This document shows, one piece after another, positions 1-64,000 of a stretch of DNA of 64,000 nucleotides. The stretch covers positions 12,635-76,634 of the forward strand of contig CAJOHJ010000011.1 in assembly GCA_905234265.1 (NCBI GenBank). The letters are read 5' to 3'. The stretch is from an uncultured Prevotella sp. GTDB lineage: Bacteria; Bacteroidota; Bacteroidia; Bacteroidales; Bacteroidaceae. Position 1 is the first letter of the stretch. Every line of letters begins with the position of its first letter. The notes beneath the pieces were generated by a model that saw only the letters and a program-made list of their open reading frames with translations, was not told where the DNA came from and made no database searches. Both the position numbers and the translations under genes were made by a program.

Positions 1-91
1 ACATGCAGAGATAATTTTTTATCTTACGGAGATAATTTCGTAAGTCATTGAGATAATTTCGTAACACGCAGAGATAATTCCGCAATATGAC
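1..91 (+). repeat. 21-bp-phased repeat array, copy A (4 units of GAGATAATTYCGTAAC + 5 nt); left side cut by window edge
   Basis: Units at 8-28, 29-49, 50-70 and 71-91 each begin GAGATAAT. Positions 1-76 match 30711-30786 at 74/76 positions (hand count). Confidence 0.85.
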
Positions 92-103
92 TGCAGGGCA
101 GGC

Positions 104-292
104 TTATTCCTCGCCCTGCAGTTTTTTTATCTCTGTTTCTGCAGCTGTCAGCCGGTCTTTGCAGAGCTTTATCAGCTGCTGGGCTTTTTTCAGCTGCTCG
201 GCCAGCTGGTCGATGTCGTATTCGTTGGCTTCCATCTTGCTGACGATGGTCTCAAGTTCGCGGAGGGCGTCTTCGTATTTCTTCTGTTCCAT
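104..292 (-). CDS. xseB: Exodeoxyribonuclease VII small subunit
   Basis: 62-aa helical ORF (MEQKKYEDALRELETIVSKME...IDQL...) typical of XseB, directly downstream of xseA. Confidence 0.85.
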   Translation of the reverse strand: MEQKKYEDALRELETIVSKMEANEYDIDQLAEQLKKAQQLIKLCKDRLTAAETEIKKLQGEE

Positions 293-328
293 GGGTGGGA
301 TGGGGTTGATGGGGTTAATGGGCAGTTC
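293..328 (-). repeat. G-free (sense strand) spacer with AACCCCAT repeats between xseA and xseB
   Basis: Plus strand reads GGGTGGGATGGGGTTGATGGGGTTAATGGGC. ATGGGGTT occurs at 300-307 and 309-316, and there is no C on the plus strand from 293 to 322. Confidence 0.8.
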
Positions 329-1561
329 CTATTTGACGACGGAGCGTATGGTGCCATGCTCCACGCGTGTCTCTATCTCGTCGCCGGGCTTCAGGTCGGC
401 GGCATTGCGCACGGCGCGCCCGTTCAGCAGGGTGATGCTGTAGCCTCGGCGCAGCAGCAGTTGCGGGTCGAAGCCCTGCAGCTTCAGCTCAGCCTCTGCC
501 AGCCGGTGGTGCTGCATGGTCAGCCTGTGCTGCAGTGCTGCCGCAAGGCGTGTGCCGGCCATTTCCATGGCGTGCTGACCGCCGGCAATGCGCCGCATGG
601 CCAGTGACGGGATTAGCAGCTGCAGCTGGTTGATGCGCTGTCGCTGCCGGCTGATGTGGTCGGTGACGTAGCGGCCAATGGCAGTCTCGGCCTGCTCCAC
701 GCGCTCCAGTACGCCGTGCAGATGGTCTGTGAGCAGGGCTGCCGCTGCCGTTGGAGTTTTTACACGCGTGTGGCTCACCATGTCCAGAATGCTTTCGTCG
801 CGTTCGTGGCCGATGCCGGTGATGATGGGCAGCGGGAACTGGGCGACATTCTCCGCCAGTGCCAGAGTGTCGAAGCCGCTGAGGTCGGCCGTTGCTCCGC
901 CGCCGCGCAGTATGCAGACGGCATCGAACTCGTCGGCGCGCGAGAAGATGCTGTTCAGTGCGCTGATGACCGACGCCTCCACCTGCTCGCCCTGCATGAC
1001 GGCAGGGAAGAGTGTGACCCGGAACTGCAGGCCGTACTCGTTTTCTTCCAGCTGTCGGCAGAAGTCGCCGTAGCCTGCAGCACTGGCGGCACTGACAACG
1101 GCAATGCGCTGGGCGAACAGCGGCAGCGACAGCTCGCGCTGCATGTCGAAGACACCCTCGGCTTTCAGTTGCCTGATGATTTCCTGTCGGCGGCGTGCCA
1201 TGTCGCCAATGGTGTATGTGGGGTCGATGTCGGTGACAATCCATGAGAAGCCGAAGGTCTCGTGAAACTGTGCGTAGACCTTGAGCAGCACCTTCATGCC
1301 AGCCCTTAGCGGCTGTCCGGCAGTTCTGAGAAAGTGAGGCCCGGCCAGCTGCCACGTCTGTCGCCAGCACTTTGCCGAAGCGCGTGCTATTGGAGTGTTC
1401 GAGCGGTCGTCTTTCTCAATAAGTTCCATGTAGCAGTGGCCTCCGTGTTCGCGACATTCGGAAAGCTCGGCCTCTGCCCAGTATTCGTCGGGCAGGGCGG
1501 CTTCCACGGCGTCGCGGACCATGAGGTTCAGCTGTCGGAGAGTGTAGTGGGGTTCCTGCAT
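329..1561 (-). CDS. xseA: Exodeoxyribonuclease VII large subunit
   Basis: 410 aa with ILRGGGATADLSGFD and PIITGIGHERDESILD motifs characteristic of XseA. Confidence 0.9.
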   Translation of the reverse strand: MQEPHYTLRQLNLMVRDAVEAALPDEYWAEAELSECREHGGHCYMELIEKDDRSNTPIARASAKCWRQTWQLAGPHFLRTAGQPLRAGMKVLLKVYAQFHETFGFSWIVTDIDPTYTIGDMARRRQEIIRQLKAEGVFDMQRELSLPLFAQRIAVVSAASAAGYGDFCRQLEENEYGLQFRVTLFPAVMQGEQVEASVISALNSIFSRADEFDAVCILRGGGATADLSGFDTLALAENVAQFPLPIITGIGHERDESILDMVSHTRVKTPTAAAALLTDHLHGVLERVEQAETAIGRYVTDHISRQRQRINQLQLLIPSLAMRRIAGGQHAMEMAGTRLAAALQHRLTMQHHRLAEAELKLQGFDPQLLLRRGYSITLLNGRAVRNAADLKPGDEIETRVEHGTIRSVVK

Positions 1562-1588
1562 AGCTTTGTAAAGTCGGAAAAGGGCCGT

Positions 1589-3043
1589 TTATTCGGTATA
1601 GAAGGTCGTCTTCTCCCAGTAAGGCGACACATGCTCGGCCTCAACGTACTTGATGAATGCCAGCCAGAAGTTGGGAAGTCCGTAGCCGTAGATGTTGTCG
1701 GGGTGCATGAAGTTGTTGCTGTTCATTCTTATCATGTCCATGACCTCGCAGGCGCTTTTCTGCGGCATGGACTGCCACAGGCAGGCCACCATTCCGCACA
1801 CTACCGGCGCAGCAAACGAAGTCCCCATGCCGCTGGTGATGCCGCCGCGGCCGTTGACGACTCTGGCCGGAGCGCCTATGGCAACGACATCGGGCTTCGT
1901 GCGGCCGTCCTGCGAGGGACCGACACTGCTGAAGGGCGCTATGCGCCGCGTGGGCATGTCGTTGATGGCGCCGACGGCCAGGATGTTGTCGGCATCGGCA
2001 GGCACGCCAATCTTCTTCCACGGACCCATGCCGGAGTTGCCGGCGGAGTTGACGAGTATCATGCCCTTGCCGGCCAGCATTGCCGCCGAGCGGCTGATGA
2101 ATGCTGTCTTGCCGTCGAGCTGCCACAGGCGGTAGGACATCCACTTGTGGTCGTACTCGCTATAGCCCAGCGACGAGTTGATGACGTCGCAGCCCACGGA
2201 GTCGGCAAATTCTGCGGCCATTGTCCAGTAGTCTTCCTCAACCTCCTGCTCCGTGTGCTGGTCCTCGCTGCGCAGCAGCCAGTAGCTGGCCTCGGGAGCA
2301 GTGCCTATGAAGTAGAACGGCTCGTTGACGCCCATCACCGACAGCACCTTGGTGCCGTGGTCGGTCTCGGCGAACAGCTTCGGCTCGTCGGGGTCGACAA
2401 AGTCGCGCCAGCCGCGGATGTCTATCTTCTGTATGCACGGGATGCGGTCGGCGTTCTTGAAGCCTCCGTCGATGACGGCAATCATCATGCCCTTGCCGCG
2501 CAGGCCGAGCGAGTGCAGATTGTCGCCGCCCATGCAGCCAATCTGCTCGTAGGCAGTGCCGTACTTCTGTCCCTCAACGCTGTCGCGCAGCAGGAACTCC
2601 TCGGCATAGTTGGTGCGCGAGCTGGTCTTCACCGTGTCAGGCTCTTTCCACACCATGCGCGTGCCGCTGACGAAGGGCAGCTTCTGCAGCCTGTCGATCA
2701 GCGCGCTGTCGGCAGCACGCACCAGCAGCGTGTTCTGCCAGCGGCTCTGGCCGATGACGTCGAAGCCCTCGCGGGCAACAAGCTTCCTGTATTGGGCAGA
2801 CACGGGCAAGTCGGTGCTGTCGACGGCAAGCTGCTGCCGCCGGCGGCGCTCTATGGCACGGCGCGACAGAAAGGCGCCGGGGCGCGACAGCTGGAAGTTG
2901 CTGCCTTGCTTGTCGGTGAGGTAGACGCGGAAGATGCAGCTGGCAGCTTCCTGTTTCTTGTTTCTTGTACTCTTGCTCCCAGGGCTGCTTGCAATGGCAA
3001 GCAACGACACGGCAAGCAAGACGGCGGTTAGCAGATGACGCAT
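1589..3043 (-). CDS. S8 family (subtilisin-like) serine peptidase, secreted
   Basis: Signal peptide plus the subtilase triad contexts MIAVIDGGF (Asp), DHGTKVLS (His) and GTSFAAPVVCG (Ser). Confidence 0.9.
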   Translation of the reverse strand: MRHLLTAVLLAVSLLAIASSPGSKSTRNKKQEAASCIFRVYLTDKQGSNFQLSRPGAFLSRRAIERRRRQQLAVDSTDLPVSAQYRKLVAREGFDVIGQSRWQNTLLVRAADSALIDRLQKLPFVSGTRMVWKEPDTVKTSSRTNYAEEFLLRDSVEGQKYGTAYEQIGCMGGDNLHSLGLRGKGMMIAVIDGGFKNADRIPCIQKIDIRGWRDFVDPDEPKLFAETDHGTKVLSVMGVNEPFYFIGTAPEASYWLLRSEDQHTEQEVEEDYWTMAAEFADSVGCDVINSSLGYSEYDHKWMSYRLWQLDGKTAFISRSAAMLAGKGMILVNSAGNSGMGPWKKIGVPADADNILAVGAINDMPTRRIAPFSSVGPSQDGRTKPDVVAIGAPARVVNGRGGITSGMGTSFAAPVVCGMVACLWQSMPQKSACEVMDMIRMNSNNFMHPDNIYGYGLPNFWLAFIKYVEAEHVSPYWEKTTFYTE

Positions 3044-3081
3044 GTCTCTTATTGCAATCGATGCATGGTGGTTTTACTCGG

Positions 3082-3089
3082 CAAAAGTA
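3082..3089 (-). promoter_or_regulatory. Bacteroidota -7 box TACTTTTG for the S8-xseA-xseB transcript
   Basis: Plus strand CAAAAGTA is the complement of TAnnTTTG, about 39 nt upstream of the S8 ATG. Confidence 0.5.
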
Positions 3090-3172
3090 AGAAAAAACTG
3101 CTGCAGGACAAAGGAAATGCAAAAAAAACACTCTTTTCATTTGCAATTTTTGGCCGTTAGCGGCATTCTTAG

Positions 3173-3180
3173 TAATTTTG
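3173..3180 (+). promoter_or_regulatory. Bacteroidota -7 box TAATTTTG for yicC-gmk-nadD
   Basis: Matches TAnnTTTG 30 nt upstream of the yicC ATG. Confidence 0.5.
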
Positions 3181-3209
3181 CACGCAATACCTAAACAGCT
3201 AAAAGCATT

Positions 3210-4085
3210 ATGATAATGTCAATGACGGGCTACGGAAAAACATCGGTAGCCTACAACGGAAAGAAAATAAATATTGAAATCAAGTCGCTGAACTCCAAGC
3301 AGCTCGACCTTACCACGCGCATAGCTCCGCTCTACAGGGAGAAGGAAATGGAGGTGCGCCAGCGCATCGGCGAACGCCTTGTGCGCGGAAAGGTGGAGCT
3401 GGCCCTCTGGATAGAGAAGGACGAGCTGGCAGCGGCAGGCACCGTGAACACAAGCCTGCTGGAGAACTACTACCAGCAGCTGCAGGGCTTTGCGCAGGGC
3501 CACGGCCTTGCCAGCGGCACAGACTGGATGCAGGTGCTGATGCGCATGCCCGACGTGCTGTCGAAAACCGAGCAGGAAGTGCTTGACGAGGCAGAATGGA
3601 CGGCTGTCAGCAACGGCATCGACGAAGCCATCGAACACCTGATAACGTTCAGGACACAGGAAGGCGCTGCACTCGAAAAGAAGTTTGCAGAGAAAATTGA
3701 CAACATTGAGCGGCTGATGGGCGACATCGAGAAGTATGAGAAGCTGCGCGTGGAGAAAATACGCTCGCGAATAGTCGACGGCCTCAAGCAGATACCTGAA
3801 GTGGAATACGACAAGAACCGTCTGGAGCAGGAGCTGATATACTACATCGAGAAGCTGGACATCAGCGAGGAAAAGCAGCGCCTGACAAATCATCTGGCTT
3901 ACTTCCGCCAGACAGCTGCCGACCAGCCGGGACAAGGCAAGAAGCTGGGCTTCATAGCGCAGGAGATGGGACGCGAAATCAACACCACAGGCTCGAAATC
4001 GAACTTGGCAGAGATGCAGAACATAGTGGTGATGATGAAAGACGAACTGGAACAGATAAAAGAACAGGTGCTGAACGCACTGTAA
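3210..4085 (+). CDS. yicC: YicC family stress-induced protein
   Basis: N-terminus MTGYGK and C-terminal GREINTTGSKSN...MKDELEQIKEQVLN (DUF1732-like) are typical of YicC. It lies upstream of gmk, as in many bacteria. Confidence 0.85.
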   Translation: MIMSMTGYGKTSVAYNGKKINIEIKSLNSKQLDLTTRIAPLYREKEMEVRQRIGERLVRGKVELALWIEKDELAAAGTVNTSLLENYYQQLQGFAQGHGLASGTDWMQVLMRMPDVLSKTEQEVLDEAEWTAVSNGIDEAIEHLITFRTQEGAALEKKFAEKIDNIERLMGDIEKYEKLRVEKIRSRIVDGLKQIPEVEYDKNRLEQELIYYIEKLDISEEKQRLTNHLAYFRQTAADQPGQGKKLGFIAQEMGREINTTGSKSNLAEMQNIVVMMKDELEQIKEQVLNAL

Positions 4086-4102
4086 CATCATCGGAGGCAG
4101 AA

Positions 4103-4678
4103 ATGAAGAAAGGAAAACTGGTCATATTCAGCGCGCCGTCGGGCAGCGGCAAAAGCACCATCGTGCAGTGGCTGATGAAGGAACACCCTGAGCTTAGGCT
4201 GTACTTCTCCATATCATGCACGTCGAGGGCTCCGCGAGGCACGGAAAGGGACGGAGTGGAATATTTCTTCCTGTCGCCGGAAGATTTCCGCAGGCGCATT
4301 GACGCCGGCGAATTCCTGGAGTTCGAGGAAGTCTATCACGACCGCTTCTACGGCACTCTCAAGGCGCAGGTGGAGCGACAGGCGTCGGCTGGGCAGAACG
4401 TCGTGTTCGACGTCGACGTTAAGGGAGGCGTGAACATCAAGAAGTACTACGGCGACGAGGCGCTGAGCATTTTCATTCAGCCACCGTCGGTAGAGGAACT
4501 GCGGCGCAGACTGGAACTGCGCGCTACCGACAGCCCCGAAGCCATCAGCGAACGGCTTGCAAAGGCTGAGTACGAGCTTACTTTTGCCGACAGCTTCGAC
4601 CACGTGGTCGTCAACGACAGTCTTGACGATGCAAAGGCGGAAACCCTGAGGCTCGTGAAGGCATTCCTCGCAGAGTGA
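4103..4678 (+). CDS. gmk: Guanylate kinase
   Basis: P-loop FSAPSGSGKSTI plus the overall Gmk pattern (SCTSRAPRGTE..G..Y.F). Confidence 0.95.
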   Translation: MKKGKLVIFSAPSGSGKSTIVQWLMKEHPELRLYFSISCTSRAPRGTERDGVEYFFLSPEDFRRRIDAGEFLEFEEVYHDRFYGTLKAQVERQASAGQNVVFDVDVKGGVNIKKYYGDEALSIFIQPPSVEELRRRLELRATDSPEAISERLAKAEYELTFADSFDHVVVNDSLDDAKAETLRLVKAFLAE

Positions 4679-4706
4679 GACGGATCCTTGCAGAATGTCA
4701 CGAATA

Positions 4707-4782
4707 CTGCAAGAATGGAAATGAGTTCTGCAAGAATGGAAATGAATTCTGCAAGAATGGAAATGAATTCTGCAAGAATGAA
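4707..4782 (+). repeat. Tandem 21-bp repeat x3.6 (CTGCAAGAATGGAAATGARTT) abutting the nadD start
   Basis: Units at 4707-4727, 4728-4748 and 4749-4769, with a partial unit at 4770-4782. The array is in frame with nadD and stop-free. Confidence 0.95.
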
Positions 4783-5320
4783 ACGGATTGGACTCTTCGG
4801 CGGTTCCTTCAACCCAATACACAACGGGCATATCGCTCTTGCGCAGGCCGTACTCCGGCAGTGCAGGATAGACGAGGTGTGGCTGATGGTCTCGCCGCAA
4901 AATCCGCTGAAGCCCTCGGCAGCACTGCTCGACGACAAGCTGCGCTACGACATGGCCTGCCGGGCTGTGCAGGATGTCGCCAGCATTAGCGTCAGCGACT
5001 ATGAATTCCATCTGCCAAGGCCATCTTACACGTGGAATACGCTCTGCCACCTGCGCGAAGACTTTCCCGACAGAGTGTTCTCGCTGATTATCGGCGGCGA
5101 CAACTGGGCCGCCTTTACACGATGGCGCCAGTGGCAGAACATTCTCAGCCATCACGACGTAATTGTATATCCTCGCGGCGAGCATCGGGGAACTATCGAA
5201 GTGCCGCTGCTCGACGTCAGCAGCACTCTCGTCAGGCAGAAGGTGCAGAAAGGAGAAAGCATCGACGGTCTTGTGCCGGAAAGCATCGCCGGACTGGTCG
5301 AAAAGCTGTATGCCCGTTGA
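4778..5320 (+). CDS. nadD: Nicotinate-nucleotide adenylyltransferase
   Basis: MKRIGLFGGSFNPIHNGH nucleotidyltransferase motif. The start is chosen at the Met that puts the motif at its usual N-terminal position. The ORF is open back to 4688 through the repeat. Confidence 0.88.
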   Translation: MKRIGLFGGSFNPIHNGHIALAQAVLRQCRIDEVWLMVSPQNPLKPSAALLDDKLRYDMACRAVQDVASISVSDYEFHLPRPSYTWNTLCHLREDFPDRVFSLIIGGDNWAAFTRWRQWQNILSHHDVIVYPRGEHRGTIEVPLLDVSSTLVRQKVQKGESIDGLVPESIAGLVEKLYAR

Positions 5321-5410
5321 TATTCAACCATAAAACAGCGGCATTCTGCCTGTAAATGTTGACATACATTATTAAAAAGAGTACAGAAACATTTTTTTTG
5401 AAAAAATATT

Positions 5411-5432
5411 AGGCCGAATGCGGCCTTTTTTT
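5411..5432 (+). terminator. Intrinsic terminator after nadD
   Basis: Hairpin AGGCCG-AATG-CGGCCT followed by a run of seven T. Confidence 0.7.
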
Positions 5433-5433
5433 G

Positions 5434-5441
5434 TACTTTTG
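5434..5441 (+). promoter_or_regulatory. -7 box TACTTTTG for the purH'-mre operon
   Basis: TAnnTTTG match 51 nt upstream of the ATG at 5492. Confidence 0.5.
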
Positions 5442-5491
5442 CAGTCCACTTCGGAAAATATCAATCATATAACGTTATATACAATTTTTTT

Positions 5492-6085
5492 ATGGCAGAC
5501 AAAAAGCAAATCAAGACAGCACTCGTCTCCGTGTTCCATAAGGACGGACTCGACGAGCTGCTGAAAAAACTGAACGATGAGGGCGTGAAGTTCTTGTCTA
5601 CAGGCGGCACTCAGGCGTTTATCGAATCGCTGGGCTATCAGTGCGAAAAGGTGGAGAACGTAACCACCTATCCCTCTATCCTCGGCGGTCGCGTGAAGAC
5701 GCTGCATCCAAAAGTCTTCGGAGGCATTCTTGCCCGTCGCGACAATGCTGGCGACAGGGAGCAGATGCAGCAGTACGACATTCCAGAGATAGACTTGGTG
5801 ATTGTTGACCTTTATCCGTTTGAGCAGACCGTTGCCAGCGGAGCGTCGGAGCAGGACATAATAGAGAAAATCGACATTGGCGGCATTTCCTTGATACGTG
5901 CTGCGGCAAAGAACTTCGACGACGTGGTGATAGTTCCGTCGAAGGCTGAGTACTCTGTGCTGGCCGACATCCTTGACAAGCAGGGTGCCGCGACTACCCG
6001 TGAGCAGCGCCGCCAGCTGGCTACGCGTGCCTTCGCTGTCAGTTCGCATTACGACACTGCCATCAACGCATGGTTCAATGACTGA
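5492..6085 (+). CDS. purH: IMP cyclohydrolase (MGS-like) domain only; PurH truncated at the interdomain linker
   Basis: KTALVSV.DK.G...L...GV.FLSTGGT...GGRVKTLHPKV.GGIL aligns with the first ~197 residues of PurH. The ORF stops where the AICAR formyltransferase domain should start, and mreB begins 133 bp later. Confidence 0.8.
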   Translation: MADKKQIKTALVSVFHKDGLDELLKKLNDEGVKFLSTGGTQAFIESLGYQCEKVENVTTYPSILGGRVKTLHPKVFGGILARRDNAGDREQMQQYDIPEIDLVIVDLYPFEQTVASGASEQDIIEKIDIGGISLIRAAAKNFDDVVIVPSKAEYSVLADILDKQGAATTREQRRQLATRAFAVSSHYDTAINAWFND

Positions 6086-6218
6086 TGCTGATGCATAGTG
6101 CTTGATGGGGCTGCGCGTCGGCATCGTTGGGCATTGTGTACGTAGCATCGGGCATAGCGGATTTAGACATTACGCATAAGTAATTACGCATTAAGAATTA
6201 AGCATTAAGCATTATATT

Positions 6219-7241
6219 ATGGGATTTTTCAGTTTTGTCCAGGAAATAGCCATGGACTTGGGGACGGCAAACACTATCATTATCAGTGATGACAAGATAG
6301 TTGTCGACGAGCCGTCAGTAGTTGCCCTGGACCGTCATACAGACAAGATGATTGCCGTGGGTTCGCAGGCAAAGATGATGTATGAAAAGACACACGATAA
6401 CATCCGCACCATCCGCCCTCTGCGCGATGGCGTGATAGCCGACTTCTCTGCCTGCGAGCAGATGATGCGCGGACTGATAAAGATGGTGCACACCGGCTCG
6501 CGCCTGTTCTCGCCGTCGCTGCGCATGGTCATCGGAGTGCCCAGTGGCTCTACGGAAGTTGAGCTGCGCGCAGTGCGTGACTCTGCAGAGCATGCCGACG
6601 GCCGCGATGTATATCTTATCTTCGAGCCTATGGCTGCTGCCATCGGCATCGGCATCGACGTGGAAGCGCCAGAGGGAAACATGATTGTAGACATCGGCGG
6701 CGGCTCTACGGAGATTGCAGTTATTTCGCTCGGCGGCATCGTCAGCAACAACTCCATACGTACTGCCGGCGACGATCTCACTGCCGACATTCAGGAATAC
6801 ATGTCGCGCCAGCACAATGTGAAGGTCAGCGAGCGCATGGCCGAGCGCATCAAGATAGCCGTGGGTTCTGCACTGACAGACCTTGGCGATGAGGCTCCCG
6901 AAGACTATGTCGTTCACGGTCCTAACCGCATTACGGCCCTGCCGATGGAAGTGCCTGTCTGCTATCAGGAGATTGCACACTGCATCGACAAGACGGTTGC
7001 CAAGATAGAGAATGCCGTGCTTTCAGCCCTTGAGAACACTCCCCCGGAGCTGTATGCCGACATCGTCAAGAACGGCATCTGGCTCGCCGGCGGCGGAGCG
7101 CTGCTGCGCGGTCTCGATCAGCGCCTTGAGAACAAGATAAACATTCCTTTCCACATTGCCGAGGATCCGCTGCATTCCGTTGCCAAGGGTGCCGGCATAG
7201 CACTTAAGAATGTCAACCGCTTCTCGTTCTTGATGCGTTAA
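6219..7241 (+). CDS. mreB: Rod shape-determining protein MreB
   Basis: MGFFSFVQEIAMDLGTANTII and the actin-fold motifs DIGGGSTEIAV and AGGGALLRGLD. Confidence 0.95.
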   Translation: MGFFSFVQEIAMDLGTANTIIISDDKIVVDEPSVVALDRHTDKMIAVGSQAKMMYEKTHDNIRTIRPLRDGVIADFSACEQMMRGLIKMVHTGSRLFSPSLRMVIGVPSGSTEVELRAVRDSAEHADGRDVYLIFEPMAAAIGIGIDVEAPEGNMIVDIGGGSTEIAVISLGGIVSNNSIRTAGDDLTADIQEYMSRQHNVKVSERMAERIKIAVGSALTDLGDEAPEDYVVHGPNRITALPMEVPVCYQEIAHCIDKTVAKIENAVLSALENTPPELYADIVKNGIWLAGGGALLRGLDQRLENKINIPFHIAEDPLHSVAKGAGIALKNVNRFSFLMR

Positions 7242-7244
7242 GAC

Positions 7245-8114
7245 GTGAAAAACCTCTTAGACTTTCTGTACAGACACCACCACTGGTTGTTGTTCGTGCT
7301 GTTGGAGGCTGTGAGCTTTACACTGCTCTTCAGCAAGAACAACTATCAGGGCAGTGTGTGGTTCTCCACTGCCAATGCGGCCGTGGGCCGGCTTTATGAA
7401 TGGACGTCGTCTGTTGAGTCGTTCTTCAAGCTGAAGTCGGTCAACCAGTCGCTGACACAGCGGAATTTCTATCTGGAGAGGCAGCTGTCTCAGCTGCGCC
7501 GGCTGTACGGAGAGGCTACCCAGAAGACGGATAGTGCAGAGTTGAAGGGGCTGCTCTCGCTGAAAAACTACCAGACGGTGTCTGCGCAGGTCGTAAGCAG
7601 TGAGCTTCACAAGGCCAACAACCTGATGACCATCGACAAAGGCTCCCTTGACGGCGTGGCTGCCGGCATGGGCGTGGCCTGTGGCAGGGGCATCGTTGGC
7701 GTTACATATCTGGTGTCCGACCACTATTCAGTGGTGATACCGGTGCTTAACGTCAAGTCGTCGCGCATCAGCTGTGCCATCCGCGGACATGGATATTTCG
7801 GCGTCTTGCGCTGGTATGGCCAGGAGGCAGGCTATGCCTACGTAGAGGATATACCACGCCATGCGCAATTCAAGCGTGGCGACTGGGTGGAAACGAATGG
7901 CTACTCGACGATATTCCCTCCCGGCGTGCTGGTAGGCAGGATAGTGGAGGTCTACAACTCGCGCGACGGACTGTCGTACAAGCTGAAGGTGGCATTGTCC
8001 ACCGATTTTGGCAATTTGCGCGACGTCGTGGTCATTACCGACCGCACCATCGGCGAGCGCATGCGACTCATGCAGGCAGCACGCGACTCGCTGAAACTGA
8101 ATGTCAGCGAATAG
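7245..8114 (+). CDS. mreC: Rod shape-determining protein MreC (GTG start)
   Basis: N-terminal transmembrane helix, a coiled-coil segment, a C-terminal beta domain, and a position between mreB and mreD. Confidence 0.85.
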   Translation: MKNLLDFLYRHHHWLLFVLLEAVSFTLLFSKNNYQGSVWFSTANAAVGRLYEWTSSVESFFKLKSVNQSLTQRNFYLERQLSQLRRLYGEATQKTDSAELKGLLSLKNYQTVSAQVVSSELHKANNLMTIDKGSLDGVAAGMGVACGRGIVGVTYLVSDHYSVVIPVLNVKSSRISCAIRGHGYFGVLRWYGQEAGYAYVEDIPRHAQFKRGDWVETNGYSTIFPPGVLVGRIVEVYNSRDGLSYKLKVALSTDFGNLRDVVVITDRTIGERMRLMQAARDSLKLNVSE

Positions 8115-8171
8115 TTGTTAAGTTCACAGGTGGCTTCGTCGGGCTAAAGGTTCATAGTATACGATTAAAGC

Positions 8172-8234
8172 TTCACAGTTCACAGCTAAAGGTTCACAGT
8201 TCACAGCTAAAGGTTCACAGTTCATAGCTATTAG
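8172..8234 (+). repeat. Tandem 21-bp repeat x3 (TTCACAGTTCACAGCTAAAGG) ending 3 nt before the mreD ATG
   Basis: 8172-8192 and 8193-8213 are identical, and 8214-8234 has 3 mismatches. Each unit contains the 7-mer TTCACAG twice, and partial copies lie further upstream (8126-8171). Confidence 0.95.
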
Positions 8235-8237
8235 TTA

Positions 8238-8738
8238 ATGACTACAGACATACTGAAGAGGGCGTTATGGTTCATAGGTCTCGTGCTGGCACAGGCAGTT
8301 GTGCTGGGGCGCATACATCTTTTCGGCTTTGCCACGCCGCTGCTTTATGTCTGGCTGGTGCTGCTTTTCCCGCGCAACTATCCCAAGTCAGGCATTCTCT
8401 TGTGGAGTTTCTGCCTGGGCCTTGCCGTCGACACCTTTTCCAACACGCAGGGACTGGCAGCGGCATCGCTGACGCTGATAGGCATCATTCAGCCCTATTT
8501 CTTCGAGATTTTTGTCCCGCGTGACTCAATAGACACGCTGAAGCCGGCCATCACCACCATAGGTCCGGTGAAATATTCCATTTATGTCAGTGTGCTTGTG
8601 CTGCTGTATTGCATAACATTCTACACCCTTGAGATGTTCAGCGGCGCCGACTGGCTGCTGTGGGTGAAGAGCGTTGTGGGCAGCACCCTGCTGACCCTTG
8701 CCTTTATATTTACCTTCGAGATAGTCAGAAGCAAGTAG
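8238..8738 (+). CDS. mreD: Rod shape-determining protein MreD
   Basis: 166-aa polytopic membrane protein in the conserved mreBCD-mrdA-rodA order. Confidence 0.75.
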   Translation: MTTDILKRALWFIGLVLAQAVVLGRIHLFGFATPLLYVWLVLLFPRNYPKSGILLWSFCLGLAVDTFSNTQGLAAASLTLIGIIQPYFFEIFVPRDSIDTLKPAITTIGPVKYSIYVSVLVLLYCITFYTLEMFSGADWLLWVKSVVGSTLLTLAFIFTFEIVRSK

Positions 8739-8744
8739 GAGCCG

Positions 8745-10598
8745 ATGGTAGACTATGAATATGGCAATCGCCGGTATGTTATCGGTGGCGTAGCGACGAT
8801 GATAGTCGTTGTCTACATCATTCGCCTGTTCATGTTGCAGATTACCAGCGACGACTATAAGAAGAGCGCCGACTCCAATGCCTTTCTCAGAAAGATAGAA
8901 TATCCATCGCGCGGTGCCATCAGCGACCGCAACGGCAAGCTGCTGGTGTTCAACCAGCCGGCCTACGACATCATGGTTGTGATGAACGAGGCCAAGGACC
9001 ACCTTGACACTCTTGAATTCTGCGAGGCTCTGAATATCAGCCGCGAAGAGTTCGACCACCGCATGGAAACCATCAAGGACCGCTCTAAGAACCCCGGATA
9101 TTCGCGTTTCACTCAGCAGCTGTTCATGAGCCAGCTGTCGGAGACCGACTTTTCCGTGTTTCAGGAGAAGATGTTCCGCTTCCGCGGCTTCTACGTCCAG
9201 CGTCGCACCATCCGCCAGTATGAGCATCCCTTTGCCGCCCACGTCCTTGGCGACGTCGCCGAGGTTTCGCCTGCCGACATTGAGGAAGACCCTTACTACC
9301 AGCCCGGCGACTACATCGGAAAGCTTGGCGTGGAGCGCAGCTATGAGCGGCAGCTCCGCGGCGAGAAGGGTATCCAGATTCTCCTCCGCGATGCCCACGG
9401 CCGTGTGCAGGGCCGCTATCAGAATGGCCGGCTTGACCGTCGCCCGGTAGCAGGAAAAAACCTTACCCTTGGCCTTGACGCCGACCTGCAGGCTCTTGGC
9501 GAGCGCCTGATGGAGGGAAAGATAGGCTCAATAGTAGCAATAGAGCCGAAGACCGGCGAAGTGCTTTGCATGGTGTCGTCGCCCAGCTACGACCCTCGCA
9601 TGATGGTTGGCCGCCAGCGCTCGAAGAGCCACCGCCTGCTCAGCCAGAACGTGTGGAAGCCGCTGCTCAACCGAAGCATCATGGGACAGTATCCGCCGGG
9701 TTCCACATTCAAGACCACCCAGGGGCTCACTTTCATGACCGAGGGCATCATCCACCCCACGCAGACGGCCTATCCCTGCCAGCACGGCTTCAACTACAAG
9801 GGCCTGCACGTAGGCTGCCACGGCCATGCTGCGCCGTTGCCGCTGGTTCCGGCACTGTCGACGTCGTGCAACGGCTACTTCTGCTGGGGACTCTACTACA
9901 TGATTGGCGCCAAGCAGAAATACGGCACCGTGCAGAAAGCCATGAACACGTGGCGCGACTACATGGTGTCGATGGGCTTCGGCTACAAGCTCGGCATCGA
10001 CCTTCCCGGCGAGAAGCGCGGCCTCATTCCCAATGCCGAGTTCTACGACAAGGCATACAAAGGCTCATGGAACGGCCTGACCATCATCTCCATTGCCATC
10101 GGACAGGGCGAGGTGAATGCCACTCCGTTGCAGATTGCCAACCTTGCGGCCACTATTTCCAACCGCGGCTGGTTCATCACTCCCCATGTGGTGAAGCGCA
10201 TACAGGGTGAGCAGATAGACACGCTCTACACCACGCGCCGCTACACCAAGGCAAGCCGCGAGGCCTACGACTACGTTGTCCAGGGCATGCGTGCGTCGGC
10301 CACCGGCGGCACATGCCATGAGCTGGCGCGCTATGACTTCATGGCCTGCGGCAAGACGGGTACTGCCCAGAACCGCGGCCACGACCACTCCGTATTCATG
10401 GGCTTCGCGCCGATGGACAACCCCAAGATTGCCGTCGCCGTCTATGTGGAGAACGGCGGATGGGGAGCCACCTACGGCGTACCCATAGGCGGACTGATAA
10501 TGGAACAGTATATCAACGGAAAGCTGTCAGAGGCTTCGCAGAAGAAGGCCGAAGACTTCCAAAACAGGCATATTTCCTATGGTTCGACAAGCAGATAA
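8745..10598 (+). CDS. mrdA: Penicillin-binding protein 2 (elongasome transpeptidase)
   Basis: SxxK (GSTFKT), SxN (SCNG) and KTG (GKTGTA) motifs, an N-terminal transmembrane anchor, and its genomic context. Confidence 0.92.
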   Translation: MVDYEYGNRRYVIGGVATMIVVVYIIRLFMLQITSDDYKKSADSNAFLRKIEYPSRGAISDRNGKLLVFNQPAYDIMVVMNEAKDHLDTLEFCEALNISREEFDHRMETIKDRSKNPGYSRFTQQLFMSQLSETDFSVFQEKMFRFRGFYVQRRTIRQYEHPFAAHVLGDVAEVSPADIEEDPYYQPGDYIGKLGVERSYERQLRGEKGIQILLRDAHGRVQGRYQNGRLDRRPVAGKNLTLGLDADLQALGERLMEGKIGSIVAIEPKTGEVLCMVSSPSYDPRMMVGRQRSKSHRLLSQNVWKPLLNRSIMGQYPPGSTFKTTQGLTFMTEGIIHPTQTAYPCQHGFNYKGLHVGCHGHAAPLPLVPALSTSCNGYFCWGLYYMIGAKQKYGTVQKAMNTWRDYMVSMGFGYKLGIDLPGEKRGLIPNAEFYDKAYKGSWNGLTIISIAIGQGEVNATPLQIANLAATISNRGWFITPHVVKRIQGEQIDTLYTTRRYTKASREAYDYVVQGMRASATGGTCHELARYDFMACGKTGTAQNRGHDHSVFMGFAPMDNPKIAVAVYVENGGWGATYGVPIGGLIMEQYINGKLSEASQKKAEDFQNRHISYGSTSR

Positions 10599-12042
10599 GC
10601 ATCAGAAAGGCGTCTTGCGCAGCATCGACTGGTGGACTATCGTCATCTACATAGCCCTCATCGTCTTCGGCTGGATAAGCGTCTGCGGCGCCAGCTATTC
10701 CTACGGCGAGACCGACATCTTCAGCCTGTCCACGCGCTCTGGCATGCAGATAGTATGGATAGGCACCAGCCTCCTGCTGGGCATGACGATACTGCTCTTG
10801 GACGACCGCTTCTACGACACCTTTGCCTACATCATCTATGGCTTGTTGCTGATACTCCTCTTTGCAACCATCTTCAACCCTCACAGCATCAAGGGCTCGC
10901 GCTCGTGGCTCGTCCTGGGGCCTCTGCGACTGCAGCCGGCGGAGTTTGCCAAGTTTGCCACTGCGCTGGCCTTGGCGAAGTTCATGTCGGCCTATGGCTA
11001 CAGCATCAACAACTGGAAGAACTTTGCGGCCACGCTGGCCATCATCCTGCTGCCGATGGTGTTCATCGTCTTGCAGCGCGAGACAGGCTCGGCACTGGTC
11101 TATCTGGCCTTCTTCCTGATGTTCTACCGCGAGGGCATGCCCGGCAGCATATTGTTCACGGGCGTGGCAATGGTGGTCTACTTCGTCGTGGGCATACGCT
11201 TTGCCGCGGTGCCGATAGGCGCGTCGGGGGCATTCGTGGGCAAGTTTGTGGTGCTGTTGCTGGTACAGCTGTTCTCAGAGGGCATGGTGTGGGTCTACTG
11301 CAACCGCCGGCTGGCCGTGCGCATGCTGCTCTACACCGTCGGCATCACCCTGCTGTCGCTGCTGTTGCTGCTCATTCCGCTGAACATCGTCTACGTGCAG
11401 GTGGCACTGCTGGTGGCCCTCATGGGATGGCTTGTCTGGGAGGGCCTTGGCTCGCGGCTGCGCGCATATTTCTTCATAGCTCTCTTTGCCGTGGGGTCTG
11501 TGGGCTTCTATTACGGTGCCGACTTCATAATGAACAATGTCATGGAGCCGCACCAGCGGTCGCGCATCAACGTGCTGCTGGGACTCGACGAAGACCTGCG
11601 CGGAGCCGGCTACAACGTCCACCAGTCGGAGATTGCCATCGGCTCCGGCGGCTTGGAGGGCAAGGGTTTCCTCAACGGCACGCAGACAAAGCTGAAGTTT
11701 GTGCCTGAACAGGACACCGACTTCATCTTCTGCACCGTGGGCGAAGAAGAGGGATTTCTGGGGTCAGCAGGCGTACTGCTGTTGTTCCTGGCATTGATTT
11801 TGCGACTCATCTACCTGTCGGAGCGACAACCGTTCCGCTTCGGGCGCGTCTACGGGTATTGCGTGCTGTCGATATTCCTGTTCCACGTATTTATTAATGT
11901 GGGAATGGTGCTTGGCCTTACGCCGGTAATAGGCATTCCGCTGCCGTTCTTCAGCTACGGCGGCTCGTCGCTGTGGGGCTTTACGTTCCTGCTGTTCATA
12001 TTCCTGCGCATCGACGCAGGCAGAAATCTTACGCGCGCATAG
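10579..12042 (+). CDS. rodA: Peptidoglycan glycosyltransferase RodA (SEDS family)
   Basis: Polytopic, with DTDFIFCTVGEEEGFLG and PLPFFSYGGSS motifs of the FtsW/RodA/SpoVE family. Overlaps the mrdA end by 20 nt. Confidence 0.92.
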   Translation: MVRQADKHQKGVLRSIDWWTIVIYIALIVFGWISVCGASYSYGETDIFSLSTRSGMQIVWIGTSLLLGMTILLLDDRFYDTFAYIIYGLLLILLFATIFNPHSIKGSRSWLVLGPLRLQPAEFAKFATALALAKFMSAYGYSINNWKNFAATLAIILLPMVFIVLQRETGSALVYLAFFLMFYREGMPGSILFTGVAMVVYFVVGIRFAAVPIGASGAFVGKFVVLLLVQLFSEGMVWVYCNRRLAVRMLLYTVGITLLSLLLLLIPLNIVYVQVALLVALMGWLVWEGLGSRLRAYFFIALFAVGSVGFYYGADFIMNNVMEPHQRSRINVLLGLDEDLRGAGYNVHQSEIAIGSGGLEGKGFLNGTQTKLKFVPEQDTDFIFCTVGEEEGFLGSAGVLLLFLALILRLIYLSERQPFRFGRVYGYCVLSIFLFHVFINVGMVLGLTPVIGIPLPFFSYGGSSLWGFTFLLFIFLRIDAGRNLTRA

Positions 12043-12070
12043 TCTTCTTCGGCAGTTTTGCGGCAGTCCC

Positions 12071-12206
12071 CGAAATTGTCTGTGTGAGTTACGGAATTAT
12101 CTGTGTGAGTTACGGAATTATCTCTGTGAGATAAAAAATTATCTCTGCATGTTACGGAATTATCTTACGAAGATAATTTTTTTTCTCTGCATGTTATTTT
12201 CGCGAC
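12071..12206 (-). repeat. 21-bp-phased repeat array, copy B (6 units, complement orientation GTTACGGAATTATCTC)
   Basis: Units at 12081, 12102 (identical to the first), 12123, 12144, 12165 and 12186. It fills the convergent rodA/gldH gap. Confidence 0.9.
12158..12184 (+). terminator. Terminator-like hairpin inside repeat copy B (for rodA)
   Basis: AATTATCTT-ACG-AAGATAATT followed by T6. The stem is AT-rich and therefore weak. Confidence 0.45.
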
Positions 12207-12682
12207 ATGCGCATTCCCACATTTATGATGCCCGGTAGGATTTCGCGCTTCATGTCGTGGTGGATGCTCACCGCAATGGAGTCTCCCTGCTCAGCGTCAA
12301 GGGTTCGCAGGGGGAAGAGATACTGATACTGGCTGATGCCGTCGCCCAGCATGTTGCCGTTGCTGTCCATCAGCTTGCAGTCCAGCCTGTCGTAGAGCGT
12401 TTCCACAGCTCTACCGGCAGCCTTGTGGAAGACCCGCTGCTCGACGATAATCGTCAGTGAGCGGAACGGATAGTCACGGCTGACGGTCAGGCCAACCTGC
12501 TGCTGGTAGCTGCCGCTGCCGGCCATCTGGCCGGTGCTGAATTCTACGGGGTCGTTCTTTTCCCACCCGGCAGAAGGCGTGTGCTCGTAGTGGTAGAAGA
12601 CGGTGTCCTTCAGACATCCGGTCAGCAGGCATGCTGCTGCCAGCGCCAGCACTGCGGCGAATAGCTTACTGTTGTGGAGCAT
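12194..12682 (-). CDS. gldH: GldH-like lipoprotein
   Basis: Lipoprotein signal MLHNSKLFAAVLALAAACLLTGC, about 160 aa, and the conserved Bacteroidota context holB-PSP1-gldH. Start chosen at the Met before the signal peptide; the ORF is open to 12736. Confidence 0.6.
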   Translation of the reverse strand: MLHNSKLFAAVLALAAACLLTGCLKDTVFYHYEHTPSAGWEKNDPVEFSTGQMAGSGSYQQQVGLTVSRDYPFRSLTIIVEQRVFHKAAGRAVETLYDRLDCKLMDSNGNMLGDGISQYQYLFPLRTLDAEQGDSIAVSIHHDMKREILPGIINVGMRMSRK

Positions 12683-13850
12683 CCCTGTGCGGTCGTTTCT
12701 TTGGAGCTGCCTGCTGTGGGGCGTTGCCTTCGGCACGTCTCGGCTCGTGGGCGCCTTCGGGCCTGCGTCTCTTCTTCTTGCGCTTTGACTTGTCGAAGCG
12801 GTTGATGTTCTCCTGCGTAGCCAGGTCGATGGGCCTGTCGTCGGCAGGCTGTCCGTTGCCGTCGCTGAGCGTCGGCGGTTTCTCGCCGCGGCGGTTCATG
12901 TCTATTATCTCCTTGGCTCTTTCGGCACTGATGGTCTCCAGGTTGGCAGCCATGTTCTTGTCGGTGGAGTAGGTGAGTGTGCCGGCCAGGATGTCGCTCT
13001 TGAAATGGAAGTAGTCGGCGTCGAGCGTCTGCAGCACGATGTCGCGCTGTGGCAGCTTGCGGCCGGCCTCGATGTAGTCGTCGACCTCATAGTTCAGGCA
13101 GCACTTCAGCTTGGCGCACATGCCGGCGAGTTTCTGAGGGTTGAGGGAAATGTCCTGGAAGCGGGCGGCGGCAGTGCCTACGCTGACGAAGTTCTTCATC
13201 CACGTGGCACAGCACAGTTCGCGGCCGCATGGGCCGGTGCCGCCGATGAGGCCGGCTTCCTGACGGGCGCCGATCTGCTTCATCTCTATGCGGACATGGA
13301 ACGTGGCCGCCAGGTCCTTGATGAGCTGGCGGAAGTCTACACGCTCGTCGGCAATATAGTAGAAGATGGCCTTGTTGCAGTCGCCCTGATACTCCACGTC
13401 GCCAATCTTCATCTTCAGTCCGAGGTTCTTGGCAATCTGGCGGCTTTCTATCATCGTGTCGTGCTCACGGCTCTTGGCCTCGCGGTATTTGTCCATGTCC
13501 GTCTGACGGGCAATGCGGTAGACGCGCCTGATGTCGTCGGCACTCTTCAGGTTGGCCTTCTTCATCTGCAGCAGTGCAAGGCGGCCGGTGAGGGTCACTA
13601 CGCCGATGTCGTGGCCGGGGTTGGCTTCGACGGCAACGATGTCGCCCTTCTGGAGAGGCAGGTTGTTGACATTGTGATAGTATCCCTTGCGGGTGTGCTT
13701 GAACTGCACTTCCACGAGGTCGGTGGTGTCGGTGTTGCCAGGCACGTCGGCAAGCCAGTCGTAGGTGTGCAGCTGGCGGTCCTGACGGCCGATGGCCTGC
13801 TTGCAGAGGCCGCGGTCGCAGCCAGTCTTTATTTCGTAGTCTTTAGTCAT
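12666..13850 (-). CDS. PSP1 domain protein (RicT/YaaT-like) with basic C-terminal tail
   Basis: Cys-rich PSP1 region GPCGRELCCATWMKNF...CAKLKCCLNYE. The tail reads KSKRKKKRRRPEG... Confidence 0.85.
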   Translation of the reverse strand: MTKDYEIKTGCDRGLCKQAIGRQDRQLHTYDWLADVPGNTDTTDLVEVQFKHTRKGYYHNVNNLPLQKGDIVAVEANPGHDIGVVTLTGRLALLQMKKANLKSADDIRRVYRIARQTDMDKYREAKSREHDTMIESRQIAKNLGLKMKIGDVEYQGDCNKAIFYYIADERVDFRQLIKDLAATFHVRIEMKQIGARQEAGLIGGTGPCGRELCCATWMKNFVSVGTAAARFQDISLNPQKLAGMCAKLKCCLNYEVDDYIEAGRKLPQRDIVLQTLDADYFHFKSDILAGTLTYSTDKNMAANLETISAERAKEIIDMNRRGEKPPTLSDGNGQPADDRPIDLATQENINRFDKSKRKKKRRRPEGAHEPRRAEGNAPQQAAPKKRPHRDAPQQ

Positions 13851-13967
13851 AATGCCTTTTGTGGGGTGTTATGGGATGTTGTGGGTTTTATGGGGTTTTG
13901 TTGGGGATGTTATGGGGTTGATGGGGTTGTTATGGGGTTTGTTGGGTTTGGGGGCGTTCTGGGGATG
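13851..13967 (-). repeat. 117-nt holB-PSP1 spacer, G-free on the sense strand, with AACCCCAT repeats
   Basis: Plus-strand ATGGGGTT occurs at 13890, 13912, 13921 and 13932, plus variants. There is no C on the plus strand from about 13857 to 13954. Confidence 0.85.
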
Positions 13968-15134
13968 CTATTGGGCATTCTTTATGAGAACGGTCATCTG
14001 CAGGGCCAGGTCGAAGAACACTATTCTTGCGTTTGCATTCTGCCCGATGTCCCTGATGGCCCTGTTCACCAGGTCGCTGATGGGAATGACGTTGCGCTCG
14101 TTCATGAAACGTGCGAAATTCCTGGCAAAGTCTTCTTCGCGCTCAGTCATGTAGCACAGTTCGGCCACACGGAAGTTGTACATGAAGTTCTCGCGGACCA
14201 TGCGCAGGAAGTATTCCAGAAATCTCTTCTGCTTCTCGCGGCCCATCTGCGCCATGCGCTCGCTCCAGGCCTTCAGGTCTCTGGTACGCTTGGCCCAGGC
14301 CATGCGCATCAGCGTCTGGAACATGTCGAGGAACAGCTCGCCCTCGTCGTCGGCACTGAGCAGCTTGAGAGCTGCCAGCCAGCTGCCGTTGGCCATGTGA
14401 GCCACGCGCTGGGCTGCCTCTGCGGAAAGGCCGCGCTTGGAAGTGAGGGCCGCCAGCATGTCGTCGGTGCCTATGCGCGGCACGTCTATTCTCTGCACGC
14501 GGCTTCTGATGGTCTCCAGCAGCTTCTCCGGCTCCTGGCATACCAGCAGGAAAACAGTCTGCGACGGTGGCTCCTCAAGGAGTTTCAGAATCTTGTTGGC
14601 GCATTCCAGATTCATGCGCTCCGGCAGCCACACAATGCTGACCTTGTAGCCTCCCTGGCTCGACTTCATCATCAGCTTGTGCGTCAGGCTGTCACTCTCG
14701 CCGACGGTGATGATGGCCTGCTGGTTCTCGCCGCCCATCTGCTCCAGCCATTCGTTCATCGTGAAATAATAGCCGCCCATCACCATCTCGTGCCACTCAT
14801 GGGCAAAGTCGTCGCTCGTGGGTTTGTAGTCGCTCTTCATCGATGGCAGCTTTATCGTAGGGTAGGAGAAGTGCAGGTCAGGGTGCTCCAGCTTGGCAAG
14901 CATGGCCTGCGTGTTCGACGATGGGGCTTGGGCGAGTGACGATGGCTGCTGGAGAAAGGACGTTGCCTGTCGGGAGCTGGAAGACAGCAGGAATTTTGCG
15001 AATTCTATCGCCAGGGCCATCTTGCCGACGCCCTGCGGACCGCAGAGCATGATGGCGTGGGGCAGACGACCCTCGTCGGCCATTTGCAGCAGTCGCTGCT
15101 TTGTGTTCTGTTGTCCTATAACCTGTTCGAACAT
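13968..15134 (-). CDS. holB: DNA polymerase III delta-prime subunit-like AAA+ protein
   Basis: N-terminus VIGQ...HAIMLCGPQGVGKMALA, the clamp-loader box ETIRSRVQ, and its context. Confidence 0.8.
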   Translation of the reverse strand: MFEQVIGQQNTKQRLLQMADEGRLPHAIMLCGPQGVGKMALAIEFAKFLLSSSSRQATSFLQQPSSLAQAPSSNTQAMLAKLEHPDLHFSYPTIKLPSMKSDYKPTSDDFAHEWHEMVMGGYYFTMNEWLEQMGGENQQAIITVGESDSLTHKLMMKSSQGGYKVSIVWLPERMNLECANKILKLLEEPPSQTVFLLVCQEPEKLLETIRSRVQRIDVPRIGTDDMLAALTSKRGLSAEAAQRVAHMANGSWLAALKLLSADDEGELFLDMFQTLMRMAWAKRTRDLKAWSERMAQMGREKQKRFLEYFLRMVRENFMYNFRVAELCYMTEREEDFARNFARFMNERNVIPISDLVNRAIRDIGQNANARIVFFDLALQMTVLIKNAQ

Positions 15135-15151
15135 CCTCTGTGCGAAAAATC

Positions 15152-15568
15152 CTATCTGTTGCTGAATGCCGTGGCGTAGGCGTACATCTGCCGGACCATT
15201 GCCAGCAGCCCGTTGCTGCGCGTGGGCGACAGATGCTCCTTAAGGCCGATCTTGTCGATGAAATACAGGTCGGCATCAAGTATTTCCTGCGGCGTATGTC
15301 CCGACAGCACGCGTATCAGCAGTGCCACGATACCCTTGACTATCAGTGCGTCGCTCTCGGCGCTGAACATCAGCTTGCCGTCCTCCATGTCGGCCTGCAG
15401 CCACACGCGGCTCTGGCAGCCATCGATGAGGTTCTGCTCCGTCTTGTACTTCTCGTCCAGCGGCTCCTGCTCGTTGCCGGTGTCGATGAGCAGCTGGTAT
15501 TTGTCCATCCAGTCGTCAAAACCGCTGAACTCTTCGATTATCTCGTCTTGTATCTCGTTGATTGTCAT
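15152..15568 (-). CDS. sufE: SufE family sulfur acceptor protein
   Basis: LIDGCQSRVWLQA active-site Cys context. Start chosen at MTINEIQDEI, downstream of the HEPN stop. Confidence 0.85.
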   Translation of the reverse strand: MTINEIQDEIIEEFSGFDDWMDKYQLLIDTGNEQEPLDEKYKTEQNLIDGCQSRVWLQADMEDGKLMFSAESDALIVKGIVALLIRVLSGHTPQEILDADLYFIDKIGLKEHLSPTRSNGLLAMVRQMYAYATAFSNR

Positions 15569-15581
15569 TTGCGAGTGTTCT

Positions 15582-15989
15582 TTATTTGCTACTTGTGGTA
15601 ATATGTTGCTTGATTTTGTCAATAAGCATGCGAGTCGGCGATAACTTCTGCATAACCTCTTCCTGCTGGATATCTATGGAACAGTTGTAGTCTCCGTCCT
15701 CACGCAGACTTTGCAGTTGCGAGTAAAGACGGCCCTCTTCAGAAGTGAAAATACCGGTTTTCACATAGAAGAGGCTGAATTTGCTGACTGCGCCACGATG
15801 TGTTCCAACGTCATGCTTGTCATTAATCAACAAAGCGCTTACAGCATGGAAGAGAGCATAGTACAAACGGTTTGCAGCCATGCTCCACAAGCCGTTTTTT
15901 AGCACAACGTCCATCTCGACTAACGTCTTGTCAGTCTTTTCCAATTCCAGTGCGACAATAACGCGCCTATCTTCTTCTCTAAGACTCAT
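15582..15989 (-). CDS. HEPN domain protein (putative toxin of an MNT-HEPN pair)
   Basis: Helical HEPN pattern NRLYYALFHAVSALL...LREDGDY. Overlaps the upstream MNT gene by 11 nt if it starts at MSLREED. Confidence 0.7.
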   Translation of the reverse strand: MSLREEDRRVIVALELEKTDKTLVEMDVVLKNGLWSMAANRLYYALFHAVSALLINDKHDVGTHRGAVSKFSLFYVKTGIFTSEEGRLYSQLQSLREDGDYNCSIDIQQEEVMQKLSPTRMLIDKIKQHITTSSK

Positions 15990-16302
15990 ATAGGATTTTT
16001 TTGTCTTCTTCAACGTTGTAATAGAACAGACTGTGTGGACCGTTGAACCATTGCTCCTTTGTGAAACTGCGGGCGCTTATGCTTTCGTTCATCGCCCATC
16101 CAGCCTCAATGAAAGGCCACGCATAGTTGTCCCAGTCAGAAAGCTCGCGTTGCGGCTTGTTCAGCAGGATAAGCAAGTCCCAGTCGGAATCTTCATTCCA
16201 GTCACCTCGCGCACGTGAGCCATATAGGTAGAGAGTGCTGCCCTTTGGCAACACTTTGGCGGCTACGGCCTTGATGCTCTCAATAACTTGTGCCTGTTCC
16301 AT
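15979..16302 (-). CDS. Minimal nucleotidyltransferase (MNT, putative antitoxin)
   Basis: LYGSRARGDWNEDSDWDLLIL is the GSxxxG...DxD polymerase-beta nucleotidyltransferase signature. Confidence 0.85.
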   Translation of the reverse strand: MEQAQVIESIKAVAAKVLPKGSTLYLYGSRARGDWNEDSDWDLLILLNKPQRELSDWDNYAWPFIEAGWAMNESISARSFTKEQWFNGPHSLFYYNVEEDKKILYES

Positions 16303-16322
16303 TTATTTATCGTTCTTGATTG

Positions 16323-16330
16323 CAAAGATA
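16323..16330 (-). promoter_or_regulatory. -7 box TATCTTTG dedicated to the MNT-HEPN cassette
   Basis: Plus strand CAAAGATA lies about 21 nt upstream of the MNT ATG. It is preceded on the sense strand by a small hairpin plus T-run after the U32 gene. Confidence 0.45.
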
Positions 16331-16370
16331 GCTAAAAAAAGATTAGGAACCCAATTCCTGGCGTGTTTTT

Positions 16371-17606
16371 TTAAGCCTTTACTATTTTGAACAGCTTGTC
16401 GCTTGGCCGCACCTTTTCGGGCACGCGGATGCTGACGCGAGTGCCTTGCTGGGCAGTCTGAACGGAGGAGGTGTCGTCGTGGATTTCGTCGACGGTGACG
16501 TAAAGCGCGCCGGTCGTGGGGCCGGTGATGAGCATCTTGTCGCCTACGGCGAACGTGTCGGCCTCGACGGTGAACTCGGCAACGCCAAGGCGCGAGAAAT
16601 ACTTCACACCCTTGCCGATGTACTGCTTCCTTTCCGTGGCGTTGGAGCCATAGTTGTTGTTCCATTCGCCTAAGAGCTGTCCCTGATAGTAGCCGTCCCA
16701 GAAGCCGCGGTTGAAGACTGTGGCCAGCTGCTGGTCCCACTGGTCCTTGCGCTCGTCGGTGAACGTGCCGTTGAGCACGCTCTCGATGGCTTCGCGGTAG
16801 CACCTGACAACCGTCAGCACGTATTCCGGCCCACGCGCACGCCCCTCAATCTTGAACACTCTGACGCCGGCATCCATCAGACGGTCGATGAAGCGTATGG
16901 TCTTCAGGTCCTTGGGCGACATGATGTACTTGTTGTCTATCTCCAATTCCGTTCCGGTCTCGCGGTCGGTGACTATGTATGAGCGCCTGCAGATCTGCAT
17001 GCACGCTCCGCGGTTGGCAGAACGCCCGGTGTTGTCAAGGCTCATGTAGCACTTTCCGCTGACGGCCATGCACAGTGCACCGTGACAGAACATCTCGATG
17101 CGCACCAGCTGGCCTGACGGGCCGGTGATGTGCTGCTCCTCAATCTGCCTGTAGATGTCGGCAACCTGCTCAATCCGGAGTTCACGGGCCAGCACCACCA
17201 CGTCGGCAAACTGTGCATAGAAGCGCAGCGCCTCGATGTTCGATATGTTCAGCTGCGTCGACAGGTGTACCTCCATGCCTTTCTGCCGGCAGTATGTCAT
17301 CACTGCTATGTCGCATGCTATCACCGCCGAGATACGTGCCTCTGTGGCGGCATCGATGATGCTGTGCATGGTGTCGATGTCTTCACCGTAGATGATGGTG
17401 TTCACCGTGAGGTACGACTTCACGCCATTGTCGTGGCACACCTGTGCGATGTCGCGCAGGTCGCTGATGGTGAAGTGGTTTGCCGAGTGCGACCGCATGT
17501 TCAGCTGCTCAACGCCGAAGTAGACGCTGTCTGCTCCGGCCTTGATGGCTGCTGCCAGCGAGTCGCGGCTGCCTACGGGGGCCATTATTTCGTACTGTGT
17601 TGCCAT
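16371..17606 (-). CDS. Peptidase U32 family protein
   Basis: U32 signature IEMFCHGALCMAVSGKCYMS. Start chosen at MATQYEIMAPVGS. Confidence 0.85.
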   Translation of the reverse strand: MATQYEIMAPVGSRDSLAAAIKAGADSVYFGVEQLNMRSHSANHFTISDLRDIAQVCHDNGVKSYLTVNTIIYGEDIDTMHSIIDAATEARISAVIACDIAVMTYCRQKGMEVHLSTQLNISNIEALRFYAQFADVVVLARELRIEQVADIYRQIEEQHITGPSGQLVRIEMFCHGALCMAVSGKCYMSLDNTGRSANRGACMQICRRSYIVTDRETGTELEIDNKYIMSPKDLKTIRFIDRLMDAGVRVFKIEGRARGPEYVLTVVRCYREAIESVLNGTFTDERKDQWDQQLATVFNRGFWDGYYQGQLLGEWNNNYGSNATERKQYIGKGVKYFSRLGVAEFTVEADTFAVGDKMLITGPTTGALYVTVDEIHDDTSSVQTAQQGTRVSIRVPEKVRPSDKLFKIVKA

Positions 17607-17636
17607 GTTTTGTCGTTTTTTCCGTGCGGCTGCATG

Positions 17637-17644
17637 CAAAGGTA
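17637..17644 (-). promoter_or_regulatory. -7 box TACCTTTG for the U32...gldH transcript
   Basis: Plus strand CAAAGGTA lies 31 nt upstream of the ATG at 17606. Confidence 0.5.
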
Positions 17645-17765
17645 GCACAAATAAGTGCGTAAAGGGAATTCACCAATTAAATAATATAAAAAATTAACAT
17701 TTTCGGAAACTTGGAAGTGTGTATAAAAAGCTAAGAATTCTTTTGGCTGTTTTCGTGCTTCTTTG

Positions 17766-17773
17766 TACCTTTG
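17766..17773 (+). promoter_or_regulatory. -7 box TACCTTTG for rpoN
   Basis: TAnnTTTG match 38 nt upstream of the GTG at 17811. Confidence 0.5.
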
Positions 17774-17810
17774 CAAAGTGTTTCTAAAGAGCATTTTCTA
17801 ACTTATAGCC

Positions 17811-19337
17811 GTGGCACAGGAACAAATACAGGAGCAGCAGCTCACACAGCAGCAGCGTCTTACGCAGGCCATCACCCAGCAGCAGCTGTTGCAGGCGCAA
17901 CTGGTTGAATTGCCCGTGGCGCAGCTGGCAGAGCGCATAAATGCAGAGATGGACGACAACCCTGCGCTGGAGGTTTCTGCCGACGACTATGACGGAGCCG
18001 CCTCTGGCTCCGATGCCGGCAACGCTGGTTCTGATGCTGCCGACTCTGCTTCCGACACTTCCGATGCTGCCGACGACTATGAGCGCGAAGAGCGCCAGTC
18101 GGCCCTTGACGAGGCCTTGCAGGGCATTGGCCGCGACGACGAGGAGCTGCCTGTCTACAACAGTCAGGGCCACAGCGTCGACGAAGAGCGTGAGGAAATG
18201 GTCTATGGCGACACGCAGTCGTTCTACGACCAGCTTCGCGAGCAGGTAAGCATGGTTCACCTTACTGCCCAGGAGCAGACCATCATGGAATATCTTATCG
18301 GCTCGCTGGACGACGACGGTCTGTTGCGGAAGTCGCTCGATGCAATAAGCGACGAGCTGGCTATCTATCATAACTGCGACGTCTCAGTCGGCGAGATAGA
18401 GTCCGTACTGCTGAAGTTGCAGCAGTTCGACCCTGCCGGAATCGGCGCACGCTCGCTGCAGGAGTGCCTTCTGCTGCAGATAGCACGCCGCGAGCCGTCG
18501 CCGCTGCAGGCGCTCATGGAGACCGTTGTCACCAAGTACTTCGACATGTTTACCAAGAAGCACTGGGACCAGCTGCGCCGCTCACTGCAGATTGGCGAGA
18601 TGCAGATGGACCAGCTGCTCAGCGAGCTGCGCCACCTCAATCCGCGACCGGGGGCTTCGCTTGGCGAAACCGTGGGCCGCTCGCTGCAGCACATCACTCC
18701 CGACTTCATAGTCGACACCCACGACGACGGCACCGTCACCTTCACACTGAACATGGGCGACATTCCAGAGCTTCACGTCTCGCGGTCGTTTGCAGAAACC
18801 CTCAAGGAGTATCAGAACAACCGCGACTCCATGAGTCCGCAGATGAAGGAGGCGCTGCTCTACACCAAGCGCAAGGTAGATGCAGCCCAGGGCTTCATCG
18901 ACGCCGTCCGCATGCGCCGCAACACGCTGTCCAGCACCATGCGCGCCGTCATCAAGTGGCAGCACCGCTTCTTCGAAGAGGGCGACGAGGCCCTGTTGCG
19001 CCCCATGAAGCTCAAGGACATTGCAGAGAAGACGGGCTTCGACCTCAGCACCATTTCCCGTGTGTCGAAATCGAAGTACGCTCAGACACGCTGGGGTACC
19101 TTTCCGCTGCGCTACTTCTTCAGCGACGGCTATAAGACCGACAGCGGCGAAGAGCTGTCGACACGTCAGATAAAGGCCGCCCTGCGCGACATCATAGACA
19201 CCGAGGACAAGCAGAAGCCTCTTAGCGACGATGCCCTCACGCGGCTGATGGCCTCGCGGGGCTATCCGATAGCGCGGCGTACGGTGGCCAAGTACCGCGA
19301 GCAGATGGGCATTCCCGTTGCCAGGCTCAGGCGTTAG
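17811..19337 (+). CDS. rpoN: RNA polymerase sigma-54 factor (GTG start)
   Basis: Gln-rich region I, an acidic linker, and the C-terminal RpoN box ARRTVAKYR. Confidence 0.95.
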   Translation: MAQEQIQEQQLTQQQRLTQAITQQQLLQAQLVELPVAQLAERINAEMDDNPALEVSADDYDGAASGSDAGNAGSDAADSASDTSDAADDYEREERQSALDEALQGIGRDDEELPVYNSQGHSVDEEREEMVYGDTQSFYDQLREQVSMVHLTAQEQTIMEYLIGSLDDDGLLRKSLDAISDELAIYHNCDVSVGEIESVLLKLQQFDPAGIGARSLQECLLLQIARREPSPLQALMETVVTKYFDMFTKKHWDQLRRSLQIGEMQMDQLLSELRHLNPRPGASLGETVGRSLQHITPDFIVDTHDDGTVTFTLNMGDIPELHVSRSFAETLKEYQNNRDSMSPQMKEALLYTKRKVDAAQGFIDAVRMRRNTLSSTMRAVIKWQHRFFEEGDEALLRPMKLKDIAEKTGFDLSTISRVSKSKYAQTRWGTFPLRYFFSDGYKTDSGEELSTRQIKAALRDIIDTEDKQKPLSDDALTRLMASRGYPIARRTVAKYREQMGIPVARLRR

Positions 19338-19392
19338 CGTAAGGTGCCGCCGGCAGGCATGGCGGCACGGTTACAACACAAGACAGACAGCA

Positions 19393-20013
19393 ATGAAGCG
19401 ACAGAAACAGATAATTTTAGCAGCCCGCGTGGTGAGTACGGTGTTCACACCGTTCTATCTTCCCATGCTCGGCCTGATAGTGATGTTCCTGTTCAGCTAT
19501 CTCAACCGTTATCCGTGGGTCTACAAGCTTCAGGTGCTTGCCGTGGCCTATCTCTTCACCGTCGTGCTGCCTCCGGTGCTGATAGGTCTCTACCGCCGCT
19601 ATCAGGGATGGACGCCCATAGAGCTTGGGCAGCGCGAGCGCCGCATGGTGCCTTATATCATCAGTATTCTGTGCTATTTCGTCTGCGTCTACGACATGCA
19701 GCAGATGCACATGCCCCACTTCATGGGTTCCATCATCATGGCCGCCCTTGCGGTGCAGATAGTCTGTGCCGCCATCAACGTCTGGTGGAAAATCAGCACC
19801 CACACTGCTGGTATCGGCGGCGTGGGCGGCGCATTGTTCATATTTTCCGAGCTGCTCTATTTCAATCCCGTCTGGTGGATGTGCCTTGTCATTGCCATCG
19901 GCGGACTGGTAGGCACCAGCCGCATGATACTGCGCCAGCACTCCCTGTCGCAGGTGGTGGCAGGCTTCTGCGTGGGCTTCGTGGCCTCGGCAGCGGCAAT
20001 ACTCTTTCTTTGA
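19393..20013 (+). CDS. PAP2 superfamily membrane protein
   Basis: Polytopic, with STHTAG and SRMILRQHSLSQV resembling PAP2 motifs C2 and C3. Start chosen at MKRQKQ. Confidence 0.55.
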   Translation: MKRQKQIILAARVVSTVFTPFYLPMLGLIVMFLFSYLNRYPWVYKLQVLAVAYLFTVVLPPVLIGLYRRYQGWTPIELGQRERRMVPYIISILCYFVCVYDMQQMHMPHFMGSIIMAALAVQIVCAAINVWWKISTHTAGIGGVGGALFIFSELLYFNPVWWMCLVIAIGGLVGTSRMILRQHSLSQVVAGFCVGFVASAAAILFL

Positions 20014-20046
20014 AATCAATATCAAACAATAAAAAGCAACACAACA

Positions 20047-20553
20047 ATGACCCCATTAGTAAGCATTATCATGGGCAGCACCAGCGACTTGCCCATCATG
20101 GAGAAAGCCTGCCAGCTGCTGGACCAGCTGCAGATACCCTTTGAAGTCAACGCCCTGTCTGCGCACCGCACGCCGGCGGCCGTTGAGCAGTTTGCCACCA
20201 CGGCCAGCGCACGCGGTCTGAAGGTCATCATAGCCGCCGCAGGCATGGCCGCCGCCCTGCCGGGAGTTATTGCCGCCCAGACCACGCTGCCCGTCATCGG
20301 AGTGCCCATCAAGGGCATGCTCGACGGACTTGACGCCATGCTGAGCATCATCCAGATGCCGCCGGGCATTCCCGTGGCAACGGTGGGCGTCAACGGAGCG
20401 CAGAATGCCGCCCTGCTGGCCGCCGAGATGCTTGCCATTGGCGACGAGGCCATTGCCCAGCGCGTGGCCGACTACAAGGGCAGCCTGAAGGACAAGATAG
20501 AGAAGGCCAACCGCGAACTGGCCGGAGTTAAATACCAGTTTAAGACCAATTAG
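20047..20553 (+). CDS. purE: PurE-like N5-CAIR mutase
   Basis: IIMGSTSD, SAHRTP and IIQMPPGIPVATV motifs. See the finding about the atypical AAGMAAALPG segment. Confidence 0.8.
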   Translation: MTPLVSIIMGSTSDLPIMEKACQLLDQLQIPFEVNALSAHRTPAAVEQFATTASARGLKVIIAAAGMAAALPGVIAAQTTLPVIGVPIKGMLDGLDAMLSIIQMPPGIPVATVGVNGAQNAALLAAEMLAIGDEAIAQRVADYKGSLKDKIEKANRELAGVKYQFKTN

Positions 20554-20566
20554 AATTTGTTTTGCG

Positions 20567-21946
20567 ATGACCGCTTACAAGAGAAGACAGACCATCACGG
20601 TGCATGTGGGCGACACCACCATTGGCAGCAGCAGCCCGATACGCATCCAGTCGATGGGTACCGTAGACACCAACGACACTGAGGGCTGTGTGGCACAGGC
20701 AAAGAGAATCATCGATGCCGGCGGCGAGCTGGTGCGCTTCACCACGCAGGGTACCCGCGAGGCTGAGAACATGAAGAACATCTCCAGGCACCTGAAGGCC
20801 GACGGATACAACCAGCCATTAGTGGCCGACGTGCATTTCACGGCACACGTGGCCGACGTGGCGGCGCAGTACTGCGAGAAGGTGCGCATCAACCCCGGCA
20901 ACTATGTAGACCCAGGCCGCACGTTCAAGCATCTGGAGTATACCGACGAGGAGTACGCTGCCGAGCTGCAGAAGATAGAGCAGAAGCTCGTCCCCTTTAT
21001 TAATATATGTAAGGAGCATCACACCGCTGTCCGCATAGGCGTCAACCACGGCTCGCTCAGCGACCGCATCATGTCGCGCTACGGCGACACGCCGGCCGGC
21101 ATCGTGGAGAGCTGCATGGAGTTCCTGCGCATCTTCCGCCGCGAGCAGTTCGACGACGTCGTCATCAGCATCAAGGCGTCGAACACCGTCGTCATGGTGA
21201 CTACCGTCCGCCTGCTCGTAGAGACCATGGACCGCGAGGACATGCACTATCCGCTGCACCTCGGCGTCACCGAGGCCGGCGAGGGCGAAGACGGGCGCAT
21301 CAAGTCGGCAGTGGGCATCGGCGCACTGCTGACGGAAGGCATCGGCGACACCATACGCGTGTCGCTCTCCGAAGAGCCGGAGTGCGAAATTCCCGTGGCC
21401 AGGAAGCTGGTGGAGCTTATTCCCGAATGCACCGCTCTGCGCCAGAAGGCCGAGGCCGGCATTAAGGACGACACCATCACGCTCGACATCGACGCCCCCG
21501 ACTGGGAGACCCTGCAGCTGAAGGCTGCCATGGCCGTGGGCGCACTGCTGATAGACCGCAAGGCCACGAAGCTGGAAATCAACACCCAACACCCATCACC
21601 CAACACCCAACACCTGGCAGACGCCATACTGCAGGCGGCGCGCATCAAGTTCACCAAGACGGAATACATCTCATGCCCCGGCTGCGGTCGCACGCTCTAC
21701 AACCTGCAAGACACCATCCGCCGCATAAAGGCCGCCACCAGCGACCTCGTGGGGCTGAAGATAGGCATCATGGGCTGCATTGTCAACGGCCCGGGCGAAA
21801 TGGCCGATGCCGACTATGGATATGTGGGTGCAGGCCGTGGCAAGATTTCGCTCTACCGACAGAAGGAGTGCGTGGCAAAGAATATCCCCGAGGAGGAAGC
21901 CGTCGACCGCCTGCTGGAACTCATCCGCCAGTGCGAGGGAAAATAG
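20567..21946 (+). CDS. ispG: 4-hydroxy-3-methylbut-2-enyl diphosphate synthase
   Basis: TIM-barrel part (IRIQSM, RINPGN) and the Fe-S part (ISCPGCGRT, GCIVNGPGE), joined by an insert of about 90 aa. Confidence 0.9.
   Translation: MTAYKRRQTITVHVGDTTIGSSSPIRIQSMGTVDTNDTEGCVAQAKRIIDAGGELVRFTTQGTREAENMKNISRHLKADGYNQPLVADVHFTAHVADVAAQYCEKVRINPGNYVDPGRTFKHLEYTDEEYAAELQKIEQKLVPFINICKEHHTAVRIGVNHGSLSDRIMSRYGDTPAGIVESCMEFLRIFRREQFDDVVISIKASNTVVMVTTVRLLVETMDREDMHYPLHLGVTEAGEGEDGRIKSAVGIGALLTEGIGDTIRVSLSEEPECEIPVARKLVELIPECTALRQKAEAGIKDDTITLDIDAPDWETLQLKAAMAVGALLIDRKATKLEINTQHPSPNTQHLADAILQAARIKFTKTEYISCPGCGRTLYNLQDTIRRIKAATSDLVGLKIGIMGCIVNGPGEMADADYGYVGAGRGKISLYRQKECVAKNIPEEEAVDRLLELIRQCEGK
21581..21615 (+). 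repeat. 7-bp microsatellite (AACACCC)x5 inside the ispG coding sequence
   Basis: AACACCC AACACCC ATCACCC AACACCC AACACCT, which encodes NTQHPSPNTQH. Confidence 0.95.
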
Positions 21947-21950
21947 GTCG

Positions 21951-22086
21951 CTGAATTATCTCTGCGAGTTACGGAATTATCTCTGTGAGTTACGAAATTA
22001 TCTTACGGAGATAATTTTTTATCTCTGCATGTTACAAAAATATCTCTCAGAGATAACTGTCAGTCTCTGGGAGATATTCCATTTAC
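21951..22086 (-). repeat. 21-bp-phased repeat array, copy C (6 units, progressively degenerate)
   Basis: Units at 21961, 21982, 22003, 22024, 22045 and 22066, between the convergent ispG and lysozyme-like genes. Confidence 0.85.
21995..22020 (+). terminator. Terminator-like hairpin inside repeat copy C (for ispG)
   Basis: AAATTATCT-TACGG-AGATAATTT followed by TTT. The stem is AT-rich. Confidence 0.4.
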
Positions 22087-22107
22087 ATTGATGGCGTGTC
22101 AGGCATT

Positions 22108-22557
22108 TCACTTCATGCGCCTCATGACACGTTCATAGTACTTCTGCGTAGCACGCTTCGAGTAGTTCATGCCACCATTCCATGAGCGGATGGCCTGCTC
22201 TACATTGTTGTGCGGATTGTAGAACGACTGGTACAACAGAAACATTTCCTTCGATTTGTCAGGGCTGAAACGGTCGTCCATTGTGTAGCGTCTGCTGCTT
22301 CCACGCAGCTTGAGTATGCGGTTGCACTCTTTCACGAGTATCGGCGTTATCTGCATGATGCCACACGATTTTCCGCTCTTGTCAACAGCTCTTGCATTGC
22401 CTTCGCTCTCTACGGATATGATTGCATTGATCACCGGAGTCCAGTCGAATGCAGAGCGTTCAGTCTTCTTGTTTTCCTTCGTCCCGGCAAAGACATTTGT
22501 GGGGGCAAAGGCTGCCATTATGCCTATCAGGCATACTGTCTTGATAATGGTTTTCAT
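22108..22557 (-). CDS. Lysozyme-like / lytic transglycosylase domain protein, secreted
   Basis: Signal peptide MKTIIKTVCLIGIMAAFA and SVESEGNARAV...GIMQI, resembling the SLT catalytic Glu motif. A -7 box inside the longer ORF supports the shorter start. Confidence 0.6.
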   Translation of the reverse strand: MKTIIKTVCLIGIMAAFAPTNVFAGTKENKKTERSAFDWTPVINAIISVESEGNARAVDKSGKSCGIMQITPILVKECNRILKLRGSSRRYTMDDRFSPDKSKEMFLLYQSFYNPHNNVEQAIRSWNGGMNYSKRATQKYYERVMRRMK

Positions 22558-22628
22558 AGGGTTATCCTTTTCGAAGCACAGCCGTCTCACCACGAGACAT
22601 TCAGTCGCCATGCTATTGTTATCGCGCA

Positions 22629-22636
22629 CAAAGGTA
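22629..22636 (-). promoter_or_regulatory. -7 box TACCTTTG for the lysozyme-like gene
   Basis: Plus strand CAAAGGTA lies about 72 nt upstream of the ATG at 22557. Confidence 0.4.
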
Positions 22637-22862
22637 AGCACTATTTTATTTACTGCCAAAGGTTTCTGCATTTTATAACATTGATTACCAATTAATTAAC
22701 ATAAGTCAAGAGCGGATTTAACTATTTTTGTGATTTTACTTTTCACTCTTCCGGCAGTCTTAATAACAGAAAGCGATGCAGAAAAACAATGAGCTCACAA
22801 GATGAATGTATCGGAAAGCGAACAAAAATCAGATTATTAACTCTAACACACAAACAATACCT

Positions 22863-23414
22863 ATGAAAACAATTTTTTCAACAGCACTCGTTGCCATGAT
22901 GATGGCACTCTGCACAACCAGCGCAAGCGCACAAGACTCACAGACACGCAAGCAGAGGCCGACTCCCGAACAGCGTTCCGAGGCTCAGGCTCGCAGGATA
23001 GCCTCGCAGCTGGCACTCGACGACGCCACCACCGGCAAGTTCGTCGACGCCTGGAAGCAATATCAGTCGGAGCTGCAGGCTCTCAGGCCGCAGAAGGCTA
23101 AGAAGCAGGACGGCCAGCAGGCACAGCAGCAGCCGCGCCAGCACCAGCAGCTCACCGAGCAGCAGGCTGAGCAGATTCTGAAAGCCCGCATAGAGAACGG
23201 ACAGAAGGTTCAGCAGATTCGCGAGAAGTATTACAAGACCTTCAGCAAGTTCCTCACCCAGAAGCAGATACTTCGCATCTCGCAGATGCAGCAGAAGGGA
23301 AAGAAAGGCTTCGGCAAGAAGGGCAAGGGCATGCGCAAAGGCCACCAGGCAAAGAAAGGCCGTCAGCACCGCGGCAAGGGAAAGACCCAGAGGCAGCAGC
23401 GCAGCAATGCATGA
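22863..23414 (+). CDS. Secreted Gln/Lys-rich protein with LTxxQ motifs (Spy/CpxP-like)
   Basis: Signal peptide, LTEQQAEQI and LTQKQILRI motifs, and a strongly basic C-terminal tail. Confidence 0.4.
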   Translation: MKTIFSTALVAMMMALCTTSASAQDSQTRKQRPTPEQRSEAQARRIASQLALDDATTGKFVDAWKQYQSELQALRPQKAKKQDGQQAQQQPRQHQQLTEQQAEQILKARIENGQKVQQIREKYYKTFSKFLTQKQILRISQMQQKGKKGFGKKGKGMRKGHQAKKGRQHRGKGKTQRQQRSNA

Positions 23415-23489
23415 CAGGGATGACGCCATAGCGAACGGAAAAACATTAACCTTATATATATGCGCTACGGGCAACCGTACATCCAAAGA

Positions 23490-23530
23490 GAAATCCCCCG
23501 AAGGTCAGCAGCTGACCGACGGGGGATTTC
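23490..23530. terminator. Bidirectional terminator hairpin between convergent genes
   Basis: GAAATCCCCCGAAGGTCAG-CAG-CTGACCGACGGGGGATTTC forms a 19-bp stem with one 2-nt internal mismatch. Confidence 0.75.
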
Positions 23531-23567
23531 CGTTAATGGTACACTGGGCTTTCGCCCTCAGCAGTGT

Positions 23568-24176
23568 TTAGAAGAAATAGGCAAGGGAGACCTGCCAGGA
23601 ATTGGCCTTGGCGCTGCCGACAACCTGCTTGGCGGTGCCTACGACGTTCTTTATCTCGCCAGTCTTGCCGAGGGCGAAGTTGTAGTTAATCTTTGCCTGG
23701 AGCTTGCTCAGTATGGTAGCACCCACACCGATGTTGGCGCTGGCGTTGCTGCTCTTCAGAGTCCACTCGCTGGCGCCGAAATCCTTGCCGCCACCGACGT
23801 TGAAGCCGAACTGAGGACCGATAAATGCGAACACTTCTGCCAGCGAGCCGAGGCCGATGCCGTAACGGACATTGATGGGAACCTGGATCGACTGTGACTT
23901 GATGGTTTCGTCAGTGCCGTCAATCTTGGCACTGCGCTGGTCGTAGACGGCAGAGGCGTCCAGTCCGAGGCCGATGATGGGGAGGGTGAACTTAACCGTC
24001 GGGCCGACGAAGAAGTCGGTGCGGCTCTTGGCGGCTGCGGTAACCTGATTGACCATCTCGCTCTTTGTTGACACGTTCGACATGTTCAGACCGGCTGTGA
24101 TACCGAACTTAATCTGTGCCTGCGATGGGGTTGCCATTGCAACAACCAATGCGATAACGGTAAGAATTTTCTTCAT
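23568..24176 (-). CDS. Outer-membrane beta-barrel (porin family / OmpA-like barrel) protein
   Basis: Signal peptide MKKILTVIALVVAMATPSQAQ, alternating beta-strand pattern, and C-terminal LAYFF. Confidence 0.6.
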   Translation of the reverse strand: MKKILTVIALVVAMATPSQAQIKFGITAGLNMSNVSTKSEMVNQVTAAAKSRTDFFVGPTVKFTLPIIGLGLDASAVYDQRSAKIDGTDETIKSQSIQVPINVRYGIGLGSLAEVFAFIGPQFGFNVGGGKDFGASEWTLKSSNASANIGVGATILSKLQAKINYNFALGKTGEIKNVVGTAKQVVGSAKANSWQVSLAYFF

Positions 24177-24217
24177 AATCGTTTCTGTTTTTAAGGGTTT
24201 GTAATGTATTTCCGCGG

Positions 24218-24225
24218 CAAAAGTA
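24218..24225 (-). promoter_or_regulatory. -7 box TACTTTTG for the beta-barrel gene
   Basis: Plus strand CAAAAGTA lies about 42 nt upstream of the ATG at 24176. Confidence 0.45.
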
Positions 24226-24296
24226 AACATTTTCCGCGAAATTCAAAACAAATATCGCTTTTTTCGTCTATTTTTCAGCAGTTTGCTACACAATTC

Positions 24297-25427
24297 CTAA
24301 TGTCTCTGCCGGCGGACGCTGACACGGCTGCCTGAACTGGACGACGAACTTGAGCGCTTGGTGCGCTTGGCGCGTGCTGCCGGCTGTTCGGCAGGCTGGG
24401 CTGCCTCCTGGCTCTCGCCTTGTGCTGCTTCAGCCTGCTTCTTGGCTTTCTTGGCCTTGCGGGCCTCCTTCTTGCTCTGCGGCTGCGCAATGCTGTCGGT
24501 GCGGATGGTGTCCCTGCGCTTGGCCTGCCCGAAGAGGTTGTGCTCAAAGGCGCGCAGCTCCTCCTCTATGCGCAGCTGCTCCTTGCGGAGGGCTGAGTCG
24601 GTAGGGCAGTATTGTGCCAGAGTGCGCCCGAGCATGTTGTTGGTCTTGTAGATCTTGCCTTCGTAGCGGTTCAGCGTGAAGAAGTCTTCCATAGACATCG
24701 TGGCGGCGTTGTTAAGGTTCGACGTCATCACCGTCTGGCGGCTGAGATACGGCTCCAAGTCGCTGTATCTGACCCAGAAAAGCGGATATTTGGAAGCCTC
24801 ACCGCCGAAGTCGTCCTCGCGGAGCATTACCGGACAGAGGGCAAGCACCTTCCGGCGGAACGAAGAGTTGGCCTGGTCGTAGTAGGCCGACTCCTTGAGG
24901 TAGTAGAGCTTCACCTCGGCAGAGGGGATGTCGCTGTTGTCGACGCGCACCTTGCCGTTCCGCTCCTCATAGAAGATGTGGTAGTTGTCAAGTATGGTCT
25001 TCATCTTCACCTTGGCGGAGTCGTTGAAGACTTCATTGCCGTCGAGACGGTATTCGTAGACGGGAATGTAGCCGTTCAGCGCCAGCTTGAAGATATAGGT
25101 GAAGAGGTTCAGCTGCTTGTCGATGGGTTCCACGGGATAGTAAAGGCCGGCGTTGCTGTCCTGATTGAGGTCTATCTCACGGTAGATGTCGCGGCGCCAC
25201 ACCACGTCCTCGGGCATGTCCAGTGCGGTGGGGAACATCAGACGCGCACGCATGGTGACGCCTTGGTTTTGCGCCTGCTGCTGTGCCTGTTGCGCCTGCT
25301 GCTGGCGACGGGCTTTAGGCTGTGCCACGGCTGATGCTGAAAAGATAAAGAGCAGGAGAAAAAGCCCACCCAAGCCTTCCCAAAGGGAGGGATGTCTGTT
25401 TACCTGTTTTCGCAGTGTCATATCCAT
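24297..25427 (-). CDS. gldN: T9SS ring protein GldN/PorN
   Basis: WRRDIYREIDL...NLFTYIFKLALNGYIPVYEY matches the GldN family. It is the last gene of the porPKLMN order. Confidence 0.85.
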   Translation of the reverse strand: MDMTLRKQVNRHPSLWEGLGGLFLLLFIFSASAVAQPKARRQQQAQQAQQQAQNQGVTMRARLMFPTALDMPEDVVWRRDIYREIDLNQDSNAGLYYPVEPIDKQLNLFTYIFKLALNGYIPVYEYRLDGNEVFNDSAKVKMKTILDNYHIFYEERNGKVRVDNSDIPSAEVKLYYLKESAYYDQANSSFRRKVLALCPVMLREDDFGGEASKYPLFWVRYSDLEPYLSRQTVMTSNLNNAATMSMEDFFTLNRYEGKIYKTNNMLGRTLAQYCPTDSALRKEQLRIEEELRAFEHNLFGQAKRRDTIRTDSIAQPQSKKEARKAKKAKKQAEAAQGESQEAAQPAEQPAARAKRTKRSSSSSSSGSRVSVRRQRH

Positions 25428-25517
25428 TTTTGTATTTTGTCTTAATTATTTCGCATTATAAGTAAATGTCATTTCCAACATTCCTCCCTTGGGGAGGGCT
25501 TGGGTGGGCTTCACTCT

Positions 25518-27083
25518 TCATTTTACAATGACTTCCATCGACGTATTAAGCTTGCGCGATATGCCGTCGGGGCCTATGGCGTTGACTCGTGTGATGTAGA
25601 ATCGCTTGTTGCGTGCCAGCTTGCGGAAGGTGTCTTTCTGGCGTGCAGAGAAGCTTGCGCCGTCGCTCACCATTGGCACGGCATTACCCATGTTGTCGAA
25701 GAAGACTGTCTCGAACGATTGCACCTTGAAGGCAATGTCCAGAATGCCGTCGTCGATGGCGGCACCGATGCCGTCGACGCCCATCAGCTGAGCCTTCGAC
25801 AGGCCGCCGCCTTTGTAGCGCACGGGGCTGTCCTGCTCATCCTTCATGGCTATGTAGGGAGTGGGGTCGGGGAGACGGCGCACGCGGAACGTGAACTGCC
25901 CCATCTGCTGAGCGCGGCCGGTATTGGTGCTGGTAACGGTGATGGTGACGTTCTGGCCTACAGCCGTCGGACGTGCAATATAGCGGCCGGGGCCGGTGGG
26001 CTGCAGGGTGCCGCCGCTCATGGTGGCCTGCACCTTGTTGACTGGCACGCCAGGCACCGAGACGCTCAGAGGGTTCGAGTAGCCTGCGTAAAGCACGTTC
26101 ATAAGGTCGGCACTGACCGTTGCCGAAGGGTCGACGACGGTATATTTCTGTTCGAAGGTGCGCTTCAGCATGTCGCCGTTGCCGTTCTCTACCTGTATGT
26201 AGCCCGAAAGCGTGAAGTCGCCGGTGCGGCTTGTGACGGTCTCGTAAAGGCCGTCGGGCAAGTTCATCTCGCGGCCGCCGATGAATATCTGCGGCTGCTG
26301 AGTGGTGTCGACGGCAGCCATGACTATGCGTGCCGAGAACTTGTCGCCGCGGACTATCGTCTGAGAGTTAGGAATGACGAAGGCATTGAGGGCATTAACG
26401 CGAATGTCCTTGACGTCGATGTTGCTTACCAGCGTGTGCAGCACTTCACCCTCTGCGTAGCGGACGTCGCTCTGTATCTTCGACAGCAGAGTGACGGCGG
26501 CGGCAGCAGGCATCGACTCGAACATGTATTCTTGCCAGTTCTTGCCCAGCGTGGTGGCGTTGGTAGGAATGTCGGTGGTCAGATTGGATGCAAGTGCCTT
26601 TTTCTGGTGTTCATCGCTGACCATGCCAAGCATCTGCACGCGGTAGTTATTGATGGCGTCGTAGAGTTCCTGGCCGCGGCCCTTGCTCGGCGACAGCATC
26701 ACCTGCGTAGCGGCTTCCAAGTCCTCCTTGTTGCGGAGGTTCTGCACGTCGGCGTCGCTGCCGTCGGCTTCCTGGGCAATGGCGGTCTTCAGCTCGTCGA
26801 TGAGGTTGTAGAGATTGTCGCTGAGCATCTTCACCTTCTGCGACTTGTCGAACCACTGCTTCACCTTCTGCGGGTTCTTCTTCATCTGCTCGGCAAAGTC
26901 GTCATACAGGGCCTGGTTCTCACGGGAGGCATTGGCTGTGGTGCGCTTAAGGCTCTCCTCGACAATGGAGAAGCCGTTGAGCACTTCTGTCGAGACGTTC
27001 AGCGCCAGCATGGCCATCAGCACGACGTACATCAGGTTGATCATCTTCTGACGCGGCGAAACAGGTCTTTTCTTTATAGCCAT
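25518..27083 (-). CDS. gldM: T9SS motor/stator-associated protein GldM/PorM
   Basis: N-terminus SPRQKMINLMYVVLMAMLALNVS is the hallmark GldM transmembrane helix; 521 aa. Confidence 0.9.
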   Translation of the reverse strand: MAIKKRPVSPRQKMINLMYVVLMAMLALNVSTEVLNGFSIVEESLKRTTANASRENQALYDDFAEQMKKNPQKVKQWFDKSQKVKMLSDNLYNLIDELKTAIAQEADGSDADVQNLRNKEDLEAATQVMLSPSKGRGQELYDAINNYRVQMLGMVSDEHQKKALASNLTTDIPTNATTLGKNWQEYMFESMPAAAAVTLLSKIQSDVRYAEGEVLHTLVSNIDVKDIRVNALNAFVIPNSQTIVRGDKFSARIVMAAVDTTQQPQIFIGGREMNLPDGLYETVTSRTGDFTLSGYIQVENGNGDMLKRTFEQKYTVVDPSATVSADLMNVLYAGYSNPLSVSVPGVPVNKVQATMSGGTLQPTGPGRYIARPTAVGQNVTITVTSTNTGRAQQMGQFTFRVRRLPDPTPYIAMKDEQDSPVRYKGGGLSKAQLMGVDGIGAAIDDGILDIAFKVQSFETVFFDNMGNAVPMVSDGASFSARQKDTFRKLARNKRFYITRVNAIGPDGISRKLNTSMEVIVK

Positions 27084-27163
27084 CTTGTCTGTTTACAATT
27101 TGACGATTTTCTGTTTGACGATTATCAGTTTGGCGTGTTGCAATAACCAGCTGACTGTCATGA

Positions 27164-28018
27164 TTACTGATTTGACGGTGCTACGGGCATGCGCACCTGC
27201 ATGGCTTCAATCATGCGGGCATATATCTTGTTAAGCTCCTGTATCTGCTCGGCCATGTGTTTTGTCTGCTCGTTGATTTCGTCGATGGTGCTGATTTGCG
27301 ACGATGCGCTCTTAAGCTGCATTTCGTAGACGCGGCTGATGCCGGTCAGCGTGCGGTTGAGGTTCTCCATTTCCTCGGAGTCGCGTGTGAGCCTCTTGCT
27401 CTGCTCCGACACCTCGGCAAGCATTTCTGTCAGTCGGTTCAGCTCCTCGATGTAGTTGCTGGTAGCTTCCTTCAGCTCCTCGCCCATGGGCTGTGCTTCT
27501 GGCTGGACGGCACCGGCTATGACACCTCCGCCACCTGCTATGACGCTTCCGCCGCCGAAGCTGATGGGGCTGCCCTCCCAGCGTGCGGCCTCTTCGCCAT
27601 TGCCGACGACTCCGCCAATAGTGGCTTCGCCGCCGCTGCCGCCGTTGATGATTACAGTGCCACCGCTGGCGCCTCCAGGCTGTGCCACTACGACACCTGC
27701 CGGTGCTCCGTCTGTTCCTGCCGTTGCCACAGCCGGCTGTGCGTTGTCGTCAGCGATGTGGATGTCGAGGTCCATGCCGTCGGTAGTCTTGTCGAAGGGC
27801 CGGTCGAATGCTGATATGAAGAACACAAACACCTCAGTACCCATGCCGAGGAACAGGAAGAAGTTTGCCCCCGGCAGGTGCGTCAGCTTGAACAGCGTGC
27901 CGAGAATGACGATAGACGCACCCCATGAATAAGCGTAGTTAAGGAACGTCTGTCCTGCGACACTGTCCATCCACTTTTGCAAGCGGTAAATAACGTTCAG
28001 TTTGCTGTATGTTGTCAT
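27164..28018 (-). CDS. gldL: T9SS motor protein GldL/PorL
   Basis: Two N-terminal transmembrane helices (WGASIVILGTLFKLTHLPGANFFLFLGMGTEVFVFFISAF), then a cytoplasmic coiled-coil region. Confidence 0.9.
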   Translation of the reverse strand: MTTYSKLNVIYRLQKWMDSVAGQTFLNYAYSWGASIVILGTLFKLTHLPGANFFLFLGMGTEVFVFFISAFDRPFDKTTDGMDLDIHIADDNAQPAVATAGTDGAPAGVVVAQPGGASGGTVIINGGSGGEATIGGVVGNGEEAARWEGSPISFGGGSVIAGGGGVIAGAVQPEAQPMGEELKEATSNYIEELNRLTEMLAEVSEQSKRLTRDSEEMENLNRTLTGISRVYEMQLKSASSQISTIDEINEQTKHMAEQIQELNKIYARMIEAMQVRMPVAPSNQ

Positions 28019-28069
28019 GCTGATTTACAATTTGGCAGTTTACAAATTGACAATTCAAAAAACTGTGAA

Positions 28070-29590
28070 CTATTTTTTCTTTCCCTTCTTCACCTTCACC
28101 TTGTCGCTGGTGGTGTTTGCCACCGAGCGTACGCAGCGGAAGCCGATGTATGAGCGCGGCTGGTTCTGGTATTCGAAGGTGCGCCACGCAGAGCGTATGT
28201 AGTTTTCCGGGTCTTTCCAGGAGCCTCCGCGCACGCTCTTCTTCTTCAGGCGGTAAGGGTCTTCCAGGGCTGCGTTGTAGCCGAGCTGCGGGTTGAGGTC
28301 GTTCATCGACTCTACGCCAGCCTCGGTGTAGACTGTCGACGTCCATTCGGCCACGTTGCCGGCCATGTCGTAGAGTCCGTTGCTGTTGGCCTGGTAGATG
28401 CCTGTGCGGCTGGTTATGAGGTTGCCGTCCTTGGTGTAGTTGCCCTCGGCAGGCTTGAAGTTGGCGTAGAAGCATCCGGCCTCGCTCGACGTGTCGCCGT
28501 TGTCCCATGGGAATTCGTTCTGGTCGCGTCCGCGTGCTGCATATTCCCACTCGGCCTCTGTCGGCAGGCGGTAGCGCTGCACGTAGCGTGCTGCCGAGCC
28601 GAGGCCTCGCAGCAAGTATTCCGTGCGCCAGAAGCAGAAGGCATTGGCCTGCTCCCAGGTGACGCCGACTACGGGATAGTCGTTGTAGGCTGCGCTGCTG
28701 AAGTAGTAGCGCATGTAAGTCTCGTTGTTGGCGTTGGGGAAGTCGTTGATCCAGCACGTGGTGTCTGGGTACACATTAATAATATATGTGTTCAGGAAGT
28801 CGTACGGGCCGGTATACTGGCGGTTGATGGTCTCGCGCTTGATGTTGCCCTCGTCGTCGATGTAGGCCGTGTCCTTGGAAATCCATATTTCCTCATTGGG
28901 ATTGGGGCGCACGTCGGTGTTCAGTATTCTTTCTGCCGGATTCGTGCGGTATCTGCGCTTGGCAGCCTCTACGTAGTCATAGACCTCGTAGCGGTAGTTC
29001 ATCTGCCGCCAGTCTAACATGCGGTCGCCTGTGACGGGGTTGGTCACGTAGACGCTCTCGATGGCGCGCTGCTCATCCTCGTTGGGCTTGCGCGGGATGG
29101 GCTTCTTCCAGTTGAGCCGTGGGGTGATGGGGTCGCCGTTCTTGTCTTCCTCAATCTTGTACGACTCGTCGCCGCCGTAGGCCGGGTCGGCCAGACGCTC
29201 GCGGACAATGCTGTCGCGAACGTAGTTGACGAACTGGCGGTACATGGAGTTGGTGACTTCGCGCTCGTCCATCCAGAATCCCTCAACGCTGATGTCGCGC
29301 ACCGGAGTCTGACGGCCCCAGAGTGTGTCGCGCTGGTCGACGCCCATGCGCAGGTGTCCGCGCTTGATGAGCGTCATGCCGTATGGCGCAGGCTCGGCAA
29401 TGGCCCTGCCGCTGACTCCCGTCACCTCGCCTCCCGACGACGAAACTACCTTGCCGCCGAAGCAGGAGGCCAACAGTAAGATGAGAAATGCAGAAAACGA
29501 GAAGACGAGAAGTGCCTTTCGCAGTTCTCTCACCTCAGTTCTCTTTCCCATTCTTATTTCAGTCTTTGTCTTCATATCTTGATTTCTCAT
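28070..29590 (-). CDS. gldK: T9SS lipoprotein GldK/PorK (FGE-sulfatase fold)
   Basis: Lipobox LLASC, and the FGE-like motifs VTWEQANAFC, YRLPTEAEWEYAARG and RGGSW. Confidence 0.9.
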   Translation of the reverse strand: MRNQDMKTKTEIRMGKRTEVRELRKALLVFSFSAFLILLLASCFGGKVVSSSGGEVTGVSGRAIAEPAPYGMTLIKRGHLRMGVDQRDTLWGRQTPVRDISVEGFWMDEREVTNSMYRQFVNYVRDSIVRERLADPAYGGDESYKIEEDKNGDPITPRLNWKKPIPRKPNEDEQRAIESVYVTNPVTGDRMLDWRQMNYRYEVYDYVEAAKRRYRTNPAERILNTDVRPNPNEEIWISKDTAYIDDEGNIKRETINRQYTGPYDFLNTYIINVYPDTTCWINDFPNANNETYMRYYFSSAAYNDYPVVGVTWEQANAFCFWRTEYLLRGLGSAARYVQRYRLPTEAEWEYAARGRDQNEFPWDNGDTSSEAGCFYANFKPAEGNYTKDGNLITSRTGIYQANSNGLYDMAGNVAEWTSTVYTEAGVESMNDLNPQLGYNAALEDPYRLKKKSVRGGSWKDPENYIRSAWRTFEYQNQPRSYIGFRCVRSVANTTSDKVKVKKGKKK

Positions 29591-29632
29591 TATCTCAATC
29601 TCTCATTATCTCATTTTCTCAATCTCTCAATC
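29591..29632 (-). repeat. C-free (sense strand) purine-rich repeat spacer between porP and gldK
   Basis: The 42-nt plus strand contains no G (TATCTCAATCTCTCATTATCTCATTTTCTCAATCTCTCAATC) and shows 8/16-bp periodicity. Confidence 0.9.
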
Positions 29633-30571
29633 TCAAAGTATCCTCACGCTCTGGTGCCTGTTGCGTCCTTTCTTGGCAAAGTTGATTTCCGTCTGGTATC
29701 CCACGAACAGCTCGTGGCTGCCGTTGCCGAAGCTCAGTGCCGACGTGTAGTACTCGTAGCTGTAGCCCAGCATTACTCCGTGGAACAGTCCGCCCAGATA
29801 TGCCGTCAGCGAGTTCGTGGGGCTATATCCCACACCTACGTACATCACCTTGTTGTCGTGAGTGTATTTCAGTCGTCCCGTGATGTCGGCTCGCCATACT
29901 GTACCGTCGTAGCGTCCGAACACTGAGGGGTGTATTGTTAAAAACGGATTTCTCAGCTTTATATTGTATCCGCCGGTAAAATAATAAACGCGGCTGATGT
30001 CGAGGATAGAGCGGTCGCCAAGTTCTATTTCGGGGGCAGTGAGGTGGAGAGCCGAGAGAGCTGCATACCAGTTGCCGTGAGTGTAGTAGAGGCCTGCCGA
30101 CACGTCGGCTGCGGTGCCGTTTTCGTCGCTTTTGGTGAAGGCTGGGTCCTCGCCCTTCTCCAGATCCAGCGAGCTGCCCTTGAACTTCTCGCTCATCAGT
30201 CCGCCCTGTATGCCTATGCTCAGCGTGCCTCCGAAGAGCTTCTGCTTGTAGGCGTATTGCAGCGAGAACCGCTGGTGCGACAGCAGGCCTATCTCGTCGT
30301 TCAGCAGCTGGAGTCCGATGCCGTGCCTGGCGTTGAGGAACTGCAGCGGCATGTCGCCGGCAACGTACATGGTGCGCGGATTGTTCTCGAAGCCCACCAT
30401 CGTCATGTTGTAGGCTCCTGCTACGTTTATCTTCTGCTCCTTGCCTGCCGCTGCAGGGTTGAACGACGGCTCCATGGCCCAGTAGTGGCTGAACGACGGC
30501 TCCTGCTGGGCGAAGGCCGTCGCGACAGACAGCCACACATTAATTAATATATATAATAGGCGCTTGCTCAA
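29633..30571 (-). CDS. porP: PorP/SprF family T9SS outer-membrane protein
   Basis: QQEPSFSHYWAMEPSFNPAAAG...NVAGAYN is the PorP/SprF N-terminal signature. It is the first gene of the por operon. Confidence 0.85.
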   Translation of the reverse strand: MSKRLLYILINVWLSVATAFAQQEPSFSHYWAMEPSFNPAAAGKEQKINVAGAYNMTMVGFENNPRTMYVAGDMPLQFLNARHGIGLQLLNDEIGLLSHQRFSLQYAYKQKLFGGTLSIGIQGGLMSEKFKGSSLDLEKGEDPAFTKSDENGTAADVSAGLYYTHGNWYAALSALHLTAPEIELGDRSILDISRVYYFTGGYNIKLRNPFLTIHPSVFGRYDGTVWRADITGRLKYTHDNKVMYVGVGYSPTNSLTAYLGGLFHGVMLGYSYEYYTSALSFGNGSHELFVGYQTEINFAKKGRNRHQSVRIL

Positions 30572-30665
30572 TTTCGGTGTAGTGTGATATTGTTGACGTC
30601 CAAGAATATTAACGCTTCCGTCGCCGTTTTATTGTAAAAAGCCGCCCTGTCTGGCCAGAAAAATA

Positions 30666-30801
30666 TTCTGTGTGTGAGTTACGGAATTATCTTACGGAGA
30701 TAATTCCGTAACATGCAGAGATAATTTTTTATCTTACGGAGATAATTTCGTAAGTCATTGAGATGATTTCATAACACGCAGAGATATGGTTTTATTTGAA
30801 A
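30666..30801. repeat. 21-bp-phased repeat array, copy D (orientation flips; MITE-like inverted ends)
   Basis: Complement-type unit at 30671-30691, then forward units at 30697, 30718, 30739, 30760 and 30781. There is a perfect 15-bp-stem hairpin at 30678-30712. Confidence 0.9.
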
Positions 30802-30874
30802 AAATGTTGAAAAAAATAAATAGTGTGAAAACAATTTTTTTCTTAAAATTGCTTGTTACTTAAAAATTTTTGGT

Positions 30875-30882
30875 TATTTTTG
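30875..30882 (+). promoter_or_regulatory. -7 box TATTTTTG for the fasciclin/SusCD locus
   Basis: TAnnTTTG match in an AT-rich stretch 73 nt upstream of the ATG at 30955. Confidence 0.45.
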
Positions 30883-30954
30883 CACATTGGAATACGAAAA
30901 ACCTAAACAGAGCTGAGGCTTGAAACAATCCAAACTACTAATAAATAGCTATTT

Positions 30955-33897
30955 ATGAAAAAATTCATTTTCTGTATCTCTCTTGTCCTGACAGGAGTGA
31001 TGACCTCTTGCGTCGATAAGTACGAAGAGGTGGATGCAGACTCTAAGCCTTCGTGGCTTGGCGAAAGCATTTATGCGGAATTGAAGAACGCCAACCAGAG
31101 CCGGTTGACGGGAACATTCACGAATTACGTGAGGCTGATTGACGACTTGGGCTACGCCGAGACGCTGAGCCGCACAGGTTCGAAGACTATTTTCCCGGCA
31201 AACGACGAGGCGTTTGCGCGCTTCTTTGCCAACAACGACTGGGGAGTGAGCAGCTACGAGCAGCTCTCGGAGTCGCAGAAGAAACTGCTGCTCTACTCGT
31301 CGATGCTCGACAATGCCCTGCTGCTGGGCATGCTGCCAAACGTGAGCAACGGCACCTCGGAGCCTATGAAGAATGCTGCCGTGAAGCACCAGACGAACGT
31401 CAGCGTCATCGACTCCGTGCAGTTCGTGCCACAGGGCGACCCTGACGAGTTCATGCCTAAGGGCAACACCTATTGGGACAAGTACCGCAACCGCCAAGGC
31501 GGCATGTACCTCGTCAGCGACAATACACGCCCGATGCTCGTCCACCTCACCCGCGAATACATGCTGGGCAAGGACATCTCCGTGCGTGGCGACGAGAGCG
31601 ACTTCTCCATCCTCACCGGCTCTCCCTATGCCGACGGCAATGCATACGTCTTCAACGTGGGCATACAGAAGAATGCCGAGACTGGCCGCTACAACAGCGA
31701 CATCACCTGCCAGAACGGCTACATACACCAGATGGAGGACGTCATCGTACCTCCGGGCAACCTGGCGCAGGTTCTCCGCAAGCATGAAAAGACAAAGTAC
31801 TTCAGCCGCATCATGGACCACTACGCAATGCCGTACTATGATGCCAACACTACCCGAAACTACAACGACTGGGCCGTTGCCAACAACAAGCCAAGGATAG
31901 ACTCCATTTTCCAGATACGCTATCCGAGCTTTATTTCGCAGGGAGGCAACACGTTGAAGACCCTGCCTGACGGCACCAGCATCAACGACATAGCAAACTG
32001 GCCTAATTTTGACATCGGCTGGAACCAGTACTATCCAGGCACCACGGGAACCATCGATGCTACCATTCAGGATATGGGTGCATTCTTCGTTCCCAACGAT
32101 CAGGTGGTTGAGGACTATTTCCTGCCGGGTGGCGGCGGCGCAGCATATGTCGACATCTACGGCAGCCTGCGCACTGGCAGCGTCATCAACGACCAGGCCC
32201 ACCTTATGGAAAACCTTGACTCTATCCACAAGAAGGAGCCGGGCATTCTTGCCAAGTTCGTCAACAACCTGCTGCAGTCGAACTTCTCTGCTTCAGTGCC
32301 GTCAAAGTTCCCCAACATGACTAACGACACTGGTGAGGCTCTCGGACTGACAACAGGCATCATCAACCGAAAGGACGACGGCAAGTACGACATCACCATT
32401 GCCAATAACGGCGTGTTGTACGTCATCAACGAGATGATTGTGCCTGACGAGTTCAACTCCGTCATTGGCCCGGTGGCTACGTATCCTCAGATGAGTGCCG
32501 TGAAATGGCTGACGAAAGACTGGAAGGGCAACGACCCTCTGAATATGGACTTCCACTTCTTGCTGATGGCCATGAGTGCAAACTATGCATTCTTCATCCC
32601 CGACAATCAGGCATTCGACTATTACTACCTTGACCCGGCATCGCTTGGCCACGTGGATACTTATGGCGAACCGGCCCCAGAAGTGCTTCACTTCTATATC
32701 GACACTCTTGCAACGACGGCAGAGAAGCCTCTGAAGTGCATGCGCTACAAGTATGACTTCAAGACAGGAGTCCTGGACGAAGCGTCAAGGACGGAAGCTT
32801 CCATCGGAACAGTGACGTCGCAGCTGACAGACATTCTGAACTATCACACCGTGGTGCTGTCCGAGGGACAGACTATCGGCACCCGTCACTATTACAAGAC
32901 CAAGCATGGAGGCACCATATATGTCAGCGGCAGCAATGCCACAGGCACGAAGGTGGAAGGTGGCCTGCAGAAAGACCTGGTATTCTACAACAGCTCGGCT
33001 AACCAAGACGAGGGAGAGGCTATAGGACTCGATGCGGACTTCTTCGCATCTCCTGTCATCACTAACCTCTGGGAAGAGAAGAACGGCTATGCTTACCAGA
33101 TAGACCACGTTATTCAGGGACCGACGGAAAGCGTCTATGGCGTACTGAAGGGCGCAAAGGACGAAAACGGCAATCAGCTGTTCAGCGAGTTCCTTGAACT
33201 CTGCAATGGTTTCGAGAGTGCTTCCGATCAGATGGCGTGGGCCGGCATTTCGTCAAATGTCAACGAAGCCACCGGCACTTCACCACAGGATGCTTTCAAA
33301 GTGTTCACAAAAACATATAAGGTTGGCGCTACCCCAATCGACAACGCTTGTCTTGACTATAATGTGAAGATGTTCAACACTTACAACTACACGCTCTTTG
33401 CTCCCGACAACGCAGCCATGGCTATTGCCTACTCCAAGGGCCTGCCGCAATGGGAGGAAATCGACGCTATCTTCAATCAGTATAAAAACCTTGACCCTGA
33501 CCGTGAGGTTTCGCCTCAGGAGGCAGCCGACAAGGAGAAAGTCGTTGACATGCTCCGTGTGATGCGCAGCTTCATACGCTATCATTTCATGACTAATTCT
33601 GTGTATGCCGACGAGACTGTCGAGGACGGCATCTACAAGTCGATGAGTTCCAATGACGAGGGACTGGCTCTTACGCTCAGGATTTCGGGCGGTGGCAACC
33701 AGCTTAACGTTACCGACGTTGAAGGCACTACGGTGACCATCAATGCCAACGGCAGCAAAATTGCCAACAAGATGACTCGCGACTTCTGGTTCGACCAGAA
33801 CAAGGAGACTGCCAGGAGCATCACTACATCTTCGTTCTGTGCTGTCCATCAGATTTCCGTTCCTCTGATGTATAAAAGCGGAAATTTGGGATACTAA
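30955..33897 (+). CDS. Multi-fasciclin (FAS1)-like surface lipoprotein, 980 aa
   Basis: Lipobox VMTSC followed by acidic VDKYEE. Repeated FAS1-type motifs: TIFPANDEAF, NGYIHQMEDVIVP, AFFVPNDQVV, NGVLYVINEMIVP, YAFFIPDNQAF and YTLFAPDNAAM. Confidence 0.7.
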   Translation: MKKFIFCISLVLTGVMTSCVDKYEEVDADSKPSWLGESIYAELKNANQSRLTGTFTNYVRLIDDLGYAETLSRTGSKTIFPANDEAFARFFANNDWGVSSYEQLSESQKKLLLYSSMLDNALLLGMLPNVSNGTSEPMKNAAVKHQTNVSVIDSVQFVPQGDPDEFMPKGNTYWDKYRNRQGGMYLVSDNTRPMLVHLTREYMLGKDISVRGDESDFSILTGSPYADGNAYVFNVGIQKNAETGRYNSDITCQNGYIHQMEDVIVPPGNLAQVLRKHEKTKYFSRIMDHYAMPYYDANTTRNYNDWAVANNKPRIDSIFQIRYPSFISQGGNTLKTLPDGTSINDIANWPNFDIGWNQYYPGTTGTIDATIQDMGAFFVPNDQVVEDYFLPGGGGAAYVDIYGSLRTGSVINDQAHLMENLDSIHKKEPGILAKFVNNLLQSNFSASVPSKFPNMTNDTGEALGLTTGIINRKDDGKYDITIANNGVLYVINEMIVPDEFNSVIGPVATYPQMSAVKWLTKDWKGNDPLNMDFHFLLMAMSANYAFFIPDNQAFDYYYLDPASLGHVDTYGEPAPEVLHFYIDTLATTAEKPLKCMRYKYDFKTGVLDEASRTEASIGTVTSQLTDILNYHTVVLSEGQTIGTRHYYKTKHGGTIYVSGSNATGTKVEGGLQKDLVFYNSSANQDEGEAIGLDADFFASPVITNLWEEKNGYAYQIDHVIQGPTESVYGVLKGAKDENGNQLFSEFLELCNGFESASDQMAWAGISSNVNEATGTSPQDAFKVFTKTYKVGATPIDNACLDYNVKMFNTYNYTLFAPDNAAMAIAYSKGLPQWEEIDAIFNQYKNLDPDREVSPQEAADKEKVVDMLRVMRSFIRYHFMTNSVYADETVEDGIYKSMSSNDEGLALTLRISGGGNQLNVTDVEGTTVTINANGSKIANKMTRDFWFDQNKETARSITTSSFCAVHQISVPLMYKSGNLGY

Positions 33898-33931
33898 CAA
33901 TAACTAAGAACCTAAAAGACAACCAATAGAT

Positions 33932-36900
33932 ATGAATATCAAGAAAGTCATTTTAGCAGCACTATGTGTCGTAGTCAGTCAGCTGGCTATGGCTCAGGGC
34001 GCGCGCATATCCGGTACCCTGACCGATGCTGACGGACCGGTGATGATGGGTAACGTTGTCGAACGCGATGCCAACAACCGTATCGTGTCGGCTACTCAGA
34101 CTGACTTCAACGGTAACTTCTCGCTGCAGGTCAAGAGCACCAAGAACAAGCTGGTGTTCTCATTCGTGGGCGACAAGACCAAGGTGATGCCAATCGGCAG
34201 CAGGACGGTGTTCAACGTCAAGCTCGAAGCTGAAGGCACAGCACTCCGCGAAGTTACCGTAAGGGGTAAGAGAAACAACTCCGGCGGTCTGATGATTCAG
34301 AAGAAGGAGATTTCTGTTTCGCAGCAGACCATGAGCATGGACCAGGTGGAAGGTCTTGCATTCACTTCGGCCGACGAGGCCCTGCAGGGTGAGATTGCCG
34401 GTCTGGACATCGTGTCCAACTCTGGTAACCTGGGCTCTGGCTCGCAGATGCGCCTGCGTGGTGTGACCACTCTCTCGGCAAATGCTAACCCGCTGATTGT
34501 CGTCGACGACAAGATTTTCGACAATCCTGACGAGGACTTCGACTTTGAGAGCGCTGACGAAGAGCAGTACTCTTCACTGCTGTCAGTGAACGTGGAAGAC
34601 ATTGCATCCATCACCGTACTCAAGGACGCCGCTGCTACTGCCGTGTGGGGTTCGAAAGGCTCTAACGGTGTTATCCAGATTGTCACAAAGCGCGGTGCAA
34701 GAGGTAAACCACGCGTGAACTTCTCCTACAAGTTCACAGGCACTTGGATGCCTGACGGCTACAAGCTCCTCAACGGTGACGACTATACCATGCTGATGAA
34801 GGAGGAATTCTACAATCCTACCCAGCAGGCCGACCGCACTACGAACATTGCAGAAATCAACTATGACCGCAGTTATGCCGACTGGGAGAACTGGAACAAC
34901 AACACCGACTGGGTGGACGCTGTCAAGCAGTTCGGTGCCATGCACGACTATAACGTTGTGCTTTCCGGTGGCGGACAGAAGGCTCAGTTCCGTATTTCTG
35001 CAGGCTATAAGCACCAGACTGGTACCATCATCAAGCAGAAGTTCCAACAGTTCACAACACGTATGGCCCTCGACTACAACGTGTCCGACCGTATCCGCTT
35101 CATTACGAACTTTGCTCTGACATACACCAACAACCTCAAGAACTATGAAGGCAAGATAAATGGTGTCGAGCACCAAGGACTTCTGGCCATAGCACAGCAA
35201 CAGGCTCCTAACATGGCCATCTACCGACAGGACGGCAACGGCAACGACACCAGCGATTTCTTCCTGATGTATCCGACGGCTCCTAACCGTAACACTACTC
35301 CTTACGACGGAATGTACTCAAGCTACGATCTGTCAAGCATCTATGGCCTTGGCAACCCCGTGGCCATCGGAAATCTGGCATGGGTGAAGGACCAGACATA
35401 CCGTCTGACCCCTGACTTTACGCTGAAATATGAAATTCTCGGCACAGAGGCAGAGAAGAGCCGACTGACATTCAACGGGCGTGTGGACTTCGACATCTTC
35501 GCAGAGTCTAAGCCGACATACTATCCGGCAGCACTCGCCAACGCCACATGGACAGGATCTGAGTATAACCTCACTACCAACTACGAGTTCAACCGCATGA
35601 AGATTGGCGGACGTGCAGAACTGGTGTTCACACCTTACTTCCGCAACAAGGACTTCAGCGCAACTATGTTGCTGCGCTACGAGATGAACACACAGAGGAC
35701 TACTAACCAGACGGTCATCATGACCCATCTGCCCAATGGCATTGAGTCGCCAACGGTGTATGCTTTTCCCGGCACTCCAAGCAGTGGCAACAGCCGTTCT
35801 AACTCGCAGAACCTCCTGTACAACGCACACTTCTCCTATAAGGACGGACGCTACTCACTGGGCTTCTCACTGCGTGCCGACGGCGACTCAAAGTTCGGAC
35901 CGAAGGAAAAGTGGGCTTACTTCCCAGGCGTCTCCCTGCGTTACAACATCAACGAAGAGCCGTTCATGAAGTGGTCCGAGAAGGTTATCTCAATGCTCGG
36001 CCTGCGTGCATCATGGGGTGTCGTAGGTAAGGCTCCAGACGCTGACTACCTGTTCTACAACACTTATGACGTGTCGGCAGGCAGCTACGGTATCGGCAAC
36101 AATACTGCCAATGTTGCAGTACTCGACGGACTGAAACTCGACGACCTGCGCTGGGAGAAGACTACTTCTTACAACCTCGGCTTCAACCTCGGTCTGTTCA
36201 ACAACCGTTTCGAGATTGACTTCGACTACTATCACAAGGACACGCGCGACCTGCTCATGGGACATGCAACAAAAGTTGCCAGTCAGGTGAAGATACCCTC
36301 CTACGTGGGCTATCCGACTGTTAAGTTTGCAAACGTAGGACGCATGACCAACGACGGTTGGGAGCTGAACTTCACTGCAAAGAAGTTCGTCAAGTTGGGC
36401 AAGTTCTCGGCGGACTTCGGCTTCAACATCGCACAGAACTCCAACCTGCTGAAGGAAATGGACGAGAGCGTGCTTGAGGGCATCAACGGAACTGACTGGG
36501 ATGCTACTGCCCGCGGAAGCTATCCTGTCCGCGTACAGATCAACAACTCGCTCGGCTCTATCTACGGTTTCCGCTACAAGGGCGTATACAACATGACTTA
36601 CGACTATCTGCAGAACTACCAGAAGGAAAATAGCCTGAACCGTGACGACTACGAGGCATTCATCAACAACCTGCTGCACGGCACTCTCCCAGATGCATGG
36701 TATGCTGAGCGCAACCTTGCCAAGCAGCCATACACTGCACCGGTGGCCGTAGGTGCTGACGGTAACGTCATCATGACTAACAATGACGAACCACAGCGAA
36801 TGAAGTATGCATACGACAAGATTACATCTAACGGACATGCTGGCTATAACTTCCAGGGTGGTGATGCCATCTACGAGGACATTAACCACGACGGACAGAT

Positions 36901-37426
36901 TAATGCGCTTGACATTGTATACCTTGGCAATTCGCTGCCGAAGGTCAACGGTGGTTTCAACATCTCGCTGAACTACGGAAGATGGTTCCTGAAGGGACGT
37001 TTCAACTATCGTTTCGGCAACAAGGTGGTTAACATCGCACGTATGAACCTGGAAAACATGTATGGCACGGGCAACCAGAGTGCTACCGTCAACTACCGCT
37101 GGCGCAAGGACGGCGACGTGACGCCTATGCCGCGAGCCATGTATCAGGCCGGCTACAACTGGCAGAATTCTGACCGCTATGTTGAGGACGGAGGCTTCGT
37201 ACGCTTCCAGAACCTACAGTTAGGCTACCGCTTCGACACGAAGATGATTAAGAAGTGGGGACTCAACCAGCTGCAGGTCTATGGATCGATGAACAACCTC
37301 TACGTGTGGACACGATACAGCGGCGTAGACCCCGAGGTGTCGGCAAGTGGCTATAGCCCGGCTCTTGACAAGGCGAAGACTCCGCGCTCGAAGCAGTTCA
37401 CGCTTACACTGAACGTTGGCTTCTAA
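33932..37426 (+). CDS. SusC/RagA family TonB-dependent outer-membrane transporter
   Basis: Carboxypeptidase-regulatory-like N-domain, plug (LQGEIAGLDI...RLRGVTT...PLIVVDD), ITVLKDAAATAVWGSKGSNGVIQIVTKRG, and terminal NVGF. Confidence 0.92.
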   Translation: MNIKKVILAALCVVVSQLAMAQGARISGTLTDADGPVMMGNVVERDANNRIVSATQTDFNGNFSLQVKSTKNKLVFSFVGDKTKVMPIGSRTVFNVKLEAEGTALREVTVRGKRNNSGGLMIQKKEISVSQQTMSMDQVEGLAFTSADEALQGEIAGLDIVSNSGNLGSGSQMRLRGVTTLSANANPLIVVDDKIFDNPDEDFDFESADEEQYSSLLSVNVEDIASITVLKDAAATAVWGSKGSNGVIQIVTKRGARGKPRVNFSYKFTGTWMPDGYKLLNGDDYTMLMKEEFYNPTQQADRTTNIAEINYDRSYADWENWNNNTDWVDAVKQFGAMHDYNVVLSGGGQKAQFRISAGYKHQTGTIIKQKFQQFTTRMALDYNVSDRIRFITNFALTYTNNLKNYEGKINGVEHQGLLAIAQQQAPNMAIYRQDGNGNDTSDFFLMYPTAPNRNTTPYDGMYSSYDLSSIYGLGNPVAIGNLAWVKDQTYRLTPDFTLKYEILGTEAEKSRLTFNGRVDFDIFAESKPTYYPAALANATWTGSEYNLTTNYEFNRMKIGGRAELVFTPYFRNKDFSATMLLRYEMNTQRTTNQTVIMTHLPNGIESPTVYAFPGTPSSGNSRSNSQNLLYNAHFSYKDGRYSLGFSLRADGDSKFGPKEKWAYFPGVSLRYNINEEPFMKWSEKVISMLGLRASWGVVGKAPDADYLFYNTYDVSAGSYGIGNNTANVAVLDGLKLDDLRWEKTTSYNLGFNLGLFNNRFEIDFDYYHKDTRDLLMGHATKVASQVKIPSYVGYPTVKFANVGRMTNDGWELNFTAKKFVKLGKFSADFGFNIAQNSNLLKEMDESVLEGINGTDWDATARGSYPVRVQINNSLGSIYGFRYKGVYNMTYDYLQNYQKENSLNRDDYEAFINNLLHGTLPDAWYAERNLAKQPYTAPVAVGADGNVIMTNNDEPQRMKYAYDKITSNGHAGYNFQGGDAIYEDINHDGQINALDIVYLGNSLPKVNGGFNISLNYGRWFLKGRFNYRFGNKVVNIARMNLENMYGTGNQSATVNYRWRKDGDVTPMPRAMYQAGYNWQNSDRYVEDGGFVRFQNLQLGYRFDTKMIKKWGLNQLQVYGSMNNLYVWTRYSGVDPEVSASGYSPALDKAKTPRSKQFTLTLNVGF

Positions 37427-37475
37427 TCAATTGATAATTGAAAATTGACAATTTGATAATTGAAAAAGGAAAGTT

Positions 37476-39260
37476 ATGAAAAACAATATATATAAAATAA
37501 TGTGTGCGGCACTTTTGACGGTCAGCATGACGTCGTGCCTGGACACCATCATCCTGCCGGACGACAAGACCGTCGATGAGGACTTCTGGCAGACGAAGGA
37601 AGACGTCGCTTCGATGGTCAACGGAGCATATAAAGCCATGACCGCCGACGATGTCATTGCACGTCTGATCGTATGGGGTGACTTCCGCACGGACGAGTTC
37701 AAGATGAGCGATGCCGTCACTGACGAGTCTGCGACAACGATAGCACTCGACGAAATATACGCCGTAGGCATGCAGACGACAAATATGTACGGACAGTGGT
37801 CAAGCTTCTACAATGTCATCAACCGATGCAACATCGTGCTGGAGCGTGCTGCTGAAGTTATGAACATCGACCCCAACTACACTATGGGTGACTATGCGGT
37901 AGACCGTTCACAGATGCTGGCACTCCGCGCATTGTGCTACTTCTATCTGGTGCGCAGCCACCGTGACATCCCGTATTATACTGAGGCTTACATGAACAGC
38001 AGCCAGAACACCAACCTTGAGCAGCAGGCTCCGATGTACGTTATCGACCGTTGCATTGCAGACTTGCAGGAAGCATCCACTACAGCTCTCGCTGCTCGTG
38101 GATATACCACCACTCAGTGGCGCAGGGTTGGATACATGACTGACGATGCCATCAATGCTCTGCTGGCAGACATTTTCCTCTGGAAGGCTTCCATCACGCA
38201 CAGTGCAGCAGACTATCAGCAGTGTGTGGCTTACTGCGACAAGGTGATAGAGTCGAAGAAGGGACAGCATCGTCTCGGACGCGGAGAAGTTGCAACGTCT
38301 GAATATCCGCTGGCTACGTCAAGCAGGATGTATAACGATATTTTCGTCACTCAAAATGCTGAGGAGAGCATTCTGGAACTGCAGCTCACTTCAAATCTGC
38401 CAGTATGCCAGTATTTCTACAAATATAAGAGCCAAAGCGGAACGGGCGGAACAGGATGGTTCAAGGCTACACCGTTGATGGGCTCGGCTCTCTCGGGCAG
38501 CTATACGGCAGCGACATTTGCATCAGGAACTGCACTGTTCTCTCCTGGCGACATGCGCTATTATCAGACGTGCTTCTCTGGAGGAGAAAGTGGTTATGAC
38601 GTAAGAAAGATTATTTCACAGATGGCTATTAGCTCCAAGCCGACTAATACATCTTTGGCTTCACGCAATGGCGAGCAGTACGATTACGGTGGCTTGGGTG
38701 GAAGAAATTATAATATCTACAGGCTGACGGACATTATGCTCATGAAGGCTGAGGCCATGCTGGAACAGGTTGACGGAGAGGCTGAAATAGCAGAGCAGCA
38801 GGTACCGCTGCGCGACGTGTTCAACCTGTTGCAGGCTGTGAACACCAGAGCCCTGGCTGAAGAGAACAAGGCTGACTCGCTGAAGTGGACAGACTTCAGA
38901 AGCCACAACAAGAACGACTACGAACAGTATATCTTGCAGGAACGCCTGCGTGAGTTCGCATTTGAGGGCCGCCGCTTCTACGACCTCATGCGCTACAACT
39001 ACCGTCATGCTACGGGCGTTGATTACAACAGGACGCTTGTGCAGATGGTTGATGCAGGAGAAACTCTGCCGGCAGTATTCGACGACATGCTTACGCTGAT
39101 GATGCGGCAGAGCGGTACTGACCAGGCAGGACGTAAGGCAAAGATGCAGAACGAGGCATACCTGTACATGCCTGTGCCTAACAGCGACCTTATCGTGGCT
39201 CCTGCGCTGCGACAGAATCCTGCATACAGGGATACTAAAGACTATCAGAAGAGTTACTAA
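37476..39260 (+). CDS. SusD/RagB family surface lipoprotein
   Basis: Lipobox MTSC, plus LRALCYFYLVRSHRDIPY, IYRLTDIMLMKAEA and RLREFAFEGRRFYDLMRY. Confidence 0.88.
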   Translation: MKNNIYKIMCAALLTVSMTSCLDTIILPDDKTVDEDFWQTKEDVASMVNGAYKAMTADDVIARLIVWGDFRTDEFKMSDAVTDESATTIALDEIYAVGMQTTNMYGQWSSFYNVINRCNIVLERAAEVMNIDPNYTMGDYAVDRSQMLALRALCYFYLVRSHRDIPYYTEAYMNSSQNTNLEQQAPMYVIDRCIADLQEASTTALAARGYTTTQWRRVGYMTDDAINALLADIFLWKASITHSAADYQQCVAYCDKVIESKKGQHRLGRGEVATSEYPLATSSRMYNDIFVTQNAEESILELQLTSNLPVCQYFYKYKSQSGTGGTGWFKATPLMGSALSGSYTAATFASGTALFSPGDMRYYQTCFSGGESGYDVRKIISQMAISSKPTNTSLASRNGEQYDYGGLGGRNYNIYRLTDIMLMKAEAMLEQVDGEAEIAEQQVPLRDVFNLLQAVNTRALAEENKADSLKWTDFRSHNKNDYEQYILQERLREFAFEGRRFYDLMRYNYRHATGVDYNRTLVQMVDAGETLPAVFDDMLTLMMRQSGTDQAGRKAKMQNEAYLYMPVPNSDLIVAPALRQNPAYRDTKDYQKSY

Positions 39261-39280
39261 AGAATAGGAGGACAATAATA

Positions 39281-41476
39281 ATGATGAAAGACTTTATCAA
39301 ACTAAGCAGCCGCATTGCTGCCGCAGGAGCTGCTGCAATGCTCATGGCCATGACTTGGGCTTGTAACCCGGAGCCGGACGAGTCTGACCTGTACACTGCG
39401 ACAGGAGAGACGGCAGCCGACTACATCAAGCGCAAGGCTGAACTGACGTCGTTCGACTATATTCTTAACCGCGTAGGACTGGACAGAAACCTGTCGGCAT
39501 ACGGTGAGTATACATGCTTTATTCCTACTAATGATGCCGTGGCTGCATATCTGGAGAAGTTGTATAACGACAACGAGTCTGCACTCCCACACAACGGAAT
39601 GACAGCCCCCTCTCTGGAAGGACTTACCGACTCGCTGTGCAGTGAGATTGCACGCTATCACCTGCTGTCGAACGAGAAGGCAACGACAATCTCTTTCGGT
39701 GCCAGTAGCCGCACATTCACCACAATGCTTCGCGTGCCGTTTACTACTGACGGCAGTTCCGGCAAGGTGGTCATCAACCAGTCGGCAACAATCATTGAGC
39801 CGGACAGCGTTGTAACCAATGGCGTCGTGCATGTCATTGACTCAGTGATTCCCAGAAACACGAGAATGCTGCCGGAACAGTTGTCTCACCTGCCCGAGTT
39901 CAGCATCTTTAACGAGGCTCTGCAGCTGACAGGACTTGCCGACTCTCTGAAAGTCTATAAGAAGGCAAGGGAATGGACTATCAACGATTTCCCTGACAAC
40001 GACAACTATGATGTCAATACGTCAGGACAAAGGACTAACGCTCTTTATTTTCCGAAAGACTGTATCAAAATGTTCACGATATTTGCTGAGCCAGACGAAG
40101 TGATGCGTGCCAATGGCATTAACAATATCGAGGACTTGAAAGCTTATGCCAATCGTGTATATGCAGATGCCACTTCCTGGTATGACTATCCAGCTGAGCT
40201 TGGACTGACAATCAGCACTGGCGATGACTATACAAACAGAATGAATACGCTGAACATGTTCGTTGCATATCACATCCTGTTGGTAGGTATGCCTGAGGAC
40301 GAGCTGGTGTATGAACGCAGCCAGAAGTGGACAACTACCAACAAGACATGGAACTATGTCAACGGTGGACAGCCTTACGACTATTACGAGACTATGCTGC
40401 CAAAGACTATCATGAAGATTTGGCAGCCGTCGCCATTCTCGGCAGCAAAGGCTCTGTATATTAACCGTTGGGTGCGACTGAACACTCTCACCGACGAGCT
40501 GGGTACGATGGGAAGTTCTTCAATGCACCCGCTGCTGAGGGCTGGTGTGAGAATTAACCGTACAAGCGATAATCCGCAGGCTACGCACAACATTCAGACC
40601 TTCAACGGATACATCCACAGCATCAGAAGCATGCTCGTATATGACAGCGGTGTAAAGAACGGCGTGCTGCACGAGCGCTTGCGCTTCGACTCGACGACAT
40701 TCATCCCAGAATTCATCAACAACCGTTTCCGCATGTCAAGTAATCCAGAGGTTTCTGGCTGGAACGATGGTGGCAGCGGTGGACGTATAGCATTTCCACT
40801 TGACTATTTTGACGGCGTCGTCAGCTACACTACTCTGAACCGCTTCCGCTATAATGTCAAGGGTGCATACAATGCATGGCAGAGCGATACTTTCCAGGGA
40901 TGGGGCATGGACTACGACCTGGCTATCAAGCTTCCGCCGATACCGTCGGGAGAATATGAGTTCCGCGTGTTCTATACTCCAATGGGTCATGGCGGCATGA
41001 TGCAGTTCTATCTTGGCACGTCGCCCAGCAAGTCTTCTATGCAGGCTCTTGACATTCCTCTTGATGCCCGTGTGGACATTGATGACCCACGCATCGGATG
41101 GACAGATTATTCCTTAGAGGAAGATCTCGGTGTTGCCACAGACCAGGCAATGCGCAACCGTGGATACATGCGCGGACTGTTCTCCTATGCAGACCATGCG
41201 GAGTCTGGTGACTTGAACACTACCTACAAATCTTCAGAAGAGGTAAAGGCTAATCCCGACACGCGTAACATGCGTTATACTAGCACTAAAAATAACAGCC
41301 TGCGCAAGATTATGGGACGCCGCACGTTCAAGCAGAGTCAGGAATACTGGTTCCGCATTAAGAACGTCATTCCGAGTACTGACGGTAATATGGGACGTAA
41401 ATGGCAGTTCGACTACATAGAGTTTGTTCCAACAGAACTTGTCGATAACGACGAATACACTGAGGACTGGTTCTAA
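39281..41476 (+). CDS. Fasciclin (FAS1)-like surface lipoprotein, 731 aa
   Basis: Lipobox TWAC followed by NPEPDESD. FAS1 motifs YTCFIPTNDAVAAY and NGVVHVIDSVIP, followed by a large C-terminal extension. Confidence 0.7.
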   Translation: MMKDFIKLSSRIAAAGAAAMLMAMTWACNPEPDESDLYTATGETAADYIKRKAELTSFDYILNRVGLDRNLSAYGEYTCFIPTNDAVAAYLEKLYNDNESALPHNGMTAPSLEGLTDSLCSEIARYHLLSNEKATTISFGASSRTFTTMLRVPFTTDGSSGKVVINQSATIIEPDSVVTNGVVHVIDSVIPRNTRMLPEQLSHLPEFSIFNEALQLTGLADSLKVYKKAREWTINDFPDNDNYDVNTSGQRTNALYFPKDCIKMFTIFAEPDEVMRANGINNIEDLKAYANRVYADATSWYDYPAELGLTISTGDDYTNRMNTLNMFVAYHILLVGMPEDELVYERSQKWTTTNKTWNYVNGGQPYDYYETMLPKTIMKIWQPSPFSAAKALYINRWVRLNTLTDELGTMGSSSMHPLLRAGVRINRTSDNPQATHNIQTFNGYIHSIRSMLVYDSGVKNGVLHERLRFDSTTFIPEFINNRFRMSSNPEVSGWNDGGSGGRIAFPLDYFDGVVSYTTLNRFRYNVKGAYNAWQSDTFQGWGMDYDLAIKLPPIPSGEYEFRVFYTPMGHGGMMQFYLGTSPSKSSMQALDIPLDARVDIDDPRIGWTDYSLEEDLGVATDQAMRNRGYMRGLFSYADHAESGDLNTTYKSSEEVKANPDTRNMRYTSTKNNSLRKIMGRRTFKQSQEYWFRIKNVIPSTDGNMGRKWQFDYIEFVPTELVDNDEYTEDWF

Positions 41477-41513
41477 CTTAATTGGGAATTGACAATTTAT
41501 AATTGATAATTGT

Positions 41514-43292
41514 ATGAAAAAGAACAAATATATAGGAATAGCGATGACGGCAGCAGCAATGCTCGCTGCCGCATCATGCTCCGACTTCAGCGACTACAAC
41601 GAGGTTCCCGTCGACCCGCGTGCGGAGGGGAACCAGACGCTGTGGCAGAACATTAGCAGCAATCCTGAGCTGAAGGGCTTTGCCCAGCTGGTAGAGAAAT
41701 CGGGCTTGCAGGCAGAACTGGACAATTCCAAGTCCTTCACAGTGTGGGCACCAAAAGACGGCTCCTACGACTTGGAGGCTCTGCTGCAGCAGCCAGCAGA
41801 CATCGTGCTTTCGCAGATTGTGCAGAACCATGTCGCTGAATACAGCCATCAGGCCGTCGGCGAAGTGAGCGAACGCATACGAACGTTGAACGACAAGAAA
41901 TACGACTTTACAGGAACTGCTGGAAGCTATACATTCAATGGAATACCTGTAACTTCTGTCAATCAGCCAAGCAACAACGGCATCATTCATGTCATTGACC
42001 AGCTGGCACCGTTCCGCCACAACCTTTACGAATATCTTAAGGAAGGTGAGGGCTTTGACAAGCTGCGCGAGCAGTTCATGCGCTATGAGGAGACAACACT
42101 TGACGAAACGAACAGTGTTAAGGGACCGATGGTTGACGGCCAGCAGACCTACATTGACTCAGTCTTGATTACGAGGAACACGCTTGTCAACCAGCTGAAC
42201 GCAAGGCTGACCAACGAGGACAGTACCTACACGTTCATTCTTCCTACCGACAGGGCTTTCGACGACATGTATGCAAGGGTTGCCAAGACTTTCAATTTCC
42301 TCAACACCACGATAGTTGCTGATATTATGAACTATACCAGCACGGCGTCGACAAACACCAAGACATCGCCGACTATCGTTGCTTCAGAACTGAAAGACTC
42401 ACTGGTTCGCCAGGCAATCACCCGTAACCTCATCTACAGCAACAACGACTACTACAACAAGCTGTGGCAGGAGGGGGCAAGCATCAACGACACGCTGCGC
42501 AGCACACGCCGTGTAAAGCTTGCCAACGGCACGGAACTCTTCAATGATTATCTTGTCGGAGAGCCTATACAGCTCAGCAACGGTATTGCACGTTTGGTTG
42601 ACAGCCTTGCATTCCAGTCGTGGGACACTTTCTGTCCGGAACTTGAAATCTCTCCACGTACACAATATAATAATAATGGCGTGAAGATATTCCCTGCCGA
42701 AGGTCTTAACATCAACGAGAGGGCCAGCATTGACACCTACCTTCTTGACAGCATCTTCGGTCCTGACCATGGGCTTACAAACTATCGCTATCTTTCTATC
42801 AGGGCTACTGGTGAGCGCACAAAGCCGGACGTTTTCATTAAGCTGCCCGACGTGCAGTCTACGGCGTATAACTTCTACGTTGTCTATCTGCCGCAGGCCC
42901 GGCCGGAACTTGGCGGTGATGCGCGTCCAAACAAGCTGAATTACCAGCTTGACTATTGCGCTGCAAACGGTAAAAAGCAGACCTACAACTTCTCCGTTGA
43001 CCAAGCTGCAGCTATCCTCAATGGCGAGCCGGTGCCTACAGCCCCAACGGCCGTCAACCGCAATACAGCCTTTGAGAATGACCCAGAGAAGTTAGACACA
43101 GTATTCATCGGACAGTTCACTTTCCCCGTGTGCTATGCAGGTCTTGGCGACTATACGCCGACTCTTCACATCAGCAACCCAATGAACATGTTGTTGGCCG
43201 CACAGCGCAATCTTTACAACCGTGACTTGCGCATTGCCGCAATCATCCTGCGGCCTGTAGAACAGGACGAATATAAAGCTAAAAATCAATGA
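41514..43292 (+). CDS. Fasciclin (FAS1)-like surface lipoprotein, 592 aa
   Basis: Lipobox AASC followed by SDFSDYNE. FAS1 motifs FTVWAPKDGSY, NNGIIHVIDQLAP and YTFILPTDRAF. Confidence 0.7.
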   Translation: MKKNKYIGIAMTAAAMLAAASCSDFSDYNEVPVDPRAEGNQTLWQNISSNPELKGFAQLVEKSGLQAELDNSKSFTVWAPKDGSYDLEALLQQPADIVLSQIVQNHVAEYSHQAVGEVSERIRTLNDKKYDFTGTAGSYTFNGIPVTSVNQPSNNGIIHVIDQLAPFRHNLYEYLKEGEGFDKLREQFMRYEETTLDETNSVKGPMVDGQQTYIDSVLITRNTLVNQLNARLTNEDSTYTFILPTDRAFDDMYARVAKTFNFLNTTIVADIMNYTSTASTNTKTSPTIVASELKDSLVRQAITRNLIYSNNDYYNKLWQEGASINDTLRSTRRVKLANGTELFNDYLVGEPIQLSNGIARLVDSLAFQSWDTFCPELEISPRTQYNNNGVKIFPAEGLNINERASIDTYLLDSIFGPDHGLTNYRYLSIRATGERTKPDVFIKLPDVQSTAYNFYVVYLPQARPELGGDARPNKLNYQLDYCAANGKKQTYNFSVDQAAAILNGEPVPTAPTAVNRNTAFENDPEKLDTVFIGQFTFPVCYAGLGDYTPTLHISNPMNMLLAAQRNLYNRDLRIAAIILRPVEQDEYKAKNQ

Positions 43293-46200
43293 ATATGAAA
43301 TACAACATATTTGACAACTGGCAGACAGTGAGTCAGCGACTCGCCCTCTGCATGGTGGGCTTGGCGTTGCTTGCCACACCGTCGATGGCTCAGAGCGACG
43401 ACGATGACCTTGAGTCGACAGAGACCACCATCAAGAAGCCTGTTATAAAGGCCAAGGCTGCAAGCTATCCTACTGTTACGGTAAAGGGAACGGTCATCGA
43501 CCAGGCCACCAAGAAGCCTCTTGCCGGCGTGCAGCTGCAGGCTTTGGGATACATCCGCTATACGGCCATGACCGACGAGAATGGTAATTTCAGCATCAAG
43601 GTGCCAACCTTTTCCACGGCTCTCTATGCACATTCTCCTCAGTACATGTCGCAGCAGATCGGCATTATTGCCGGCGACAGCACGCAGACGGTTAGCATAA
43701 AGATGCTCCCTGAGCGATTCCAGAGCATGTACGGCGCCGGCACTGACTACACTGCCAAGCGCACGGCTCAGATAGACCGCTTTGGAGTGACTGTCGACAA
43801 CGAAGTGTCTGGAAAGCTTGGAGCAGATGTCCGCAGCATCCTGCGTTCTGGTGCTGTTGACGGCGGTGCAGCAATGTTCGTCCGCGGTATTAACAGCATC
43901 ACCTCCGACGCACAGCCTCTGGTCGTCGTCGACGGTATCGAGCTTGACATGCAGCGCGACCGCTATTCGCTGCACGACGGACAGTTCAACAACATGCTGG
44001 CCAATATTGCTCCTGACGACATCGAGAAGGTTACCGTTCTTAAGAATGCCACAGCCCTCTACGGTGCCCGCGGTGCCAACGGTGTGATACTCATCGACAC
44101 CAAGCGCGGCAAGTCGATGGCAACCCGCATTGATGCCAACATCAGTGTAGGTGTTACCACCGTTCCCAAGCTGCCAACCATGATGAATGCCTCTCAGTAT
44201 CGCCGCTATGTCACCGATATGCTCGGCACCATGGACGTCATGAAGGACCGTCAGGTAGACTTCCGCTTTATGAACGACGACCCCAACGGCTACTATTATC
44301 ACACATATCATAATGATACCGACTGGTCTGATTATGTCTATGAGTCAGCAATGACCCAGAACTACAGCATTAACGTTCAGGGTGGTGACGATATAGGTAT
44401 GTACAACCTGTCAGTGGGCTATGTTGATGCCAAGTATGCCGCCAAGGCCAACAATTTCGACCGCATGAACGTGCGCTTCAACACCGACATCAAGATACTT
44501 TGGAACCTTGAGACCAAGTTCGACATCAGCATTTCCCGCACCAACAATGAAGTTCTTGACAATGGTATGCTTGCCGACTTCTCGTCAGCCACGGTAGTAT
44601 CACCCACAGCACTTGCACTTATCAAGTCGCCGCTGCTGTCGCCTTACCAGTACAACAAACTGCTCAACGGCGGCCAGGGAGGCTTCTCGACATTGTACTC
44701 ACCTGCTGACGACCTTTTCCAGCAGGTAAGCAACAACCATGCCTACGACCTGGCTAACCCGGTATCAATTCTTGACTATGCTTCCGGCGACAACAAGAAC
44801 AAGGCAGAGAACACATATTTCAATGTTCATCTGACTCCTGTTTACAGGATTTCTCCTGATTTCCGCCTCTCTGCATTGGTCAGCTATACTCTGAACCGTA
44901 ATGCCCAGCGTTACTATCGTCCTTACACCGACGTGCCTTCGTTCAACATTCCTGGTGTAGGCCGCGTTTATGCCAAGACACAGTCGCTGTTCTCCAAGGA
45001 GAATAACTTCGTCGGCAACCTTCAGCTCGACTGGAAGCACCAGTTCGGTGCCCACAGCCTTGCAGCATACGTTGGCGGCCGCTACAACATGTTCTCATTT
45101 GACAGCAACGACGTGGCTGTGCAGCACACCAGCGAAACCAGCGATAAGAACCCGTCGCTCGGCAACGGCGGCTACCGCGACATCACAGGTGCCAACGATG
45201 AGTGGAAGCAGATACAGTGGTATGGTAATGTAGACTATAACTACATGAACCGCTACTTTGTCACCTTCTCTCTGCTTGGCGAGGCCAACAGCCGCTTTGG
45301 TGAAAATGCCGACGGCCTCAGCCTGTTCGGTGTCAAGTGGGGCATCTTCCCGAGCCTGCAGGCAGGTTGGGTGCTGACCAACGAAAGCTGGTTCCCCAAG
45401 ACCAACCTTGTCAATTATCTGCGCGTGAATGCCGGCTACGACATCAGCGGCAACGACGGCATCTCCAACTATGCTGCGCGTACCAGCTACACCACCGTCC
45501 GCTATAATGCCTCGGCCATCGGCACCCAGCTTACCAACATCGGTAACGATAAGATCCAGTGGGAAGAGACAAAGAAGTTCAACGTCGGCCTGCAGAGCTA
45601 CCTGTTCGACAACCGCGTTGGTCTCAGCTTCGACTACTTCATCCACAAGACCGACAACCTGCTCACTCTGAAGAGCTTCTCCAATCCTATTGCCGGCATC
45701 AACCGCTACTGGAGCAACGGCGGTTCTCTTGAGAACACAGGCTATGAAGTCGGCCTCACCGTCAAGCCAGTAGTCAGCAAGGACTGGAACGTCGAGATTG
45801 GTGCTACTATCGGTCACTACAAGAATGAAGTCACCGAGCTTCCCGACGGCAGCTTCACCACTTCCGTCTTTGGCGACAACAATATTCTGACAGCCGTTGG
45901 CAATCCCGTGGGAGTGTTCTATGGCTACAAGACCGCAGGAGTGTTCTCCAGCGACGAGGAAGCTTCCAAGGCATACAATGGCAATGCCTACATGACAATG
46001 GTTGACAATACAGGTACTCCCCACAACTTCATGGCTGGCGACGTCCGCTTTGTCGACATCAACGGCGACGGAGTTATCAACGATGCAGACAAGGCCATCA
46101 TAGGCGATCCTAACCCCGACATCTATGGCAACATCTTCGCCACTGTCAGCTGGAAGGACTTCACGTTGTCCCTTGGCTTCAACTATTCTCTTGGCAACGA

Positions 46201-46609
46201 TGTCTACAACTACCAGCGCTCAGTGCTTAACTCTGGTTCCACCTTCTACAACCAGCAGGTTGCCGAGGTAGGCCGCTGGCGTTACGAAGGCCAGCAGGCA
46301 GAGCTGCCACGTGCCAACTTCGGCGATCCGATGGGCAACAACCGCTTCAGCGACCGTTGGATAGAAGACGGCTCTTACCTGCGCCTGAAGACTCTCAACC
46401 TCAGCTATCGCGTTCCTGTTCCCGGCTCATGGACATGGCTTCAGGGCCTCACCGTCTGGGCAGAGGCACAGAACCTGCTGACGTTCACAAAGTATAAAGG
46501 CAGCGACCCAGAGTTCTTCAATGGCAGCACAGTGTTCTATCAAGGCATAGACACAGGCAACCTGCCCCACAGCCGTGTGTTCACTGCTGGTGTGAAGATT
46601 AATCTGTAA
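43289..46609 (+). CDS. SusC/RagA family TonB-dependent outer-membrane transporter (second copy)
   Basis: ATGA overlap with the upstream gene, carboxypeptidase-regulatory-like domain, IEKVTVLKNATALYGARGANGVILIDTKRG, and terminal VKINL. Confidence 0.92.
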   Translation: MNMKYNIFDNWQTVSQRLALCMVGLALLATPSMAQSDDDDLESTETTIKKPVIKAKAASYPTVTVKGTVIDQATKKPLAGVQLQALGYIRYTAMTDENGNFSIKVPTFSTALYAHSPQYMSQQIGIIAGDSTQTVSIKMLPERFQSMYGAGTDYTAKRTAQIDRFGVTVDNEVSGKLGADVRSILRSGAVDGGAAMFVRGINSITSDAQPLVVVDGIELDMQRDRYSLHDGQFNNMLANIAPDDIEKVTVLKNATALYGARGANGVILIDTKRGKSMATRIDANISVGVTTVPKLPTMMNASQYRRYVTDMLGTMDVMKDRQVDFRFMNDDPNGYYYHTYHNDTDWSDYVYESAMTQNYSINVQGGDDIGMYNLSVGYVDAKYAAKANNFDRMNVRFNTDIKILWNLETKFDISISRTNNEVLDNGMLADFSSATVVSPTALALIKSPLLSPYQYNKLLNGGQGGFSTLYSPADDLFQQVSNNHAYDLANPVSILDYASGDNKNKAENTYFNVHLTPVYRISPDFRLSALVSYTLNRNAQRYYRPYTDVPSFNIPGVGRVYAKTQSLFSKENNFVGNLQLDWKHQFGAHSLAAYVGGRYNMFSFDSNDVAVQHTSETSDKNPSLGNGGYRDITGANDEWKQIQWYGNVDYNYMNRYFVTFSLLGEANSRFGENADGLSLFGVKWGIFPSLQAGWVLTNESWFPKTNLVNYLRVNAGYDISGNDGISNYAARTSYTTVRYNASAIGTQLTNIGNDKIQWEETKKFNVGLQSYLFDNRVGLSFDYFIHKTDNLLTLKSFSNPIAGINRYWSNGGSLENTGYEVGLTVKPVVSKDWNVEIGATIGHYKNEVTELPDGSFTTSVFGDNNILTAVGNPVGVFYGYKTAGVFSSDEEASKAYNGNAYMTMVDNTGTPHNFMAGDVRFVDINGDGVINDADKAIIGDPNPDIYGNIFATVSWKDFTLSLGFNYSLGNDVYNYQRSVLNSGSTFYNQQVAEVGRWRYEGQQAELPRANFGDPMGNNRFSDRWIEDGSYLRLKTLNLSYRVPVPGSWTWLQGLTVWAEAQNLLTFTKYKGSDPEFFNGSTVFYQGIDTGNLPHSRVFTAGVKINL

Positions 46610-46644
46610 CAACAATATGCACATAATAATAAATATTGAAAATT

Positions 46645-48615
46645 ATGAACATGAAAAATATCATAAAGCGGGGATGGCTGTGGGTTCTTGCAGCTCTGCT
46701 TGTCGCATCCTGCTCTGACATGCTTGAGACCGACTCTACGCGTCAGAACATTGATCCGGACATCACTGCCAAGACCGACTCCGTGTTCTATTCCTTTGGC
46801 ATTCTGCAGGCTCTGCAAGAACTTGCCGACCAGTATGTTTTCCAGGGCGAGATGCGTGGCGACCTTGTTGATGTTACACGCTATTCCGACAACAACCTGC
46901 GCCAGCTGTACGACTACAGTGCTGGCACCGACAACAAGTACGACTCGGCCTACGTCTACTATCGTGTCATCAACAACTGCAACTACTACATAGCCCATTG
47001 CGACACCAACCAGTACAGCGGCTCTACCAATGTTGTCATCAACAAGTATGCCGCCACCAAGGCCATCCGTGCATGGGCTTACCTGCAGCTTGCACGCAAC
47101 TGGGGCAAGGTGCCATTCTTCACCGAGCCTCTTACTCAGATTTCCGACATCGACCGCAACTATCCGGAGCTTTCGCTTGAGGAAATCGTAGATCGTCTGG
47201 CTCCAGACTTGGAGTATTACACTGGCATGAGGACCCCGGAACTTGGCTTTAGCGGTAACAGCGCAACAGGTATCGGCAGTCCTAACTGGGAAAGCACAGC
47301 AAAGCTGATTGCTCCCTGGACATGTTTCATCCCTGTCGATGTCGTCTTGGGTGACATGTATGCAGAGGCTGGTCGCTATGGTGAGGCTGCCAAGCATTTT
47401 ATCACCTACCTTACCAAGGTGTGTCCCACGGTGAGTCCTGATGTTCTTCGCTACAGCCAGTACACAGCCCCCTTGGCGGAAGACTTTGCTAAAACTATCA
47501 GGGGAATAGAAGAGGACATTCCGAGCCGCTCTCAGATTAGTGTAACAAATGACCATCTGTCATGGTCTGGCATTTTCGGCCGCAACTCCTTAGGTGACCT
47601 TGTCTCACTCATTCCCATGGCCACCACTTCTCAGAACGGCAAGACCACCAATGTGCCTCTTGCTTTCGGCTTTAACTATTATGCCACTTCCGAGGAGCGT
47701 GAGCGCAGCACTCCCTATGTTGACGAGATACAGATTGTGCCTTCATCCATTCTCAAGCAGCTTTCAGACTCCACGGAGTACTACTACTATGCAGCCTACC
47801 AGAACCAGAGAGATCCGTATGACACTATTGCCATCTGCCGTGCTGGTGACATGCGTCTGCGCAGCATCCAGAATTATGAATATGTAATCTCCACCGACTC
47901 CCTCACTCTGTGGTATAACAAGTATAAGTATGCCAACATTCTTCTCTATCGTGTCAGCACCATCTGGCTGCGCCTGGCAGAGTGCTTCAACCGTCTCGAC
48001 ATGCCTGATGTTGCCTTTGCAATCCTGAAGGACGGCATCAACGAGTTTATGCTTCAGCGCGACGACAACGGTGAGTATACAATGCCTTACCTCAGCAACT
48101 ATAGTCGCCAGCAGCTGCAGACAGTCTATCCGCTGCTCAGCACAGAGAATCTTAACCTGTTCTCCAAGGAGAGAACCTGCGGCATTCACATTCATGGTGC
48201 AGGCCGTGCCGTGAGCAACTATCCTGGCGGCACCAGCAATCAGTCGGCAACTTACCATTCATACCTGAAGGTTCGTCTTGACGAGAATGGCGACACCGTA
48301 AAGGTTAATGACAAGCCAGTCTACGACGACCGTCACCCCTACAACTTCGACCGCATCGTCGGAAAGAAGCTTGCTGAGATTGCCAAGTATACCACTGTTG
48401 GCACTACCCGTCAGGACACCATCAATGCCATGGAAGACATCATCTGTGACGAGTATGCCCTGGAGACAGCCTTCGAGGGCAACCGCTACTTCGACCTGCT
48501 GCGCCTTGCCAAGAACAAGGACCGCGCCGGTGTCTACAGTGGCGACCAGTGGCTTACGCAGAAGCTTGGCTACAAGGGCTGGACTCCTGCCAAGAAGTAC
48601 TTACCGTTTAAATAA
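46645..48615 (+). CDS. SusD/RagB family surface lipoprotein (second copy)
   Basis: Lipobox VASC, plus RAWAYLQLARNWGKVPFF and ETAFEGNRYFDLLRL. The first ATG is taken as start; a TTG at 46636 is also possible. Confidence 0.85.
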   Translation: MNMKNIIKRGWLWVLAALLVASCSDMLETDSTRQNIDPDITAKTDSVFYSFGILQALQELADQYVFQGEMRGDLVDVTRYSDNNLRQLYDYSAGTDNKYDSAYVYYRVINNCNYYIAHCDTNQYSGSTNVVINKYAATKAIRAWAYLQLARNWGKVPFFTEPLTQISDIDRNYPELSLEEIVDRLAPDLEYYTGMRTPELGFSGNSATGIGSPNWESTAKLIAPWTCFIPVDVVLGDMYAEAGRYGEAAKHFITYLTKVCPTVSPDVLRYSQYTAPLAEDFAKTIRGIEEDIPSRSQISVTNDHLSWSGIFGRNSLGDLVSLIPMATTSQNGKTTNVPLAFGFNYYATSEERERSTPYVDEIQIVPSSILKQLSDSTEYYYYAAYQNQRDPYDTIAICRAGDMRLRSIQNYEYVISTDSLTLWYNKYKYANILLYRVSTIWLRLAECFNRLDMPDVAFAILKDGINEFMLQRDDNGEYTMPYLSNYSRQQLQTVYPLLSTENLNLFSKERTCGIHIHGAGRAVSNYPGGTSNQSATYHSYLKVRLDENGDTVKVNDKPVYDDRHPYNFDRIVGKKLAEIAKYTTVGTTRQDTINAMEDIICDEYALETAFEGNRYFDLLRLAKNKDRAGVYSGDQWLTQKLGYKGWTPAKKYLPFK

Positions 48616-48660
48616 CCTGTTCAGACAGCACCCGCTGGCAGTGTGGGTGTTACCGGTCTT

Positions 48661-51015
48661 ATGCTCTATGCTGACGTAATACTCCCGCTGCCGTTAGACG
48701 GTTTCTTCACATACGCCCTCCCCGACGGAATGTCCGTCAGGGAGGGCATGCGTGTTTTAGTACCCTTGGGAAAGAGCAAGAAGTATGTAGGCGTAGTAGC
48801 CCGTCTTCACGACCGCCAGCCCGAGGGCTATCAAGTCAAGCCCATCCTCCAGGTCATGGATGCCACGCCGGTGGTTACACGGCGGCAGCTGCAGCTGTGG
48901 CGGTGGGTCAGCGACTACTACATGTCGCCCATCGGCGAAGTCTACAAGGCTGCGCTACCTGCCGGACTGAAAGCCGAGGAGGGCTACCGCCCCAAGACGG
49001 AGACCTACGTGCGCCTCACTCCGCAGTATCAGAATGCTGCCGCCCTTCACATAGCCCTCAACATGCTGTCGCGCGCCAAGAAGCAGCTCGATGCGTTCTG
49101 CTGCTTTCTGGAGCTGTCGGGCTGGGAGAATGCTGAAAGTCATGGTGACGCGGCTTCGGGTAGTGGCGTGGAGCCGCCATTGAAGATTGCAGAGGTGACC
49201 CGTGAGGAACTGCTCAACGCCTCCGGTGTTTCCGCCGACATTGTTCAGCAGCTGATAAAGCGGCAGATGTTGGAGCTTTACGAGGTTGAGGTAGGGCGGC
49301 TGAATTCCGGCGGCGACTATCATCCAGAGCTTATAAAGCCGCTGACCGTTCCGCAGCAGGATGCCTACAACCGCGTGCTGATGGCAATGATGAGCCGCCA
49401 GGTGACGCTGTTGCACGGTGTCACCGGCAGCGGCAAGACGGAGATTTACATCCATCTCATCCAGCAGGCCATCCAGCGTGGCGAGCAGGTTCTTTACCTG
49501 CTGCCCGAGATAGCCCTCACCGTGCAGATGATGCAGCGCCTGCAGCGCGTCTTCGGCGACCGGCTGGGCATCTATCACTCGCGCTACAGCGACGCCGAGC
49601 GCGTGGAAATCTGGCAGCGCCAGCTCTCCGCTCATCCCTACGACATCATTCTCGGCGCACGCTCCGCAGTCTTCCTGCCCTTCCAGCGCTTGGGACTGGT
49701 GATTGTCGACGAGGAACACGAGACCTCCTATAAGCAGCAGGACCCTGCACCGCGCTATCATGCCCGCAGTGTTGCCATCATGCTGGCGGCGCAGATGAGG
49801 AGTGATGATTGCGAACGGAGAAACGGCGCAGGGGGAGAGCCAGACGGCGGCCAGCGAGGCCCTCGTGTGCTTCTCGGCACAGCCACGCCCTCCCTTGAGA
49901 GCTATCACAATGCCAAGACCGGCAAGTATGCCCTTGTGGAACTGAAGGAACGCTATCAGGGCATGGAAATGCCCGAAATACGGGTTGTCGACACTGCCGA
50001 CCTTGCGCGCCGCAAGATGATGTCCGGTCCTTTCTCACCTTTATTATTATCGCGCGTGCGCGAGGCTATCGAGAGCGGTCAGCAGGCCATCATCTTCCAG
50101 AACCGCCGCGGCTATGCTCCCGTCATCGAGTGCTCCCAGTGCGGCTGGGTGCCTACCTGCCAGCACTGCGACGTGCCTCTGACCCTGCACCGGCAGATGC
50201 AGCAGCTCACGTGCCACTACTGCGGCTTCACCTATCGCGTTCCCGAGGAGTGTCCCTGCTGCGGCAGCCGCGACCTGCGCACACGCGGATACGGCACAGA
50301 GAAGATAGAGCTGCAGGTGCGCGAGGCCTTCCCCGAGGCACGCATAGCGCGCATGGACCTTGACACCACGCGCACCCGCAATGCCTATGAGCGCATCATC
50401 AGCGACTTCTCCGCAGGGCGCACCAACATTCTCATCGGCACCCAGATGATCAGCAAGGGGCTCGACTTCGACCGTGTGGCCGTGGTGGGCATTGTCAATG
50501 CCGACGCCATGCTCAACCAGCCCGACTTCCGTGCCTACGAGCATGCCTTCACAATGATGTCGCAGGTCAGCGGGCGTGCCGGCCGCAAGCATCAGCGCGG
50601 CCTGGTCATCCTGCAGACAAAGCAGAAAGACCTGCCCGTCATACGGCAGGTAGTGCATAACGACTATGGCGCATTCTACCGGACGCTCATTGCCGAGCGT
50701 CAGCAGTTCCGCTATCCTCCATACTGCCGGCTCATCTACGTCATGCTGAAGCACCGCACCGACAGCACCGTCGAGACTGCCGCCATAGAGATGGCCTCGC
50801 GGCTTCGCGGCCTGCTCGGCGGCCGAGTGCTGGGTCCCGACAAGCCTGCCGTTGCCAAGGTGAAGTCGCAGAACATCCGCAAGCTGGTGCTGAAGCTGGA
50901 GCCGGGCCTCGACATGGCGCGGGTGCGCAGCTGCCTGCGCGCCGAGCAGCAGCAGATGATGGCCGACAAGCGCTATGCCTCGCTGCAGATATACTTCGAC
51001 GTAGACCCCGGATGA
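48661..51015 (+). CDS. priA: Primosomal replication restart helicase PriA
   Basis: YADVILPLPL start, Walker A GVTGSGKTE, DEEH box, and a four-CxxC zinc region (CSQCGW, CQHCD, CHYCG, CPCCGS). Confidence 0.92.
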   Translation: MLYADVILPLPLDGFFTYALPDGMSVREGMRVLVPLGKSKKYVGVVARLHDRQPEGYQVKPILQVMDATPVVTRRQLQLWRWVSDYYMSPIGEVYKAALPAGLKAEEGYRPKTETYVRLTPQYQNAAALHIALNMLSRAKKQLDAFCCFLELSGWENAESHGDAASGSGVEPPLKIAEVTREELLNASGVSADIVQQLIKRQMLELYEVEVGRLNSGGDYHPELIKPLTVPQQDAYNRVLMAMMSRQVTLLHGVTGSGKTEIYIHLIQQAIQRGEQVLYLLPEIALTVQMMQRLQRVFGDRLGIYHSRYSDAERVEIWQRQLSAHPYDIILGARSAVFLPFQRLGLVIVDEEHETSYKQQDPAPRYHARSVAIMLAAQMRSDDCERRNGAGGEPDGGQRGPRVLLGTATPSLESYHNAKTGKYALVELKERYQGMEMPEIRVVDTADLARRKMMSGPFSPLLLSRVREAIESGQQAIIFQNRRGYAPVIECSQCGWVPTCQHCDVPLTLHRQMQQLTCHYCGFTYRVPEECPCCGSRDLRTRGYGTEKIELQVREAFPEARIARMDLDTTRTRNAYERIISDFSAGRTNILIGTQMISKGLDFDRVAVVGIVNADAMLNQPDFRAYEHAFTMMSQVSGRAGRKHQRGLVILQTKQKDLPVIRQVVHNDYGAFYRTLIAERQQFRYPPYCRLIYVMLKHRTDSTVETAAIEMASRLRGLLGGRVLGPDKPAVAKVKSQNIRKLVLKLEPGLDMARVRSCLRAEQQQMMADKRYASLQIYFDVDPG

Positions 51016-51060
51016 GACAGTAAAATTTTCACTTTTCACATTACCCTTTACCCTTAACAC

Positions 51061-53109
51061 ATGAAGATAAACGTAAAAGAACATAGCGGATGGCGCGACA
51101 TTCTGACACATGTCGCCCTGGTGCTGACGACGGTAGTCATAGTGGTGTGGACGATGCCCCGCGACAAGAGTACCTACTTCTTTGCCGAGCAGGGCAAGCC
51201 GTGGAAGTATGCTGCCTTCACGGCCCCCTACGACTTTCCCGTCTACAAGACCGAGGAGGCCATCCGCGAGGAGCGCGACAGCGTGCTGCGCGGCTACGAG
51301 CCGTACTACCGCTACAACAGCGACACCGAGCAGCGCATGGTCCGCAAGTTCACCGCCGACTATGCCGACGGCATCGAGGGCCTGCCGCCGCAGTATGTCC
51401 AGACGATAGCCTCCTGCCTGCGTGCCGTCTATCGCCGTGGCATCATCGACCAGAAAGACTTTGCCACCCTCTTTGGCGACACCGCGGCCACCATCCGCAT
51501 CGTCAACGGCAAGGAGGCCGTCAGCACCGGCGTCGGCGAGCTGCTGTCGCCGAAGGGTGCCTACGAGCGCCTGTTCGAAGACGACCGCCTGGCCCAGCAG
51601 CGCACACTGCTGCAGCGGTGCAACCTTAACGACTACATAACCCCCAATCTCATCTACGACCGTGAGCGTTCCGAGAGCAGCCGCAACGAGCTGCTTTCCG
51701 GCGTGGCACTGGCCAGCGGACTGGTGCAGAAAGGCCAGAAAATCGTCGACCGCGGCGAGATTGTCACCGACAAGACCTACCGCATCATCGAGTCCTTCCG
51801 CCGTGAGAACGAGCGGCGCAACGCCGACATCACCAACACGCGCATTTCGCTGCTCGGCCAGACCGTCTACGTAACCATACTCATGGTGTGCTTCGTGCTT
51901 TACCTTGCGCTCTATCGTCGCGAGTATTTCGAGAAGCTGCGCAACATCACCATGCTCTATGCGCTGATCATCATCTTCTCTGTGTTCACGGCAGTCTTCA
52001 TGCGCAACACGTTCATACATGTCTACATACTGCCATATGCAATGGTGCCTATCTTCATCCGCGTGTTCATGGACTCGCGGACGGCATTCATGACCCACAT
52101 CATCATGGTACTCATCAGTGCCACCATGCTGCAGCACCCCTACGAGTTCATAGTCATCGAGACCGTCGCCGGACTGGTGGCCATCACGTCGCTGCGCGAA
52201 CTCTCCGAGCGCTCGCAGCTCTTCAAGACCGCCCTGCTGGTGACGCTGGCGGCAATGGGCGTCAACCTGGCCTTCGACTGGATGCGCGCCGACGCCATCA
52301 CGCAGATAGACTATTCCACCTACAACTACCTCATGGCCAATGGCATTGCACTGCTCTTCGCCTATCCGCTGCTCTACGTCATCGAGAAAGCCTTCGGATT
52401 TACCAGCGACATAACGCTCATCGAACTCTCCAACACCAACAACGAGCTGCTGCGCAGCATGAGCGAGATAGCCCCCGGCACCTTCAACCACTCCATACAG
52501 GTGGCCAACCTGGGCAGCGAGATAGCCAACAAGATAGGCGCCAAGGCACAGCTGGTGCGCACGGGAGCCATGTACCACGACATCGGCAAGCTCTCCAACC
52601 CGATATACTTCACCGAGAACCAGTCGGGCATCAATCCCCACGAGACGCTCTCGGAGATAGAGTCGGCGCAGATCATCATCAGCCACGTCACCGAGGGACT
52701 GAAGATGGCCGACAAGTACAACCTGCCGCACGTCATTCGCGATTTCATTGCCACCCACCACGGGCAGGGCAAGGCCAAGTACTTCTACATACGCTACAAG
52801 CAGGAACACCCCGACGAACCCGTCGACGACCTGCTGTTCACCTATCCCGGTCCCAATCCGTTCACGCGCGAGCAGGCCTGTCTCATGATGGCCGACACCG
52901 TGGAGGCTGCCTCGCGGTCACTGCCAGACTATACGGAGCAGTCGATACGGCAGCTCGTCGAGAGAGTCATCGACGCGCAGGTCAGCGAGGGCTACTTCCG
53001 CGACTGTCCCATCACCTTCCGCGACATTCAGTATGCAAAGACCGTGCTGATAGAGAAGCTGAAGACCATCTACCACACGCGCATCAGCTATCCCTCGGAG
53101 AAGAGTTGA
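51061..53109 (+). CDS. 7TM receptor with intracellular HD/HDIG hydrolase domain (PgpH-like)
   Basis: Extracytoplasmic N-domain, seven predicted transmembrane helices, then H..QVANL...MYHDIGK...ATHHG HD-domain motifs. Confidence 0.85.
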   Translation: MKINVKEHSGWRDILTHVALVLTTVVIVVWTMPRDKSTYFFAEQGKPWKYAAFTAPYDFPVYKTEEAIREERDSVLRGYEPYYRYNSDTEQRMVRKFTADYADGIEGLPPQYVQTIASCLRAVYRRGIIDQKDFATLFGDTAATIRIVNGKEAVSTGVGELLSPKGAYERLFEDDRLAQQRTLLQRCNLNDYITPNLIYDRERSESSRNELLSGVALASGLVQKGQKIVDRGEIVTDKTYRIIESFRRENERRNADITNTRISLLGQTVYVTILMVCFVLYLALYRREYFEKLRNITMLYALIIIFSVFTAVFMRNTFIHVYILPYAMVPIFIRVFMDSRTAFMTHIIMVLISATMLQHPYEFIVIETVAGLVAITSLRELSERSQLFKTALLVTLAAMGVNLAFDWMRADAITQIDYSTYNYLMANGIALLFAYPLLYVIEKAFGFTSDITLIELSNTNNELLRSMSEIAPGTFNHSIQVANLGSEIANKIGAKAQLVRTGAMYHDIGKLSNPIYFTENQSGINPHETLSEIESAQIIISHVTEGLKMADKYNLPHVIRDFIATHHGQGKAKYFYIRYKQEHPDEPVDDLLFTYPGPNPFTREQACLMMADTVEAASRSLPDYTEQSIRQLVERVIDAQVSEGYFRDCPITFRDIQYAKTVLIEKLKTIYHTRISYPSEKS

Positions 53110-53140
53110 GAGGTGAGAGTTGAGAGGTGAGAGGTGAGAG
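53106..53140 (+). repeat. 7-bp microsatellite (KTGAGAG)x5 starting on the stop codon of the 7TM-HD gene
   Basis: TTGAGAG GTGAGAG TTGAGAG GTGAGAG GTGAGAG, with no C in 35 nt. Confidence 0.95.
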
Positions 53141-53158
53141 CTGAAAAAGCATCTTATT

Positions 53159-53242
53159 GAGATAATTTTATAAGTCATAGAGATAATTTCGTAACATGCA
53201 GAGATAATTTCGTAACTCGCAGAGATAATTTTGCGAATGTCT
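53159..53242 (+). repeat. 21-bp-phased repeat array, copy E (4 direct units)
   Basis: Units at 53159, 53180, 53201 and 53222. The two central units differ only in the linker (ATGCA versus TCGCA). Confidence 0.9.
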
Positions 53243-53300
53243 CAGCGGTTGCAAAAAATGGCAGACAGACAATTTTGCGTGTAAAAAAGACATTCATTTA

Positions 53301-53342
53301 CTGCACACTTTTGCGCGTTTGTGCAAGAAGTGTGCAGTTTTT
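53301..53342 (+). terminator. Intrinsic terminator-like hairpin
   Basis: CTGCACACTT-17 nt-AAGTGTGCAG (perfect 10-bp stem) followed by TTTTT. Confidence 0.6.
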
Positions 53343-53397
53343 AGTTAATTTTACTTAATTAGCATTGCACTTTTTTCGCCCGAATGTGCAATAGGCG

Positions 53398-53405
53398 TAC
53401 CTTTG
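53398..53405 (+). promoter_or_regulatory. -7 box TACCTTTG for the FadL-like gene
   Basis: TAnnTTTG match 44 nt upstream of the ATG at 53449. The palindrome ATTGCAC-N15-GTGCAAT (53364-53392) lies immediately upstream. Confidence 0.5.
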
Positions 53406-53448
53406 CAGCCGAAAATTTGTGAAAATTATATTATCAAAATTATTTTTT

Positions 53449-55011
53449 ATGAAAAAGACTGTTTTTTCGCTGATTGTTTTCATGATGACAGTGGTAAGCG
53501 CCTCAGCAGGCGGCATTCTTACCAACACCAATCAAAGCGTAATGTTCTTGAAAAACCCCGCCCGTGATGCCGCTATCGGCCTTGACGGCGTCTACTCTAA
53601 CCCTGCCGGCGTGGTGTTTATGCCAGAGGGCTTCCATCTTGCCATCAACTGGCAGATGGCTCACCAGACCAGAACCATCACCAGCACCAACCCCCTCTTT
53701 GCCCTTGGCAAGAAGAACGACGGCCAGACCACCAAGACCTTTGAGGGCGTGGCCGATGCCTATGCTATTCCGTCGGTGCAGGCTGCCTACAACAAGGGCA
53801 ACTGGAGCCTGCAGTTCAACTTCTCAATGCCTGGCGGCGGCGGCGTCTGCGAGTTTGCCGGCGGCCTTGGCTCATTCGAGAGTGCTGTCGGCCAGATAGC
53901 CACACAGCTGGCACCTCTTGGCGCCAAGGGATACGACATGGATGCCTACATGCGTGGACGCCAGTATTATTTCGGTTTCCAGTTCGGAGCTGCCTATAAG
54001 GTTAACGAACACTGGTCGGTCTATGGCGGTCTGCGTGCGCTCTACGGCGACGCCTCCTACCGTGCCCGCCTGACGAATATTCAGGTGAAGATGCTCGACC
54101 AGCAGGGAGAAGCCTACTACGTCAACTTCGACCGCTTCATCAACAACAGCATTGCCAGCATCAACAAGAAGGTAGGCCAGGCAGAGCAGGCTTACGGACT
54201 CGTGCAGCAGCTGCAGGCTGCCGGTCAGCCGGTCCAGGCCGCCGGGCTATCTGCCGTTGCCGACCAGCTCATTGCCAACGGCGCTCCTGCCACTGCCGAG
54301 CAGCTGGCTGCCGCACAGGCACAGGCCAATGCCGCCCTGGAGCCTCTGGAGGCACTGCAGAAATATGCGCAGGGCGTGAACATCATGAGCATTCAGACAG
54401 GCTTCGGCTTCGCTCCCATCATCGGCGTCGACTACAAGACTGGCAACTTCAACTTTGCTGCAAAGTATGAGTTCAACACGGAGATGAAGATGAAGAACCA
54501 CTCTACCGTTGAGAAGGCTATGGAGATTGACGCCATCAACAAGTTCCAGAACGACACTGAAGTCGACGAGGATGCCCCTGCCATGCTGGCCCTGGGCGCA
54601 CAGTGGAGCGTCATGCCGGAATTGAGGCTGAACCTTGGCTACCATCACTATTATGACAAGAATGCACACTGGTATAGGAACGCCCAGGAGAAGCTGTCGC
54701 GCGGCAGCAATGAATATCTGGCAGGCGTAGAGTGGGATGTCAGCCCGCGTGTGAACATCTCTGCCGGCGGACAGCTGACGCGCTACGGACTTACCGATGA
54801 ATACATGAACGACATGTCGTTCGTCGTCAACAGCTATTCGGCAGGCTTCGGCGTCAGCTACAAGGCCACCGAGAACATCACTCTGACGGCTGCATATTTC
54901 CAGACGAACTATTCTGACTACACGCGCACGGACTATCCGACGGCAGGCGTCAGCGACACGTTCACACGCACCAACCGCGTGCTGGGACTTGGCTGCCAGG
55001 TAGATTTCTAA
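53449..55011 (+). CDS. Outer-membrane transport protein, FadL/OmpP1/TodX-like
   Basis: Signal peptide, then GGILTNTNQSVMFLKNPARDA..GLDGVYSNPAG, resembling Bacteroidota FadL-like barrels, and terminal QVDF. Contains an Ala/Gln-rich helical insert. Confidence 0.5.
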   Translation: MKKTVFSLIVFMMTVVSASAGGILTNTNQSVMFLKNPARDAAIGLDGVYSNPAGVVFMPEGFHLAINWQMAHQTRTITSTNPLFALGKKNDGQTTKTFEGVADAYAIPSVQAAYNKGNWSLQFNFSMPGGGGVCEFAGGLGSFESAVGQIATQLAPLGAKGYDMDAYMRGRQYYFGFQFGAAYKVNEHWSVYGGLRALYGDASYRARLTNIQVKMLDQQGEAYYVNFDRFINNSIASINKKVGQAEQAYGLVQQLQAAGQPVQAAGLSAVADQLIANGAPATAEQLAAAQAQANAALEPLEALQKYAQGVNIMSIQTGFGFAPIIGVDYKTGNFNFAAKYEFNTEMKMKNHSTVEKAMEIDAINKFQNDTEVDEDAPAMLALGAQWSVMPELRLNLGYHHYYDKNAHWYRNAQEKLSRGSNEYLAGVEWDVSPRVNISAGGQLTRYGLTDEYMNDMSFVVNSYSAGFGVSYKATENITLTAAYFQTNYSDYTRTDYPTAGVSDTFTRTNRVLGLGCQVDF

Positions 55012-55030
55012 GAATTTTCCAGCTTTTGCC

Positions 55031-55081
55031 AGAGGTAAGGAAAGAAAATCCACATTTTCTTTCCTTACCTCTTTCTTATTT
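55031..55081 (+). terminator. Strong intrinsic terminator after the FadL-like gene
   Basis: Perfect 19-bp stem AGAGGTAAGGAAAGAAAAT-CCAC-ATTTTCTTTCCTTACCTCT followed by a T-rich tail. Confidence 0.85.
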
Positions 55082-55167
55082 CGTACCTTTGCTGAGAAAA
55101 ATTCAGCGAAGGTACTCACGCTCGGCAAAAAAAGAATGGAATTCTTTGTTTTGCGCTCGCTTAATCG

Positions 55168-55175
55168 TACCTTTG
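55168..55175 (+). promoter_or_regulatory. -7 box TACCTTTG for gltX
   Basis: TAnnTTTG match 24 nt upstream of the ATG at 55199. An identical 11-mer CGTACCTTTGC also occurs at 55082-55092. Confidence 0.5.
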
Positions 55176-55198
55176 CACGGTAAATATATAAATACGTT

Positions 55199-56737
55199 AT
55201 GACTGAAAGAACTGTGAGGGTGCGCTTTGCACCAAGTCCTACGGGAGCGCTGCACATCGGCGGCGTTCGCACGGCATTGTATAACTACCTCTTCGCACGC
55301 CAGCATGGCGGACAGCTCGTGTTTCGCATTGAAGACACTGACTCTACGCGCTTCGTGCCGGGAGCAGAGGAATACATCATTGAAAGCTTCAAGTGGCTCG
55401 GCATAAAGTTCGACGAAGGCGTGTCGTTCGGCGGCGACAAAGGACCGTATCGCCAGAGCGAGCGTCGCGACATCTACAAAAAATACGTCAGCCAGCTGCT
55501 CGGCGCCGGCAAGGCCTACATAGCCTTCGACACACCTGAAGAGTTGGAGCTGAAGCGCCAGCAGGTGCCTAACTTCCAGTACGACTGCCATACGCGTGGC
55601 GAAATGCGCAATTCGCTGACCATGCCCAAGGAAGAGGTGGACGCAAAAATCGCTGCCGGCGAGAAGTATGTCGTGCGCTTCCTCGTGGAGCCAGATCAGG
55701 AAATCGTCGTCCACGACCTCATTCGCGGCGACGTGCATGTGAAGAGCGACATCTGCGACGACAAGGTGCTTTACAAGAGTGCCGACGAGCTGCCAACATA
55801 CCACTTGGCAAACATCGTCGACGACCACCTCATGGAAATAACCCACGTCATCCGCGGCGAGGAGTGGCTGCCCAGCGCACCGCTGCACGTAATGCTCTAC
55901 CGCGCATTCGGATGGCAGGACACTATGCCGCAGTTCGCACACCTGCCGCTGCTGCTGAAGCCCGACGGCAAGGGAAAACTTTCGAAGCGCGACGGCGACC
56001 GCCTCGGCTTCCCAGTGTTCCCTCTGCAGTGGAAAGACCCGAAGACAGGCGACGTGAGCCGCGGCTATCGCGAAGACGGATATTTCCCAGAGGCTGTCAT
56101 CAATTTCCTGGCATTGCTGGGATGGAACCCTGGCACTGAGCAGGAGCTGTTCACCCTCGACGAGCTGGTGCCGCTGTTCGACATATCGAAGTGTTCGAAG
56201 GCCGGTGCAAAGTTCGCATACGAGAAGGCTGCGTGGTTCAACCATGAGTATATTCTCATGAAATCGGCAGAGGAGATAGCCTCGCTGTTTGCCCCGACGG
56301 TCCGTAAGCATTGCCCGGGCGAGACCGACGAGCGCATTTTGGCTGTTACGCAGATGATGAAAGACCGTGTGAGCTTCGTCAAGGAGCTGTGGCCGCTATG
56401 CTCATTCTTCTTTGAAGCCCCCGAGGCCTACGACGAGAAGACCGTCAAGAAGCGCTGGAAGACCGACGCCGCCGACGGCCAGCCATCCTCCGCACAGCAG
56501 ATGACGGAACTCATAGGCGTGCTGCAGGGCATCGATGACTTCTCGCTGGAAAACCAGGAGCGCATTGTCCATGCCTGGATAGAGGAAAAAGGATACAAGA
56601 TGGGCAATATCATGAACGCCTGGCGACTGACGCTCGTGGGTGAAGGCAAGGGCCCCGGCATGTTCGACATCTCTGCATTCCTCGGCAAGGAAGAGACAAT
56701 AGCAAGAATGCAGCGCGCCATCAATGCATTAGGCTGA
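55199..56737 (+). CDS. gltX: Glutamate--tRNA ligase
   Basis: Class I signatures [11 protein letters not shown] (HIGH) and KLSKR (KMSKS). Confidence 0.95.
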
Positions 56738-56806
56738 TGCCTCCGATGCACAGGCGCGGTGGTGAAATGACGTGATAAAGTAATAAAGAAACAGGCAATA
56801 TCGGGA

Positions 56807-58108
56807 ATGTACAATCTCCTTATTTACATATACCTGCTTGGCGTAGCCATTGCGAGCCTTTTCAACGAGAAGGTGCGCAAGATGTGGCGCGGTGAGCGGG
56901 AGGCAGTCAGCGTGCTGCGCGAAAAAGTCGACCCTGCAGCAAAGTACGTCTGGTTCCATGCAGCCTCTCTCGGCGAGTTCGAACAGGGCCGCCCGCTGAT
57001 GGAACAGATGCGCCGCGACCATCCGGAATATAAGATTTTGCTTACATTCTTTTCGCCGTCGGGCTATGAGGTCCGCAAGAACTATGAAGGCGCGGACATC
57101 GTCTGCTATCTGCCGTTGGACACCATCACCAATGCACGCCGCTTCCTGCGGACGGTGAGGCCGGTGATGGCATTCTTCATAAAATATGAGTTCTGGTACA
57201 ACTACCTGCACATACTGCGCCACCGCGGTGTGCCGGTCTACAGCGTCAGCAGCATCTTCCGCCCCGGCCAGATATTCTTCCGCTGGTACGGCAGGCAGTA
57301 TGGCCATGTGCTGAAGTGCTTCACGCACTTCTTCGTGCAGAACGAAGTCAGCCGCCAGCTGCTTGCAACGATAGGCATCAGCAATGTAACCGTCGTCGGC
57401 GACACGCGCTTCGACCGTGTGCTGCAGATAAAGGCTGCTGCAAAGAAGCTGCCTGTCGTTGAGCAGTTCCTTGGAATGCAGGGCGGTGATGCTGTCAGCA
57501 ATGACGGAAAAGAACGTCAGCATAGAGTCTTCGTTGCCGGCAGCAGCTGGCAGCCTGACGAGGATATATTCATCCGCTATTTCAATGAGCATCCCGAGTG
57601 GAAACTTATCATAGCGCCGCATGTCATCGGCGAAGACCATTTGCAGCAGATAGAAAAGAAGCTGGAGGGGCGCAAAGTCGTCCGCTACACGCAATGTGCG
57701 GCTGCGGCAGGTGAAAGTGCTGTTGCGGCAGGTGGCAGCGCGGCAACGGCTGATGGCGCCGAGGTGTTGATTATCGACTGTTTTGGCCTGCTGAGCAGCA
57801 TTTACGGCTATGCCGACGTGACATACGTCGGCGGCGGCTTTGGTGTTGGCATTCACAACACGCTGGAGGCTGCCGTGTGGGGCGTACCCGTGTTCTTCGG
57901 TCCCAACAATGCGCGCTTCCAGGAAGCTCAGGGGCTGAAGGCGTGCGGCGGCGGCTTGGAGATAAATGGCTACGATGACTTTGCTGCAACCATGGACCGC
58001 CTGAGCAGTGACGACAGACTGCTCAGGGAAAAAGGCGACAGTGCCGCCAAGTTCGTTGCCACCATGACTGGTGCTACGGAGAAAGTCCTTGCCAGCGTCA
58101 GGCTTTAG
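56807..58108 (+). CDS. waaA: 3-deoxy-D-manno-octulosonic acid (Kdo) transferase
   Basis: WFHAASLGEFEQGRPL and the overall GT30 pattern, with an Ala/Gly-rich insert near residue 300. Confidence 0.88.
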   Translation: MYNLLIYIYLLGVAIASLFNEKVRKMWRGEREAVSVLREKVDPAAKYVWFHAASLGEFEQGRPLMEQMRRDHPEYKILLTFFSPSGYEVRKNYEGADIVCYLPLDTITNARRFLRTVRPVMAFFIKYEFWYNYLHILRHRGVPVYSVSSIFRPGQIFFRWYGRQYGHVLKCFTHFFVQNEVSRQLLATIGISNVTVVGDTRFDRVLQIKAAAKKLPVVEQFLGMQGGDAVSNDGKERQHRVFVAGSSWQPDEDIFIRYFNEHPEWKLIIAPHVIGEDHLQQIEKKLEGRKVVRYTQCAAAAGESAVAAGGSAATADGAEVLIIDCFGLLSSIYGYADVTYVGGGFGVGIHNTLEAAVWGVPVFFGPNNARFQEAQGLKACGGGLEINGYDDFAATMDRLSSDDRLLREKGDSAAKFVATMTGATEKVLASVRL

Positions 58109-58169
58109 GCTTTTTCGTTCATCAGGCTGTCCCTTTTCCTTGCCTATTCTTCTTCTTGTTTTTCTCCGC

Positions 58170-59966
58170 TCACAGCGGCTTTGTTGCCTGTCGCAGCCAT
58201 TGCTGGTCGTCGGCGTCAAGGTGTGGCGACAGCCGCTGCCAGACAGTGGCGTGATAGTTGTTTAGCCACTGCAGTTCCCCAGCAGTAAGCATTTCTCGGA
58301 TGATGGGTGCCGTGTCTATCGGACATAGTGTCAGCACTTCGAAGCGGAGAAAGCGTCCGCATTCCGTCTGCTGGCCTTCGGTGACCAGCAGGGTGTTCTC
58401 TATTCTTACGCCAAAACGGCCTTCCAGATAGATGCCTGGCTCGTCGGTGACCGTCATGCCGCTGCGCAGTGGCGACGGACGCCATTCCATGCGAATCTGG
58501 TGCGGTCCCTCGTGGACATTTAGGAATGCTCCCACGCCATGGCCGGTGCCGTGCAGATAGTTGAGGCCGGCCTGCCACAGCGGCTCGCGTGCGATGGCGT
58601 CGATCTGCGTGCCGGAAGCTCCGTCGGGGAATTGCAGCATGGCAAGGCGTATGTTGCCTTTAAGCACCAGCGTGTAAACCCTGCGCTGCTCGTCGGTGAG
58701 CGGACCTAAGGCAATGGTGCGCGTGATGTCGGTGGTGCCGTCCTGATATTGTGCGCCGCTGTCAACGAGCAGCAGTCCCTTGCTCTGCAGGGTGGCGTCG
58801 GTGTCGGCCGTAGCCTCGTAGTGGACTATGGCACCGTGGGCTTCGTAGCCTGCAATGGTGTCGAACGACAGTCCTTTGTACAGCGGCTGCCGGCTGCGCA
58901 GTGCTTCCAGCTTCTGGCTGACGGACATCTCCGTCTGTCCTGCCGCGTTTTCCGAAAGCCACCGCAGCCACTGCACCATTGCCACGCCGTCGCGAAGCAT
59001 TGCCTGCCTCATGCCTTTCTGCTCGGCAGCAGTCTTGACGGCTTTCATGGCGGCTACGGGCGACGCTGCCATTACCACATGGCAGCGCACATCCTTGCCA
59101 AGCGTGTGGGCGACGGTGTCTGCGTCAATCAGAATGTTGTATTCGCCATAGTCGTGCAGGCCATTGCCGATGTTGTCGTAGTCGTCGACGGTTATTCCGT
59201 TGTCGGCAAGATAGGCCCGGGTGTCGCTGTTCAGCTTCACCTTATTAATATATAGTGTGGCCCTGTCGGTGGCTATTAGCAGGTAGCTCACGAACACCGG
59301 GTTGCAGTGTACGTCGGAGCCGCGCATGTTCAGCGTCCAGGCGATGTCGTCAAGCTGAGTCATCAGCATGCCGTCGGCGTGCAGTTCGCGGAGCCGTCGG
59401 CGCAGCCGGCTGAGCTTGGAAGGCGTGTCTTCGCCGGTGAGGCTTAGTGGCTGCAGTGTCACAGTGTCGGTCGGGATTGGCGGTCTGTCGTGCCACAGGC
59501 GCTGGAGAGGATTGAAATTAGTGCGCAGCGTTATGCCGCCCTGCTGTCGCAGCTGCTCCTGAAGGGCTTCTACTGCAGAGATACTGCTGGTCATGCCGTC
59601 GATGCCCACTTCCCTGTCGGCATCATCGGCAAGCTGGTTGCCCAACCATTCGGCAATCGTCGGCGTGCCGCTGATTTTTTCCTTCATCAGCACGTAGCCG
59701 GTGTCCTTCAGCTGTTCGGCGGCAGCGATGAAGTATCGCGAGTCCGTCCACAGTGCTGCTGCCGTCAGCGTTACCACGGCAGTGCCGGCAGATCCTGTGA
59801 AACCGCTGATCCACTGGCGGCTTTTCCAGTGGTCGGCAGTATATTCGCTGTTGTGAGGGTCGGTGGTAGGGAATATGAATGCCGACAGATGCTCGCGGCG
59901 CAGTTCTTCGCGCAGCATCGCCAGCCGTTCCCTTATGATTTCGGGTGTCTTTTCTGGTGTTGTCAT
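58170..59966 (-). CDS. pepP: Aminopeptidase P family (M24B Xaa-Pro aminopeptidase)
   Basis: Creatinase-like N-domains, and the M24 metal-site motifs DSGAQY..GTTDITRT, HGTGHGVG and EPG.Y. Confidence 0.88.
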   Translation of the reverse strand: MTTPEKTPEIIRERLAMLREELRREHLSAFIFPTTDPHNSEYTADHWKSRQWISGFTGSAGTAVVTLTAAALWTDSRYFIAAAEQLKDTGYVLMKEKISGTPTIAEWLGNQLADDADREVGIDGMTSSISAVEALQEQLRQQGGITLRTNFNPLQRLWHDRPPIPTDTVTLQPLSLTGEDTPSKLSRLRRRLRELHADGMLMTQLDDIAWTLNMRGSDVHCNPVFVSYLLIATDRATLYINKVKLNSDTRAYLADNGITVDDYDNIGNGLHDYGEYNILIDADTVAHTLGKDVRCHVVMAASPVAAMKAVKTAAEQKGMRQAMLRDGVAMVQWLRWLSENAAGQTEMSVSQKLEALRSRQPLYKGLSFDTIAGYEAHGAIVHYEATADTDATLQSKGLLLVDSGAQYQDGTTDITRTIALGPLTDEQRRVYTLVLKGNIRLAMLQFPDGASGTQIDAIAREPLWQAGLNYLHGTGHGVGAFLNVHEGPHQIRMEWRPSPLRSGMTVTDEPGIYLEGRFGVRIENTLLVTEGQQTECGRFLRFEVLTLCPIDTAPIIREMLTAGELQWLNNYHATVWQRLSPHLDADDQQWLRQATKPL

Positions 59967-59970
59967 TGGC

Positions 59971-60025
59971 TTATGTTTTTATCTCTGCATGTTACGAAAT
60001 TATCTCTGCGAGTTATTTTGAAAAG
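59971..60025 (-). repeat. 21-bp-phased repeat, copy F (2 units plus fragment)
   Basis: TCTGCATGTTACGAAATTATC (59984-60004) and TCTGCGAGTTATTTTGAAAAG (60005-60025). Confidence 0.75.
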
Positions 60026-60030
60026 TAAAA

Positions 60031-60078
60031 AGCCCCACAAGAACCACAGCTGTCAGGCAGTACTGTTCTTGTAGGGCT
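60031..60078 (-). terminator. Intrinsic terminator of the PL11 gene
   Basis: On the minus strand, AGCCCTACAAGAAC-20 nt-GTTCTTGTGGGGCT (13 Watson-Crick pairs plus 1 GU) followed by TTTTACTTTTC. Confidence 0.65.
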
Positions 60079-60104
60079 TTATAGTGTTCAGTGTAGTCAG
60101 CTGA

Positions 60105-63100
60105 TTATCTCACGTTGACCTTCTTGGTGACAACCTTCTTGCCGTCGGTAACCTGCATGATGTAGGTGCCTTGGCGCAGAGGCATCTTCTGAGCCTGCTG
60201 TGTGGCTGCGCCGGCAGTGGTGTTGAAGCTGCCCACCAGTTGTCCGCCGAGGGTATACAGCTCGCAGTTTACTGTAGCGCCGTTGGCAATGCCCTTGATG
60301 GCCGTAGCCTCTACAATCTTCAGCTTGCCGGTGCTCATGAACTCAGAGGTGTCCCAGTCAAGTCCATTGCCCAGCTCAGGCAGGTCGAATGTCGGCGTGC
60401 CAGTCAGCTTGCCGCTGGCATTGATAAGCTGGTATTCAGTGCCAAGCATTGCAGTGAACGAGCTGGGGACGTTCACCTTTACCGTTCCGTTGAAAGTGAC
60501 GTTGTAGCCTCTCAGTACGGAGTTCTTCGAACTGTTGATGATGAACTCAACAGTGCCGCCCTCGTCGACGGTTGTCGTCATGGCAACAAGCATTGTGGCA
60601 GGCGTAGACTCTGTAGTGGCCAATGTTGCGGAACAAGGTATCATAGAGCCGCCCTCCTTGATGTTGAGGTTGTAAAGTCTGCCTTGTCCGGCTACGCGGC
60701 CAGTGCCTTGTACGGTCAGCGTGTTGCTGGCGCCAATCATGTAGAGCGAAGCGTTGGTGTCGTTGAAGTACAGCTTTCCTTCTTCAACGGTGACGTCGGC
60801 ATTCACCATCGGGGCGCTTTCTGTTGGGGTGCTGAGTTTCAGGGCCTTGTCGCCGCGCTTTACGAGATATGTCTTGGAAACAGCAACGTCGCCAGCGTAT
60901 GATTCTGCGCTGAATGCCTTGGGTACGCCGACGTGTACTGGCAGTGTCTGGTTGGCTGACGTGAGGTTGATAATCCATTTGCCGCTGCCAGTCAGATATC
61001 CGGTGCCTGTAACCTTTGCCACCTCTATGTCGTTGCCTTCGTTGCTTGCAAGCACGTTAGCGCCTACGTCAAGAGTTGCGTAAGGCATGCCTTTCGCGTT
61101 GCGGAAAGCCCAGACAGGCACGTACGACTTCTTGTTCTGGCGGTTGTTCTTGCGTGCGTTGATGGTTCCGGTGAACTGGCTCCAGTCACCGTCGAAGTAG
61201 CAGCGCAGACCGCCTGTGTAGGCAGTGAAAGTGCCTTCGCCGGTCAGCGTACCGCGATAGGTGCCGCGATAAGAGCCGTAGAATGTTCCGCTCTTGCCTT
61301 TGGGAACCACGAAGTTTGCCGTGTTGGTGATGCCTGGCGTGTCCTCATAGTTGGCACCCCACAGCGTGCCGTTGCCAAACTCAACCGTAGCAGGCAGCTG
61401 GTCGACGTTGTTCTGGTGAATTGCATTCACTCTGCCCTCAGAGATGACAAGCTTGCTGTAGGTGTTGCCGGCACCTGTGGTCATGGTGCCTGTGCCTGTC
61501 TTTGTCAGAACGGCATTTGTGCCTCTGATGCTGTTGTTGGTGCTGAAGGTCATGCCCGACGGCACAGCGATGTTAGCATTTCCAGAAATGTTTATTGGCT
61601 GGTCGGTGATGATGACGCCGTTGGTCTGCAGTGTTGCACCGTCGTTGATGGTTATGCTCTGCGAGCTGTTGCCCAGCGAGCCGTAGGACTGTCCGCTCTT
61701 GTTTGCCAGCATGCTGACGACGAGTTTGCCGCCGTTGATGGTCGTAGCTCCCGAACGGTTGTAGCTGTTGATGGTGACTGTGCCGGCGCCGTTCTTCACG
61801 ATTGGAGCGCCGCCGATGATGCTGTCGCCGTTGATGACATAAGCCTTCGTCTCGTTGTTGAAGGTTACAGACTTCGGTGCAACGCCGCCCTTGATGTTGA
61901 CAGTCGTGTATGCGGCATTGTCGTCGAAGGTGATGTCGTCGCCCTGGGCGGAATAGGTGGCGGTAGTTCCCAGCAGGAAGCTCTCGCTGAAGCCGAAGTC
62001 CCAGATGTTGAGGCTTTCAGTACCGTTCCAGACGATGGCACCTGCCTCACGCAGTGCGTTGATGTTCAGATAGAGCTTGCCGTCTTCCAGTGTCAGCCAG
62101 CTCTTGACATTGCCCAGTCCCTCGAGGTTGATGTCGTTGATGTTGCCTTCTATCTTGGCGACATTGCCCAGCAGATACTTGCCGGTAGCCGGTGTGCTGG
62201 TGAATTCGAACACAGGAGCCTTGTATGTAGGACCGAAGTCGAGCCACACCTGTTCGGTCTTGGCTTCGATGGTGAGTTCGTTGCAGTTCACCTGATCAAA
62301 GCTCTCGCCGTTGGCATCGAACACGATGCGCGAGCCGAAGCCCAATGCCAGTGTCGTTGTGGTTATGCTGCCGACATTGCTCTTTCCGCCGGGGAAGATG
62401 GTGGCATTGTAGTCAGCCTTCAGTCCTCCGAGGAAGCTGCCGCCGTTGCTTATCAGCGTGGTGTGGCGGTTCAGCCACAGCGGGCTGCTCTGGAAGGTGC
62501 CGTCGAACTGCAGCGTACCGTTCCAGATGTTGGTCTCGCCGGTGTGCTTCTCAACGACATTCGGCAGTACCAGTACGCCCTCGCCCTGCTTGATGATGCG
62601 TGTTGCGCCGCTGAAGGCACCGCCGGTGAGCGTGGTGGTGTAGGTCTCTACGGTGCGTGCCGGCGACTTCGGAGTTGACGAAGTAGCCTGCTGCGAGCCG
62701 CTGCCCTTCACCCATGCCGGTGCGTTGACGGTGAGGATGTATGGGCTTGCGCCGTCGGCAACGCTGATGGTCTTGTTCTCATAGCCGCTGACGAGCAGAT
62801 GCTCATTGCTGCCAGTTCCGATGGTGCCGCCGTTGGCAACCTCTGTGCGGCCGTCAAGGATGAGTGGCGGCGGAGCGATGGTTATGCCCTCCAGTTCGCC
62901 GAGGAAGAAGCTTACGTGAGGCGGCTGGTTGTAGCCTACGTTCTGCCAGCACATGCCGTTGCGGTATTCATGGTCGTGCCAGAGCGTGTAGATGGCGTAG
63001 TCGGTCTTCGTGGTGGTGGTGAAGATGCGCATTGCAGAGTTGTCGCTCTTGCGGAGCACTATTTCTTCGCGCCAGTCGCCCAGGATGTCGCCCTGTGCTG

Positions 63101-64000
63101 CGGGGTTACACTTTGTGGAGTTGTTGGTGATGGTCTCGGTGTTGAATTCCTTAATCTGCGAACCGCCCCACTTGAAGATGTGTCCGGGACGGCTGGCACC
63201 GTTCTTGGAGTTGAAAATCTCGTCAAGCAGGTCGCCATCCCAATAGATGCGGTTGTTCAGGTTTGAATAACTGCCTGACATTGCATCGCCATTGGTGTCT
63301 ATCACTTTGTTGCACGACAGTCCGATGACGCCTGACGAAACGCTGCGTCCCTGACCGCCAGGATATGCGTTGGTGAAATTTCCTGCCAGCGAGCGTCCGT
63401 CGTCGCCACCGTCGCTCTTGCGGTAGTAAATCTGACCGGTAGTGGGATTCCAGTAGCTGTTACCCTCGGAACCTTCCTGGCAGGTGAACTGCTCCAGTCC
63501 CCAGCGGTAAGGATCGAGGTCGCCGCAGTGCTGGGCGTCGCCGTGGCCGAGTCCGGTAGTTGACAGGCCGTAGCCGGTATCGTCGATACACATAGAGCCG
63601 AACATTATCTCGTCGCGTCCGTCCATGTCGACGTCGGCAATGGCAAAGTTGTGGAAGCCGTTGCCAAACCAGGGAGAGCTGCTGTCGTAGCAGTTCCAGC
63701 GCCAGCGCTGCGTCAGCTCGTGGGTTGTGGGGTTGACGTCGAGGGCGCACATCTTGTGACGCGTATAGCATCCGCGTCCGAGGAAGATGCTGGCGTGGCG
63801 TCCGTCAAGATACGGGGCGCCGAAGTAGTGCTTCTGCATGCGGTGGCCAAGGTCGCCCCATACGTCAGCGCTGCCGTAGGTTTCATTGGCCTCGAACTGC
63901 GGCAGCGGATAGGCCATTGGAGTCCAGTTCTCAGAACCGTCCCATCCGTAAGGCTCGCCGGTTTCGCCGTTCATGTAGAGCAGATACTCCTTGCCTACAC
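60105..64000 (-). CDS. PL11 rhamnogalacturonan lyase-like beta-propeller + autotransporter-type beta-strand repeats + T9SS C-terminal sorting domain (5' end outside window)
   Basis: FAIADVDMDGRDEIMFGS...TGLGHGDAQHCGDLDP and GDILGDWREEIVLR...IFTTT...YTLWHD..YR....WQNVGYNQPPH.SFFLG closely resemble YesW/YesX-type PL11 (from memory). GxGxLxL...G.T.I..G.L repeats follow, and the last ~80 aa look like a type A T9SS CTD. The ORF is open to the window edge. Confidence 0.8.
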   Translation of the reverse strand, partial: VGKEYLLYMNGETGEPYGWDGSENWTPMAYPLPQFEANETYGSADVWGDLGHRMQKHYFGAPYLDGRHASIFLGRGCYTRHKMCALDVNPTTHELTQRWRWNCYDSSSPWFGNGFHNFAIADVDMDGRDEIMFGSMCIDDTGYGLSTTGLGHGDAQHCGDLDPYRWGLEQFTCQEGSEGNSYWNPTTGQIYYRKSDGGDDGRSLAGNFTNAYPGGQGRSVSSGVIGLSCNKVIDTNGDAMSGSYSNLNNRIYWDGDLLDEIFNSKNGASRPGHIFKWGGSQIKEFNTETITNNSTKCNPAAQGDILGDWREEIVLRKSDNSAMRIFTTTTKTDYAIYTLWHDHEYRNGMCWQNVGYNQPPHVSFFLGELEGITIAPPPLILDGRTEVANGGTIGTGSNEHLLVSGYENKTISVADGASPYILTVNAPAWVKGSGSQQATSSTPKSPARTVETYTTTLTGGAFSGATRIIKQGEGVLVLPNVVEKHTGETNIWNGTLQFDGTFQSSPLWLNRHTTLISNGGSFLGGLKADYNATIFPGGKSNVGSITTTTLALGFGSRIVFDANGESFDQVNCNELTIEAKTEQVWLDFGPTYKAPVFEFTSTPATGKYLLGNVAKIEGNINDINLEGLGNVKSWLTLEDGKLYLNINALREAGAIVWNGTESLNIWDFGFSESFLLGTTATYSAQGDDITFDDNAAYTTVNIKGGVAPKSVTFNNETKAYVINGDSIIGGAPIVKNGAGTVTINSYNRSGATTINGGKLVVSMLANKSGQSYGSLGNSSQSITINDGATLQTNGVIITDQPINISGNANIAVPSGMTFSTNNSIRGTNAVLTKTGTGTMTTGAGNTYSKLVISEGRVNAIHQNNVDQLPATVEFGNGTLWGANYEDTPGITNTANFVVPKGKSGTFYGSYRGTYRGTLTGEGTFTAYTGGLRCYFDGDWSQFTGTINARKNNRQNKKSYVPVWAFRNAKGMPYATLDVGANVLASNEGNDIEVAKVTGTGYLTGSGKWIINLTSANQTLPVHVGVPKAFSAESYAGDVAVSKTYLVKRGDKALKLSTPTESAPMVNADVTVEEGKLYFNDTNASLYMIGASNTLTVQGTGRVAGQGRLYNLNIKEGGSMIPCSATLATTESTPATMLVAMTTTVDEGGTVEFIINSSKNSVLRGYNVTFNGTVKVNVPSSFTAMLGTEYQLINASGKLTGTPTFDLPELGNGLDWDTSEFMSTGKLKIVEATAIKGIANGATVNCELYTLGGQLVGSFNTTAGAATQQAQKMPLRQGTYIMQVTDGKKVVTKKVNVR

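Follow-up and report, generated by a model that had tools for sequence, protein, structure and literature searches.

BrickBuilt of P. gingivalis (Klein et al. 2015) is composed of a 23-nt unit, AGACCATAGTATCCTCTCATATG, with leader and tail segments that end in IS5-type inverted repeats, GAGACCTTYGCA, and its reported range is limited to P. gingivalis and P. gulae (PMC4596501). The arrays reported here, found in a 64,000-nucleotide stretch of an uncultured Prevotella genome (the window), resemble BrickBuilt in their occurrence in Bacteroidales, their strictly intergenic location, their multiple copies, and their spacer-less tandem of short, imperfect units in variable number. In contrast, their unit (the brick) measures 21 nt, leader, tail and terminal inverted repeats are absent, the family spans several genera, and a fixed six-brick composite is dispersed in the window genome. 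The best cyclic alignment of the brick with the BrickBuilt unit scored 7, a value equalled or bettered by 111 of 300 shuffles; this similarity is not significant, and kinship in sequence was rejected. The GAGACCTTYGCA motif was absent from the ends of the copies, which share no non-repetitive flanks.

The REP, BIME and REPIN elements (PMC3184786; PMC3116915) are likewise dense intergenic mosaics of direct and inverted units with characteristic linkers, often located between convergent genes and free of target-site duplications; the REP/BIME elements of Proteobacteria bind IHF and gyrase (PMC3184786; PMC3116915). REP units, however, are GC-rich imperfect palindromes tied to a RAYT gene, whereas the brick is AT-rich and non-palindromic and is arranged mainly head-to-tail with an exact 21-bp period. 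As described in PMC3733652, REP superfamilies carry a conserved GTAG or CGTC tetranucleotide head, and neither of these heads occurs in the brick consensus TCACAGAGATAATTTCGTAAC.

MIRU (PMC3184786, PMC12548453) is a single-family dispersed minisatellite present at many intergenic or intercistronic sites, and the brick family is similar in that it occupies seven loci in the window genome and is polymorphic in unit number in Segatella copri. MIRU units are 40–100 bp long and GC-rich and contain an ORF whose translation is coupled to that of the flanking genes, whereas the window copies contain no coupled ORF and most lie outside operons. BOX of Streptococcus pneumoniae is also a modular intergenic repeat with variable internal tandem modules; it has terminal boxA and boxC and a 45-bp boxB (PMC3184786), whereas the bricks have no such terminal modules. 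Unlike CRISPR repeats, the bricks abut through a 5-nt linker at a period of 21 bp, with no unique spacers, and no cas gene was present among the approximately 50 window genes scanned.

The sites of AraC/XylS-type and LytTR-type regulators are direct repeats with a 21-bp period, a parallel that we treat as a lead only, and plasmid iterons and centromere-type arrays are comparable. The brick arrays resemble these systems in having asymmetric sites of approximately 16 nt placed head-to-tail every two helical turns, with bipartite blocks one turn apart. Operator and iteron arrays, however, belong to a single promoter, origin or partition locus and have their cognate gene alongside, whereas the brick arrays are scattered genome-wide in variable number, some of them between convergent genes. 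The original prediction had recognised no named family in the repeat, and this holds across Rfam, BrickBuilt, CRISPR, the plasmid and phage collections, and the searchable literature, in which work on the motif, on Prevotella intergenic repeats and on Bacteroidetes REP/RAYT systems contained no description of a 21-bp brick family.

The repeat unit and its copies in the window

The brick is a 21-bp unit consisting of a 16-nt core, GAGATAATTYCGTAAC, and a 5-nt linker, with the consensus given above derived from an nhmmer profile; the standard form is asymmetric. A scan of the window for the core with up to three mismatches gave 22 matches against 0.39 expected, a number reached by none of 100 shuffles, and all 22 lay inside six intergenic loci. 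Neighbouring cores on the same strand were spaced exactly 21 bp apart, and the only exceptions, of 19 and 23 bp, were found at strand flips. As an independent check, TRF assigned a period of 21 or 42 to each of the five larger loci. The nhmmer unit profile gave matches at E ≤ 1 only within the six loci and none in coding sequence, with one weaker stray at E = 6.9. The core scan, TRF and nhmmer thus confirmed the predicted dispersed family in strict 21-bp register. The copies and associated features are listed in Table 1.

Table 1. Brick arrays and associated features in the window
Feature	Position	Strand	Composition	Setting or evidence
Copy A	1..86	+	Four bricks, cut by window start: palindromic brick, two standard bricks, terminal brick GAGATAATTCCGCAAT	3' of xseB (104-292, -)
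GC-rich hairpin with T7 run	91..127	+		Directly after copy A; sequence, fold
Copy B	12071..12199	-	Six to seven bricks, cores on minus strand	Between convergent rodA (10579-12042, +) and gldH (12194-12736, -)
Copy C	21947..22078	-	Six bricks, most cores on minus strand	Between convergent ispG (20567-21946, +) and SLT-domain gene (22108-22671, -)
Inverted decayed brick pair	22039..22078	.	Hairpin with 16-bp stem	Copy C edge; MFE structure of 21947-22086
Copy D	30666..30790	+	One inverted brick, then five direct bricks; third brick overall (second direct) of palindromic type GAGATAATTTTTTATC	383-bp divergent gap between porP (29633-30571, -) and fasciclin-domain gene (30955-33897, +); porP-porK-porL-porM-porN on minus strand, fasciclin and SusC/SusD genes on plus strand
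Perfect 15-bp inverted repeat	30678..30712	.	GTTACGGAATTATCT / AGATAATTCCGTAAC, loop TACGG	Flipped first brick of copy D
Copy E	53154..53236	+	Four direct bricks, no flip	Between tandem plus-strand genes: 7TM-HD receptor (51061-53109) and OMP-like gene (53419-55011)
Copy F	59967..60013	-	Two good bricks and a decayed third	Tandem minus-strand genes; after terminator-like hairpin following RGL11-domain gene, reaching M24 peptidase ATG (59964-59966)

The copies are approximately 50–135 bp long and AT-rich, and all seven are intergenic. The seventh lies approximately 1 kb beyond the window end, exactly at the end of an independent metagenome contig whose sequence matches the window at 100% identity, a position compatible with a repeat that interrupts assembly. 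The density is at least seven copies in 65 kb, or about one per 10 kb; as an independent contig ends inside one of these dense copies, the family may limit the contiguity of MAGs.

The six loci of the original prediction are real, with some corrections to their boundaries. Copy C begins at 21947 rather than 21951, one base past the ispG stop codon, and copy D starts at 30666 as proposed, but its recognisable repeat ends at approximately 30790 rather than 30801. Copy B overlaps the gldH stop codon (12194-12196), which sits within a brick remnant (AAAATAAC joined to ATGCA), and this had been overlooked. Likewise, copy F does contain the two good bricks proposed, but the decayed third brick, extending up to the M24 peptidase start codon, had been missed. 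The arrays abut or overlap stop and start codons of housekeeping genes. The gene map contains 12 intergenic gaps longer than 130 bp, five of which are occupied by copies B–F, the same count as that made from the letters. It also agrees with the predicted position of copy D between the divergent T9SS operon and fasciclin/SusCD locus, and convergent, divergent and tandem settings are all seen. Since the copies occur in all three settings, they are not simply terminators. The GC-rich hairpin directly after copy A looks like a plus-strand intrinsic terminator and belongs to the context outside the repeat. Copy E is preceded by an array of AGAGGTG heptamers (53102-53144) that is separate from the bricks.

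Our alignments revealed that the copies share one common composite of approximately 130 bp with a six-brick architecture and are not loose arrays. Relative to copy D, copy B is 83% and copy C 77% identical over 100 nt, each on the complementary strand. Copy A is 97% identical to copy D (30711-30786) over 76 nt, although copy A lies at the window edge and its identity is therefore open to an effect of collapsed repeat assembly. The order of brick variants is identical in copies A–D, and the junction AAC-ATGCA-GAGATAA is found in all six copies. Internal bricks and linkers are homogenised within each array, and the array edges decay. These comparisons show a composite of about six bricks in fixed variant order that has been copied to many intergenic sites of this genome. 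Homology of the whole element among copies had not been noted previously.

The perfect 15-bp hairpin predicted at 30678-30712 was confirmed both in the sequence and by folding. Relative to shuffles, copy D folded with z = -7.2 and -7.0 and copy C with z = -6.9 and -5.7, while copy B was weak (z about -2) and copy E was no better than shuffles (z = -1.3 and -0.7, not significant). Strong hairpins are found in copies A, C and D, and they arise only at flipped or palindromic bricks; the arrays of other species contain direct units only. The hairpin was therefore rejected as a functional core, since only flipped copies fold. A long hairpin is not supported as a feature of the family and is a by-product of brick flips.

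Brick number and distribution in Prevotellaceae

The motif is not confined to the window. In addition to the seventh copy, 21-bp arrays with the same core were found in S. copri (three GTDB species representatives), in Prevotella sp., in a Prevotellaceae rumen MAG and in a Bacteroidaceae MAG. Genome and metagenome collections were scanned with two exact cores required per locus. The genome-collection scan gave at least 11 loci, with five chance matches, four of them in apparent gyrB coding sequence, and 21-bp arrays were carried by 30 of 30 metagenome loci. The taxonomic range given here is a lower bound. In S. copri and other Prevotellaceae the arrays occupy a small number of loci, and their linkers are array-specific.

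The brick number of S. copri is polymorphic in exact brick-sized steps, a variation in a related species that was absent from the original prediction. The spacer between cimA and leuB occurs in alleles of 74, 95, 116 and 137 nt (n = 18), which differ by exact 21-nt steps, and a second locus has alleles of 111, approximately 153, approximately 176 and 197 nt (n = 13). Such VNTR loci with 21-nt steps could serve strain typing. The Prevotellaceae, notably S. copri, are major members of gut and rumen communities, and their non-coding DNA has hardly been explored.

The cimA-leuB locus also provides an empty site. Two outgroups with the same gene order, whose CimA proteins are 89% and 86% identical, have brick-free spacers of 35 and 25 bp, and filled and empty sites agree in the flanking stop codon and the AT-rich spacer. 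The S. copri array was thus gained in intergenic DNA, directly after the stop codon. Relatives whose IspG is approximately 89% identical have no copy within 20 kb around ispG, which suggests a patchy distribution, under thin sampling. The gene downstream of ispG is a different one in relatives (77–80% DNA identity, or approximately 89% identical IspG), so that copy C offers no clean empty-site comparison.

Ends, target sites and origin of the arrays

Alignment and in-register display of the six copies revealed no terminal inverted repeat common to them; the edges decay into unrelated flanks, and there are no leader or tail segments common to the copies. The original prediction had described MITE-like ends. 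This description applies to copy D only, in which the outer bricks match each other as inverted copies at 15 of 21 positions. As to target-site duplication, no direct repeat was found around copies B, C or D, and none in the comparison of filled and empty S. copri sites. Because common ends and target-site duplications are both absent, the term "mobile" rests on the similarity of the copies and on the single empty site.

No transposase, integrase or HUH enzyme was present among the approximately 50 window genes. A collection of 72,556 plasmids contained no similar sequence and IMG/VR gave no matches, while a collection of 50,697 phage records gave one weak match, to an unverified "phage" scaffold with a related palindrome-type 21-bp array. 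On these results, an origin from phages or plasmids was dropped.

With moderate confidence, we regard the family as an apparently undescribed, brick-only, non-coding intergenic dispersed minisatellite of the general kind of BIME, MIRU or BrickBuilt, seeded by insertion and then shaped by slippage. A seed of at least one brick, or the whole composite in the window genome, would be placed into an intergenic site by a process that leaves neither terminal inverted repeats nor a target-site duplication. The array would then expand and contract by slipped-strand mispairing or unequal recombination, and long hairpins would be incidental products of the occasional brick inversion. The arrays may nevertheless persist through some benefit to the host. 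A brick-only repeat can spread without the terminal inverted repeats, target duplications and palindromic units that automatic MITE and REP finders use as hallmarks, and such families are probably under-counted.

Protein binding and other alternative readings

The conservation of the brick is uneven. Between loci, cores are 93% identical, a figure inflated by ascertainment, and linkers 16%; a comparison of 17 distinct S. copri bricks, each 21 or 22 nt long, leaves only GAGATA and C.TAAC invariant. The centres of the conserved blocks, GAGATA and CRTAAC, lie approximately 10.5 bp apart, which corresponds to one helical turn. Since the core is conserved across genera and the linkers are not, and since the two blocks are one turn apart in a unit repeated every two turns, we infer a sequence-specific binding protein. 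The predicted protein would recognise each brick and could be either a mobilising enzyme or a host factor. If such a partner exists, the two-block core offers a ready probe for its identification, and S. copri can be manipulated genetically (PMC8634118).

It is tentatively possible, though we consider it unlikely, that the arrays are host protein-binding sites, in line with the cooperative array of the original prediction. Each brick would be a putative operator, and the two-turn register would align all sites along a single face of the DNA, so that proteins could bind cooperatively and the arrays would act in regulation or chromosome architecture. A two-helix regulator of the AraC/XylS type, a LytTR-type regulator and a nucleoid-associated protein are the candidates. 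The 21-bp register is strict in every species, the contrast between core and linker points the same way, and the spacing of the two blocks persists even in 22-nt bricks. Flipped and palindromic bricks keep their AGATAA hexamers 10, 11 or 21 bp apart and hence on the same helical face, and the orientation of the core relative to transcription is variable, as a function at the DNA level predicts. However, the arrays show no promoter preference, being found between convergent genes, in an operon spacer and 3' of genes, and their edges decay like neutral DNA, with no candidate regulator gene nearby. Brick number also varies freely among S. copri strains and close outgroups have no array at all, which argues against an essential site. 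The mobile or slippage-driven repeat that we favour fits the data at least as well as a binding array.

A joint reading, which we would place among the less probable ones, is that the bricks are predicted binding sites of a DNA-binding protein conserved across Prevotellaceae, and that phased arrays would nucleate one-faced nucleoprotein filaments at gene boundaries. These may constitute an architectural or insulator system tuned by brick number, or they may be the substrate of an undescribed brick-wise mobilisation. In the latter version, an enzyme would cut at a fixed point in each brick, and the element would move and change size in exact 21-nt quanta, without terminal repeats or target duplications.

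Mobilisation as single-stranded DNA, in the manner of REP or REPIN elements, is distinctly unlikely. It would require a single-copy HUH enzyme (RAYT or IS200/IS605 TnpA-type) whose recognition sites would be brick hairpins or a short cleavage motif, and this mechanism would account for copies that share neither terminal inverted repeats nor a target-site duplication. It is also in keeping with the high local density and intergenic restriction of the copies, the insertion right beside gene ends, the BIME-like mosaic in which direct and inverted units are joined by specific linkers, and the strong hairpins of copies A, C and D. However, the standard brick is non-palindromic and flip-free arrays show no folding. 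The AT-rich bricks have neither tetranucleotide head of the REP superfamilies (PMC3733652), and the 64-kb window contains no Y1-transposase (RAYT) gene.

A conventional MITE, that is, an internally deleted insertion sequence moved by a DDE transposase acting in trans, is a still slimmer prospect. The bricks would then be an internal minisatellite, as in BrickBuilt, or binding sites for the transposase. A length of approximately 130 bp (below 500 bp), AT-richness, multiple copies, a strictly intergenic location and the imperfectly inverted outer bricks of copy D (15/21) are all compatible with such an element, and BrickBuilt in P. gingivalis provides a precedent (PMC4596501). Against it stand the lack of a common terminal inverted repeat, leader or tail and of target-site duplication at copies B, C and D and at the S. 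copri site, the outcome of the plasmid, IMG/VR and phage searches, and the non-significant similarity to the BrickBuilt unit.

A function at the RNA level, with bricks in UTRs or operon spacers serving as terminators, stabilisers, processing sites or sites for RNA-binding proteins, is very improbable. Copies A and F and S. copri locus 1 do adjoin terminator-like hairpins in or beside 3' UTRs, the flipped copies fold strongly (z about -7), and transcription or effects on mRNA have been reported for BOX, REP and BrickBuilt elements (PMC3184786, PMC4596501). In contrast, Rfam 15 gave no covariance-model match at gathering thresholds, and its sole match at E ≤ 1 was an unrelated microRNA model at 55031-55072. 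Structure is not conserved, copy E and the direct arrays of other species having no significant or evident fold. A promoter and terminator consensus scan around copy D, based on a sigma-70 model ill-suited to Bacteroidota, found no terminator pattern in or around the copy. The core is in sense orientation at copies E and F but antisense in the cimA-leuB spacer of S. copri. A rule of sense orientation, suggested by copies E, F and A and S. copri locus 1, was dropped because the cimA-leuB array lies antisense inside an operon.

Finally, a 21-bp unit spans exactly seven codons, and translation into heptad repeats or short ORFs with MIRU-style coupling was considered, but although the period is divisible by three, this reading is close to refuted for the window copies: TAA occurs in two of the three sense frames of every window brick, no ORF connects the genes on either side of copy E or copy F, and most copies lie between convergent or divergent genes. 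At cimA-leuB in S. copri, one frame on the antisense strand of the bricks is open through the whole array into leuB with an in-frame ATG. Read-through from CimA was rejected, as no inspected CimA homologue extends into the array and the longer homologues are assembly duplications or N-terminal variants.

A dispersed intergenic repeat built of 21-bp bricks

The repeat is built of 21-bp units, here termed bricks, each consisting of a 16-nt core (GAGATAATTYCGTAAC) and a 5-nt linker. The window holds 22 matches to the core with up to three mismatches, a number reached in none of 100 dinucleotide-preserving shuffles (mean 0.39). Neighbouring cores on the same strand are spaced by exactly 21 bp, the only exceptions being 19 and 23 bp where a unit flips strand. 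Tandem Repeats Finder and nhmmer agreed with this result: matches to the unit-derived profile at E ≤ 1 were confined to six intergenic loci (copies A–F), and the coding sequence of the window gave none at that threshold, with a single weaker stray at E = 6.9. The six loci in exact 21-bp register described in the original prediction were thus confirmed. Its count of five occupied gaps among the twelve longer than 130 bp also held, since a GC3-based, Pfam-backed gene map gives twelve such gaps, five of them containing copies B–F. The setting assigned to copy D was likewise recovered, with the porP-porK-porL-porM-porN operon on one side and a fasciclin gene and SusC/SusD locus on the other.

Comparison of the six copies in core-sense orientation and 21-nt register revealed a common order of brick variants. 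An inverted or palindrome-like brick comes first and is followed by a standard brick that ends in GTAAC; the linker ATGCA then leads to a palindromic brick (GAGATAATTTTTTATC), a pair of standard bricks, and a terminal brick with a changed second half (GCAAT, GCGAC or GCGAA). All six copies contain the junction AAC-ATGCA-GAGATAA. Positions 1-76 of copy A, which adjoins the window edge, are 97% identical to 30711-30786 of copy D, and copies B and C are 83% and 77% complementary to copy D, respectively, over 100 nt. These similarities identify the family here as a composite of six bricks (~130 bp) that has spread by copying to several sites. Window 48170-64000 is matched at 100% identity by a contig of an independent assembly; this contig runs 1043 bp further and terminates within a seventh copy, which fits an assembly-breaking repeat; 65 kb of the source genome is covered in this way.

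Repeats and other features of the window
Feature	Position (strand)	Tandem Repeats Finder (period 21 or 42)	Remarks
Copy A	1-86 (+)	6-79	
Copy B	12071-12199 (-)	12074-12196	
Copy C	21947-22078 (-)	21953-22056	
Copy D	30666-30790 (+)	30687-30749	
Copy E	53154-53236 (+)	53159-53231	
Copy F	59967-60013 (-)		
Perfect 15-bp inverted repeat	30678-30712		In copy D
Unrelated 21-bp array	4702-4780		GAATTCTGCAAGAATGGAAAT x3.8; fills gmk/nadD gap
Unrelated 21-bp array	8143-8230		GCTAAAGGTTCACAGTTCACA x4.2, internal TTCACAG heptamer; fills mreC/mreD gap
Tandem heptamers	37429-37463		Short gap directly upstream of susD start codon
Tandem heptamers	41479-41512		Same, fasciclin gene
Tandem heptamers	6169-6214		Same, mreB
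8-nt tandem array	29585-29634		GAGATTGA / GATAATGA (sense strand); porP/porK gap, reaching porK start codon
Heptamer array	53102-53144		AGAGGTG / AGAGTTG x6; overlaps 7TM-HD receptor stop codon, directly 5' of copy E
G-rich minisatellite	13857-13950		TGGGGTTGTTA-type, G-quadruplex-like; gap between PSP1-domain gene and holB-like gene
Related G-rich stretch	293-322		Near xseB/xseA junction
34-nt inverted repeat	25362-25395 / 25478-25511		Arms 91% complementary, 82 nt apart; straddles porN/gldN start (24297-25427, minus strand) and gap after porM/gldM
HEPN-domain gene overlapping minimal nucleotidyltransferase gene	15582-16302 (-)		Resembles HEPN/MNT toxin-antitoxin pair

Distribution and array dynamics

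The source organism is an uncultured member of the Prevotellaceae. Its IspG shares 86% identity with the Xylanibacter ruminicola protein, and the GC content of the window is 55%. A genome scan with a two-core pattern, covering one genome per species and biased by its pattern toward exact cores, found at least 11 loci. Among the matches listed, six are genuine 21-bp arrays (three species of the Segatella copri complex, a Prevotella sp., a rumen Prevotellaceae MAG and a horse Bacteroidaceae MAG) and five are chance matches, four of which lie in apparent gyrB coding sequence. A metagenome scan found at least 30 loci, and all of those listed carry exact 21-bp direct arrays. Most are two orthologous S. 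copri loci: locus 1, at the 3' end of a 620-aa gene just ahead of a terminator-like hairpin, and the leu spacer, between a citramalate/isopropylmalate-synthase-like gene (cimA) and leuB. The family therefore reaches past this window. In unrelated phyla the two-core pattern also hits apparent gyrB coding sequence (GAAGATAATTCCGTAAC...GATAATGG; L001, L002, L006 and L009), a source of false positives for later motif scans.

Relatives of the window organism with ~89% identical IspG have no copy within 20 kb and carry other intergenic arrays of their own, with units of 22 or 7 bp. The 22-bp arrays of one such relative, L045 (9097-9176 and 17624-17673; also in L046), differ in sequence from the bricks (ATTTTGGCCCAAAACGGCCTCT; TTTTGCGATAAAACGTGGACTA). 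Arrays with a unit of about two helical turns that are specific to one lineage thus seem common in Prevotellaceae. A phage or plasmid origin was rejected, since the family was not found in PLSDB plasmids or IMG/VR and the phage collection gave one weak, unverified match. This match, in an unverified "phage" scaffold from human faeces (L048, MT835724.1; 2977-3062), consists of palindrome-type 21-bp bricks (TCGGAGATAATTTCTTATCTA x4) having the GGAGATAAT half of the core in common with the family.

The leu spacer alleles of S. copri measure 74, 95, 116 and 137 nt (n = 18), differing by exact 21-nt steps, and those of locus 1 measure 111, about 153, about 176 and 197 nt (n = 13). Two outgroups with the same gene order (CimA 89% and 86% identical) have spacers of 35 and 25 bp that contain no brick, and they keep the C-terminal end of CimA with its stop codon as well as the AT-rich stretch ahead of the leuB ATG. 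This one empty site indicates that the S. copri lineage acquired the array at the exact boundary between the stop codon and the old spacer; no duplication is visible between the filled and empty leu sites. The family is thus a repeat made of bricks alone and scattered between genes, which is acquired at new sites and lengthens or shortens by whole bricks. Seeding may occur by a process that leaves neither terminal repeats nor target duplications, after which arrays would grow and shrink by slippage or unequal recombination, with homogenisation within arrays and decay at their edges.

Some S. copri leu alleles (L019, L021, L024, L025, L033 and L035) carry an additional ~140-nt element rich in GC hairpins (GCCCTGAAGGGGC, CCCAGGGTAACACCCTGGG, GCGCCCTGTAAGGGC) and unrelated to the bricks; its insertion point is precisely the array edge that faces leuB. 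It resembles a second, REP-like repeat family.

Probable core recognition and relation to known repeats

Linkers are uniform within one array and vary between arrays (ATGCA or TCACA here; CTTCG, TAAGG, TGCCA and GCCGT elsewhere). Between loci, identity is 93% at core positions 2-15 and 16% in linkers, a contrast partly due to ascertainment, as exact cores were required in the scans. In a set of 17 distinct bricks from a single S. copri locus, some of 22 nt, only GAGATA and C.TAAC are fixed, and the centre and linker vary; the core thus comprises two blocks with centres about one helical turn apart. Since this 14-16-nt two-block core is kept across genera whose housekeeping DNA is unalignable, and the period is two helical turns, a sequence-specific DNA-binding protein is likely to recognise it. 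The candidates would be a mobilising enzyme, which we slightly favor, and a host factor, as the original prediction proposed.

Closest among known repeats come BrickBuilt of P. gingivalis, whose 23-nt minisatellite lies within an IS5-type MITE (PMC4596501), the REP/BIME mosaic repeats (PMC3184786), and mycobacterial MIRUs, VNTR minisatellites that are dispersed between cistrons and carry coupled ORFs (PMC3184786, PMC12548453). Each has a tested defining feature that the family does not share. Unlike MITEs, the family has no shared terminal inverted repeat or target-site duplication. The MITE-like ends suggested for copy D were not borne out as a family feature: among the window copies no common inverted repeat, flanking direct repeat, or shared leader or tail was found, and edge bricks grade by decay into flanking DNA. 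Copy C begins one base past the ispG stop codon, a brick remnant of copy B contains the gldH stop codon, and a decayed linker of copy F contains the ATG of an M24 peptidase gene. No transposase, integrase or HUH enzyme gene is present among the window genes. In contrast to REPs, the standard brick is not palindromic and lacks a GTAG or CGTC head. Its similarity to the BrickBuilt unit was equalled in 111 of 300 shuffles, and the BrickBuilt leader and tail are absent, as is the coupled ORF of MIRUs from the window copies. A full-text literature search found no description of the motif or of such intergenic repeats in Prevotella or Bacteroidales. We therefore file the family as a bacterial dispersed mosaic or minisatellite repeat for which no earlier description was found; the original prediction recognised in it no named REP, BIME, MITE or CRISPR repeat.

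Folding, coding potential and neighbouring repeats

Copies A, C and D, which contain flipped bricks, fold much more stably than shuffled sequence on either strand (z -5.7 to -7.2); the fold of copy B is marginal (z about -2), and copy E, of direct bricks only, has none (z -1.3 and -0.7). Rfam gave no match at gathering thresholds and, at E ≤ 1, just an unrelated microRNA model elsewhere in the window. Thus, the perfect hairpin predicted in copy D exists but is not conserved across the family, and it is a side product of inverted bricks. An RNA role that depends on orientation is unlikely, since the core is sense to transcription at copies E and F as well as S. copri locus 1, yet antisense within the S. 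copri leu operon. A coding role was judged unlikely: no CimA homologue inspected extends into the array, no ORF bridges the neighbours of copies E and F, and stop codons close two of the three sense frames of each window brick. One frame stays open through the S. copri leu array and continues into leuB. In one such locus (L018 6251-6305), a brick variant with CATAAC in place of CGTAAC gives rise to an opposite-strand ATG, in frame with leuB, which would add 18 residues (MKISPKVINNKTIKKSDK) if used.

Periods of 7, 14 and 21 predominate among the intergenic tandem repeats of the window. The gmk/nadD array is in frame with nadD and duplicates its start-codon region (SARMEMN x3, then SARMKRIGLFGG), giving several in-frame ATGs, and the mreC/mreD array lies within the mreBCD-pbp2-rodA operon. 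The AATTGAT-type array of the heptamers upstream of start codons is found again in another Prevotellaceae species (L047 6663-6696). The porP/porK array includes GAGATAAT, which corresponds to the brick core's first half.
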